Shown here in pieces: positions 1 through 64,000 of a stretch of 64,000 nucleotides of DNA. The stretch comes from Takakia lepidozioides (taxonomy: Eukaryota > Plantae > Bryophyta), in NCBI GenBank assembly GCA_030704615.1, contig CM060732.1, positions 79,608,001 through 79,672,000 on the forward strand. The letters are read 5' to 3'. Every line of letters begins with the position of its first letter. Within the stretch, counting starts at the first letter, position 1. A program made the position numbers and the translations under genes. The notes beneath the pieces are model-generated. The model was not told where the DNA came from, ran no database searches, and worked only from the letters and a program-made list of their open reading frames with translations.

Positions 1-870
1 ACATATTTCTATGCGCCACATCGCCTTGCTTACACACCGGTATCCTAAGTTGTTGCCTCTCTCAGCAATTCAAGGGTATCAAAAGGCCTTGCCAGCAGAC
101 ATTACCTTTTTGGGGGCGGATGATTTGGACCGGCATGGTGCCATTGACTTGGTGATAGCTGGATGGCCTTGCCAAGGACACTCTCCCGCGGGTCATGAAA
201 ATGGCTTGCATGATGCACGATCACATTTGTTTTGGGAGATGTTGAGAGTGTTGCGTGACTTGCAGACAAGGCGAGTGCAACCTCTAGCCTACATCTTGGA
301 GAATGTTCCTCTTATGGGGGACTCTCGGGCCAGGGTTATGGCCAGTGTGCATCAGGTGCGGTCTTGGATTGGATCACCGGTGCTATTGGATGCAGCAGCG
401 GTGGGATCACGCGCGCTCGACCTCGATTGTGGTGGACCAATCTTGCACCACCAGAGCTGCTCAAGAGAGCATATGATTCCATTCAATGGCTACCCAATCT
501 CACGATTGAGGGCATTTTGGACCAAGGGAGGCAACCACAGAGGGTGCAACATGATGACCGTCCACCTCTAGCAATGGTCAATCGAGTGGGGCAACCACGT
601 ACAGCCTTGCCTATGCTCATGAGTTTTCCCTCGTCTCATGTTTTTCGAGATAATGGTCTTGGGTTGATTTGGGACAGTGTGCTACAGCAATTGGTGGAGT
701 CCAATGCGGATGAGCATGAGCGGGCAATGGGGTTTGCCACGGGCACTACAGCTGTGCCAGCTTTATCAGAGGCATCACGACGCCAGGTGTTGGGTCAGGC
801 AATGGATCTAAATTTCTTGACATGGATAATTGGTTTGTGCATGGCTGAGCAACGGAGATTGCAAGCATTG
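1..870 (+). pseudogene. DNMT3-like C5 cytosine methyltransferase domain of the element A polyprotein (motif I lies upstream of the window)
   Basis: Motif IV GAIDLVIAGWPCQGHS (PC at 167-172), motif VI YILENVP (299-307), motif VIII LDAAAVGSRA[H]RPRLWWTNL (restored by adding 1 nt at 416/417), motif IX ERAMGF (718-735), motif X SRRQVLGQAMD (about 775-807). Motif order is not permuted. Confidence 0.88.
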
Positions 871-1371
871 ATAGCTACTTCTACACTCCCATTGGATGGT
901 GCATCCTCCCTGCCAACCGGGATGGTTGAGGCAGTGAGTGGGGGCGAGCACAAGATCGTGGGTTGGAAACACCCATGGCAGATGTGGGATGAGATGCGCA
1001 AAGAGAGAGTCATTGGATCTCTCAAGCAGCAATATGAGGAGTGGGGAGAGCCATACACTGAGGATCAGTTAGAAGCAAAGGTGACCAATGTTTTTGAAGA
1101 GGTTGAGAATGTTTCTTGCTCAGAGGATGTTCTCAAGGTGGCTATGGCGGAGCAAGTGGAGGCTACGCCACAATCAGATTGGGCGGACAAGGCCCAAGAG
1201 GTTGCTATCTAGCAACCAAATGATTCGTCTCCTACCTCCAAGCCTGGTGTACCCAAGGTTGCAGTCACTGAGGACAATTGGGAACTAGATGTTGGACCTA
1301 CAATCACCGGAGGAGAGAGACGGAGGATCCAGCAATTTCTAAGGGCTTATAGAAATTGCTTTGCCTTCGGT

Positions 1372-3000
1372 TTGAAGGATTTGGGGAGTTTGAAGGGTCA
1401 GGAGATTCGTATTGATTTGGCAAGTGACACGCCAATCTTTCGAAGGCCCTACCGGTTTAGTGACATAGAGAGGTCATTGATCCAGTCACGGACTATGGAG
1501 TTGTTCGAAGCTGGATTGGTGGAATTGTCAGGCGGGGAGTATGCCTCGGCAACGGTGATGCCAGCTAAGAAGGATATCTATGGCAATTGGACAGAAAGAA
1601 GGATGTGTGGGGACTATCGTCCTGTGAACCGTCAGACTAAGTCCGATAGATATGTCATGCCAACTCCAGAGGAGATCTTTGATGCCATTAGGCATGCAAA
1701 GGTGTTTAGCACATTGGACTTGCGATCCGGTTACCACCAGTTGCCAATCAAAGAGGCTGACAAGCAAAAGATGACATTATGGGGGATTGACCAACATGGG
1801 AAGGATTGCTTGTACCAATGGCGGTTCTTACCGTTTGAGCTGAAGAATGCTCCTACAGAGTTTCAGAGGGTCATGGATAGGACTCTCATGGGGCTAGACT
1901 TCGTCCGGTGCTACATTGATGACATCATCGTCTTTAGTGCTACGGTTGAGGAGCATGAGAGACACCTTCAGGTGGTGTTTGAGCGCTTGGGAGCGCACGG
2001 GTTGAAATTGCACCCTGGGAAGTGCATGTTCTTCCACAACCAGATTGAGTATCTGGGCCACATGATATACCCTGGAGGATTGGGTGTTCAAAAGACGAAG
2101 GTGGAGGCCATTGCATGCATTCCACGCCCCATAGATGTTAGTAGAGTTCGTGCTTTCATGGGGTTGGCAAACTACTATCGACGGTTTGTCAAGGGATTTA
2201 GCAGCATTGCAAAGGCTCTTACCAAGTTGACCAAGGTGGGTCAGGAGTGGCAATGGGAGGAGGAACAGGAGGAAACCTTTGAGGAACTCAAGGCTCGATT
2301 GACTTCTGCACCTATTCTGAGGCGGCCTATTCGGGGGCGGCCTTTCCAGCTACATATGGATTGGAGTATGTTGGGGATTGGAGCAGTGCTCACACAGGTG
2401 GATGATGAGGGATGAGAGTTCGTAGTGGCATATGCTAGCCGCTCGAACAATGATGCCGAGGCGAAGTATAGTTCATATGAAGTGGAGTGTCTAGATGCGG
2501 TATGGGCAGTGGCACATTTCAGATGCTACCTCTATGGCAATCTCTTCACCCTTGTCACGGATCACCAACCATTGAAGTGGTTGATGGAGTCAGACAAGTT
2601 TACAGGGAAGCTTGCACGGTGGGCACTTATGCTTCAAGAGTACGACTTCCAGGTGGTGCATCGAGCCGGTATTGTCAATCGGGATGCAGATGGATTGAGT
2701 CGTAATCCATGCACGAGCGAGCATGATGATACTGGAGCTCGGTGGCATGGTGAGACAGATGAGGAGATGGTGCCAGGATGGCATGCATCTGCCTTTTTGT
2801 GCATCCTAGTAATGGGAGCTCAAGCTGGTCCATCCCATAGCATTGGTCAAGTAGATGGTATGCATGATGATCCGGAGATCAGTGAGGAGCTTGGTGGTGC
2901 TAGGGATGTGCATGAAAATGCAGCAGTGTTGGCCTACCTTTGTACATGAGAGACAACAGCCAGTGTGACTGCTAAGGAAAGAGATCGGATCCTACAATGA
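1372..3000 (+). pseudogene. pol: Gypsy reverse transcriptase and RNase H of element A
   Basis: ORFs 1372-2415 and 2425-2949 are in the same frame as ORF 364-1212. They are separated only by single stops at 1210 (TAG), 2413, 2947 and 2998 (TGA). YIDD RT motif present; no integrase seen. Confidence 0.92.
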
Positions 3001-4573
3001 GGGTGTTCCATACCCAGACTTTGGATTTACACAGAAGGTCCGACAGCGGCCCCGCGATCTTGGCGAAATTTCTCAAAAACTTCCGGTAATAGGAGGCGAG
3101 TCCTAGGAAGGATCGCACTCCCGGGACCGAAGTCGGAGGCTCCCAGTCCAAGATTGCCCTCACCTTCCTGTCATCCATTCAAATCCCATCCTGTGTAATC
3201 ACATGCCTCAGGAACTCCACTTTTGTGACCCCGAATTTGCACTTTGAAGCTTTGGCATACAGCTTCCCTTCTCGCAATTTCTGGAACACCCTTTTGAGGT
3301 ACTCCAGGTGCTCCTCCTTTGTTTTTGAATACACCAAGATGTCGTCGATGTACAAGATCACAAAGTCGTCCAACCACTCCTGGAAGAGGTTGTTCATCAG
3401 CGTGCTAAAGGTCGCGGGTGCATTGGTGAGCCCAAAAGGCATCACCAAGAATTCATATGAACCATACCTCGTCCTGCACGCGGTCTTCTCCTCATCTCCT
3501 TCCGCCACTCGAATTTGATGATAGCCGGAGCGCAGATCGATCCGGCTGAAAAACTTCGCTCCTGCCAACCGATCAAAAAGGTCGTCGATCCTTGGCAAAA
3601 GGTACCGGTTTTTGATAGTCACCTTATTCAGAGCCCTGTAATCGACACACATCCGCAGCGTCCCATCCTTCTTGTCTGCAAATAGCACCGGGGCTCCGTA
3701 AGGTGACTTACTCGGCCGGATGTACCCCTTTGACATTAGATCCTTGAGCTGAGTCTTCAATTTGACCAACTCTCTGTGGCTCAACCGGTAGGGCGCCTTG
3801 GCAGGCGGTTCCGATCCCGGTATCACCTCAATCTTGTGGTCAACTCCTCTTCGCGGTGGCAAGCCGCTTGGCAAATCCTCCGGCATCACATCATGGTATT
3901 TCTCCAAAATCCCCTTGATCCAATCTGGGCTCAGCTCTCCATCGCCTTCTCCATTCACTTCTCTAATGTAAAGCAAAAACTGGGGCTCGTGTGCCTCCTC
4001 CACGGCCCACTCCCTTGCTGACAGAAGGTTTATTCGCCCTCCCACGGATTTGGGCGTTTCCGACACTCGTAAGACCTCGCCACCATTCCCACATGGCAGC
4101 GTGACTACTCTCTTGCGGCCATCTATGACCGCTCCGGATTTGCTCAAAAAGGTCATCCCCAAAATGAGATCCACTCCATCGATCTCGTAGATGGTGAAGT
4201 TCTCACGTCCCTCCCAACTCCCCAGTTGAAGAGGAACATCGAACGCCAACCTTGTCGCCAGTTGTGGTTCTCCTTTGGCAGAACGCACCTCAATAGAGGC
4301 CCCCACGTCACTTGTCGGGAGTCCCAACTTTTGCGCCGCCGCCGGCGTCATGAAGGAGTGCGACGCTCCTGTGTCCACCAACAACGACACGTTAGTTCCG
4401 GATATTATCCCATCCACAAACAATAAGTGACTCCCTTTACGCAATGCGCCAGTTTCCTGATACAACTCACAAGAATAGTTGCCTACCTTGCAAGTCCTGG
4501 CGACCACCGCTTCCACCAAGTGACTGATGGTATCTTCCGACAGCTCCGTGGTTGCCCGAGTCATGTTCAATTG
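3001..4573 (-). pseudogene. pol: Pol of element B (aspartic protease plus RT), truncated
   Basis: [53 protein letters not shown]; in-frame TGA at 3179-3181, then SFLGLASYYRKF; ends at the junction near 3000. Confidence 0.92.
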
Positions 4574-5695
4574 TCAGGGTTTCGTGCACTTCTTGGCCAT
4601 GTGCCCGGGCTCTCCGCAATTGAAACATACTCCATCAAAGGTCGCATTCTGTCCGCCATAAGCCGCTCCACCCGCTTTTCCTTTCGAAGCACCGGGTGCC
4701 GCCTTGACGTGTGAAGGCCCTCCCTTCGATTTCCACGTGCCATTGTCGCCGCGTGGCCTATCCCACTTCTTTTCCGGTCGGAAGGAGTCACCTTCCCGCC
4801 GGCTCTTATTGTGGTTCAGCTCCGTACGGCCTTGTCTTTCACCCCTAGGGACATCCGAGAAACATTCAGCCCTCTCAATTGCCTCGTTCAAAGTCTTAGG
4901 TGGCTTCTCCTCCAACTTTCGCTTGGCCCATGGGGCCAATCCTGCCACAAAGTTGAAGACCATTTCTGGTTTCGCCATATCCGCGACTTCGAGCAACAGC
5001 ACATTGAAAGCCTGGACATATCCCCGAACGTCATCTGTTTGCTTCAAATTCCTCATCTTGTCCCGGGCAAGCCAGGACGCGTTGAGGGGCACAAACTGTC
5101 GCTTCATCAATTCCTTGAATCCACTCCAGTTCAAGGTTTCCGGACTTGGACCTCGGTCTTGAAGGCGTTTCTGCCACCATTGTTGAGCATAGCCCCTCAA
5201 ATAGATGGGAGCCACTTCCACCCGATCCTCGTCACTCAACTTGGCCGCCCGGAAGTACTGCTCTAGCTCCAAGAGCCAGGTGTTGAGTGCCTTCCGATTT
5301 TGGACGCCCTCGAAGGTGCCGGGTTCCTTAGGCTTCACCTTAAACTTTGCCTTAGTGGAAGCGGCATTAGCGGCCTTCAACACGTCTTTCAACGTCCCGC
5401 CAAACTGTGCCAACAACCCTTCCCAAAAGGCTGCCGGCATGGGAGGCATCTGTTGGTTTGTCGGAGCTCTCAAGGATTCCTCGGGCTCCGACTCCTCGGA
5501 TTCCTCCCGCTCTTGAGCGGCCTCGTTTTCAGAAACATGCATCGCTTTCTCAAACGGCCGCCTCGGTGACACGTCGCCCCCATCGGGCTCACCAGGATCA
5601 TCATCTTTTGGGCCGTTCCGCTTTCGCTTTGGCTTGCCTGACCCCATGATGAGGCCAATCCCAATCGCGTACTGAACTTTAAGCTCTGATACCAA
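4574..5695 (-). CDS. gag: Gag of element B (retrotransposon gag domain plus CCHC zinc knuckle)
   Basis: 373-aa ORF containing KEPGTFEG...WL.ELEQYF, YLRGYAQQWW, LKQTDDVRGYVQAF and the C-terminal CFNCGEPGHMAKKC. Confidence 0.9.
   Translation of the reverse strand: MVSELKVQYAIGIGLIMGSGKPKRKRNGPKDDDPGEPDGGDVSPRRPFEKAMHVSENEAAQEREESEESEPEESLRAPTNQQMPPMPAAFWEGLLAQFGGTLKDVLKAANAASTKAKFKVKPKEPGTFEGVQNRKALNTWLLELEQYFRAAKLSDEDRVEVAPIYLRGYAQQWWQKRLQDRGPSPETLNWSGFKELMKRQFVPLNASWLARDKMRNLKQTDDVRGYVQAFNVLLLEVADMAKPEMVFNFVAGLAPWAKRKLEEKPPKTLNEAIERAECFSDVPRGERQGRTELNHNKSRREGDSFRPEKKWDRPRGDNGTWKSKGGPSHVKAAPGASKGKAGGAAYGGQNATFDGVCFNCGEPGHMAKKCTKP
5683..5694 (-). promoter_or_regulatory. Primer-binding site complementary to the tRNA-iMet 3' end (element B)
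   Basis: Minus strand reads TGGTATCAGAGC, 2 nt after the LTR terminal CA at 5697. Confidence 0.93.
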
Positions 5696-5696
5696 G

Positions 5697-6422
5697 TGTC
5701 GCGCACCTCACTTCGGTAAGCTCCCCTTCAAGTCATAGTTACTCGCTTTAATGCGCGTGCCTCACTCCCAACCTGGCCGTCGGGCCAACTCGGAGCTTCG
5801 GCTGCTCACCGGGACATAACGGTCCCCCTTCGCTCTCCCAAAAGACCCTCCACCTATTTGGGCCTAGTGGAATTCCCTTTGGTAGATGGCAGTCCGGAAC
5901 AGCTCCCCACTCTTTGGTCGCTTTCCGGCTCGCTCGCTTATTCACTAGTTTTTTGACACCAACGGGCTTCCACCGTTCTCGGGGTTACTACTCCCCTTAT
6001 ATATACTTCTGTAGCTGTCCGCGGGGGTTTCACAACCAGCCATGCCATTTTATGGTGAACCACCACGAAGACCCTCGACTCCCGGTGGTGAGTCGCGGTG
6101 AGTTTTGTCCCACTCACCACGGCCCCATTGGGCCGTGATGAGTCCCAAGACTCCCCACGACTCCCACCACGAGGTCTCCACCCCATGGTGAGTCCTATGC
6201 CACCCCCACTAAGTCCCGCTAAGCTACCACCACCCCTTGTGGAGCCACCCCACCGCAACCCGGTGTGCGGGGCTCCACCTAGTGAGCGCCTCCGCTTCCC
6301 TGAGTGCCTTGGGCACTCAAGGGTGCTTCAGCCCCCCATACCTATCGCTGCCGCTGCCCCCACCACAGGGGCAGCCCCTCATGTGCCCCGACCCCCTGCC
6401 CTCAAGGCAAAGGGCCGCGACA
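5697..6422 (-). repeat. 5' LTR of element B (726 bp)
   Basis: Bounded by the 7-bp inverted termini TGTCGCG (5697) and CGCGACA (6422), adjacent to the PBS; a TATA-like TATATAA lies on the minus strand near 6000. Confidence 0.85.
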
Positions 6423-6532
6423 TGGTGTGTGACAAATGCTCAAGGGGGTGGCACATGGGATGCTTGACAACGCCACTTGAGGAGGTTCCTAGTGGAGAAT
6501 GGTTGTGTCCACGATGCCTTGGACATAGGTAG
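6423..6532 (+). pseudogene. C-terminal half of a PHD finger, probably the end of the element A polyprotein
   Basis: VCDKCSRGWHMGCLTTPLEEVPSGEWLCPRC fits the C3-C4, H-C and C7-C8 ligands of C4HC3; it starts exactly at the outer edge of LTR B. Confidence 0.8.
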
Positions 6533-6790
6533 TGGGCATGACAATGGTGGAATTGACAAGTGATCCAAGGTCTAGCTTGTAGGAGCTCAACGCCATGGAT
6601 ACTCAATTGAAGATCATGGATTGCAAGTAGGTGATTAACGATGGGGCTCTCGTTGCACCCGACCTCTTGATCCATATACTTTAAAAAATTGGGACATGTG
6701 CGATTGAAGACCAAGCGATGATCTTATTGAGATGAATACTTGTCAGCTTTCCGGTGTTAGAGGGACCTAATCACCGGCTATGGGGGCGAT

Positions 6791-7249
6791 TGTGGCATAG
6801 CTTTCTAAGATTGTGTGCTTAGAATGTATGGTGGACAGTGATGTATGTTGTGGCACGATGCTTAGGTGCACGACAGCTGTCATGGTTTTAGTCATGGTTA
6901 ACTAGAATTACCTACTTCTAGTTAACTATGACATTTTGGATATTTATATTTGTATTTTGTGTGTTGGGACTTCATTTGGTCTCACATGCCAAGTGAGGTA
7001 TCAAACCTCACTTGGGACATGGGGATGGGTTTTCCCCTTGTGAGCGTTGAGGAGGGCTCATCTTCTTGTAGTTGAGCCTGCATGAGCCTCTCTCACCTCC
7101 ATAGCTCTAAGTATTGAGAGGGAGTGTGTTGAGGGCTTTGTAGGGTGGATTCCCTTAGCAAGGGTGCCCTTGGCTTGACTTAGTTTATGTGATTGAGTGG
7201 ATTCATGAGTGGAGTGTTTCCCTTGTGTTCACTTTCATTATCCGACACA
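6791..7249 (+). repeat. Candidate 3' LTR of element A
   Basis: Purine-rich ATGGGGGCGA(T) is followed by TGTG at 6791, and the segment ends in CACA at 7249. The partner LTR is not in the window. Confidence 0.45.
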
Positions 7250-10200
7250 TTAGTCATAGTGAACGCACGTCCACAGCCTTCACGTGGAATGAGAAATGAC
7301 CAACGGGCTCTTTAATTCAAGACCAAGCGTTGTGAAATGAACCAGGTCTCAGCTTCTACAAACTTGTTGGTACGCAAGAGTGGAAAACTACCATCTCTTG
7401 TAAACCTTCATGTGTATGAAGGAGTTGTTGGTCGCATGTTGTTGAGTAATTTTCCATCTGATCAGGTGCGTTTTCTGTTTGTCTCTCTCATGAGTCCAAT
7501 CCAATAACATAATATATAGGGAGGCAAAAGCTCTACCCACGAGCTCTAGTTTTCGCACACGAATAGTACTCACAATTCGTGTACTCTATGTGGTCACCAT
7601 CTTCCTTATTATAGAGGAATAAACTCCGATCACCAGCCGGCCCGATCACCAACCATTAAATAGGTTGATCTGAGTAGCGGTCTCTCTAAAATCACTGCAT
7701 AAATTGTGTACTTGGCTTCCATAATGGCATCTTCCCACACACAGTACACAAACACAAAGCAAACACAGAAGCATAAACATTTCTCTATCTCCAGATATTT
7801 AGGTCTGGTCACTGCTGCTTCATTGGTTGATTGTCTGTTATTCATGCTCTTACAGCTTTCTGTGGATGCTATGGACTTTCTGTGGATGCTATATCTTTAT
7901 GAACTGGTAACTATACCGGTATCGGTTATTGGTAAAAAAAAATTCATTTCTTTATTTCTCTTTCTCTGTCTTTGAGCTTTCTTTCTTCCTCTTTTGAGCT
8001 TTCTGCGGATAAGTTCCATTTCATTTCATTTCATTTCATTTCATTTCTCTCCATGTTCTCGGGGCTTTCAACGATTTTTTTAAAGACCTTCGTTCTCTCT
8101 CTTTTTCTCTCTCTCTCTTTCTTTCTCCTTTTCTTCCTCTCATTTCTTCAGTTTGAAGTTTTTTGTCCCATCGACACTTCACCAAACAACCAGCACAACT
8201 TCAACAGCCAGTTAGTGCGTATTGAATTCAGTATGGCGCAGGACCAACATTAAAGGCATAAATGCCATTAGAGATGAAGATAGTCTAAGCTGTCAAAGAT
8301 TTGTGTCCAATCTGCTGATCATACATCTCCCATGTAATGCACGCTGGCCTCGATGTAGTGGCATCTTGATCAGGAAACCGAGTATTTAGTAATCTGGGGT
8401 CTTCCTCCAAATGTTTACACAGATTCCATTTAAAAGGAGGTTGCACTGTTGCTTTGAGCCTTGTTCACTTGGTTAATATTTGCAGCTTTACTAGCACATG
8501 CTGGTTTTTAAGGATGAGTTCCTGAATATTTCTTCCATATCCTGTATGCTAGTCATACAATCCTAAGTGTTGTTCTAATTACAATGATATATCGAAAGCT
8601 TCTAACGGATTACCGAAGGTCAACCAAACATTGCAGAGCCCTCATTCTACGTTCCAGCGTCTCGTATTCAAAGTTTCTAATCACAATCTGGACGATAAAG
8701 AACGGTGGATAAGTTATTTACCATGGGCAGTAACTGCCGAGTTCATAGTGTGGTACAAAATCAATTTCAAAGTGAAGGGAAAGCAGTATATAGTGAGAGA
8801 TGGTTATGTTCTATGCTTGTGTTGCCCTGCTCATGGTCTTTTGAAGAGATACACCACTTATTGGCTTGTTTCATAATTCCGGATTTTTGCTTGTTATCAC
8901 ACTCCCTACCTCATATACTTCTCAAAAACATAAATATTCTTGCTTGGTTATGCTTGGTTATGCATTCTCTAAGAATACTTCCAACATAGGCATCCTTAAC
9001 AGGACGGCAGGGGCTTAAGCCTGCCATTCTGCAGATCTCTAAGAGAAGTGTGATATTAATGGGGCCAGGTGAGATCCCTGTGCCACTGTAGTCTCTGATT
9101 CTAATAAAGGACCACAAGCAGGGAGGTTAATATTCAGTCTTTGTGATTTTAACTCATGAGAGTTACCTTGTAATTTTTAAACCCAGGAGAAAACAGTCTT
9201 GCAGGCCGGACATTCTACACTGGGATAACGGAGCTATGAGCAATGAAGATGGTCATTGAATGACCAATAACATATAATTCATGGATTAATTGGAGGGGCT
9301 GACATGGGAGTGTCTGGTGTGGCTTTGCTTGATCACTCATTATTTTTGTGCACAAGACCTCAGGTTGTTACAGTCTCACTTGGATATCACTCTCCATAAA
9401 CTTGCGGATGAAAAAATCTCTTTTCTCCTGAAAGATTTCTGGAGTGAATGTACGAACCCCAACAATGGCCTCAATCCAATTCTGGGTCAGCTGACAAATG
9501 GTAATTTTGCTATCCAGAGCCACAACTCGACACTGAATATCAATAATCTGGATGAAATGAGTTTCTTTGTTGCACTTACGGCAATGGAAGTTAGAGTTCT
9601 TCTTTGATATGTCTAGCAAATTGCACATGTGACAGACGCGCTGAAAAGACATTCCACCTATGGAGACAATTTGAAGAGCACCGGTGACATGCATTCACAA
9701 ATTGTACGGGAAAATCAAATAGTGGCAATAACGTATTGAAATGCAAGCATGTTTGGTATACAACTGACATCCAAATTTAGAAATTGGTATGCATTGTAAA
9801 GGAAGAAGGAACTTTACATCACAGATTGTTGAAAATGTCCCTTCAGTGAGATTCTTGTGGATCACCTCGAAACGTTGGACGGCAACAAGATCGGACGTTG
9901 GAATTACAATGATTGTGGCACGGTGTGTGTTCAAGCGTACTTCTCCTTGGAGAGAACCTGAAACATTTTTCAGCAAGGCAGCGGCTGGTTTCCCCGTGTT
10001 AAAAATGCTTATGCAAGGTTTTGCACATGTCGAAGAAAAATTAGTAGGCCGTTTGGCCAAGAATATTACAACCAACTTCAAACGCTGGTGGTTGGTCAAA
10101 AGGGAGGGGGTACTTTTTTGGTCTTATGAATAGAGGCAGTTGGTATAAGTTTACATCTCCATCTTGTCACAAAACTCTCCATCTTTGTACCACTAGGCCA

Positions 10201-10500
10201 CCAGCCATATGTGTTTACAACAAGCTATATATGGATGGGATTTGAACCCATACCCTTGCCCCTTTGGGAGCCACACAAGGAAGAAAAAACCCCTCACTTG
10301 TGTGCACCCCCGCTCGGTAAAGGGACTACATTACTCCTATCTAGTATCTATTCATCAGTAATTACTAACACAGTGTAGAGAGGCGGCAACATATAAACCT
10401 TCAACAACAATTTCTGGTTCTTGCTGCACCACCCCCATTTTGTAACTGCCTAGTACTTATTGTGTGGCAGCCCACACGCATCTAAAACTGCCAACGTACC

Positions 10501-10724
10501 AAAATGGGTTGTTGCGATTCCAGCCCGTATGCTCAACTATGGGCTGCAGCAGAAGCACCGTCTACACTACAACCAATTCATGATAAGCCATTGCTGCCAA
10601 TTATAAAATTGATATTGAACCAAAATGGTTTGCTGCTGTTGCAGCCCGTATGCTCAACTATGGGCTGGAGCAAAAGCACTACACTACAAACCAATTCATA
10701 AGCGATTGATGCCAATTACAAAAT
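10501..10724 (+). repeat. Diverged tandem duplication of about 120 bp
   Basis: CAGCCCGTATGCTCAACTATGGGCTG...CTACACTACAA(A)CCAATTCAT...TGCCAATTA occurs twice (from about 10520 and about 10643). Confidence 0.8.
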
Positions 10725-10799
10725 CAGCTCTACTAGCCTGAGCTAGTTGCAACACAGTACTAAAACAGTTGTCTCATAGTTCCCCAGAGATACTTCTGC

Positions 10800-12134
10800 A
10801 CCATCCCTAATTTCCACGGAAGCATTAGGTGAAATGTAAAGCTCCCTAAACATCGGCATAGCAATGGACTCTTTATCCAAGCGACCATTGTGCCAACATC
10901 CATAGGGCTCACAACAGTTGACAATAAATTCACAGGCTTTGGATCATACCATGCCACATCACACAATTGTCCAGAAATGTGCATCATAGTCAATTGTAGC
11001 CTCATTCACTTACCACCTCTCCCTAATTCCAAACAAGTAGGATATCCTATACGGTTGGTTTTCGCAGTGTCAGTGGCATAGATTCCCTTGATAGCCAAAT
11101 CATGGAATAATAGAGGACTGAAGAAATAATTATCCATAGTCACAATATGGCCACGGCCTTCAAAACCAAAAAGCAGTCCAATCACAACCGCGTAACCCAT
11201 GCCATGGGTCATGTCCACTTCCTCATTCTTACCCAAATACACTTCTATTTTCTGAACATACTTAGACTTCACATTGGCCAAACACCAGATTTTGATTCCC
11301 AACGTCATTGGTTTTTAGGTAGATACTGTTGGATTTTCGCATACTTACCTTTGTATTTGATCATCATCTTGTCCATGCATAGATTCTGTTGAGGTTGAAA
11401 GCAAGTGACATACAGGGAGTTTTGGGCTTCTAGTAGCCAGCGGGCCTTAGTAAGTTTATTATAACCAGACTGCCCACTGTCCATCACAAATGTGATGATT
11501 GTCAACAAGGTGGATGCATTGCATGATGGCCTCCCTTCGGTTCCTACTCATAATCTTCCCAAAAGATGCGCAATTGAAGAAGTCATGATTAGCTTTCCAA
11601 TAAAGTCTAGTATTATGAAATTTCTTCAGCCCCATCAACATATGAGTAGCCAACCACGCCCTTTAAGTCCCTCATTGTCAAAGGATACCAAGACCTCCCC
11701 CCCTTATGTGCTCTTCCTCAGTGGTTCAACTTGGATTGAACATACATGTTTGTAATCATGCAATTTTTGCGTGTGAGGAGGATGGGCCAAAACAGATTGA
11801 AGAAGTCAATTGGCCTTGCATTTTTATCCAAAAGAAGTCCCCCCCCAACATCCCCGAGTCCAGTCCATGTTACCTCTGGAATTCGGTCACAACTCGAATG
11901 CCACATGTTGTCCTTGAACATGTCTGTTGCTGGCCATATCTGCCAGTCATCAGGCAAATCACACAAACCCAATTCACGAGTGGACAAGCCGGTATCAACC
12001 CAAAAATCTTCCAAATCATGTTTAGAAAGTACTGTAGGGTTGGTTCTGACCTCTTCAGCAGGATCGAAGTCATTGTCACTAGCAGTTGAATTCCCCACCC
12101 GAGTCCGAACTGTCTTCCACAATATGAATCCCAA
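10800..12134 (-). mobile_element. Degenerate piggyBac-type (DDE_Tnp_1_7/PGBD) transposase
   Basis: Consecutive frameshifted pieces: PIDFFNLFW, MGLKK..RLYW..IMSRNR..IHLVDN, NLCMDKMMIKYKG..QYLP, GIKIWCLA..EVYLGK, GHIVTMDNYF, WYDPKPVNLLST. Confidence 0.85.
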
Positions 12135-13166
12135 GCATATCTCTCAAAGAGCATGGCTACGAATTCACACAGATTCGAACATACAGATTGTATGTAGCTA
12201 GTGGAAAAAAAGATATGAGGAAAAATCCAGCTTCAAGCACAATGTTCCCAGTTTGTTCAATCACAGTCCCATACATCGACACAGGGGACTTGATGATGAG
12301 GCATCTTCGGGCATTGTGACGTTAGCATATAGGACTCTTCCAATTTGGCCTAAGATATCCGTATCCTCCAATGACTAACTATGAGCAACGACATCACCAT
12401 CCTCCATTTGGGAAGAACGTGAAGAGTAGGAATTAGGCACAAATGAAGGAATGGAGGGAAGGTGTATTGTCCCTGTTTTAGGTGTTAATATTACTTTAAT
12501 GATGATCGGAGACAAATGTGACACCCTTAGTGGAGGGCTATGGAGGTTATGCACTGAGATTGGATCGTGCCCATTGAGTTTGCATATCCAGGCTTTGACG
12601 ATCTTGTGGTAACTCCCTTTATTTGCTTGTAACGTTGAGGATTAGGATGATAACATGAAAATTCAGCATATCTCTAGATTAATCAAGATATATTTCGAGC
12701 CGACTCACAAATACATCCGATGAGAAGACACAAAGCCAAAAATATTGTAGGCCTTCAGAGGACCTTTCGGAATGAGCATGCATTTTAGATCTGTATATTT
12801 GCTTTGGTTGGTGTTTTTAAACTCTTGTAACTTTCAAATGTTTATATTTGTAAAGGTCCAAACCATCATTGGTCCAAACCATCAAGTATTAAGTCAAAAT
12901 GACAAATTCTAGTCCTTGAGGTATAAAAGATGTGCGGTCGAGATGTTATGTGTGGAAGTCGCATTATAATAAGTAATACTACCCATGTTGGGTTGGAAAT
13001 GGTCATAGTTCAAAACGCCATTTCGTTCAACAATCATCCTCTTGTTGCCAGGTCATTAGAGCATTGTCGTTAGAGCATTGTCAGGCTCAATTTCAATATG
13101 TGAAGAAAGAGAATGATATGACATTGCAAACATCAAGCAATTGCTTGGTCTTGCGCCCTACTAGTA

Positions 13167-13526
13167 GGGTAAACCGGCCTATGACCGTTATAGTGTGACC
13201 GTTATAGTGCCTATGACCGATCACCTCATAACTGCTTGGATCAAGCCCAAGACCGCTCATTTTTGCCACTGGGCAAACAGTAGTTTGATAGAACCCCCCA
13301 AAAAATGTGATTGGTCATAGGGCTCAAGGTTCACATAAGCATTCGGATTGGTTCAACTTTGAAACCCCACAACTTTGTGTGGACTTCATGAAATCACGCA
13401 CTTCCAAGTGTGTTGTGATGCCCCCATGTGGGGCATCTTGTCAATTTTATCCGAGGTAAAAACAACAAAAATTCACCATTAGATCTTCCGCCATTGGTAC
13501 ATGAACTGTCATAGGCCTGTCTACCC
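13167..13526. mobile_element. MITE (360 bp) with 19-bp TIRs and TA flanks
   Basis: Left TA|GGGTAAACCGGCCTATGAC; right GTCATAGGCCTGTCTACCC|TA (2 mismatches). Confidence 0.7.
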
Positions 13527-13710
13527 TAGTAGCATTCAAATCATATCCAAGGTATATGAATAGATTAGGCAATGGAAAGAGGTAAAAACCTGTAAGTTCA
13601 GGTAGCCTAGTACTAGTTACAAGGTGTTTTTAACCCCTATAAGGGATGGAAGTTCGGGCTATGACGACAACGACGTGGGCAATGTAAAGGACCCTATTCC
13701 TGCACTACGC

Positions 13711-13729
13711 TAGGGTTAGGGTTAGGGTT
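13711..13729 (+). promoter_or_regulatory. Telo-box-like (TAGGGT)3 about 150 bp upstream of the MNS4 start
   Basis: TAGGGTTAGGGTTAGGGTT in the proximal promoter; a regulatory role is inferred from plant telo-boxes. Confidence 0.35.
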
Positions 13730-13879
13730 CACCAAGTTGCGAGTTCTCTCACAGGAACGGAAACTCTGAGATTCATTCCGATTGTGTGCAAGGCATCGCT
13801 GCAGAGAAGAAGAATGGTAGCTAACGTGCCGGGAAGCATAGTTGCTGGGAGAACTTGAGGAGCCCTTCCATGCCTCCAA

Positions 13880-16800
13880 ATGGTGCGACAAGGAGAGCTG
13901 CTGGCGGTGATTTGTGTGGTGATGGTGTGTGTTGGCCTGCCCACGGTAGGCATTGGCTCTGTGTCAGCTGCCTCCGTCTCTCGCACCGAGGCTGCGGATC
14001 TGCGTGATGAGGTGTGGAGATCTTCTCTTTCTATCTTCCCTCCTCCCTTTGCGCAAAGCGTCTTCTGACAAGTATGTGCTCTTCCCCTATCTTTCTTCTT
14101 GCTCGTGGTAAGAAATTCTGGTTCTGGTTATTAAAAATGTACTAAGTACAAACGCATATCTGGGCCATCGGATACCTACTTCCGATTAAAAAGGATGAGG
14201 GTTGAGGAGATGGCGACATGCAGAGCGTTGATGCAATACGGATCAGCGGCTGTTTACGCTTCAGCAGCTACCGGGCGACTCAGTGGGCCGTGTGATGTTT
14301 GATCGTTGCATTCATCAACGTTCTCTCTGTTTTTGGGGTTGATGGTGGCTTAAGTCAATTTACTAAGGTTACGCCATATGAGCATTTGGTGTTGAGCTTT
14401 CAGTATTATCAGCCGCACAGTATGCTCCAGAGTCCAGGAAGAAAACTTTTTTTGCTGAAAAGCAGATCCTCTCCCGGCAGCTTTGGATCTAAATGATTGT
14501 TCAGGGAAGTTATCCTTAAAAAATGTTATTTTTCATAACTTAGGGGCTAGCCAATCTCACCTTCCTTGATATTCTACCCTTCTTGCAATGTGAACTTTTT
14601 CATCTGTACCACAATTTCCTACAGATGTGCAGCATTTGAATGTGCTCTTTTCTTATTGTTGTTTTCTTCGAAAACCAATGAACATATTTCCACTTCTTAA
14701 TGGTAGATCACTGATTTTGTTACAGATTAATCTTTCTGACAGGGATTAGGGTTCAAGAGTTATGTTACATATATGTGAGTTAGACCATGGAGTATCTGTT
14801 GTCACTGTGAGAACATACAGAAGACGAGTTAACTGTCTGGAGGGTAGCAGGCAGGCCAATTAAGTAGTTGACATTCCCTTTGAGCTTGTAACCTTAACGA
14901 GTCTCATTAAGATGATCTGTCCATGTCTCTTGCGCGCTTGTATGAGGGGTGAAGGTCATGTGCTTTGCAGGTGAGGGGCATGTTTTACCATGCATTTGAC
15001 AGCTACATGCAGCATGCTTTCCCGCTAGATGAGCTCAGGCCCATGAGCTGCTCTGGAGAAGACTCTCTTGGTGGCTACACTCTCACTCTTGTAAGGTGGA
15101 ACTTGTCTATTGTATGATCGCCTCAAAGGAGCTTCACATGCACTGTCTACTTCTTAGGCTGGGTGCTTGATACAATAATTCTCTGACATGTGTTGGTGTC
15201 GGAGCTTATTCTTATGTGTACTGTTCCACTTCTCACCCATGTCTGGTTGGAAGGTTGATATTTTAGTTTACATTGCCAGGGTAGGTTTATACCTCACAGG
15301 GCATCCTGATTGAGTTACTAAGTATTATGATTTTGGATGCCAGATCGATTCCTTGGACATGCTGGCTTTGTTGGGTGATCAAGCTCGATTTAGCGAAGCA
15401 GTCAACTGGCTCGGCAAAAATATTCGATTTGACAAGGTTCAACTTCTGAGGCTCTTCTTTCTTGCATGATGATCTAAGCATAATCTTCCTGGAGAAATAC
15501 ATTGGAAGCCTTGCTTTTCACATGTAGAGGAGTTATAGAAATTTACCTTGCGGTACAAAATCATATTGTTTGCAAAAATTGTTCATTTGTTAGGAGCTAA
15601 GCTCCTTTATGTGAGTACTATTGTGCAGAATAACACGGTGTCAGTGTTTGAGACTACCATCCGGGTCCTTGGGGGCCTCCTGTCGGCCCATTTGATCGCT
15701 AGTGATTCATCAACGGTACCAGCTAGCATACCCTCTGAACTCTGCTCAGTGTAGTATGTGCACGTGTATGTGGGGGAGAAAGAGAGAGAATATACTCATA
15801 AGACGTTGTTTGCTGTAGCCTTGTTGGCCACAGACCCTTGCCCCGTTTGGGCGGAACAGAGAGATTAATCTTGCTCATTTATTCTGGAAAGTTGTGTAGA
15901 GAAAGCAGAGAGTGCATGACTGTTTGGAGTACCGTCACAAGTGGATAAACTGAGCAGGGGTCTTCATGTGATGTGGAAACACAGGGAATGCAAGTTGAGC
16001 CATATCAAAATGAACTGCTGTACCTGGCGGAAGATTTGGGTCGTCGTCTTTTACCTGCATTTGACACCCCCACTGGTATGCTCTTGCTGTTGGTCTGCGT
16101 TCGACAGCTCCCCTAGAATAAACTGGAGTAAAGGACTTTTCGAACATACTGTTATGATTGGTTGTCTTCTATCTTACATACTTCCACCTAGCTGACCCTC
16201 CATATTATGGGGGCTGGTGCAGGCATACCATATGGATCTGTGAATCTGATGTACGGTGTCAGTGATGACGAGAGTCAGGCAAGGCGAGCCTCTCCCCACA
16301 GCCACATGCCTTAGTCTAGGGTGTGCACCTTCCCTTGCTTTTCCATGGCAGAAGTAGCACAATCTTGATAGCAATCAAAGTCCATGTCTTAAACTTGTTG
16401 CTTCCAATCTCTCTCTCTCTCTCTCTCTCTGTGTCTCTGAGCTTTATTTTACGAGTTGTTGGGCAACTCTTTGCATTTTGTCGCCAAGCTGTCGTAGGTT
16501 TGACACAATAAAGATGTGATTTTAGCTATTTAGCTGTGAAGTCTGGTCATGCAGGTGACATCGACAGCTGGGGGTGGCACTTTGACTCTTGAATTTGGTG
16601 TTCTGAGCCGTTTAACTGGAGACCCTGGTGAGCAAAGTTTGTGATTGACACCTTTTAATTGTTACTTACATCTTGGTTTGAGTGACATACAGCAATCATA
16701 ATAACCTTTCACATGCTTGAGCAATGCACCAAAGACCGCTCCAAAGAAGCTCTGCCAGGTCCAAGCTTCTGGATAGTCGAATGCATTTCTTTGCAGCGAT

Positions 16801-19800
16801 AACAGTACATAATTTCTGGGATTATAGTAGCGTAAAATAATTGCGGATGTGGTATGGACGTTGTAGTCATGGAAAAATTTGCAGCGTAGCATTTAATTTT
16901 GATTCCAGTTTTGTGAGGATGTATAAGCAAGCTGACAGAAAGTTCTACCTGCCACAAACTCGCTACAGAATATGGCATAAGCACACTTGGGGGGTGTATG
17001 GGCAACAGTTTTTGAAAAGGTTGCTAGAATTGCTGTGCGAGGACTTTGGGCGCAGCGCTCACAGTTGGGTCTAGTTGGAGCTCACATCAATGTGTTCACT
17101 GGGGAATGGACCCATAAGGTAAGATTATTCTTAGGAGTATGGGCAGAGGGAGATGAACATGTAGTGACGGATTTAAAAGAAAGACATACAGACATGATTA
17201 TACTTTGGACTTTGGCCGTGTTCCCAAAGACCCCTAGCAGGAAACAGGGGTAAGGGTGTCCACTACTTGACGGCTTGCTTGCCAATGGAAACGGTTTGGA
17301 TTTTGGCCTTCCAAATCTGTTTGTCATAGCAAACAGATGAATTGGAGCAACGAACTGAATGAACGGTTACAGTTGCAGTTTCTCTGGTAATTATAAGAAA
17401 TGTACCCAATTCTCCTTCTTCCCATCACACCCCACTCTCCCTTTCCTCTCTGTTTCTGTTTGCTGCTCAAATGTAGGCTTCCCGTCCTGAGTTTAAATTT
17501 CAGTCTAGTACCGAGAGTGGGTAGGCCCATGAGGTCATCCATGATGTCTTTCCCCATGTCACAGACTGGAAACAAGTTCAGGGAAGTTTTCTGCCTAACT
17601 TCATTTCATCAGACAATTTCCTGGCAACAGATTGCAGAGAGAGAGATTGTACTCATAAGACATTGTTTGCCGTAGCCTTGTGGCCATTGACCCCGCGCCC
17701 AATTTGAACGGAACATAAAGGGACAGAAACTACCTTTGTCAGGGGCTGACGCCGGTAGTATGATTTACCTTGGAATAAACAGTTGATCCGAGATTTCCAG
17801 ATATCCTCCAGAAATCCCTTCACACAAGCATCAATCTGATGTGTGTGATTTGCCCAATAGCTAGACCCCAAAAGGGCCTGGGCTTTTGGCTCAGCCTCAA
17901 GATTTTCAAAGTTGTTAAGCAGAGGTACAGGCACAATTTCCTTGGGATGCCCACACAACGGGCACTTACAATCCCCCTTTCCTCTCTGCGACTCTTTGTT
18001 GTTCAAAGGTAGGCTACCCGCCCTGAGTTTGAATTTCAGTCTAGTGCCGAGGGTGGGTAGACCCTTGAGGTCATGCCTCACCCATGTCACAGACTGGAAA
18101 CAGGTTCAGGGAAGTTTTCAGCCTAACTTCATTTTCTTCAGACAATTTCCTGGCAATAGACATGGCTTCGGAAACTTCAGCTTCTAAGCCAGATTTATCC
18201 AGCACGGTCATGGCTAGTGCAGAGAGAGAGAGATTGTACTCATAAGACGTTTGCCGTAGCCTTGTGGCCATTGACCCCGCGCCCAGTTTGAGCGGGAACA
18301 AAAGGGACAGAACCTACCTCTGTCAGGGGCTGACGTTGGTAGTAAGACTTACCTCCATATATAGAATTAATCCGGGTTTTCCAGATATCCTCTAGAAATC
18401 CCTTCACACAAGCATCAATCTGCTGTGTGTGATTTGCCCAAAAACTAGGCCTCAGGAGGGCCTGGGCTTTTGGCTCAGCCTCGAGACTTTCAAAGTTGGT
18501 AAACAGGGGTACAGGCACAATACCCTTAAGAGATTTGAAGAGAGCGTCTCTTTGGTGAGAGAACCCCGGACAGTGTATCAGAAAATGAATACTGTCTTCA
18601 GATTGCCCACACAACGGGCAATCGCACTCTCCCTTTCCTCTCTGCTTCTGTTTGCTGTTCAAAGGTAGGCTTCCTGCCCTGAGTTTAAATTTCAGTCTAG
18701 TGCCGAGAGTGGGTAGACCCTTGAGGTCATCCAAGATGTCCTCCCCCATGTCACAGACTGGAAACAAGTTCAGGGAAGTTTTCTGCCTAACTTCATTTTC
18801 ATCAGACAATCTCATGGCAACAGACATGGCTGAGGACACTACAGCCTCTAAGTCAGATTTATCCAGCAGGGTCAAGACTTGCGGATCCAGGTCCAGGTCC
18901 TTGAGGATCTCTTCTACTCTCTTCTGCCAGGACTTAGCCTGTTTGACAGGGTGGTCCTGTTTCCAAGATATAGAGTCGATTAACTTAGGATATCTGGTGT
19001 TGGGCATATGTTGCAGCTGACCCCACCATCTGACCTTGAATTCATCTCGTCGGGAGCTTAAGGACGGAATGCCAAACTCACCCCGAACAGCCACATTGGC
19101 TGTTTTGGAGCATGCTGATATACACTCCTTAAGCACCCCCACTTGAATGGATTCTAGAGACTTAGCCTGGTTGGAGTTATCAACCCATATAGCAGATCCG
19201 TACTCCAAGGCAGGTCTAATAACGCGACAAAGCATGGTTTTCTTAACCTCAGAGTTGACCCCTCTGCAGTGGAAAAATTTAGTGAGCCCCAGAGCTTTGC
19301 CCTTGCCAGTTTGAACAACTTTCCGGATATGTGCATCCCAATTACAATTGGAGGAGAACTCAACGCCCAGGTAAGTGTAGGAAGGGAGGACCGGGATCTC
19401 TTGGCTACCCCACTGCCACTTAAGATCACTTCCTCCCTCTCCTCTGTCGTTGAATGCTACCACTGCACATTTGCTGACATTAGCCTCTAGCCCCCAAAGA
19501 TCAAAGTATCTCTTCGCGCAATCAATCAACTCCTGGAGATTGGTTGGAGTCTCCCCTATGCCTGCGAAGTCATCCGCAAACATAAGGGCTGGTATGGTGG
19601 TATCACCCACCCTTAACTCAAATCCCTCACTTTCCACATCCTCGAGGAGTTGATTGATGAAAACATTAAAGAGCAGAGGGGAGAGAGTACATCCTTGAGC
19701 TACACCTTGGTCTATGTCAAAGAAGTTGGACTTCTGTCCGTTAACAATGACACAGCTTTTGGTGTGAGCATACAAGTTGTGGACAACTCTCCACATCTTT

Positions 19801-22800
19801 CCCGTGATCCCACAAGACCAGAGGCGGAACCATAGGCCATCTCTCCACACTGTGTCATAAGCCTTTTTGACATCCAGGAAAAGACATAAGTGGGTTTCCC
19901 TTCTTTTTTCCTTCCCTGGATAATCTGGCTTAGAGTGAAGATATGATCCACACAGCCCCTGTTTCGCCGAAAGCCAGCTTGGCCTTCGTGGAAACAACCT
20001 CTAGACTCCAGATCAACCTCGAGACGAGTACTTATAACTCTGCAGAATGTCTTGCCAACAGCATTGAGGAGCGTGATGCCATGGTAGTTCCCCGGTTCTT
20101 CTCTGTCACCCTTCTTGTATGGATTGACAATGACCCCCTGTCGCCAGCGAAAGGGGATCATTTCAGTCTTCCAGATAAGGTTAAAGAGGAGAACTAGGGC
20201 CTCTATCATGGGATCGCCACCGTGCTTGATAAGCTCGTTGACAATACCATCAGGTCCACCAGCTTTATATCCATTTAAATGTTCAATTGCTTCCACAATC
20301 TCAGAAGAACTAATGGGAGCATTATAAGCCATTGAAATATACTCTCCAGTTCATCAGGGCTGTTTTGAATCATAGGAACAGTTTTTCCAACTGTGTCCCT
20401 CCATTCAGCAGAAGACCCCTCACTGTTAGACCTAGAAGTTCTGCCAAGGATACTGTAGTGAGTTTCAAAGGTTTTGACAATGTCAACCGATGAAGTCACC
20501 ACTGCACCTTTAGTAGTCTTCAGCGCTTGTACTTGCTGACCGTTTTTCGGCTTGTACAAACGTTGAAGGGCCAACCAGAATTTCTTGTCATTACCATGGT
20601 GGTTTGAGTTTATTTCACTGTATAACTTGTCCCAGTATAATTTCTTCTGAGACCTAACAAGCTGATTGATATCTTTACGGAGCTGGTTGTACCTCGTCCA
20701 CAATTCTCTGTTGGTTTCCAAATTGCAGCACTCTTTATAGAGGGCTTGTCTCTCAGCTATCTTGAGTTTAATCTCATTAGTCCACCAATTAACTGCTCTA
20801 CCGCAGACAATTAGTTTCCTCCCAATGATCTTGTCATCTACGGAGGAAACGAAACTCTCCCAAGAGTCCACTGCTCTTTCGACTTCATTTCTTGCGTTAA
20901 CAGAGCGTGACTGAAGTTCTTGGAGCGATTGGACAAAATGAGGGAGAACCTCTTGCAAGGCCTGGACGTACTCAGCCTTGACCTCCTCATTGTGGAATTT
21001 TTCTATGCGCCACTTCCGAATCGAACGTTTCACAGATCTCTTGGTGGTGGGAAAACACCTTTTGATCTCAGTCCAAACCAGGAAGTGGTCAGAGGTACCA
21101 ATATCAGTTCTGTCGATCAACACATTGGCACACTGGGGGAACAAAATTTTGTCCATTATGATATAGTCCACAATAGAGAGAGAGAGAGAAAGAGAGAGAA
21201 AGAGTACCTCAGTGTGACCCAGATGGAATTGAGAGTTAAGGGATGGAAAGGAGCAACTGATGTTCAGTGCAGTGCAAGAGTTGCTGGCTCTCTAAGAATA
21301 GTGTTTGTGGATGTTTGCGTTGGAAATGATGTAATAGGATGCAGGCATTGGCACCAGCATAGATTCTTTCTACGAGTACCTGCTGAAGGTGAGCTCTCAT
21401 CCATGTCTTCTAAAATGATCTGATGCTTACATCAAAGTGTTATGCTTTTGGTGCATGATCTCAGTTTTTTTCGTTTTCCTTGTGACAATTTTTTATCTGG
21501 TCTGCCTTCTTTTCAATTAAAGAACAGACCCAAAATAAACATGTCTGAGAAGCTGTTCAAGAACTCCTCGGCCATCCACTTTGATAGAAAGTTACTGTTG
21601 AGAACGCTCTTTTGTTCTGCATAGATGTAGGTTATCTGAGCAGGCAAACTCACAATATTTTGAGAACAACTTTACTGTTTTAAGGTTAGACTTGCACCTT
21701 AGCCTGTGGAATGATGTGTTTGAAATTTGTTTGTAGGCATACCTTCTCTTGGGTCAAGAAGAGTACCTTTACATATTCAAGGAGGCTTATAAATCTGTCA
21801 TGCGCTATCTCTACAATGATCCCTGGTAAGATGCAAACTTGTCTCCACTGCCTGAGTACAATGATATGTAGCCATAATATGGTGTGCTCACAGCCGTAAC
21901 CTCGTCATGGACGAGATGTACGAAAACTTTCATATATATATAATTAAAGGGAAGGCCTCATCGGGATCACGTCATATTATCGGAGTTGATGTGACAGTAA
22001 CATTGCCCACTTGGTAATTTCAGAACTCATGTGACATTATGCCTTGCGAATTATCAAGGCCCTCAAAAGAATTGAAGCCTCTCACTCCTCAACACAGGAT
22101 CTTGCTTTAAACCCGTAAAGTGTCTCCACCATTATTGAGTGGCAGAACTTGCATTAGAAAACTGTAACCGACTTTAGCAACAGCAACTGGTGGACAACTT
22201 CACCTGCAAGCCTGGTCTGTATTACTCGTACACAGGAGAATTGACTATCCATTAGATGTTCATGGCACTAATTTTCTCAGCCTTCAGATTAGTACAGATC
22301 TGTCAAAACATCATTCATGGTTTTTGGTTTGTTCTTACTGCTAGGTATTTGGAAGTGAACATGAACTCTGCAGTTGTTGTGTGGCCACTTTTCAACAGTC
22401 TCCAAGCTTTTTGGCCTGGCCTCCAGGTGTGTATTTAGTTTCAACACAGAGTAAATGTAGGTGCATTTTAAGGTAGCCTAAAGTCTCAGACCGGCTTTCG
22501 TGTTGAGCACTTGGAGACAATGCAGTGCACGACAATCAACTCATCGTGTAGACGGCTCTTGAGATAGGACTGATACCAAAATGGGGTTGGTGCAACTACA
22601 ACAGGTTTTATGATATTGGAAGTCTACTATTGGAAGTCTATGTTTGTCAAGGAAATGTAAGCTGTATGGAGTCCGATTTGTTCATTCCTAATCACTGTGC
22701 TATATATGTGTATGGAGTAGGTGTTGGCAGGAGATGTGGAGCCAGCAGTGCGCACTCACAAAGCATTTTTTGCTGTGTGGAAACGATTTGGATTCACACC

Positions 22801-25740
22801 TGAGGGATTTAATCTGGCTACTTCTAGTGTGCAGGTAAGTGAGATGGTGAAAACCTGTAGCTCGAGACGGAGGCTTCGATTATAGCTATGGTTAATCACA
22901 GATGCTAGGATTGCAAGGAGTAGTTCAGCCTGACTGTACTGAGCTCCCTTGCTGCAGTCCCTGTCCTCTCTCGCCTACTCCTGGGCTAATTTTGCAGTGT
23001 TTTATGGTCTTTGCTAGAGCACCTTGTGGACTAGGATGGTTGTTGGGTACATGTCAACCAGTGGGTGGGTATGCTGTGCAGCCAGGTCAAAGAAGCTATC
23101 CCTTGCGCCCAGAGCTTATAGAAAGCACGTACATGCTTTACAAGGCCACACGTGATCCCATGTACATAATCCACTCCTATTTTGAAGTCTCTCCACCGCC
23201 CTTCTTCCTGTTTTTCCCTGCTTTATCTCTCATGTTTCGACACATCTCAGGGAGTTGAAGGCCAGCGATGTTTGCTGGCTTTGGACATTAATTGTGTGCC
23301 ATAACCTTGCAGGTTGTTGTGTGCATGGTAGAAGGCTTGAGAACATTGAGGACGCAGTGTAGTTGATTTCAGTTTCATTTGTGGTGGGACCAGGTATCTG
23401 GATGTTGGGCGGGACATAGTGGCAAGTTTACAGTATGGGGCAAAGTGTCGGTGCGGCTACTGCCATATTTCAGATGTGGAGTCACACCAGCAGGATGACC
23501 ACATGGAGAGCTTCTTCCTGGCTGAAACTGTACATTCCTTTGTTTCAGCAGTCCTGCACTCCTCTCTCATTGTCTGGTGTGTCTGGGAATGGGACTAGAA
23601 CCCTGGAAGATTCAAGAGTATGTTTTGCTTAGACAGAAATAGTCATCCTGCTGCAAATCATGGGTAATCTATGGGTCCAATCACAGTCGTCATGTTTTGG
23701 CATTCTCTAATCCAGAAATCTAGGGATGGCAGGCTGAGTGAGAACTAACATTGTCTGAATGTCATCTTTTCCAAGGCAAATCATAGGCAAGGGCCAGATA
23801 TGGTTGGGCAGGAAGTTTCTTTTCATCACTTTTTTAGCATTTTCACTGCTACCATGGTGATTTTATTTGCAGGTGAAGTATCTGTGGCTGCTCTTTGATT
23901 TGGGTGCTGGTGGCCACAACATAGTGGAGAATGGTCCTTACTCGTAAGTGGTCCATTAAATCTGTATGTATGATACAAACATGGTTATTTTCTATTTTCT
24001 GTAAAGGTCTTGAGTGAGCATGAAGGTGGGGAGAGCTTTGTTGTAGTCTCAACCTTGGTTGGGCTCTGTTGTAAAGTAGAGACTACTTATTTCTTGCCAC
24101 TCATTGACCTGTTTTTGAAGTTCCTGCCCAAGTATGTCCATATTGGGTCCGGCATGCATGATAAGAAAACTCAAAGCAGCAGAGCCTTTCACCTATTTTT
24201 GATGCTTGCTATGACCATCATTACCTTTAACCTCGATGAGAAACGCAGACATATTACATAAAAATGGTAAGACCACCTGTGGTTACAAATGTACTCATCA
24301 GACTATGCTCGGTGTAGGTTTGTGGCCATACACGCCTTGTGCCACCTGCCATTCTGATATTCCATTCCTCTTCCATAAACTCCCAGGGACCTGTATAGAT
24401 GGAGCAGAAGGGGGGAGAAGGCGAGGGATCAGAGGCTTGTTGTCGCAGAAACAACGAAAGGGATTCAGCATCAGGTGCCTTGATATGCACAGCACATCCC
24501 TTCCCAAAACGGAACTGTCAATGACTTGGGTAAAGGGCCCAAGAGACACAATTAGAACAACAAAGAACTACAGAAAACAAATCATACAACCATAGAGAGA
24601 AATAAAGGTAGATAGAACCCATGTGTTACATGACACGCTGTGATATTTTGGGAGGAGGATCTGCAGGTATGTGTTCACCACAGAAGGGCATTTGCTGCCA
24701 ATAACTCCCGAGATAACACTTCTGTCAGAGCACTGCACCTACACAGGCAGTTTTTGCCAAGATGGGGATGTTGTGCAAGGGGTCCTGAGGGCTAGAAGAA
24801 TTGCGAAGGCAGAGGCTGAGGCTGAGGCTGAGGAGGCAAGTTCTCTGGATCAAAAGGCAGGGTCTGCCCACCACAATAGCAGCAGCTTGGAGGAGGCTAT
24901 ATTCTCTGGCAGAGGAAGAGGTCGAGTCGAGGAGTTCCAGTGCTCTGAGGAGGGTGATCTTGCAGAAAGCCCACTTAAGGTCTTTAAGCCTCTTGTGTAC
25001 CTTTCTTTCTTTCTGTTGGTGTGTCAATTGTGGGAAAAGGAAGCACAGACAGGGTCTGCGGCCCCAAAGAGAGAAATAAAGAAATGCTAGGCTCATTAAA
25101 CATTTCTTGCTGGCCTTCTGGTCAGAGAACCCTTGAACAGAGCACAAAAGGGGAGGAGGGGCAGAGGGAGGGGGAGATGAGGAGAGCCGAATAAGCGTCC
25201 ATTGCTATGGCAGAAAGTGTGAACTCCAGTAGTGGGACTTGATTTTAATATTGATATTGGTTTTGGCCCTTTCTCAGATTCTCTTTAGTCTATTGTCAAT
25301 CCCAAGAAGTCTCTAGCATCAAAGGGAAGAGACATGAGAGAGATCCAAATATGCCCTAAACTTGCCTGTGTGTGTGGCAGGGAGTGTGCCCAGAACTAAG
25401 CCACTGGCGTCGGCTTGGTATACATGCAGCCGCGGATTATGTTGCTTCAGTCCAATCAGATTCAGCCTCTCAAGAAGCTGACACTGACGCTAGTTCGACC
25501 CCAGAGAGTAGTGTTACATCTCAGGCAGACCAGATTCATTCTGTCATTTTGGAGCCTTCTTCAGTAGAGAGCACAGCCACTACTGATGGGGAAAGTACTG
25601 GATTTCTAACAGAAGAGGATGACATTAGTGGTCCAGGAAATGGCCAGCTGAATTCTAACAGTAGGGAGAGCCAAATGGATAGTCTGAGTAAATCAGTAGA
25701 AGACAAGGAAAGGGAAACCCATTTCTCCCTGGACATTTAG
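13880..25740 (+). CDS. MNS4: EDEM-type GH47 alpha-1,2-mannosidase, MNS4-like, 17 exons
   Basis: Exons 13880-14011, 14971-15090, 15344-15436, 15629-15715, 15985-16075, 16223-16278, 16555-16627, 17009-17118, 21338-21388, 21737-21825, 22345-22426, 22721-22834, 23082-23161, 23394-23529, 23873-23943, 24667-24979, 25381-25740 join in frame. Motifs [64 protein letters not shown]; hydrophobic N-terminal anchor. Confidence 0.93.
15776..15865 (-). mobile_element. Very short 3'-end fragment of the (TC)n-associated LINE in MNS4 intron 4
   Basis: (GA)n-ATATACTCATAAGACG..TTTGCTGTAGCCTTG..GGCCA matches the 3' terminus of the LINE at 18234 onward; GA repeats on both sides. Confidence 0.75.
17433..18210 (-). 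mobile_element. Two additional head-to-tail truncated copies of the LINE 3' region (about 17433-17630 and 17647-18210)
   Basis: Both encode [15 protein letters not shown] as in the long copy; the second carries its own (TC)n tail at 17636-17646. Confidence 0.88.
18234..21174 (-). mobile_element. 5'-truncated APE-type LINE (RTE/RTEX-like) in MNS4 intron 8: endonuclease C-terminus, RT, CCHC finger, two frameshifts
   Basis: DYII..SDHFLVW (APE end), [61 protein letters not shown]. The stop is followed by GTACAA(TC)n, and the 5' end abuts (GA)n at 21175-21203. Confidence 0.93.
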
Positions 25741-26721
25741 TTTCCTGGAGATGTATTCTGGTGCCTCCTTATTCATCTTCTCGTCCTCACTTCAAACCCA
25801 GACCCGGGGAGAAGTTCTTTTGGTACTTTCATGAATAGTCATGTTCCATATTTCCTGTTGAAACCTGGACTCAAATGACTCCACTGTATGTAACTGCCAG
25901 TGCGGTTTTTTTCATCTGAGGTAAGGTGTCCTGGGAGACATGATTTTCCTTGGCCAATTTGACCTCCCTTTGGGAACACACGAAGGAGCCTAGGCAAGGC
26001 CAAATGAGATTGACATCTTGTTTGTTTGCTAAAGGTCTAAGAAATGACCACTGCGCTGCTTGATTAGGTTCAGGGTCTGCCTCAAAAATGCTGCTACAGT
26101 CAATACCTTTTAGCTCTACTGTCCAGAGTTTAGTGTAATTCCAAATGATGACTAATGTCATCAGCGAGGTCAAAACCTTCCATTTTGTATGTATGTGTGC
26201 ATATGAAGTTGTTTGGATTTAACTATGACTGCATGGTATGTGGTAATAAGCACTGATGTTTATGCAGATATGTTAAGGCCATCACACACTGTTGGTGTTT
26301 CGGCTGATGTTGTTAGAGGTGTTGTTGTGCTGTTATCATGATATAATATAGTGTTTTTTTAGAGAGAAGGTACCCACAAATTCAACTAGTCCATGCAGTG
26401 ATCCTCATTTATAGCTGGGTTGGCTTAAATAGGTGACATAGTAGCTTCAAGCATTTGCAGCAAGCTTGTCCAGATGCTTGTCTTCAAGCAATTATTTCTT
26501 CAATCAAACAGTTCGTGTTAATGCTCCCCAGGATATTCTGCACGACATGTGCCATTTCACATTTATGCTGTTGTGTGGGAGAGCCAGATGCCTAAATGCC
26601 ATAGCTGGTGTGTGATGCAGAATGTATTCTAACAAGTGATTGCTAAAATATTTGTGTTGTGGAATGATCTTTTTCCTCCTCGCCCGACAAGGAGATTACC
26701 AGCCTATGGTTTGAAAGATAT

Positions 26722-27030
26722 AGAGAGAATGTACTCGTAAGGCATTGCTTGCTCACGGCTGTAGCTTTGTGGCCATCGACCCTATGTCCAGTTTTGTGAT
26801 GAACGTCAAAAGGAAATATATGCTACATTTTGTGAGGGGCTCACTCAGTAGCAGGACTTACCTTAGTAAAGATAATTAGTTCGGGTTTTCGAGATATCCC
26901 TTCACTCAATTTGCTGTGTGTGAGCTGCCCAACAGTTATACTCCAACAGGACCAGGGCTTTAGGCTCAGCCTCAAGATTCCCATCCTAAGTTAAATTTTA
27001 GTCTAGTGCTGAGTGAGGGAGAGAGAGAGA
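26722..27030 (-). mobile_element. Diverged 3' fragment of the same (TC)n LINE
   Basis: AGAGAGAATGTACTCGTAAG..TGTAGCTTTGTGGCCAT..GGCTCAGCCTCAAGA..AGTCTAGTGC; flanked by GA repeats at both ends. Confidence 0.75.
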
Positions 27031-30000
27031 CAAGGTCCATGCTGACCCTCCGAGGGAGCTATCGCTGTTGCTAGATTGCATAGCCAAAGAGGCCAACAAG
27101 TTCTCAGTGCGACCTCTAGGGTAGCCTGTGCGTTTGGCCCATGTATGAAGAATTGAAATGTAAGACCAAGTGTGATTTCCTATGTATCCAAATGCGTCTC
27201 CTATGTCAAGGCCCATCTAAGCCCAAGTGCAATCTTCTATGTATCTAATCATCTATGAGCACAACCGCGGTCATAGGGGTTAAATGTTCTCATCCTGCGG
27301 TCATAGGAATTACATGTTAATAGGCACGGTGCATATGAGTACCTTCAGATTTATTTTCTCAATGCGAAAATAACTTTTCTAGGGCTTAAACTGCAGATAC
27401 CCAGACTGAAAACCACCATTTTTGTTTTTCTGGGGTTTTCTAGGATATCTGGTTTGCATAACGTGAGGAAACCCCACGCCTTTAGGGTAACATGTTTATC
27501 GTGTATAGGTATTACTTGTTTCTTAAGTGATGTGAGCAGTTAAAACAAGTTTCGCAAAGTTTTTAGTTTCTCAATTTTAGTTTCGCCGGAGAATATTCGA
27601 AAGGCATATAGGGAATATCCTTAATATTCGCTCACACACTACCCAACCTCTTGTATAGAGGCCCAAGTGTCCACTGTCATCTAAGCCCAAGTGTATCCAA
27701 GTGCGTCTCCTATGTAGAGGCCGAAGTGCAACCTAAACGAACTTGAAATTCGTGTTAGCCATATTTCATCATTTTTTTTCCACACAGCCTACGATCAGAT
27801 TTGAACCGGAGACCTTTCCTTTTATATCACTCCTGTCGAGGCTCCCACCATTGTCCCAGGAATGCCCACTCTCCTATTTTTCAGGAATTTCCAGCAACCA
27901 AAAGTACTTGAAATTCAACATCTCCCACACCGCATGTCCAAAAATCATGAGACCAAGTCTCAGGGCTTTCCAACGGTACCAAGCACCAAGGTTGGAGACC
28001 CGCGGTTTGGGACATCTCAAATCTACAAAACAAAACAAAACAAATGCATGGTTACATGCGAGCCCTGCCCTTGCATAGTTATGAATTGGTTGTGAAATGA
28101 TTGACAAAATTATTCGGGAGATTAAATGCTAGGGAAATTGTGGTCGATCCAATATGCTTCTTCTTCCAATATGCTTCTTCTGTACTAGACAAATAATGTT
28201 GTGTGGTTGCAATAATCCATAGTAATGTGGCCTCTACTTCTGAGCACATAATCTACCGCCATTCATTTTTATATTAGAGACAAACCCAATCTGCTACTTT
28301 TTGCCCTCGTCAGACAGTAGCTTGAGCGGCGTCACCCGTGGCAATTGTCTTGGGAACCTGACCACCAGTGGCCGAGCAAAGCAGCATGAGGCACCAAGAG
28401 GCTCCAGCCCACAACCCGGACCTGCACTCGATTCTAATAAGTTTATCTTTCGTAGGGCTCTTATTCACTTCCAAATCCTCATCAACAGTCCTCATTTGGT
28501 CTGGAACTAAACTAGGTACCCTAAACAACAATCGCTTCATGCCACGTGCTATTTGCTACGAGTTCCTTCTTTTTCAGTCACTGCATGCGTTCCAGTATGG
28601 ATGTGACAATGGATGATTACCATCCAACCGAAACATTGGTCCCTCGAAAAGATGGTCCCGTGACAAGTGAGAGAAACCAATTGCATAGTTTCTGCCTCAG
28701 GGCAGAGCCAACCAACATCTCGATTCATATATTGATATATGACCGACGGAGGTGAAAAAATGAAGTAACCGGTCTAGTTAGGAACCGGCGGAAGTGGGGG
28801 TTGGTACCACGTGAGCACAAACAGCGTGAGCACAAAAAATTCGCCACGTGAGCAGGATCCACGGTTATAGGGGTGATATGTATGTCAGCGGAAATACATA
28901 TTATAGATGGACATAGGATCTTTCCGTGTTAATAGGGTCCCCATGGTGTCTCAATATAATGTTAAACATAGGAGTTTGAAAGGGAGAAACTCTTAGAAAA
29001 AAATAAAAACCAAAACCAAACCCCAATTTCGCCGACGAAACCAAGTTTTGCTAGCGGAAATCCAAGTTTTGCTGGCGAAAACCGTGTGCATTTCGCTAGC
29101 GAAACCCTTTTTTGGGGGTGATTCTTGCCACATTGTTTACGTGCGCTGATCTCTGAGTTCTGGCAGATATATTTGTGGATCTTTGTGCTCACGCGAGTTA
29201 AGCTTTGGATGATTAATCTCATGATTTTTTTTCGCGTGAGCACGGTTTTCAGATAGTTTCGTATTTCTTACCGCATGAGCGCATTTTGGTTTCGCCATCA
29301 CATATTCTCCAAAATATTTTGGAATATTTGGAATATGCCTTTGTGCGCTGGTGTGAGCCTGCTCACATGCTACCCAACCTCGCGGAGGTTAGACATTCAA
29401 ATAACCGAGCAAAGAACTTATTCGATGAAAACCATCGGTTATTTGAGATTTTTGCAAGTAACCCCAACCACAGGTTATATTATATCTAGCCATAAAATAT
29501 TTAATAACCACAACCGCAGGTTACTAGTTTCCTGAAATTTGAAGCAACCGCAACCGCCGGTTATGAAAAAAATCAAATAACCGCCCAACACTAGTTTAGA
29601 GGTAGTGGAGCAGCCGCCGACTTTTCCTGGAGCAGTGGTCATGTCCTGTAGCACGTCCCCACGTTTCCAGATCCCTCTACAACCGGCCACCTCACTCCTA
29701 CTTCAGCAGGCTCCCCCATTGGCCGGTCTAATCCTCTTCATTTTTCAACCTTCAGGAACAACCCCTCCCAGGATTTGGGACCCTTTATTATTATTTATTT
29801 ATATAGTGAGGCTTGTCTGTTTTTGCCCTCCTGTTCTTTGTTGGCTCTCTTGAGTCTGCAGAAGAGAGACTTTGCAACATGTTCAAGTCAAGGGAGAAAA
29901 TGTGGTCAAAGGACCTTACAAAGTGTCAAGGCTCCGACTCCGTGTGTTGTGCTGAGTCATGCCCCTTACTCTCACCTCCCCTCTATGTTTTGCCAAAAGA

Positions 30001-30166
30001 AGAGAGCTCATTGCTGTTTGAGGCTTGTTAGAATCCGCGGCAGACGGAGATCCAGAGAGACCGAGAAAAGAGCATACATAACCTGGGGAGTGTAGGCTGC
30101 TCCCACACAAGAGCAAGCAAACGGAACAGCAACTTGGTAATTGATATTGATCACGCAGAGGAAGCT

Positions 30167-32369
30167 ATGGGATCAGTTACCGAGTAAGTCTGCCAGTCTT
30201 ATCCCGCTCTTCACAGCGTAGGCGAAACGTGGACTTTTGATTGCAGTTAATTCCATGTTTTTTCTATCTGTAGCGTGTTCACAGTATGCTTTTACATGGA
30301 ATCGATCTAGAGATTAGAGTAGGGATGTAACAGAGGAGTCGGTCGAGACTGTAGTGCTCATGTGATGTTTGAGTGAAATGAGTCTAAGAAGTGCAGGTTA
30401 GGTCATTTTAATTGTACGTACAACTAGCAGATTGGCTTCGCCACACTTATGGCGGTGTTTTGATTCATCGCACAGTACATGAATCACTGTGGGGCTTATA
30501 GGACGCACTTTTGTGAGCTCAATGATAGATCGAATCATACAACTGGTGGAACCTTCAAATAGGATTCTGCACCTACATCAATTCCGTTCGGAGGAATATT
30601 TTGGAATCACAGCTCTGCTGTTCAACATGTAGGATACTGGTCCCGACTTACACTAGATACTGCCAATGTGAATTGAAGTTTTATATATGTGGTCGGTTCG
30701 ATGTATTTGAAGTCTAGCCCTAACCAAGTTACCCGATTCTTACATGTAACTGATCTAGCAACTGGCAACTTCGTATGCATGCAGAACGAGGTGGTGGTCG
30801 AAGGAGTCCCCCAGTCACCGTGAACGTCCTGAGAGACTTAGGAGAACGTAGTTTCTGACGTTCCTGCTGTAAAAAACAAGAAACGTAGGGAAAACGTTTA
30901 GGTTTGGATGATAATTGTTTCATCCAAAATTTGACTGGATGAAAAATCGGGCAACAAACCCTAGAGCCCTGCTAGAACAGACGTTCGTTGCTCATGCCGT
31001 TTTCTGTTACGTTTTCTAATTTCCTTTCTATGAGAATGCCCGTTTTTTAACGTTTTCAAGCATTAACTCGTTTTCCGTTCGCGGTGACTGGGCGAAGGAC
31101 ACAGTGGCAGTGGTGACGGGGGCATAGGCTTCGAGATTGCACGCCAATTGGCAAAACATGGGATCACCACAGTTCTGACTGCGCGCGATGAACATCGTGG
31201 GCGTGAGGCCCTTGAAGCTTTGAAAAGAGAAAGGTTAGAGCAGGTCTCTTTCCATCTTCTTGACGTCACCAGCGAAGATTCTGCACGGACACTAGCAGAT
31301 TGGCTTCGCCACACTTATGGTGGTATCGATATCCTTGTGAGTTTCGCGATAATTCCCCAATTAAGAGGGGTTTTATATCTGGGATCCTGTCCCTTATCCT
31401 TTCAATAAAGATCCACTCAGTTAAGAAGATAGACTGTTATACAGACAGAGTACGCGAGCCACAAGAAATGAATTGAGGAAGTTAGGGGGTCTTTGTTGGA
31501 AGCTGACAAAGTGGTGCATTTTGTCGGGGCAGGTAAATAATGCTGGGATCTCGAAAGTCGGCCCTCTGGCTGTAGTGGATGCAAAAGCTATTATAAGCAC
31601 CAACTATGACGGTGTCAAGCTTGTAACAGAAGCCTTGCTCCCTCTTTTACGACACACTGAGGCTGGTGCTCGCATTGTGGTGGTTTCCTCACGACTTGGC
31701 CAACTGCAGGTCTCGCTCTCAGACATTGTGAGTTTGATCTCCTTCATATGGGTATTTTTTAGAAGTCTTGAGAAGACTGACTATTGATACTCTATAGGAG
31801 AGTGGTGTGTGTACATAGTCCTGACACGTCTATCCAGCTTTGCCTAGCATGCTATAGTTTTGTCTCCTTATCCTGCCTTGCAGTAGTACAGCGGCTGAGT
31901 TTTGTGGAAAATTGTTTCTTTGACTGCCTCTCAGTTGTTGAAAAACAAGTTTCGTGAAGCGTTAGCTGATCGTGAACACATCGAAGAAGTCACCGTCAAC
32001 AAGTTCATTGATCAGAGTCTCCAAGATTTGAGTACTGGGACGTGGAAGGAAAAGGGTTGGCCCGCATATGTTTCATCAGCATATTCTGTTTCGAAGATTG
32101 CGGTGAATGCGTACGTCAGCATAATGCACCGCGCCATCTCTGGTCGACCGCAAGACGAGAGCATCGTTGTGAACACTTACTGTCCCGGGATGACTGAAAC
32201 AGATATGCTGTCGGTGGGTATCAGCGAGGCTCCCCCGCCGGAATTATCACACCTCATACCCCACCCTGTTGATCGAGGTGCTGATACGGGTGTGTGGCTA
32301 GCTCTCCAGCCTCCTGGAGGCCCTTCAGGAAAGTTTTGGGCTGACCGCCATGAGATGAGTTCTAACTGA
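30167..32369 (+). pseudogene. Short-chain dehydrogenase/reductase (carbonyl reductase / neomenthol dehydrogenase-like), probably inactivated
   Basis: Exons about 30167-30183, 30785-31336, 31533-31709, 31935-32369. Motifs RWWSK/DTVAVVTG, GFEIARQLA, LDVT, LVNNAG, VSS, YSVSK, CPG. Exon 2 carries a MITE and a frameshifting deletion in TGxxxGIG. Confidence 0.82.
30806..31092. mobile_element. MITE inserted in SDR exon 2
   Basis: 17-bp TIRs CCCAGTCACCGTGAACG (30810) and CGTTCGCGGTGACTGGG (ends 31092); direct repeat CGAAGGA at 30799-30805 and 31093-31099; removing it restores W-W-S-K-D-T-V-A. Confidence 0.85.
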
Positions 32370-33640
32370 GAGAGAAAAACGGTGGCGTACATAACAGCCT
32401 AGTAAATGGGCATTCAACGCCAATCGCTTCCAATTATTACTGATATTAATCTAGAGCATTTAGAGCATCACCTTTCCTTCTCTGATCTGTTTCTCCTGCT
32501 TACGTAGGTGATGGAAAGAAAAACACATAACATAGGGCCTAATCAACCTCCACTACAGCATTCGAGGAGTGAAGGGCTAGTAAAGGCCCACAGGTTTGCT
32601 GTGGGCAGCTCTTCTTCTCTGGCTCACAGTTCTGCAGCTGCCATAGATGTCTCAAATGGGGCAGTAGGCTATGCTGGAGCAAAACCAAATGTTCTACAAG
32701 CCTGCTTGTCCTAGTATTAATTCAAACGTCAGCTCATCCTGTTCCACATAAGCATTACTTGTTGGAGTTCACATTGTAGACTATGATGTCTCAATTGATT
32801 CGCAAACCGCAAACCATCTCAAAGCAAAGCACCGTGTAGGTTTAGAATAGAAACCAGTTTGTGTATTTAAGAAGCGAGGAAAGACTCTAAGCACACTTCG
32901 TTTGGTACACGGTCACAGAAGTAACTACACAATTTGCTTGTCATTCGTGAAATTTTTTCTTCTACTGTCAGTGTCACTTATTATTAGTCATCACAGTGAT
33001 TGAGTGCCGAATCTGTTTGGGAGATGGTTGCTGTTGAATGCTCCTAACTTATCCCTCGCTCCTACTTGCCATCCGTTGCTGCCAACCATGTATGTGTATC
33101 CTCTGGCTTGACAAATGCCATACTTTTGATACATCTTGAAGATGTCTGCTTCTCCACAACGCACCAAATCATTTGTTGTTTCTAGTAGTGGTTATGCATT
33201 GATCTTGTTAACTGACTCCGGATTTTACAAAATACCATCTTGGCCATTTGCTGGTCCTCACAATCGGCGTGGCTGCCTATTGAGAGTGGAGTGCGCTAGG
33301 TAGGCTCAAGGTGTTCGATTAGTTAATGGGAACACATGGCTACATTGAATAAGAACAAAGGATTTGTGCTGCAGAAGATTTTATATTCCAACAAGTTACT
33401 TGATTCAGCAACAACATACTTTCAAGGAACTTAACATAGTGATGGTGCAGCCAGCATAAGGCTACAACCTGAATGGCTAAAAGCTGATACAAAATTTGCT
33501 CTGGAGGTCACTTTCGACATCTTCCATGTCACGGTCCACAACCCCTGCCCTCTCCAGTCAATTACTTATGAATCTATCAAATCTTTCTGGGACATTACTA
33601 ACCTGGTTTGAAACAAGATTGTGTCAGCAACTGGCTAATC

Positions 33641-36600
33641 CTACGAGGGCGCACCCAAGTATGAGGCCAGCCGCAAAAGGTCGCTGAACACCCCACCTGC
33701 TGTGACATCTGCACCAGCACCAGGGCCCCTTATGATAAGGGGTTGCCTTGAGTATCTTGCCGTGGTGAAAGCGATGATGTTATCATTACCTGAGAGCAGT
33801 GCAAATGCATGTGATTTTGGGTATCTGTGGAGCTCCACTCTCCCCTGGTTTGCCAGAACATCCACAACCCCAACGTACCGCAACACCTGCAACATATATG
33901 AATGCCCTCAATACCATAACCTACAAAGCCTCCACTCCACTATGAACCCATTCAAGAGACCTATATGGTGAATAGCTGATGAACCCTAGTTCCATCTACG
34001 GTGTTATGAATCAATGAAGGTACCACTTAAGGAAGACAATTGAAGCAGACGAACATCCGACACTGACACCCAACACCTAACTCATGCATTGCAATCAGAA
34101 AAAGAACCAGTCATGCCATAAGAAAGGATATGAAGAAGCACTGCCTTCCTACCTCGCCTGCAGCTTCTGCTTCTTTTCTCTGAGACTCAAACTCCGGGTC
34201 ATACTCAGGGAGCTTCTGTAGGAACTCATCTGCTGAGCTTATGCCCTACAGTTCGATCACAGTGTGAATCGTTAAGGTCTGCCAGAATCTCTATGTTATG
34301 TAAGAAGCTGTCATTTAAGACTCCATCATATTTCCCATCAATTATACCAAAGAAAAGGTGGGAAGAGGAACAGATGGGGACGACAAATAGAGAAAGAAAC
34401 ATTATAACATATTAGGAAATGAAATGAAATGAAATGGTACTTTATTACATAGTAGGAAGAAAGAGACATTTGGAGCAAAAAAGAGGTGGTTAAAAGGGCA
34501 GGGGGGGAGAGAAAGGGTGGCAGGCAAGAGGAGGAATGGAAGAAAACAAGTGGGATTACCCTCAAAGGTTCTGGAACCAAGCTTCGCACTGGGATGTCAC
34601 TGAGCTCCAACCGCAAACCACATTCCCGTGCAAGAATGATCACCTGAGAAAATGGGAGAGTGACAACAAGTACCACATGAGTTGCAATGTCCCATCACAT
34701 ACAGATGGAAAACCACACAAACAAAGTGTAGACAACATAAGTGTACAAATCATCCCACAACCTGTGGATATATGTAGCACCTTGTCCTAGAATGAACCGA
34801 CCTTGCGAGCAACGTCCATGCCAAAAAGGTCATCTCTGGGGTCGGGCTCTGTGTATCCATGTGCCTTGGCCTCCGCTACAATCTGACTGAAAGTTGCATT
34901 CCCGCTGAAACTGTTGAAAATATAGCTCAGTGTTCCACTGCATCATCACAAGGCATACCATGAATCTTAAGACGAAAACAAACTTTTAAAGTTTTCCATT
35001 GGTAGAAGAGAAGATCGCTGAAGAAATTACGTTCTACAACAATTCTTGTGGCCATGGGTTGCAGCACACGCCTTTTGACCATGTTCGGGTTCTGTTGGAA
35101 AGAGGGCTCTCTTTCACAAGTCCAAAGAGGTAATGGCACTGATCAACCTTTCCCTGGAGGTACCTACACGAGAAGGGCCTATGATTCTGTCATTAACCTG
35201 TTTCTTGTTAGAGTAGGAAGAAAATTCAGGAAACAGACTAAAACGACTGATCAGACTTGACAATCATGTACCTGAAAACACCCTCAATCCTTCTGATCTT
35301 GTCACCAGTTTCAAGGAGGCCTCGCAGAGTGCTGATGATTGGGAGCCCTGCCCCAACAGTAGCTTCATAGAAATAATGCGTGTATGATTCCCGCTGCAGC
35401 TCTCTTAGACGAACATACTAAAACACCCAATTCACATGGAGGATTGGGTTAACTCAGGCTGCCACAATCGGAGAAATAGCTTCATAGAAATAATGTGTGT
35501 ATGATTCCCGCTGCAGCTCTCTTAGACGAACATACTAAAACACCCAATTCACATGGAGGATTGGGTTAACTCAGGCTGCCACAATCGGAGAAAATGCGGA
35601 ACAGTGGCATCTACATTTGTATTTGGAACTACATTTCAGAGGAATTTAGTCTTAAGCCACTGGGTGCAGGAAAAGGCTGGCAGAAGCAAGAAGAGAATAT
35701 TATATACTTTCAAGATTGAAGTCTTCAAAATGGCAATCACTTTCTAGAAGTGCCATGGTTCTTCTTGAGTTGACGTGTCCTCTAGACATGGTTAGGCTCC
35801 AGTTCGATCCACTTATATGTAACTGACACAACATTGTTGAAATTGTAGTACTACGCAACTCTTATACAACCGCTGGGCAGAGAGCAGGATGAGAATGGAC
35901 AGAAGGGGGGTGAAAGAGAAGAAAGAACACCAAGGGAGGGCATTCACCTGGTCAAGAGAGCCTGAATTTGCTTTCTTGTTGGGAGTGATGATATGAATGC
36001 CTCTTTTAAGCCACTGAAAGTACTTTGCAGCCACAGCAGTGCTGGCTGTGCAGTCTATGATCAAGGTGTTGGGTATAGAGTGGTTGTCCTTCACATATGC
36101 TGCAAACTTATCCAAATCTGCCGCTTCACTGTTCTCTGCCAGCAGATCTCTCCATTTTGACAAATCTAGACCCCTGCCACACCAAACAGGTCTTCATTCG
36201 AATCATGTAAATAGAATGGAGTTAGCAGCCAGACTGCCGCACTGCATGGTATTACGTGATGTTCTGTTTTGCTTTTGTAAGGGTTCTAACATGTGGTGCT
36301 GCACTGGTTAAGACAAATAACAGGAAAGATGAGGGGCCCACCTCTACTTGTTCAACCGAGCCGTGTGCAATAGAGTGTACTTACGATTCGTCAAGGACCA
36401 TGGTCTTGCTGCCAATTATGCCAATTACTCTCAAGTCGACTTTGGAAACTGCCTTCAGAGTTGTCCCCTAAAATCATACCAAAGTGAACACCCGTTGACA
36501 CAGCAGGAAATATACATCAATAAAACTACCACTTAACAAGGTCAAGGGTTGCAGTTCAAGTAGGATGGTCTGACAGATTATGGAAAGAACCTTTTCAATA

Positions 36601-39600
36601 TCTGCAGATAGATAGAAAAAAGGAAGAAAGGGAAAAAGAAAGCAGAGAGGAACAACAATTTTATTACGTCTGCAGGAGGCCTACAGAGAAATGGTACTTT
36701 ATAACGTCCGCAGAAGCGATTGTCTAAGAGTCAACACCTTATGCAGGTACACTGCCAAGTATTTCTGATCCTCGTATTGGATCGTCCACAGTTTGTTCTA
36801 ATAAATAGAACTTCACATAAAGAAGAGAGCAAAGTTATTGTACCTCCACAAAATGGAAAAGGCAGTGAGCTAGAAATTGACAGATGATTTTCTTCTGGCA
36901 TGCCCAGGGATACAACATTCACAAATAATACCTGGTCCCTAAACTGATCCAAGAGGGTACTGCCAATAGCCCCATGACCAACAATGCCAACAGCCAGGGT
37001 TGCCTTGGAGAGATAGAAGCGCGAATGTACAGCCTTGAGAGCCTTGATGGAGTCTTCCTGGTTCACCACTATCGTGATGTTGTATTCTGAACAACCCTGA
37101 GCTATTGCCCTCACATTTATGTTGGCCTGACACCATACATGAAACAAACTTGGTATTGGTCACTGTGGCGCAGAGTCTCATTGATGAGCAGGTCTATCTA
37201 CTCAATTTCTGCATCACCTTGTCGAGTAGGAATTTGAGTACTGAGACCTAAACTGTCTAGGCAAATGCAAAAGATAGGGGCAACTGCCAATACATCTGCA
37301 TGTATTTTCCAAGCCCCATAGAAGAATGCGAAAGTCGGAAGTACCTTGGCAAGTGCAGTGAAGAGGCTGGCACTGACACCCGGTGTACTAGCCATCCGTT
37401 GCCCAACAGCTGCTAATATGCTGCAGTTGCGTACCACCTCCACCTACATAGCCACCAAAACAATTTGCTTACGATGACCCTCCACATGCCATCTTTCTCT
37501 CTGTCTCGCAATCTCAGCACATGTAGATCTCAGCCCCTTTTCTGATCTTTGCCCTGCCTGGCCTCTGGACTGTGTCCAAATGGTGTGCCCTCCATGTCAT
37601 GAGTAATGGTAAGCATGCAGGCACTAAGCAGTCTCACATTGCTTAGTTCTAGAGCATGATCTCTCACTCAAGATTTGAGCCATAGGGCATAGTACCCGTG
37701 AAAGCCGCCCGGCATCCAACGCCCTTCTAAATTTGCTCTCCAGAGCTTTCGCCACAATGGTAACTTCTTTCTCAGGAACTGCAAAGCAGACTGAGTGCTC
37801 ACTACTGGCCTGCATCCAACTCAAATTGAAATGTGCTTAACATAAGGACATCGGTTGGAGAAGCAAACGTCGGTATGTGTAAGCCTGCAAAATCATCAAC
37901 TGTGAGTTCTACATTTGCAGGTTAACTTTGGACATTAGTGACTTTGAGAAGGGCCTCAATCCACACAACTGACACAAACTGAACCAGCTTATAACCTGAA
38001 CCTTCATATCCAAAGAGTAACAGTTTTCATAGGCTTCGTACACTACTGCAAAGTAGGAATACTCTACATTAAACTCATGCAGACTCCAGGCAACAGTCTC
38101 CCAACAAGAATAGACGATGCTATAGCTCAGCTCTGAACCCTTTTGAGGCTAAGAATATTTCCTGAGATTGAAGACTCATCTTCAAATGATGAAATGCAAT
38201 CATTTGGACCTCAATCATTGTATATTTATGTAGAACAGTCTTTCAATTATCTAACACCTGACTCAAATTGTAACCAAGGATCTTACTTAGAACTCCAGAC
38301 AAACATATATGCCAAGGAAAATCCCAATGGGGAAAATAATATTCACATTGCCCTTCACGGGAAAGTGATCAGAATTATGGTTGACGTCCGAAGGTTGCCT
38401 GCAACCCAGACCAGGAAGCTTGAGCCCTCGGGGGTAAAGAGTGTGACAAATCAAACCACAAAATACCTGTGAGATCATAACTACATTGGCACCCACATCT
38501 TTAACTGCTTCAAAGATATCACTGGCTGTTCCTGGAACCCCTGCCATGCCTGTCCTGCCCCATTGTAGAATCCAACACAACCCCTCACAATGTTATGGGA
38601 GCACCTCATTTGTAGGTTTGGGAAACTGCTTATTGGATGGCAACCTATACTACATAAGTGCAGAAGTGGGAAAACTATGGCAATGCTTGCTGGTGGGGGT
38701 TCACCTCTTACATTAAAACTGCATTTTCAAACAAATAAAAATGAGTAGCCCCTGAATCTATCCTATGCACTGGAGAAAGGGAAGGACATCAAGAGAGCGT
38801 ACATTCACAAAGACTGAAGAATTAACAGAGGTGAGATAACAAACCCTTCGACATTCACAAGGGCAATATTGTCAATGGTGGCGAACCCTTTGACCACTGA
38901 ATCCGCTCCCTTGCAAGAGACTGGTTGGGCATCGCCTGGTCCTGGAAAAGGGGATCTCCCAATCTTGGTCCCGGGAGCTGCAACATTGAAAACATTGCGG
39001 ATGGTGACCGGAATATTGTACTTCATCACAGGGATTGTTGTTCGTGGATGCAGCACATTTGCGCCAAAGTAGGACTGCCCCGATTCAGGCAACAACAAGT
39101 ATATCAGTCTACAGGTTTAATCTGGTGAAAAACAATCCTCTGCTTTATGCGAGAAATCCTTATCATATTGTATTAATCTTTTCATGTTTTGCATCTTTTG
39201 CATGCAAACGAAACAGTCGCATGTGTGCAGCTGTCTGTGAGAGAAAATATAGAAAGAAAGAAATGTACATGTACATGGGAGGCCCAAGAGAGAGCCTGAG
39301 AGAGCTAACCTGCTCCTGGCAAAGAAGATGGACAACAAATTGATACAACTCAGGGTTCGACCCTTGCTCAAGAATCCCTCCCTTACATATCCTTCCACTT
39401 CCAAAAAACTCTTACATATGATAATGAGATCTTACAGCTGAAACCAATAACCAGAAAGAGAAAAGTGACCAGCCAAAAGAAAATTACCATCTCCCAGGCC
39501 TCTTGGTATGAGAGGGTGCTCAGCACAACTGCTTCACTAACTGCCCCACCAATCAAGACAGACATTTTCATTATAGACGTCCAAGATTTGCGTCAATTTA

Positions 39601-42600
39601 CATTACATATCTAGACAACAAGACATACTTTCGAGGCTTCTCTGTCTTGGCAATTGTGTTTCTAATGGGATATACTTCCACAATCCAATTTGGTCTCATG
39701 GGCAATCCCAGACACAATATTACAAGAGATCTCCACAGGCTGAGCTAGCCACAAACAGCCCTGCAGGAGCAATGAAACAGTGTGTAGCTGTGTTTACTCT
39801 ATTTACACTTACAAAGGTCATGGAAGATTGAAATGTTCCTTGACAAAGGACTTTGACCCTCAGGAAATGCCATTCTTACTCATAAAGCTCATCCATAAAA
39901 CCAGTCTCACAGCCTCAGTGCCTAAAAATCAGCAAATACCTTGCTCGGGTTTTAAGCATATGGAAATTCTATTTCAGGACTTCATCTTGAGGATTTGGTC
40001 GGGTGGAGGAAGTCCAATATTTCCTGCAGACTAAGGCAGTAGCTGCCAAGATGAGGTCTCTATTGAATGTTCTTTTGCAAATAGCACAAACCAAAAGTTA
40101 TTGACCAAAACAGTCACCTGCCAAGGTATGCAGAAGACACCAGGATAATGAACCTGCTAATATCATCAATTCTCTCACAGCCGTGGCCAGATTAACAACA
40201 AAAAAGCTAAGCAAAAAATACTATCTCCCTTCCCCACATATACAGAATACGGGTCTATGCCACAGTACCTTTCCTTGGGTCAGCACTGAACACGCCATCA
40301 ACATCAGTCCAGATGGTGACCTTGCTAGCTTGGAAGAGGGCCCCCATGATGGCTGCTGAGAAGTCACTGCCATCGCGCTTCAATGTTGTGGGAATGTTGT
40401 CAGCAGTGCTTGCAATGAAACCGGTGGCGATAATTGTATCAGCAGGGAAGCGTGTGTACCACTGATCAAGTCTCTCTCCTGAGGCTTCTAAGTCAGGGTC
40501 TACTTGCTGTTTACTGGTTGGATTCACCACCAATACCTCTCTAGCATCCATCCAAACACACGGCAGGCCCCTCTGCAATGACACTGCATGCCCTAGTAAG
40601 CACTATGCTCTTCGTTTGTTGTCCTGTAAACACACGACCTGCTGCCTTGTACTTTGCAGGTACAATACGTTGTTGATAGATGCCAGATGAATTCGTACTC
40701 ACATGCATCCCTATGTATGGTATACACATTAGGTGGTCTTCTGTGGAGAAAATGGAGGATTTCGCATCATACTTTGAGTCACTATATGGAATACCTTGCC
40801 ATGTTTGAGGAGCTTCTAGTGAAACATGAGGTCCAAATCCATGGAATCTGTACCTTCCTAACAGCAGCAGCAAGCATCTGTGCTGACCAGAGTTCACCAT
40901 GCCCAGCCACAAAGTCTGCAAATGGCTCAGTGGCATGCCCAGCTGCATCAGAGAACAACAGAAAAGATTAAAAAACCCAGAGAGTAACAGTCCTAGCACC
41001 AGCCTAGAACCTCTCCCAAAAAATTACGAAGTAATGTCCTTGACAAATCTGAGTAACCCAAATTGTACTTGAATACACACCAATGGAAATGGCGCGAAGC
41101 ATTGCCCGAAGATTTTGCACGTCCTCTTCCAAGGTAGCCAAAAATTTGGACAGATCTTCACCTTCCTCCAGAAGAGCAATCGCAGTGTCCCTATGCTTCT
41201 CAAAGACATTATCCAAGGCAGCAAGATAGGAACCATCACGGAATTGCGCTCTTTCCAACAAATCATACATCATGTCTGTCACCTTGGACATAGCAGACAC
41301 GACCACTACCTTGCGGGCTGAAGGATCATCCACAATGATCTTGGCTACATTTTTTATCCTTTCACAGGAGCCGACGCAAGTTCCACCAAATTTATGCACT
41401 GACCATGTCTCCCCACGAGGTAAAATTTGCCTCTTGTTTTTCTCCTGTGTGACCACATCCACATCCACATCTGCAATGCAAGGGTTCTCAATGTCAGAAG
41501 TCGTGAGAAAACTTGGCACTGGGTGTTTAAGCAAAGATTATGAAGGTTGGAGTCCACATTTTCAAGTACCTTAAGCTACATGACACATACATGCATCTGA
41601 AAGTAGATCACACTTGTAGTTGAAACGAGATATTTAAACATGAGGATATAGATAAAGTGCCAGGCTGCAAGGCAAGAAGAAAAATGCTATCCTATTTCAA
41701 AGTACGATACATGTTTAGGAACATAGGATAGACCTGTAAGAGCTGCCTGAATACCCATCCTGCGGCTTCTATTGATTCCATCAACCGTGGGTCTGTAAAC
41801 ATAGAACTCAGAAAGTTACAAGTGCACTCACAGCTGTGATCAGTTAGGCTGCTTAACATCAGCTGTAAATGATAAGACGAAACCTGGCAAGACAAGTCAA
41901 CTCAGGTTTGAACATGAAATAACTGATTGATTCTGGCAAAAGGATAAACCCTGAAGGAGGGTTTTTGTTGATCCTTCTCCTTGAGCGATTTCATGCAGTG
42001 CAAGAACCAGAACATTCTGCAGTATGCAGTCAAGAAACTGGCAGGGGAGGATGCATTCTTGTCATTCCCATACTTTTCCATCATAAATCCCCAGAAGCAG
42101 AGTTCAGTGGGATGTAGGAAAGGCAGAGAACTTACTCTTTCAATGAACATCAAAACTTGGTGGGGAACAAAAAGATCAGGGCCGACAAGTGTGGGATCCA
42201 GTTAGTTTAAAGCATCCACGTTTGGGCATTTGCACCCACCCACAGGCATTGCCCAAATAATCGCTGAATAACTCACATGGTCAAACCTGTGAAAGACTAC
42301 AGTCCAGCTCCTAAATCTCCCATCATACTTGACAGCCCAGCAAAATCACAGTCTATGATTATTTGGCTCGGTGTTTCCATGGATGCGTTCAGAGAATCAC
42401 AGCGTTTTTAGTGGCTGAGTTCAACAGTGTCGCTTTATATGACCAGTAATTTGAGCAATGGCTGCCAGGCTCCCCGCCCTACAAACTGTCAAGGGTCCCC
42501 TTCCATACTTTCACGAATACCGCCACAATCTTTACTTCTGCGGAATTTCCCCAAAGCAGCTGCCATACCCCTCCACAATCCATATTTCTTCTCAATAAAC

Positions 42601-42933
42601 ATTCCCCTCCCTCCCCGTGACTGTTGCTACAAAACTCTGTATGTCCCCGGATAAATATCCACACATTAGAAGGCTCTATATCTCTCTGGCCCCTCTACCA
42701 CTTATCTCTTGACTGCAGAAAATGCATGAAGCTTACTCAGGCAACTGAAGACGAAACGAGATTCCACGGAGACCACTGCAGGACCTCAAAGCAAGGCGAG
42801 CCGTGGAAACCGTCGGCATCTGGGAGAAACATGTCCACCGCCCAACGCATACTTGCACGAGATGTGGTGATGCATTTGAGACAATGGCAGGGGACGGCAT
42901 CATGGGAGTGACAGGGGACAGAGATAGCACCAT
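33641..42933 (-). CDS. AK-HSDH: Plastid bifunctional aspartate kinase-homoserine dehydrogenase, multi-exon
   Basis: Transit-peptide exons 42933-42737 and 41792-41734. AK: WSVHKFGGT, VVSAM, GELWSA, TTLKRDGSDFSA, WTDVDGV, SYFGANVLHP. Two ACT domains: GMAGVPG, QASSEHS, QGCSEYNIT. HSDH: GHGAIG, TPNKK, YEATVGAGLP, EPDPRDDL, GPGAGADVTAGGVFSD..LGAPS*. Confidence 0.93.
35360..35593. repeat. Near-perfect 117-bp tandem duplication spanning an AK-HSDH splice acceptor
   Basis: 35360-35476 and 35477-35593 differ at one visible position (AATGCGTG vs AATGTGTG). Confidence 0.9.
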
Positions 42934-43196
42934 GATTGTCTCCACTTCCCCCCCTCACAACCCAAATGTTGCACAATTTTACCACGCAAGACTCGAGATT
43001 CCCCTTGCAGTCGCATACATGGCACTGGGCCACATCGATAGCCTACAAGCATGCTTTCCGTCAACTTCTGAGACGAAGACGATGAATTGAAACGAACCAA
43101 ACCCGGACCTAACCCCAGCCTGCCTTTCGCCCCGTCACGACCCTGTGACGTGGGCAGAAGCACCTGACATACCATTACTTTGCTGGGTTTTCCAGT

Positions 43197-43457
43197 TTGT
43201 GAGACCAGACAGTTTCGTGCTTTCATACTCAATGCTGTGTCTTCGATGAGGTTTAGCATGCAGAAAGTTTCCTGCCTTCATACCAACGCTGGGTCCTAGA
43301 CGAGGTTGGGAATTCTGTAAGCCCAGACAGTTTCTTGCTTTCATATTCAATGCTCGGTCTTTGATGAGGTTTGGCGTTCTGTAAGGGCAGGCAGTTCTCT
43401 TGCTTTCATATGCAATCATGGGTCTTAGATGAGGTTTTGCAGTCTGTAAGACCAGGC
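43197..43457. repeat. Diverged minisatellite, about four units of 55-64 bp
   Basis: Unit CTGTAAG.CCAG.CAGTTTC.TGCTTTCATA..CAATGCT.GGTCTT.GATGAGGTTT recurs. Confidence 0.75.
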
Positions 43458-45067
43458 TTCCTCCTAGTGCACCATTCTCCTGCCTCTAAGATACTAAGGT
43501 TTTGTTGGAGAAAGTATACTCGGTAAAGCTTGTTCGCGAGGGGGAATGAACTTTGGTGAGCCTGATGGGACTTTAGATTTCTGCTGTAAACAGTTAAGAG
43601 TTAGTTCACAAGAGGGCTTATGTATTGTGGAACACTCATTCATTGGGGATCCTGGCCTAAAGGGCTCCCCGAAAATTCCATCGAGGCCGGGAGGCCGAGG
43701 TGGAGTATGACGGGAGTCCGACGGGTGGACGACTGGTTCCCATCCGTAATCCACATTCTTAGTCATTCTTGGAAAATCCACTTGGGTATGCCGCCCAGGA
43801 ATCCCCGACTGGATAACAAAGTAATCTACAGCTGAAATGGACCACGTTGGAGGAAAAAGTATGCAGTCCCACACTTCTGGCCTCACCATATCATGGGAGT
43901 ATCCAGGCAATGGATTCCACCAGGTGAGCTGCTCATTATCACTAAAAGTACCAGCTTGTCAAACTGCATCTTCATCGAAATAGAAGGACAGAGAGTGATA
44001 AGCCTTCGCATATGAGCACAGATAAGGCAAGCCTGACAGCCTGTTTAGCTGATAGTTGAACAGAAGTAAATTTCAGTCTATGAATACGAGATTGTTTTGT
44101 GATGTTCTATATCTGCAGCTTATGCATCACATGAGAGCCTCTTAGAACTACAACTTGCTCTCAATTAAGCAATGTTTCAGAAGATTACCAAAAAGCTAAT
44201 TGCCATGGCACAAGTCTGAGAACAGTCTAGTCTGAGAACAGTCTGGAAAGATATCAGACTGCAGTTTTGATCCTCGTGTGCTCTCTGAAACTCGAAGTTG
44301 AAAGTGAGTATGAGTCACGGTGAGCCCGTTTAGAGGGACAGCTGCCTTGTTATGCACAGCTGTAAGTTTGGACATATTCCTGTAGTGCTACATACTCTTC
44401 TTGGAAGAGAGACAAAGGTGCTGGAAGTGGAGGTGTTGTAAATGAAAGATCTACATTCAACGAATTATCTGCAACTTAACTACAGAGAGGAAGCAAAATA
44501 CACCAGAAGTCTTAACCTCACTATTTCTAATTGTAGTTCTTGGAGAGGAGGTTTTTCAATGGTTTCTGGGTTCAAAAATATTCTAGGAGCTTTAGTGGTT
44601 TTGGCCAGGTCTGTGTGAGGCCGTGTTTGGAGCTATGTTGCTCTACTACTCACCTATGGTTTTCACAGAAATGTCCAAGATCACCAGACTTCAACCATAA
44701 TAACAACAGAAAGGAGGCCCTTTGGATTCGGAGTTGGTCAAACCCTCCTTGGGTGAAAGCAGAGCTAGTTGCCCTGACAGAAGGACGAGCACAGTCTTCC
44801 CATCTCAATATACGGCATGGATCTTCAGGTCAAGAATCAAATGGGTAATTATTTTGACAATGATTCAACGGCACTAAGTCCAATAGAAAGAACGAGTGCA
44901 GTTTATTCCCATAATAGACCACCTCCATGGTTTTACAGATCTGATGATATGCAAGCGAGAAAATTGTTCTCATGAAAAATTTGCTTAGGGAGTATCCTGG
45001 GGCTTTGAGATCAAATGGGTGAGATTGAGTGTAAGGATTTGTAAGTAAGAGTTTTGAGTCATGCAGG

Positions 45068-48000
45068 ATGGCAAGGTTGAATCAGGCACACTCTCTTGCT
45101 GAACATCAGACCGGGCACAAAGGTAGCACCAGCACCAGCACCACTACTTTGGAAAGAGGAGCAAGAGAGGGACTGAACAAGAGTTCTTTTGAAACTTGTA
45201 GGAATGTGAGGGCACTATGTAAGGCAGGACGAGTAAGAGAGGCGCTACAAATTTTGAACCGACGTGGCACTCTAGCAGATTCAAATACCTATGTCTGTCT
45301 CTTGCAGGAGTGCATTAAAGCGAAAGACCTGGAAGAGGGAAAGCAGGTGCATGCACACATCATATATAGTGGATTTGAGCCAAACCTCTTTCTCCTCAAC
45401 ACACTTATCAACATGTATGCCAAGTGTGGGAGTGTTGTGGATGCCCACCAAGTGTTTGATGGAATGCCCGAACGAGATATGTTTACATGGAACATAATGA
45501 TAACAGGATATGCCAAGCATGGGCGTGGTAGGGAGGCTTTCAAGATCTATGAGCGAATGCAACAAGAAGGGGTGACACCCAGCAGGGTCACATTCATTGG
45601 TGTTGTCAATGCATGTGCCTGCCTAGGACTCTTGGAGAAGGGCAAACAAGTCCATGCTGAAATCATCGAAGCTGGAATTGTGCCAGATCTGATTCTGGAG
45701 ACTGCCCTTGCTGACATGTATGCCAAATGTGGGAGCCTGACGGATGCGTGTCGTGTGTTTGACAATATGGCTCAACGAAATGTGGTCTCATGGAACACCA
45801 TGATCTTAGGATATGCTCGGCATGGGTGTGGTAGGGAGGCTTTCAAAACCTATGACCAAATGCAACAGGAAGGGGTAAGGCCCAACAAAGTCACATTTAT
45901 TTGCATTCTGAATGCGTGTACTAACCTAAGGGTCCTAAAAAAGGGGAAAGAGGTCCATGCTGATATCATCAAAGAGGAAATTGCGCCAGATATCATTCTT
46001 GAGACTGCCCTAGCTGACATGTATGCCAAATGTGGGAGCCTGAAGGATGCACGTCAGGTGTTTGACAAAATGGCTCAACGAAATGTGGTCTCATGGAATA
46101 CAATGATTGCAGGATATGCAAAGCATGGCTGTGGTAGGGAGGCTTTCGAGATCTACGAGCAAATGATAGGGAAAGGTGTGACACCCGACAAGGTCACGTT
46201 CATTTGTATACTGAGTGCATGTGCCAGCCTACGAGCCCTGGAAAAGGGCAAAGAGGTCCATGCTGACATCATCAAAGCTGGCATTGCGCCAGATGTCATT
46301 CTGGAGAATACCCTTGCGGACATGTATGCCAAATGTGGGAGTGTTAAAGATGCACATCAAGTGTTTGACAGTATGGCTGAACGGAATGTGGTCTCCTGGA
46401 ATTCAATGATTGCAGGATATGCTGAGCATGGGAGTGGTACAGAGGCTTTGGAGATCTATGAGCAAATGAAACGGGAAGGGGTGACACCTGACAGGGTCAC
46501 ATTCACTTGTGCTCTCAATGTGTGTACTAGCTTAGGAGCCCTGGAAAAGGGTACAGTGGTACATGCTGACATCATCAAAGCTGGCATTGTGGCAGATATC
46601 ATTCTGGAGACTGCCCTTGCTGACATGTATGCCAAGTGTGGGAGCATAAATGATGCACGCCAAGTGTTTGACAATATGGCTAGACATGACGTAGTCTCAT
46701 GGAGTGCAATGATTGCAGGATATGCTGAGCATGGGTGTGGTAGAGAGGCATTCGAGATCTACAAGCAAATGATATGGAATGGGGGAACGCCAGATAAGGT
46801 CACATTCATTTCCGTTCTCAATGCGTGCGCCAGCCTGGGAGCCCTCGAAAAGGGTAGAGAGGTCCATGCTGACATGAGGAGGAGTGGGATTGCACCAGAT
46901 ATCATTCTGGAGACTGCCCTTCTGAACATGTATGCCAAATGTGGGAGCATGAAGGATGCCCATCAAGTGTTTGACACTATGTCTAATCGAGATGTGGTTT
47001 CATGGACTGTGATGATCGCAGGATATGCACAACATGGGTGTGGTTGGGATGCTTTCGATATCTACGAGAAAATGCAACAGCAAGGGGTGACACCCAACAG
47101 GGTCACATACATTTGCATTCTGACTGCATGTGCTAGCCTGGCAGCCTTGGACAAGGGCAAAGATGTTCATGCTCACATCAGCAGTAGTGAAATCGCTCCA
47201 GATATCGTCCTGGAGAATACCCTTGTTGACATGTATGCCAAATGTGGGAGCATAAAGGATGCACACAAAGTGTTTGACAAAATGTCTAAGCGAGATGTGA
47301 TATCATGGAATGTGATGATCACAGGATATGGTCAACATGGCTTCGGCAGGGAGGCCCTCAAACTATTTGAACAAATGCAGAAGGAAGGCTTGAAGCCAGA
47401 CAGTATCACTTTCACATCTCTTCTTTCTGCATGTAGCCATGTGGGTTTAGTGGATGAAGGCTGTCATTATTTTGATTCAATCAGTCAAGATCATGGGCTT
47501 ACTCCCACAATGGAGCATTTTGGCTGCATTGTGGACCTTCTTGGCCGCTCAGGCCAACTGCATGAGGCGGAGGACTTTGTTAACAAAATGCCAATCGAAC
47601 CAGGTGCTTCAGTATGGAGGGCCTTGCTTGCTGCCTGTCGAATTCACGGAGATGTAGATCTTGCAGAATGTGCGGCCAAGTGCCTTCTCAAGTGGGATCC
47701 ACAGCATGCAGCAACTTATGTGCTGCTCTCAAACATCTATGCTGCAGCTGGCAGGTGGGATGATAGAGCAAAGGTGAGGAAAATGATGGAGGACACAGGC
47801 GCGAAAAAGGAACCAGGGCGCAGCTGCATTGAGGTGGACAAGCAGGTGCATACATTCGTTGTAGAAGACAAATTGCATCCAAAAATTGACGAAATTCATG
47901 CTGAGCTCAAGAGATTGTATGGGCCTATGAAGGAAGCCGGGTATGTGCCTGACACGTGCTTTGTGTTGCATGACGTGGAGGAGGAGCAGAAGGAAACTTC

Positions 48001-48220
48001 TCTTTTCCACCACAGTGAGAAGCTGGCCATTGCTTTTGGGCTCATCAGCACACCCCCTGGCACATGCATCCGTATTATCAAGAACCTTCGGGTATGCGGT
48101 GACTGCCACACGGCCACCAAGTTCATCTCAAAGGTTGTTGGGCGAGTAGTTGTTGTAAGGGATGCCAGCCGATTTCATCACTTCCAGGATGGAGCTTGTT
48201 CTTGTGGGGATTACTGGTGA
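45068..48220 (+). CDS. PLS-class PPR protein with E and DYW deaminase domains (organellar C-to-U RNA editing factor)
   Basis: 1050-aa ORF with about 23 P/L/S motifs, PG box ([11 protein letters not shown]), HSEKLA, CGDCH and terminal CSCGDYW. Possible in-frame upstream exons at 43837-43923 and 44537-44844. Confidence 0.96.
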
Positions 48221-50468
48221 AACATGCAGTATGCATGAAACTACATCCTTAGAAATATGAGGGTGGAAATGTCATAATTTTCGTAAATCTCGACATGAAT
48301 GATGATCAAGGAAGTCCAGTATTCATGTTGTATATCTAAGTAATCATAACTTGCTTGCTTTCTTATCTTTTAAAGAGAGAAACAGGAGCAACCTCTGAAC
48401 GTAGATGCTGGAGGGTTCCAGCTCTGCCCAATTCATGAGAGCCTGAGATGATCGAACAGGGTCTTTTATTCTGCCCAATGGCAGCGAAGATCTGGTCATC
48501 TGTGCCTAGTATTCTACATGGAAGATGTTGGTCTCTCCCGGACATAGAGCTCCCCCTGCTCAACATTCACCAGGATCGAATGTCAATATGGGCCTGGTCA
48601 AGATCACATGTGTTGTTGCATATCTGCCTATGTATCTGAGGGCAGCATCAGACTCGTTTCATTTAAAATACATACGGATCTCATGACTGAGGGGAGAAAG
48701 GCCGGGGCAGCCTTGGATTCAGTTGTTTGCAGACATTCTGAGAGACAGGGCAACACCTTGAGGATTACGACATCTTCTGGGGCAAGGATGGTCTCATCAG
48801 CATCAGAATTTCAGCCTCAAGGGTTATCTGGAGGATTGTCTTCCCGCTCACTGGGAATTCGCCAGCCAAAGGAGAAGAGGTGGACATTAATTGGCAGCAA
48901 ATATACACTGCCCCAGCTTGATGCTGAGCCAAGTTGCAGAACTATGCCGCACAAGGGTGGTTGTGAAGACGTTCAAATTCATCAATAACCGAGTTCAAAA
49001 AAGTTGGGGCCAAAGTTGAAGAAGTCCTACAAAATGGTAGAAGAGTTCAACAAGAGGGACCTATACATGATCTGATGAGCATTAGGGACGGTGTCATTGA
49101 TATAAAGAATCCATAGTGACATCGAAATGTTTGAGCTTGTGCACTCAAAACCGAAGTACCTTGGCTCGCATTACTTGGGAGACCGTAGTAGATGCAGTTC
49201 TTGCAGCTCAACTGTTCAGATCCCTGGGGCCGCTTCCTCTTTGGAGAGGATGCCAAACCCGCACACCCATATATGCCTTTTCCTCTCTTGTGATATGTCC
49301 CTGTCCACAGGTCTCGGATTCAAAGTGGATACAGCTCTTATGGGAATGGTGAATCTGATCTCTTCGCAATCAGGATCATTGATCTTGACTTGGGTGGTTG
49401 ATCCCCTGCCACCCCCTCTGCGCGGGTCTCGAGTTGCCCACTGAGCTTTGTTGGTTTCAATGTTTGCTCCGATTAACCTACAGTTTAATCCAGGGGAATG
49501 GATCTGGGCCTCCGACGACCCTTTCTTCTACTCAGCCAAATGAGGCTGGGCTCCACATAAGCAGCCAATATATCTGCACTTACAGGATCAGTAATAGGGC
49601 TCAGCTGGTTGTGTAGTGATGGACCCATGGCGAAATTGTATAATTTGTTTGCATGGTCACCTAAAATTGGTAGAGCACGACATTGGTCTGCATTACTCTG
49701 CATTTGCTTTTTCTACGTCTTAGTCTTGCTGTTAGGTAAGGGTTAATTGCAGTTTTCTTCAACTAGCCTGATCTGCTACCTTGCTCTGGTTTTATGTGTG
49801 ATGCATGTAAAATCGGCCGCAAGAGAGAGGCAAGGGAAGAAGAGAACATGGATAGTAGGTGCAGATCTGTATTCAGCTAGTCAACGCCTTCAAAAACTCT
49901 TTGCTTGGAAAGTCTTCTTTTTCCTCACAGGGAGGGAAAGGAAATTGGTAAATGGCTCAGATGAAATTTAAAGTAAAAACCTTGTTAGGAATTTGAGAAG
50001 CCAGGAAATTCACCAAGGCGGGCCACCAATGTGTAGTCCATATGGACAAGAGTGATAATTCAAACTGCTCTCCCCTCTCTCTTTCCCGTTTTTGGTCCAT
50101 AGGCACTTCTGCCATTTGGTGACTTGTAAAGTTTCTTGTTTGTGTTATCTATCTCCTTACAACCTGTTAAAATAACAGTGAGTCTTATCCTCTCGATGGT
50201 TTGTGACATCACCAATGTCCACAGTAATGAGCACAAGATCTGACTCTGTCTTCACTTGGAGCACTTGCTGAAGTGCCAGCAAGAACTCTTGGACACTACT
50301 GTCGGATGAAGAATAAGCCACAGAAGTGGCTTGTTACAGATTTAATGATGTTGTCCACGCCTCACTTCAAGGCATGGACTACTCTATGGAGGTGAAGTCA
50401 ACACCACCAACAGTCAAAACTGGCCCAATGAAAGTGCTGTTATGCAACAGCTGACCGCTTCACGGAGA

Positions 50469-51580
50469 CTAGAACAAGTTGATCCCAAACAACTCCCCGA
50501 ATAATACTGCAATACCCAATCCAATAGCTACCAAAGAAGAACCCACAGTGAGACGGTGGGTTATCCAGGGGACTCGCTTTTGCAATGCCTTGCTGAGAGA
50601 GCTTACAAAGGCTGTATAACTGCCCATTGCCACCACAGTTCCTAACAGGAACATTCCTAAGAATGCTGCTCCTGCCACTCGGGAGGGCAGAGAGAGAGCA
50701 GGTAATACCATGAGCAATGCATCTGGCTGTAGCCCATACACAATTCCGGTAAGAAAAGTCGCCGGTCCAACTGATTTCTTTCCTGGAGTTGTGTTTGTGT
50801 CGATAGTCTGCTGGTCTCCTTCTGCTACGGCTTGCACAGCTTGAGGAATGTCTTGTGCTTCCTTGATTCCCACGGCTCCAATGGTAATGAGTGTGAGCCC
50901 CACCACACGGGCTGCCCATGTCTGAATGACATCAAGGTGCAATCTATCATAGTGAACAGTGAGATATCAGTGGGCTGTGGAAGAAATTCTGTGACTTACG
51001 TGTGTAAGAGAAAGACAAAATGAAGAACTTCTTTGACATGCAGGCTACTTCATGAGTGACAGAGGGGGTTCAAAGACAACAGCAGCTGAAGATAAATAGA
51101 CAGAGCTCTCACATCAATTCTGCTTAGGAGAGAAAGAGAACACAACTGTTACTACAACCGTCTCACTGCCAGTAGCAGGGAACTCTGCAGTATGTGACTA
51201 GTCACAAGGGACACTGACCTGTCCTTGAGCAATAGAAAGACAAGGCCAAAGATCATCTGGCCAGCATCATGCCCACAGCCCCACAGGGCACCCACTGAGA
51301 AACTCTCTAGTCTGGAACGTCCGATGCAAAGAGGTGCAAGAGCTGCCAGGTGGTCAGGCCCCGTTAATGTGTGAAGGCCTCCAGCCACCAATCCTGTCCA
51401 GGCACTTGCCAGCAGCCCACTCCCACCTCGTGAAATCTCTCTTGATAAAAGCCCACCACCACTTTGTGCTGCTTGCCCTGCCACAAATTTCTGAGTCTCC
51501 ACTGCTGCCAATGCGACACCATGCCGTCTGCACAGAATAAATGCGACTCCAAGGATGATTGCTGGTAAAATTCTTGGAAC
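50469..51580 (-). CDS. NiCoT / high-affinity nickel-transport-family (CGF1-like) chloroplast membrane protein; first exon unresolved
   Basis: Exons 51580-51219 and 50943-50469 join in frame. Motifs SAWTGLVAGGLHTLTGPDHLAALAPL, GALWGCGHDAGQ, TGIVYGLQPDALLMVLPAL, GTVVAMGSYT. Confidence 0.82.
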
Positions 51581-51625
51581 CTGAGAGTTGCAAGCCTTTG
51601 TTAGTCTCTCTTTCTCTCTCTGCCC

Positions 51626-52090
51626 CCTTGTTTCCAGAATGTGACATGGGTGAGGACCTTGAGGCTGAATTGAAGGACCTACCTTCCCTCGGCACCAGAC
51701 TGAAATTTAAACCCAGGGCAAGGAGTCTACCTTTAAACAATAAACAGATGCAGAGAGGAAAAAGAAATTGTCAATGCTTGATCTGTGGGCGGCCTAAAGA
51801 CAATATCCATTCAGATAGAATGTATGATGAGCCTAAAGACAATATCCATTCTGATAGAATGTATGGGGTATTCTCATCAGAGAGCAACCCTCTTCAGGTC
51901 CAATTGCTGGGCAGCTCACACACAGCAGATGTATGCTTGTGTGAAGGGTTTTCAAGGAACTCCAGAAAGCCCGAACTAATTGTTTATATCAAGGTAAGTC
52001 CCACTATTGAAGTGAGCCCCTCAGAAAGTAGTGCCTGGGTGCAGGGTCTATGGCCACAAGGCTATGGCAAACAACATGAGTACAATCTCT
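51626..52090 (+). mobile_element. Diverged 3' fragment of the (TC)n LINE, antisense to the NiCoT-like gene
   Basis: [26 protein letters not shown] matches the LINE C-terminus; ends TGAGTACAATCTCTC; preceded by (TC)n at 51605-51620; contains an internal 39-bp duplication. Confidence 0.85.
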
Positions 52091-52641
52091 CCCTCCCTCC
52101 CCCATCTCTCCCGGAACTACAACTGCAACTGCTTGAACTTGACTTTTGTAGAACTGGGGCATGAAAGTTCATTAAGGCGAGTCTATGAGAAGTAGAACAA
52201 GTTATAGCTTGAAGCACTGAGTCTCCACAGCTGTGCATGAAGAGAGATTTGATGAAGGCCCATCCTGTGAGTCTTCTTATTGTGTGCCCAGCCTACTAAG
52301 AACTACTTATTGGCCAAGCGTGCAGTATACTGGCTCGTACTACCTGAACATCATAGCATTTGCATTCCATGCATTGGCTTTTGAGCGCTCAAGAAAGTCA
52401 CATACAACGACTGCAAGCTTGAATACCTTTCTGTCAACAGAGCACCCTATTCGCACTTCTTTGCTATCAGCAGTCAGTGATGTTTATGTAGCCACTCTTG
52501 ATGTGATCACTAAAGGACTGGGCAAAGTGGCTTGTTTAAATAAAACTAGCCAGTTCAAACAGGCAGGAGAAACGTCACCCATCTGGATGCACTTCCCAAT
52601 TGCCCCACGCAAGAAAACCTGCCAAGCATGGATAGAAAGTA

Positions 52642-54626
52642 CCTTGGCAAGAGCCACGAAGAGGGTGTCACTGACACCAGTTGTACTACACAACCGTTGC
52701 CTGACTGCTGGTAACATGCTACAGTTGTGTACGACCTCCACCTGCATAGCCATGAGATAGCTTGTTTAAGATGACCTTCCACATCTCTGGTTTGGTGTCT
52801 TTTGATGTGGTTTCCTTCATTCTACTTTGTCCCATAAGCCCTGTTGCACATGCTGTTAGAAAAATTTGGACAGATCTTCCTCTTCCTCCAGAAGACAGAC
52901 TACACTATTCCTCAAAGATTATCCAAGACAACGATATAAAAAACATACAGGTTCAGCTCTCTCCAACAATTTGTACATCATGTCTGTCACCTTTGGACAT
53001 AGCAGACACGACCGCTACCTGGCGGATCAAAGGATCCTCGACGATGATCTTGGCCACTCTTTGTATCCTTTCACAGGAGCCAAGACAAGTTCCACTACAA
53101 TTACATGTCTCCCCATGGGCCAGAATTTGCTCCTGGTCCTCCCGCATGACCATATCCAAGTCTGCCAAAGCATGGGTTTACAATGTCAAAAAGTCATGAT
53201 CAAAAACTTGATCTGTGCTTCAGATGGAATTTCAAACATTAAAAAGCTTGGAGTCCACATTTCAAGTACCTTTGGCCGATCTAACTCCCACTGCTCATTG
53301 AATGGATCTTCAAGTAGTTACACTTAATGTTTGCATCGGATATAGGTGAGAAGAGAACCAGTAACTGAAAAAGAGACAAATCTCCAATTTCACAACATAA
53401 TAAAATACTCGCAACACCTCATTGGGCTGGACAGACCTGCAAGAGCTGCCTGGATACCCATCCTGCCTCTTCTGTTGATTCCATGAAGCCCTGATCTGTA
53501 ACCAACACATAGAAACAGCTTGTCAAGCAAAGAACTCAAAAAAGTCTCACAACTGTGATCCTTTAGGTTTCTTGACATGCCAGCTGTAAATGTCAGCCAT
53601 GCTACCCCAAGAGGGTTTTTGTTCAACCTTTCTCCATGAACAAAAGCCACTATTCCAGGTGGACGGAAGGACTAATAATGGGTTTAAAGAATCCGATCAG
53701 GAACAATTGGCAACATGCTGTCAAGAGAAACCAGCAGGGGAGGATACATTTTCCTCATTCCTTCTTGCACGTACAATTTCCATCACATATCCCAGGATGC
53801 GGAGTTCACTGGGAGGAACAAAGATTTATAACTTACTTTTTAATCACATCTAAAATTGGGGGAGAAGGAACAAGATAAGCCCAAAAAGTTTCTGATTCGA
53901 TCAGCTTGAAGCCTCCAGGGTTTGGACAAGTGGACCACCATAGGCATTGCCTAAATATTGCTGCATTATTGACATAGTCATACCTCTGCTGACTGGTTGC
54001 AGTCCAGAAAAAAAAATCCATTCCACATCTAACGCTCACCTAAAACGAACCTCGATGGTTAATTGAGCCTGATATCACCTCAATGTGATCATAACATCAC
54101 AACGTTTTGGGTGCTAGGCGTGATTGTTTTGCAATTACTGCCAAGCTCCCAGGTTAAGATCCACCCTTCACGTCCCAACAAGAGCCCCTTCCATATCCTC
54201 ACCAATGACGTACACAAACTTCCCCTCTGCCATCCAAGCAGCTGCCATCCCCCTCGACAATCTACCTCTCTGTACTCACCCCCGCCAGCTGCTTGTACAA
54301 AGCTCTTCAGGGCCTACGCTCTACATATACCTATACAAGTATTAGCTATCTACATCTCTCTAGCCCGTCCATCACCCATCTCTTGACTTGCAGAAAATTC
54401 TGGAAGCTTACCCAGGTAACCGAACACGATATGAAATTCCAAGAACACCACTGAAGGACCTCAAAGCAGGGAGACCGACGGAAACCGTCCGCGCCCGAGA
54501 GAAATATGAAAAACCCCCAACGCGTGCTTGCATCAGAGATCCCGAGCCATGATGATATGGTGCTGCCTTCGAGACAATGGCAGGGGACGAGGCCTCGAGA
54601 ATCCCGTGGGAGAGAGGTAGCACCAT
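52642..54626 (-). pseudogene. Partial, internally deleted genomic duplicate of AK-HSDH
   Basis: Paralogues of exon 1 (54626-54412), exon 2 (53495-53437) and exon 3 (GTCLGSCERI..VVSAMSK, then a frameshift), followed by a jump to the ACT exon (VEVVHNCSML..LFVALAK). Intron sequence is also conserved (GGAGTCCACATTT(T)CAAGTACCTT at about 41549 and about 53250). Confidence 0.85.
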
Positions 54627-57600
54627 GACTGCCTCCACTTCCCCTCCCAACCAAATCCTTGACAAGTCACCACGCAAGCCTGCAGCTGCTACACAGGCCC
54701 CCCGCCCGCATTGAGACCGGCTTTTATCGAAGAGCGCATGGCAGCTCTCCAGCACAATCCTGCCACGCTGATCACCACGACACGACCACAACGACGACCA
54801 CCCGAACCTAAAACAAGCCTTTGTCGAACCTACCTCGAACGTAACCTTACCCTGCACCATGCCTGCACCGAACCTGATGTATATTGCTGATTTACAGCAC
54901 ACAAAATAAATAAGCACATTATACATACCTAATTATCTTCACTGTCAGCTAAACTATTCAGTCTATCTGTATTAGGCTATTTGTATTTTAATTGTTTTTT
55001 AGTTTTCTTTTTTCCAGGAAAGTATATTTTAACTTATCAGCGGGAGTGGAAACTTTATAGAAAAAATTAATTACAATTACAATTTATTTTATTTTACTTT
55101 TAACGGGAAAACGAACTTTTATAGAGGAATTATCGAGTTATTTTTTATTTTTAGTTATATATATATTTGGTTAACATATTTTTTATTTGGTAGGACTATG
55201 TTTCTAAGAGAAAAATTATAAAGTAAATAGTATTGTATATTTTCTATCAGTTCAGCGTGTGGCCCAAATGATAATTTTAAAACAGTTAATTGTTTTCCTA
55301 TTTTATCCCAATTTTTAAATACAATTAACATATTCTAGACTTGCTCGTTTTTTCAAGAAAGAAAAGTCTTATGTACTTAAAAGAGATTAAACTAACTTCT
55401 AAGACTGAAAACAAAGCTCAATGCCCTTGGTTTTACAAAAACAGAAAAACAAAAAAGCCAAAAAAAACCTATAAAATAAAATTAAATAAAACAATATTGG
55501 TCTCTGCCAAAAACCAAAGGGGGGGTTAGCGATGCCTGAGCGACCTCCAAACGCCGCGCGTAGCGACAAAAATACACTACAGTGCCCGGGGCACGCCGGG
55601 GGCAAGTTGCGACATCGGTCCGACGTCGCTCCCGGAACGTCGCAGATTAGCGACCTCAGGGAATCGCTAATACCCCGGCCCCCTGGACACACGACCTGCG
55701 TTGGCGGAATGACGCCACCCCTCCGGGCAGTCGCAATATTGCGACTCCCGGGAGTTGCTACTAAGGGCTAGGAGGGGGGTCCATCCCTCCCCCTGTGTCA
55801 TGGGGCAGTCGCAAGGATGTCGCCCATCAAAAGGTATGGTGTTCTCTGGGGTTTTAACTTTTTCCCCTTCCAATAAGTTTTAATAAAATTACCAGGGCCT
55901 CTGTTCGCAGTCTGTGACTCTGTCCCCTGTTCATTAAAAAGATTTCAAAAACAAAAAGGAAAAATCAAAGATTCAATTTTATTATGAAAATTAATTATAC
56001 ATAATTACTATAAAGGCGAGATGATACGTGGCAATAATGAGGGCCCTCAATACAATGGCTTACTGACAGTAACGACAAGTGTCAGAATGACCTTTACATC
56101 CTCTCGTTTCCACATTCATCCGGTTTCAGACGGCGGTACTATCTGGATGAATGTTCCGTACAGAAGTCATCTCGGCAGAATGCCCCGTGTCGGTTTGACA
56201 GCTTTCCGGTCGGATAAGCCAAAAATATACTTCCGATTGGCTTAGAAATTAAAAATAGATGAAAAAACAGAAAGCATTTGTCTTATTAAATTAAACAAAT
56301 ATAAAAACCAAAATCTAATAATGCCGCCAATGTATGCCGGATGATGAGGATGGATAAGTATCATCCACTTTCTGAAGCCCTAGCCAGAGCAAATCATGGA
56401 TGCAAAGGGCGCTGTATGGATGGATGACGATGGTTATCATCCAGTGTCTGCAGCAGCCCTACCAGCATAGCTTCAAGAGAAAAGCGAGGCCCTGAAGCGG
56501 TGGGCCCTTGGCTCCTTCCTTGGTTCTCCTCATCAGTTCTGCGATTGGGGAATTCTTCCTGTTTGTCTGGTGAATGCATCTAGGAGGGAGACAGTTCTGC
56601 GATTATAATTATGCCGGGATCGGCTTTCTGCGCTTCAAAGGAGCGTGTGGGACTGACTGTGCTCCGCAAACAGGCAATTGATTGGTATTGTTTCCTCACA
56701 GCTGCAGAGAGAGAGATTAGGTCTGTGATCTTGCTCTTCTGAATGATTTGATAGAAGCATAGGCAGCCTCTAGGAATCAGGTTGCCTGGTAAATCGTGAC
56801 AATTTACAGGAAGTGATATTGTGGCATTAGAGTTGTTACTTTGAAGCCTTCTCTTAAATTTTGGCATTTTCTGCCTTTTCTCCTTTGTGCGCACAGTGTG
56901 TTCACATCATTTGGTGTTAGTGGAGGTGCTCGTCGTTTATTCAACATTCCTCATCTTTGTATATTTGCAATGCGCATCAACTCCGTTCTGTTTGCGTCTC
57001 CTCGACCACCATATGGCGTCCTTCTTCCCTCTTGGTTAGGGTATTAGTTTGCTTTGAGGGGGTCTAGCGTAAGCTGGCAGATCATTAAAGTGTCCCCAAG
57101 TGCTCACGTATGTTTTTTGTTGCAAACTTTGACCATACCTTGTTCATTCTTTCTCTGCAAGTTGAAGCCTCTGTCACTTAAAAATTCCGGCTTGGCGGGA
57201 CTCAGTTTTGAGAATTGTGGTCCGCTGTTGCACATGTAAAGAGGGTGCCATATATTCACAGGCGGCAGTGTGTATTCGAAGGGCATGGTCGAAGAAGGTC
57301 TCCACAGTAATTGTATCTGAGGAGTCAGGCAGTGAAATCTGCAATTGTGGTTGATTCGTCCTTGGCCAAAGAGAGTCCCTGCATTCCATAGTGTCACGTA
57401 ACTCATATCTTGAATGAAGATTCGCAAGTAGCAGATCTTTCCCGCCTCCATCTTTTTTGAGTAAGGAGGGGCTCTAGGAAGGATTGACAGAAAGACTGCT
57501 GTTGTGGGCAACCAATTTGTTTCTGTTGCAGTGGGCAAAAATCATGGCCAACACTGTGAGGAAAGTGACATCAAGTTATGGCTCTTATCTGTGGTCGACC

Positions 57601-57930
57601 TGGAGCTGACTCGAGATGACTGACGCACTGCACGCCGGGCGCTGTTTGTGACATTGTTTTTCTTCTTTCAACATTCTGTCAATAAACGGATGGAAAGTAT
57701 AAATTTCTCCAAAGTTTGTTCTGTTCCATCTGACAAGGTTATTACAGTGTGTTGGCGGAGAGGGGACTCCAGCTGAAGCCAGCAGAAATTAGAGCCACCT
57801 TCCCTATTGTGTTGACAAAAGCTCTTTAAGCTCAAGGAAGACATTCAAGCAAAACTGAATTGAGGAAGGGCAATACCTGGATCAGATTGATCGAAGGTTA
57901 TGTGTTCCGGACTTGTGCAAAGACAACAGC

Positions 57931-60900
57931 ATGTTTCCCAACAAGCCAGAAACCCCACAAACAGGGGCCATAGGTGGAGCCTCTTCTGTGCCACCATTAA
58001 TCGATTTTGGAGATGATGACAATTCCTCTTTCTTCAGTTCCCTCCCAGACACCATTGCTGGAGTGGTTGGACTGTTTGATCCCTTCAATTGGATGAGTGG
58101 TCCTGACACAGAGGGGTCAACCTCTAAAAGATCATCTTTGGAAGGTTCTCTGTGTGAGACGCCACCGGCTAGTGCCAACCTGAACATTATCAGCAATGCC
58201 ACGAAAAACACCCAAACTCAACATAGTGCAGTGGGCATGGATTTACTTACAGGTGTGTTCCCTGAAGCGACTGCTCTTCCCTCTTCTGGCTTCAACTCCG
58301 TTCCAGTCTCCTCTCCTCAGACAGATTTATTGACAGGATCAGGGTTTTTGGATCCCCTTTCTCCAGAGAAACCCTCTTCTTCAAGCACAAGTGTGCAGCT
58401 GGGTGCGGGGACCACAGTGGCTGCCCCCTGGAGGGGAAGTGAGGACAGTGGGGTGAACTCGCTTAGCCTGCAGGCGTCAAGAATTGAAGTTTCTGTGGCC
58501 AGTCAGAATGCAGAAGCATCAATGGTGTCTGCCAAATTAGCTTCTGCAGTAGTTCATGAAAGTGAGCCTTCTGAGAGAATAAGAGGTCCTCCAGACACAA
58601 AGGTGGAGGGACCTACCCCTCAGCAGTTTCCAAAACCCCTGCAGCCTTCAGTACCCACTCGCCGCAGTCCAAGGTATCCCTCAAGAGGACCTGTGAATGT
58701 CACGGATCCTAATCAACCAAGGCCATCTGATGAATTTCTTGCTTCTAGGGGAGGAAAGGGAGTGTACAGAGCACCCTACAGAGGGGTCTTAAACCCCAGC
58801 TACCCGGTATCCCTGCAACTTCGACCTCACCCTTTGAATGAGACACAGAGAAATCAGGCAACGAAAACAATTCTTTGCACTGACAGCTCCTTGTGGGCGG
58901 CCAGTGACTTTGGGCTTCAGGTCTGGGACATTAGCAGCGCAACTGGACGGTCTAGCGAAGGCATTGAAAATTTGGTTGGAGATGAAGATGCTGCTGCTTA
59001 TCGTGTCCTTGCTGTTCATGGGGCACCTACATTATGCCTGGCTATGGATGTGGCCAACCAGATTGTTTGGAGTGGGCACAGGGATGGCAAAGTAAGAGGT
59101 TGGCCTATGCAAGTTGGGGCTGAGGACCCTGAAAAGTGGGATGCTGTTTACCCGATCCTGGTGTGGGAAGGGCATGAAACTCCTGTGACTGCAATTGTAG
59201 TCACTTCTTATGGTAGGCTCCAAAGCATGCAGACCCTGTCATTTGTTTTATCGCAGAATTTGAGAAAATGCCAAAGACGATGATGGGTAATAGAGATCTT
59301 TTATAGAACAGCTGGCTTTGAGCTGCTCGGCATGGAAGCTGGCCAAGGTGTGTTGCCTGTCTGTCCTTGTGTATCTCTCTTCTGTTTTTTGTCTGCACAT
59401 TGGGTGTGGGTGTGCTTTAAAACAGCTTAGCATCTTGTTGGCATTCAGGTGAGATCTGGACGGGATCAGAACATGGATCAATGAAGGCATGGCCTTGGGA
59501 AGTGGTATCCTGTGGCCTAATAAGTGCCAGGGCAAAAGAGGGATATTCTGCAGCTGACTTCGTGGCTAGATCATCTGTGGCTCTGAGGGGTCTGGTTGGT
59601 GCAAATAGTCCCTTTCAGACTGAAGTACGTTTTCTGGTGGGTGATCACCCAAATGGGCGTGTTTGGGCTGGAGGAATTTACTACATAAGTCTCTGGTATG
59701 TACCTCCTCAAGTTGCTGTCATTCTTTTCTCTGATACAACCCCAACCTGGCAAATCCCGTGGTGTCTTGTAGATTATTGATTTGAAGCCCCTCAATTTTT
59801 TTGGTGGGTGCTTGTGTCTCTCTACCCCCTCAGAAACACTCTTTCTTGCACCTCTCTGTCATGAATTTGAGTGTAGAGAGTCATTACCTGCCTTGGTCTG
59901 AATTCGAGACCTGACTTTTCTCTTCGAATCTTCGCAATGGCAAAGGTTTTTCTGTAGCAAACCTGGAATATTCTCATGTGGGAGCTTTCAGTAATTGCCC
60001 CCATGCCGCTCAACTATCATCCCTTCTCCCCAAGTTCTGCCCCCTCTCTTGCTCCCTCCAAACTGGGCATGGGCCAACAAATATAGTGGAAAAGTCTAAG
60101 GAGTGAATCTCTCCTTTGATCAATGCTTCGCCATCAACATGCGGCTTCTCTTGGACAGAATTTTATGCTGTTCTTGCATAAACACAAATTCATTTCCTGG
60201 ATAGAACTTCATGCATGTTCGTTCCCCATCTTTGTAATGCAGGGATGCAAGGACCAGGGAGTTGTTGAAGATACTTGGAGCAAGTGTTCATTCAGACCCC
60301 ACTTTTCTGAGTCAGGAGTTAGCACAGGGAATTGACCTTACGTCAGAGGAGGTTCTGGTGTCTAAAAAGGATAAGGGCCTTGGAGGCTGGCTGCAACGTT
60401 CTAGGAATGTTTTAATGGGGGCAGCAGATGCTGTTCGTCGTGCTGCAGACAGAGCTGGACAGAGCTCAGAGGAAGGTAGACGGTTGGAGGCCCTGGTGGC
60501 ATCAGCTGATGGGACAGTTTGGGGAGCATTGGGTAATGGGCTTATTGTCCAGTGGGATGGACAAGGCAATCGCTTGGCAGATATGCCAGTAGCACCAGTT
60601 CCAGTGAAGTGCATGTTGGCTGTTGGGAATCGTCTGTGGGTGGGGTATGCTAACGGCAGGGTTCAGGTTAGTAGTCATCTGCAAGTGGCCCTGCTGTCTG
60701 TTTGTCTCATGCTACGTCTAAGTGTCTTCTAGAGTACATCTTCAGTACTAGGGCAATCTCGTTTTTTAAGGTAAATCCCATTACTTGAAGGCCTCCATTG
60801 GGCCCTCATTCTGCTCCTTCTGTCACTCTTAGCAGCCTCTTCCCCTCATTTGCTTCATGCCAGACACTGGATCTACCTTCACAAGGTTGCACGGAGCAAA

Positions 60901-62846
60901 GTGTAATGAGTACATCTCTCAGTGCTGGGGTTTCATACTGTGTTTGCTAAGACCTGTGACCTACTTGAGGTGGATTAGTACACGCCAATAAATGTGCCCC
61001 CAAGGACACAACTCTACAAGATTAACATAGAGTGTATCCCTCTTGTTCTTTCCCCGATTTTCTGCTCCATCCAAACTGGTGGGGTTCATTGAACTCCACC
61101 TCTTTGTGGAGTATACAAACTCTCGTCACTGAGTTTCCTTTAGGGTTTCTTTTGTGATAATTCAAAAGCAAGAGACGAGAGAGCTCTCTAGGGATGGTGG
61201 AAGATTTTATTCTAGTTGCATACACCTTTTGACATATATTTGGGAACCACGTTTTTGAGTCTGTTTTTTGCAACAAGCAAAACCAGTGGAAGTGTTCTGA
61301 GATTGATCCAAGAAACCTATCACAGAAAGAAGTGAAAAGTTGGATCGCAAACTCTGCAGGTCCTGGTCAATGGGAAGTCAATCAGAGCCTGGGGTGCACA
61401 CCACGTGTCTTTGGTTCAAATGGCAAGAGCAGGACACTACGTTTTCACATTGGCAGCAGATGGGGGAATCCGTGGCTGGCATGTTGCATCTCCAAGCCCT
61501 CTTGATTCTTTTCTCCAAAGAGAGCTGTCCACAAGAGCTGGTAGTTACACACGGCAGCAGCTACTCAGGTATGGTTTACAAGCAGCTGTTTCATCGGCCA
61601 TTCTGCAAACTTTAATCGTGCTCAATGCATACTATATCTGCAAACCCAAGGTTTTGAAGCTTCTGACGAAGTTTGTCTGTTGAGCTGATAACCACTGGAA
61701 TTTGCTGTGTGCCTGGGACCTGATAACTAACCTGGCTATCTACACACTGAAACCTAAAATATAACTTTCCTTTGTAATGTCTTACAGTGTTGCAATTGGG
61801 GGGGGGGATGTGTAGGAAAGGGAGAAGTTTCTGTTATACTCTCTGCCATATCCTCCAATGATTTCCTGTATTCTTGTGTGCATGATGAGATCTTTGTGTA
61901 CTGTTGTGATGAATTGGATCCCAGGGTTGTGGCTGCCACTTGGAATGTGAGTGAAGAGAAGGCCTCCACCCGATCCCTCCAGATGTGGCTGGCGGGACCA
62001 GCAGCAGATGCAAACATGGTGTTTGTGGGGCTGCAGGAGATGGAAATGGGGGCAGGTGCTATTGGTATGGCAGCTATGAAGGAAACTGTGAGTCCTACTT
62101 GAACCTTCTTCTTAGTTCTAGGAAGTGTTGCAATAAATGACTTTGGGCACATCTTACTGTTGTAAGTGACGATGTGCCCATAAAATGATAACACCCTCTG
62201 GTTGCAACAGATGCCTCTGGCCTTTTGGTGTTAGACATGTATCACATCTTTTCCTGGTTGTTTGACTTGGTGTCCGTTTGCAGAAGCTCTCACATAGCTG
62301 ACAGTATTTTATTGTACGGTGTTGTATTTGTAGATACAACAGACATTGTCTGTAGGGCAATTCATAGGGTGTGAGTACCATTGGATAGTTCCTAGGACAG
62401 TTCAAGTCAAAATCTGATGGGTGTGACATTGTAAGAGAACTTATTTGAGTCTAATGGGTCCTTTTATTTGTGTGTACTTCCAGGTTGGAGTTGGGCTTCA
62501 GGATAAGGGCAGTGCAAATGGCCAGTGGTGGTTGGACAGTATTGGCGCTGCAGTCGGTGAGGGCAAAGAGTTTCAACGGCTTTGCTCACGTCAGTTAGCA
62601 GGACTACTTGTTGGAGTCTGGTAGGTTCTTTTTATGTAGTGTCTGGAGTCTGGAGGGGCTCTATATTGGTTTGTTTCGTTGCAACCGGTCCCTCTTGACC
62701 TTCTGACTAAATGAAATGTTGACACTATTCTATAGACACTAAGTTGTTGCAAATGGTGCAGGGTGCGAATGGATTTACTTCCGTTTGTTGGGGATGTGGA
62801 TGCAGCAGCTGTAGCCTGTGGATTTGGTGGGATACTTGGAAACAAA
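57931..62846 (+). CDS. Type II inositol polyphosphate 5-phosphatase with WD40 repeats (5PTase12-15/FRA3 family), 3'-partial
   Basis: Exons about 57931-59212, 59449-59695, 60243-60666, 61360-61569, 61925-62087, 62484-62601, 62762-62846. Motifs LRPHPLNETQ, WSGHRDGKV, WLQRSRNVLMGAADAVRR, TWNV, GLQEMEMGAG, RQLAGLLVGVW, VACGFGGILGNK. Confidence 0.88.
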
Positions 62847-63271
62847 GTATGCCATCTAAGTACCCTTGTGTTGCTCAAGGCTCTAGGGGTTTCAATTGCA
62901 ATCGTACATGAACGATGTTGAATGCACAGATGGGGGCACAAGTAGGTCTAAATATGTGTTTTATGCCACTCCTTGCATTCGGTGTGGGGCCCTCCATCTG
63001 CAGAACATTCCTTGTGAATGTGTTACTGCTGGGTCGTCCTGGCTTTCATAAGGGTTGATTAATGATACTTGGTGAATTTGAGGTGCCTGGGGTAGCACTT
63101 GAATGTTACCCCTTCTGGTTTACAAATGGAGAGGGGTGAGTGAACCTACTAAGGGTTTATCATCATCTTCTCTTGGCATCATTTTGAGCATTGCAAATGT
63201 ATTCATGTGGAGTGCCCATTTACAATCTTATTGTCCTAGTCTTGTATTTTGGAGTTGCAGAGAAGTTTTTT

Positions 63272-64000
63272 AGAGAGAGAGAGATGACTTTGGCCGTAGC
63301 GTAACTCAGAGCCACTTCACTTTACGGCTACTGCCCCCTTTAGGGGGTTGGCCCTATAGAGGTAGGAGGGATCCAACTGATTGCTAACGGGGGTGAGTGT
63401 TTTCTAGTTGGTGCTTGCTGGTGATGGTGGTGGTCAGGGAGCGGTTCGCAGTTAGATGTATATTTTTGAGACAGTAGGTGATTGAGGGGTGGGGTAGTAG
63501 GAGATTGTTGTTGAGGGATTCAACGCTATGTGTGGGTATTCCACCACGGATGCCCATTGTAATGACTGTCAAGGGCCCAACTTCCATCTGTATTGGCACA
63601 GGGCTAAAATTAGTGGGGCATATTTTTCCCTTTTCAATAGTAGGGTTTCTTGTGGGGAGCCCTGTAATGAGTAGTAGGTCAGGACAGAGTTGAGCTAGGC
63701 ACTGGCACGGGTGGCAGTGGCAGCAGCCGAGAAGTTTATTAATGAAATGCTAGCCCTCTAGCATGTCAATCCACACACTCGGTGGGGATGTCATTTGTAC
63801 GGTCAAGGGTCCTACTGGGCTCCAATCTGTCATGTGCTCACATAAGCATAAGGCATCTCTCATCATCTCTCTGATTGAGCCACTTTTTAAGGGCATCTGT
63901 TGTGTATGTATTTCACGTTATTCGGGCACTTGATTTTAGGGTACTGTTACTTTGGTTTGGACAGGGTCATGAGATGAACATGGAGCCAGAGGGGGTCAAA
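63272..64000 (-). mobile_element. Degenerate 3' end of a restriction-like-endonuclease (RLE) non-LTR retrotransposon ending at (TC)n, in a 5PTase intron
   Basis: Frameshifted minus-strand reading: CHCHPCQCLAQLCPDLLLITG ... KREKYAPLILAL..W ... PLTVITMGIRGGIP; terminates at (GA)6 at 63272-63284. Confidence 0.5.

Follow-up and report, generated by a model that had tools for sequence, protein, structure and literature searches.

The closest described system is KnitGypsy-Dnmt3 of the alga Klebsormidium nitens, a retroelement with DIRS-like repeats in which a Dnmt3 domain is encoded within the Pol ORF (de Mendoza et al. 2018, PMC5890265). In yeast its DNA methyltransferase (DNMT), like human DNMT3B, produced no methylation, a result that the authors call inconclusive. 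The passages of that paper at hand regard the capture as peculiar to the K. nitens lineage and contain no description of readthrough, a PHD finger, self-priming, a target duplication or an integration model. SymbioDIRS-Dnmt3 of dinoflagellates, described in the same passages, also carries a Dnmt3 domain in a retroelement of the A-coding-B-A-B form (A and B being the terminal repeats), and its domain methylates CG in yeast. A 2019 paper (PMC6338049) holds, in the part at hand, that land plants such as tracheophytes lack such transposons, the methyltransferases having been lost from land-plant elements, and streptophyte cases are mentioned, with citation of the 2018 paper, in passages of 10.64898/2026.05.21.726589 and PMC12344493. 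The family is absent from the passages at hand of PMC11194755, 10.1101/2021.11.30.470311, PMC6453930, 10.1101/2021.02.12.428880, PMC12885004 and PMC10508981. Neither a DNMT3 Gypsy family of land plants nor its readthrough or its ends are described in the literature searched, which took in few subscription journals and no Repbase, and retrotransposon-borne DNMTs have so far been reported only for algae.

Here we analyzed a 64,000-nucleotide stretch of Takakia lepidozioides DNA (contig CM060732.1; hereafter, the window). An earlier note on this DNA had proposed a Gypsy element with a DNMT and had named similar elements of dinoflagellates and charophyte algae; retrotransposon-borne cytosine methyltransferases were reported for dinoflagellates and one charophyte alga. 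Like KnitGypsy-Dnmt3, as far as the latter is described in the available part of PMC5890265, the window element and its relatives are Ty3/Gypsy elements with an unpermuted Dnmt3-type domain free of introns, with A-coding-B-A-B repeats and with a DNMT under purifying selection. They differ in that the host is a land plant rather than an alga and that the DNMT is located not in the Pol ORF but at the end of a Gag-protease ORF, before a conserved stop codon. SymbioDIRS-Dnmt3 has a DIRS-type reverse transcriptase (RT) and a tyrosine recombinase, whereas a Ty3/Gypsy RT, an rve integrase and 4-bp target duplications are found here. DIRS/Ngaro membership was rejected on the basis of the rve/H2C2 integrase of the relatives, the 4-bp duplications and the TG...CA ends.

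The DNMT3-type domain and its relatives

The window opens at about residue 40 of a 325-residue DNMT and encodes the C-terminal ~285 residues (Table 1); motif I therefore lies upstream of the window. The PF00145 match, which the earlier note had named as a check, falls in frame 2 (positions 2-568). The C-terminal half searched alone gave no Pfam match; it matched Marchantia proteins with up to 66% identity (E 9e-56). In a tblastn comparison the window domain was 70% and 66% identical to that of Marchantia protein P0002. Motif reading agreed with the earlier note on motifs IV, VI and VIII and on an intact catalytic Cys, and alignment with relatives gave the order I-IV-VI-VIII-X, i.e. an unpermuted enzyme. 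A 1-nt frameshift at 416/417, noticed earlier as a deletion, splits the domain. Since unbroken relatives can be aligned with both halves over their full length and other copies have one more base at this point, the break is a lesion of the window copy. The extra base is present in at least 15 contigs of same-organism sequencing run X1, at least 10 of X2, at least two of X5 and at least one of X6, in a comparison for which 40 of 848 differences are listed.

Table 1. Positions, strands and supporting evidence of features of the element and of the insertion within it
Feature	Positions	Strand	Evidence
DNMT3-type C5 methyltransferase domain	5..861	+	PF00145 E 1.2e-13; tblastn; alignment
Motif IV GWPCQG with catalytic Cys	161..178	+	Motif reading and alignment
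Motif VI ENV	299-307	+	Motif reading
Motif VIII RPR	418-426	+	Motif reading
C-terminal LGQAMD	790-807	+	Motif reading
Acidic linker, non-conserved, ends ORF1	862..1209	+	
In-frame TAG with CAACCA, predicted readthrough signal (UAG-CAR-YYA type)	1210..1218	+	Conservation
5' part of ORF2: RT, RNase H, linker	1213..2997	+	Pfam, PDB match
RT motif YIDD	1912-1923	+	Motif reading
Unrelated nested Ty3/Gypsy element	3001..6422	-	Pfam, loose ends, LTR
Remainder of PHD finger and stop of ORF2	6423..6532	+	PF00628 E 2e-9
Polypurine tract	6782..6788	+	Matches relatives in location and type of sequence
Repeat B1, ends CACGACA	6789..6875	+	Comparison with relatives; joint in run X1
Near-palindromic B-A junction CACGACA-GC-TGTCATG, predicted integrase attachment site	6869..6884	+	
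Repeat A2	6878..7242	+	Read depth, A-to-B joint, relatives

A profile of 62 DNMT domains matched DNMT3A (E 9e-27), DRM (5e-14) and M.HhaI (2.5e-9), and residues C95, E138, R178 and R180 are nearly invariant among these sequences. The structural model of a relative's domain (pLDDT 96.9) was closest to DNMT3B (Z 29.0, rmsd 2.7, 271 aligned residues), with DNMT3A (Z 27.7) and M.MpeI (Z 25.8) following. Profile search, fold comparison and motif order thus all agree with the earlier assignment to the DNMT3 type.

The DNMT frame continues as the RT-RNase H frame. Positions 1213-2412 match RVT_1 (E 9.6e-29) and RNase H, positions 2416-2946 match RT_RNaseH, and the best PDB match of the window RT is Ty3 RT (E 3e-52), so that both the Gypsy assignment and the reading of RT and RNase H in the DNMT frame hold. 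The claim that a single TAG interrupts this frame does not: lesion stops TGA 2413 (inside RNase H) and TGA 2947 had been missed, as had the loss of the integrase. ORF2 is cut off at ~3000, before the integrase, which is absent from the window copy, and no Gag, protease or integrase of the DNMT element was found in the window. This copy is decayed and dead.

The DNMT element reaches ~7247 and is split by the nested Gypsy, which contains a 5' LTR (5697-6422, TG...CA), a primer binding site (PBS) presumably of the tRNA-Met type, gag, protease and RT, and has lost its 3' half. In same-organism runs the nested element is bounded by loose ends at 3002/3003 and 6422/6423. The loose ends at 6422/6423 place it inside the PHD finger of the DNMT element; other copies run on upstream of 6423 into PHD-coding sequence. 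The remainder of the finger is 53% identical to the PHD of relative P0015. The best PDB matches of the PHD finger are CHD4, PHF12, PHF21A and KAT6A, several of whose PHD fingers read unmethylated H3K4. The 3' part of the DNMT element at 6423-7247 had been overlooked in the earlier note.

Relatives were picked by RT alone from JGI contigs (best 80 of 512). A DNMT was found upstream of RT in 49 of the 52 such loci with at least 1300 nt of upstream sequence; the other three have one insertion and two internal deletions. The methyltransferase is thus a feature of the family, as had been supposed. A search with the C-terminal DNMT half brought up 14 longer proteins; Marchantia polymorpha accounts for 10 of them, and Calypogeia fissa and Sphagnum fallax for one each. 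Most are intronless and run from a Gag with zinc knuckles through a DSG protease to the DNMT, Gag and protease being recognized in the sequences themselves, where Pfam support is weak. Relatives L009 and P0242 have the full Ty3/Gypsy domain set (Gag, protease, RT, RNase H and integrase), and rve and H2C2 integrase domains were detected by Pfam in relatives. Further copies with both MTase and RT, for which the earlier note had suggested a search, therefore exist, with relatives in Marchantia, Calypogeia and Sphagnum. Tens of distinct contigs from the same organism cover the DNMT part; none among those listed bridges DNMT and RT. A spliced, stand-alone host plant gene, whether DNMT3 or the circularly permuted DRM, was rejected, given that the relatives are intronless, that Gag and protease precede the DNMT and that the motif order is unpermuted. 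A search of viral contigs returned one unrelated match only (29%). Taken together, these comparisons point to a real land-plant branch of the Gypsy-DNMT3 lineage that is widespread and has members among both mosses and liverworts.

Selection and descent were estimated from the same sequences. The DNMT dN/dS was 0.163/1.315 = 0.12 for L009/L011, with 0.06 for RT, and 0.267/2.02 = 0.13 for the window and L019, where dS is near saturation, as it is in most pairs compared; for the recent dead copies L019/L028 it was ~0.9. These estimates show purifying selection on the DNMT between subfamilies. DNMT and RT trees of 28 elements agree in the well-supported groups, and each tree unites the window with Calypogeia, Marchantia and L019 in a single group (support 100), showing joint descent of the two domains. 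Both tests had been suggested earlier, and both came out in favor of a maintained, co-inherited methyltransferase.

A Coleochaete transcript shows 66% identity. Klebsormidium RT P0037 (46% identity) falls into the same RT group with support of 98/98, only three outgroups being used, and the locus closest to it, L053 (59%), has a DNMT. Among the best 150 DNMT relatives in a representative library the DNMT follows RT in 51, e.g. in a Scenedesmus pol, and precedes RT in one ORF in seven. In both trees the two arrangements split a single branch between them, which fits one old DNMT capture and a later move.

The stop codon between ORF1 and ORF2

The junction between DNMT and RT was surveyed in 73 sequences, 72 of the 80 loci (best 80 of 512) plus the window; eight loci lacked the junction. 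An in-frame stop followed by CAR-YY is present in 49 of the 57 close-clade sequences (the window plus 48 loci); it precedes the start of RT by 14-21 codons and reads TAG in 40 and TAA in nine. The remaining eight comprise six in which the motif is kept, displaced by an indel or insertion, one in which it is decayed and one in which it is deleted. The CAR-YY context was found at only 6 of 485 lesion stops. Most of the 49 are near-copies of one subfamily, so that independent evidence comes from about four subfamilies (<80% RT identity). In the largest subfamily the sequence is CAACCC, whose final base departs from the CARYYA consensus, and strict CARYYA occurs in only seven of the 49 (best 80 of 512). 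When six representatives were aligned over 69 columns, only TAGCA and two scattered bases were invariant. RNA folding of the region behind the stop in five representatives revealed no shared structure. The plan is unbroken in L009, where an ORF1 of 1369 codons is followed by TAG CAGTTA and an ORF2 of 1047 codons, with no other stop. Conservation across subfamilies rules out TAG 1210 as a C-to-T lesion.

UAG-CAR-YYA is the type I readthrough consensus of tobamoviruses (TMV type) in the available part of PMC3542737. The window's TAG CAA CCA matches it exactly; the difference is that here the motif sits in a nuclear retrotransposon. A single stop between GAG-PROT and RT is likewise common in Retand and Ogre elements (PMC6317226, in the passages at hand). 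In the window there is no Met between the stop at 1210 and the RT start; in many relatives the ORF2 product has a Met soon after the stop.

The DNMT thus forms the last part of ORF1 (Gag-protease-DNMT), the start of which lies upstream of the window, and RT, RNase H, integrase and PHD finger are likely made by readthrough of the conserved stop. Since this stop ends ORF1 behind the DNMT, the enzyme would be made together with Gag in the close clade, and its earlier placement within a Pol polyprotein has to be revised. The 16 distant-clade sequences (best 80 of 512) have no such stop, and DNMT and RT share one ORF in distant relatives P0027, P0028, P0031, P0032 and P0242, the last being a single ORF of 2811 residues; a DNMT-RT fusion therefore also works.

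Terminal repeats and a proposed circle integration

The window shows B1-A2, and A1 lies outside it. Same-organism read depth drops after 7250, and a joint from 7242 to 6789, i.e. from A to B, was found in run X1; CGACA at 7243-7247 may be the end of a B2 that has been deleted. The relatives have the form A-coding-polypurine tract-B-A-B or A-coding-polypurine tract-B, and A-coding-B-A-B is complete in L003, L026, L029 and L069. The end of A2 directly abuts B2 in 7 of 7 close-clade loci among those listed. The same B-A junction with at most two mismatches occurs in 18 related loci, and its general form, CAYGACA-GC-TGTCAYG, consists of the two integrated ends set back to back. Relatives are integrated with TG...CA ends. 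In the nine loci with both ends (L026 and L029 are probably one insertion), 4-bp target duplications are exact in seven and match at three of four positions in the other two.

Repeat B starts directly after the polypurine tract, and A ends directly before a site complementary to a stretch ~30 nt behind a TATA box in A. Of the 22 loci that include A1, 10 have a self-priming match of at least 10 nt at A position 164-171, the matching sequence differing between the two clades; a clear match is absent from the other 12. Shuffled sequences reached the match in 2 and 3 of 2000 cases for L007 and L069, respectively. No tRNA PBS was found after A1 in the relatives' loci, where the self-complementary site lies instead. 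Self-priming is known for Tf1/Sushi and Tcn1 (PMC6317226, in the part at hand).

The ends of A-coding-B-A-B copies are, we infer, best explained by integration of circular cDNA, and point away from the textbook route of LTR elements. Copies of the form A-coding-B could equally have arisen by recombination between B1 and B2. Of the earlier description as an LTR retrotransposon, the Ty3/Gypsy RT stands, and the ordinary LTR pair gives way to the A-coding-B-A-B arrangement of the relatives.

Among the non-chromovirus clades of REXdb (Phygy, Selgy, Retand/Ogre), Phygy is similar in length (8.6 kb) and has 4-bp duplications; it differs in having a tRNA-Trp PBS and NCGN target sites and in lacking an extra domain, as given in the passages at hand of Neumann et al. 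2019 (PMC6317226). Phygy membership was rejected: none of the nine duplications is NCGN and there is no tRNA PBS after A1. According to the same passages, REXdb demanded paired LTRs flanked by duplications, and elements with A-B-A-B ends would be expected to fail this criterion. Ends formed by circle integration would explain why structure-based catalogues miss the lineage.

A proposed replication cycle and its alternatives

We propose that readthrough at UAG-CAR-YYA sets a high ratio of ORF1 to ORF2 products, so that the DNMT would be produced at Gag-like levels, packaged, and freed by the protease inside the particle. Reverse transcription would be self-primed, the bases that follow repeat A pairing with a site in A that lies ~30 nt past its TATA box. 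From the polypurine tract it would yield cDNA with B+A as its LTR, as follows from standard Ty3/Gypsy reverse transcription. The cDNA may then circularize and be cut by the integrase at the internal palindromic B-A site, a two-LTR circle giving rise to A-coding-B-A-B and a one-LTR circle to A-coding-B. The PHD finger may read histone H3 tails and thereby steer insertion, and the DNMT would methylate the cDNA, most likely at CG, so that a new copy would arrive resembling the repeat chromatin of the host. For this chain as a whole, from conserved-stop readthrough to methylation of the element's own cDNA, we estimate a probability of about 0.6. The substrate of the DNMT is its weakest step.

The same anatomy could serve a DNMT that targets the new insertion or host DNA within the nucleus, or that binds nucleic acid non-catalytically. 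KnitGypsy-Dnmt3 was inactive in yeast (PMC5890265, in the part at hand), motif IV reads WEC instead of WPC in 61 of the best 150 DNMT relatives, which are distant, and the DNMT works from two polyprotein positions, so that its place does not fix its substrate. We nevertheless consider this reading unlikely, as the catalytic Cys, the Glu and both Arg are nearly invariant, the related SymbioDIRS-Dnmt3 domains are active on CG in yeast according to the same part of that paper, and a position in the Gag frame fits packaging. Still less probable is that the stop is a plain ORF boundary, ORF2 being expressed through splicing or reinitiation or from a transcript of its own, and that the repeats arise from linear cDNA by modified strand transfers. 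The Met shortly behind the stop in many ORF2 products, the Coleochaete transcript assembly in which ORF2 is called as a complete ORF, and the departure of the largest subfamily from CARYYA would all suit such a boundary; however, the frame is kept over the stop, TAG-CA is kept while its flanks diverge fully, and the window has no Met that could open ORF2 before RT. Against linear cDNA, the repeat ends coincide exactly with the polypurine tract and PBS boundaries, as a circle predicts. The idea that a fragment of a host DNMT3 was captured just once, or that the locus was misassembled beside an ordinary Gypsy, gains something from the location of the 5' part of the element outside the window. 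It is refuted by the related loci, which share the arrangement in 49 of 52 cases (best 80 of 512), and is opposed by the intronless Gag-protease-DNMT proteins of Marchantia, Calypogeia and Sphagnum, by the congruence of the DNMT and RT trees and by the tens of distinct same-organism contigs over the DNMT part. We regard either event as exceedingly improbable.

Packaging of the DNMT and methylation of the element's own cDNA thus remain our preferred reading, in which the conserved stop implies that the DNMT is wanted at the dose of a structural protein. If the model is true, the lineage integrates circular cDNA with a DDE integrase at an internal palindromic attachment site. More tentatively, and with rather less confidence than we place in the chain itself, we suggest a lineage spanning green plants and missed by LTR finders, which would combine circle integration, a DNMT at Gag level, pre-methylated copies and steering by the PHD finger, and which may be alive, or have been so recently, in model bryophytes, Marchantia among them. 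DNMT3 Gypsy elements occur in mosses and liverworts, and Marchantia, for which mutants, methylomes and transformation exist, is one of their hosts, so that the question why a transposon keeps a transposon-silencing enzyme becomes testable there. Unannotated DNMT copies of this kind affect counts of DNA methyltransferases in bryophyte genomes.

CpG depletion was considered as a sign of self-methylation and is uninformative: in the window the observed/expected CpG ratio of the DNMT element (0.50) is not below that of a host gene (0.37) or a LINE (0.40), and that of the nested Gypsy is 0.85. A tree built on two short exons places the host outside angiosperms, with no finer resolution. The neighboring aspartokinase exon has its best named matches in Sphagnum and Ceratodon (77%), as expected of a seed-free land plant.

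DNMT placement and the stop codon of a related locus

Among the 150 best DNMT relatives, 51 carry the DNMT downstream of RT, and a PHD finger is present in many of these 51. In a Scenedesmus pol protein (P0289) the DNMT sits between RNase H and integrase. The DNMT-after-RT order is a second architecture, extending to chlorophyte algae.

The related locus L053 belongs to the Klebsormidium-like RT group; here TGA-CGG closes the DNMT, ahead of RT. At this single locus, the context fits the type II motif for stop codon readthrough.

Neighboring elements and genes in the window

The gag of the Ty3/Gypsy element nested in the DNMT element lies in a frame different from that of its protease-RT, and its primer binding site is of the tRNA-Met type. 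Read coverage of this element was heavy in all four sequencing runs. The aspartokinase/homoserine dehydrogenase exons were the basis for host placement. A terminal DYW, as in the PPR protein of the window, is typical of organellar RNA-editing factors.

Features of the window
Feature	Position	Strand	Remark
Nested Ty3/Gypsy element	3001-6422	-	3'-truncated
Its protease-RT	3182-4573	-	
Its gag	4577-5707	-	
Imperfect palindrome, 42 bp	6891-6932		close to repeat A start
LINE-like fragments	17656-21291	-	endonuclease and RT-like ORFs; labeled by eye
Bifunctional aspartokinase/homoserine dehydrogenase exons	36734-41537	-	
PPR protein	45035-48217	+	intronless, 1061 codons, DYW at end; labeled by eye

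Derivatives and a solitary repeat

Two related loci, L043 and L044, represent an internally deleted derivative lacking gag, protease and DNMT, in which the RT region almost directly abuts end repeat A. At another, L008, a solitary full-length A repeat was found ~2800-2460 nt upstream of RT, within another copy; the priming site that normally comes after A is missing there.
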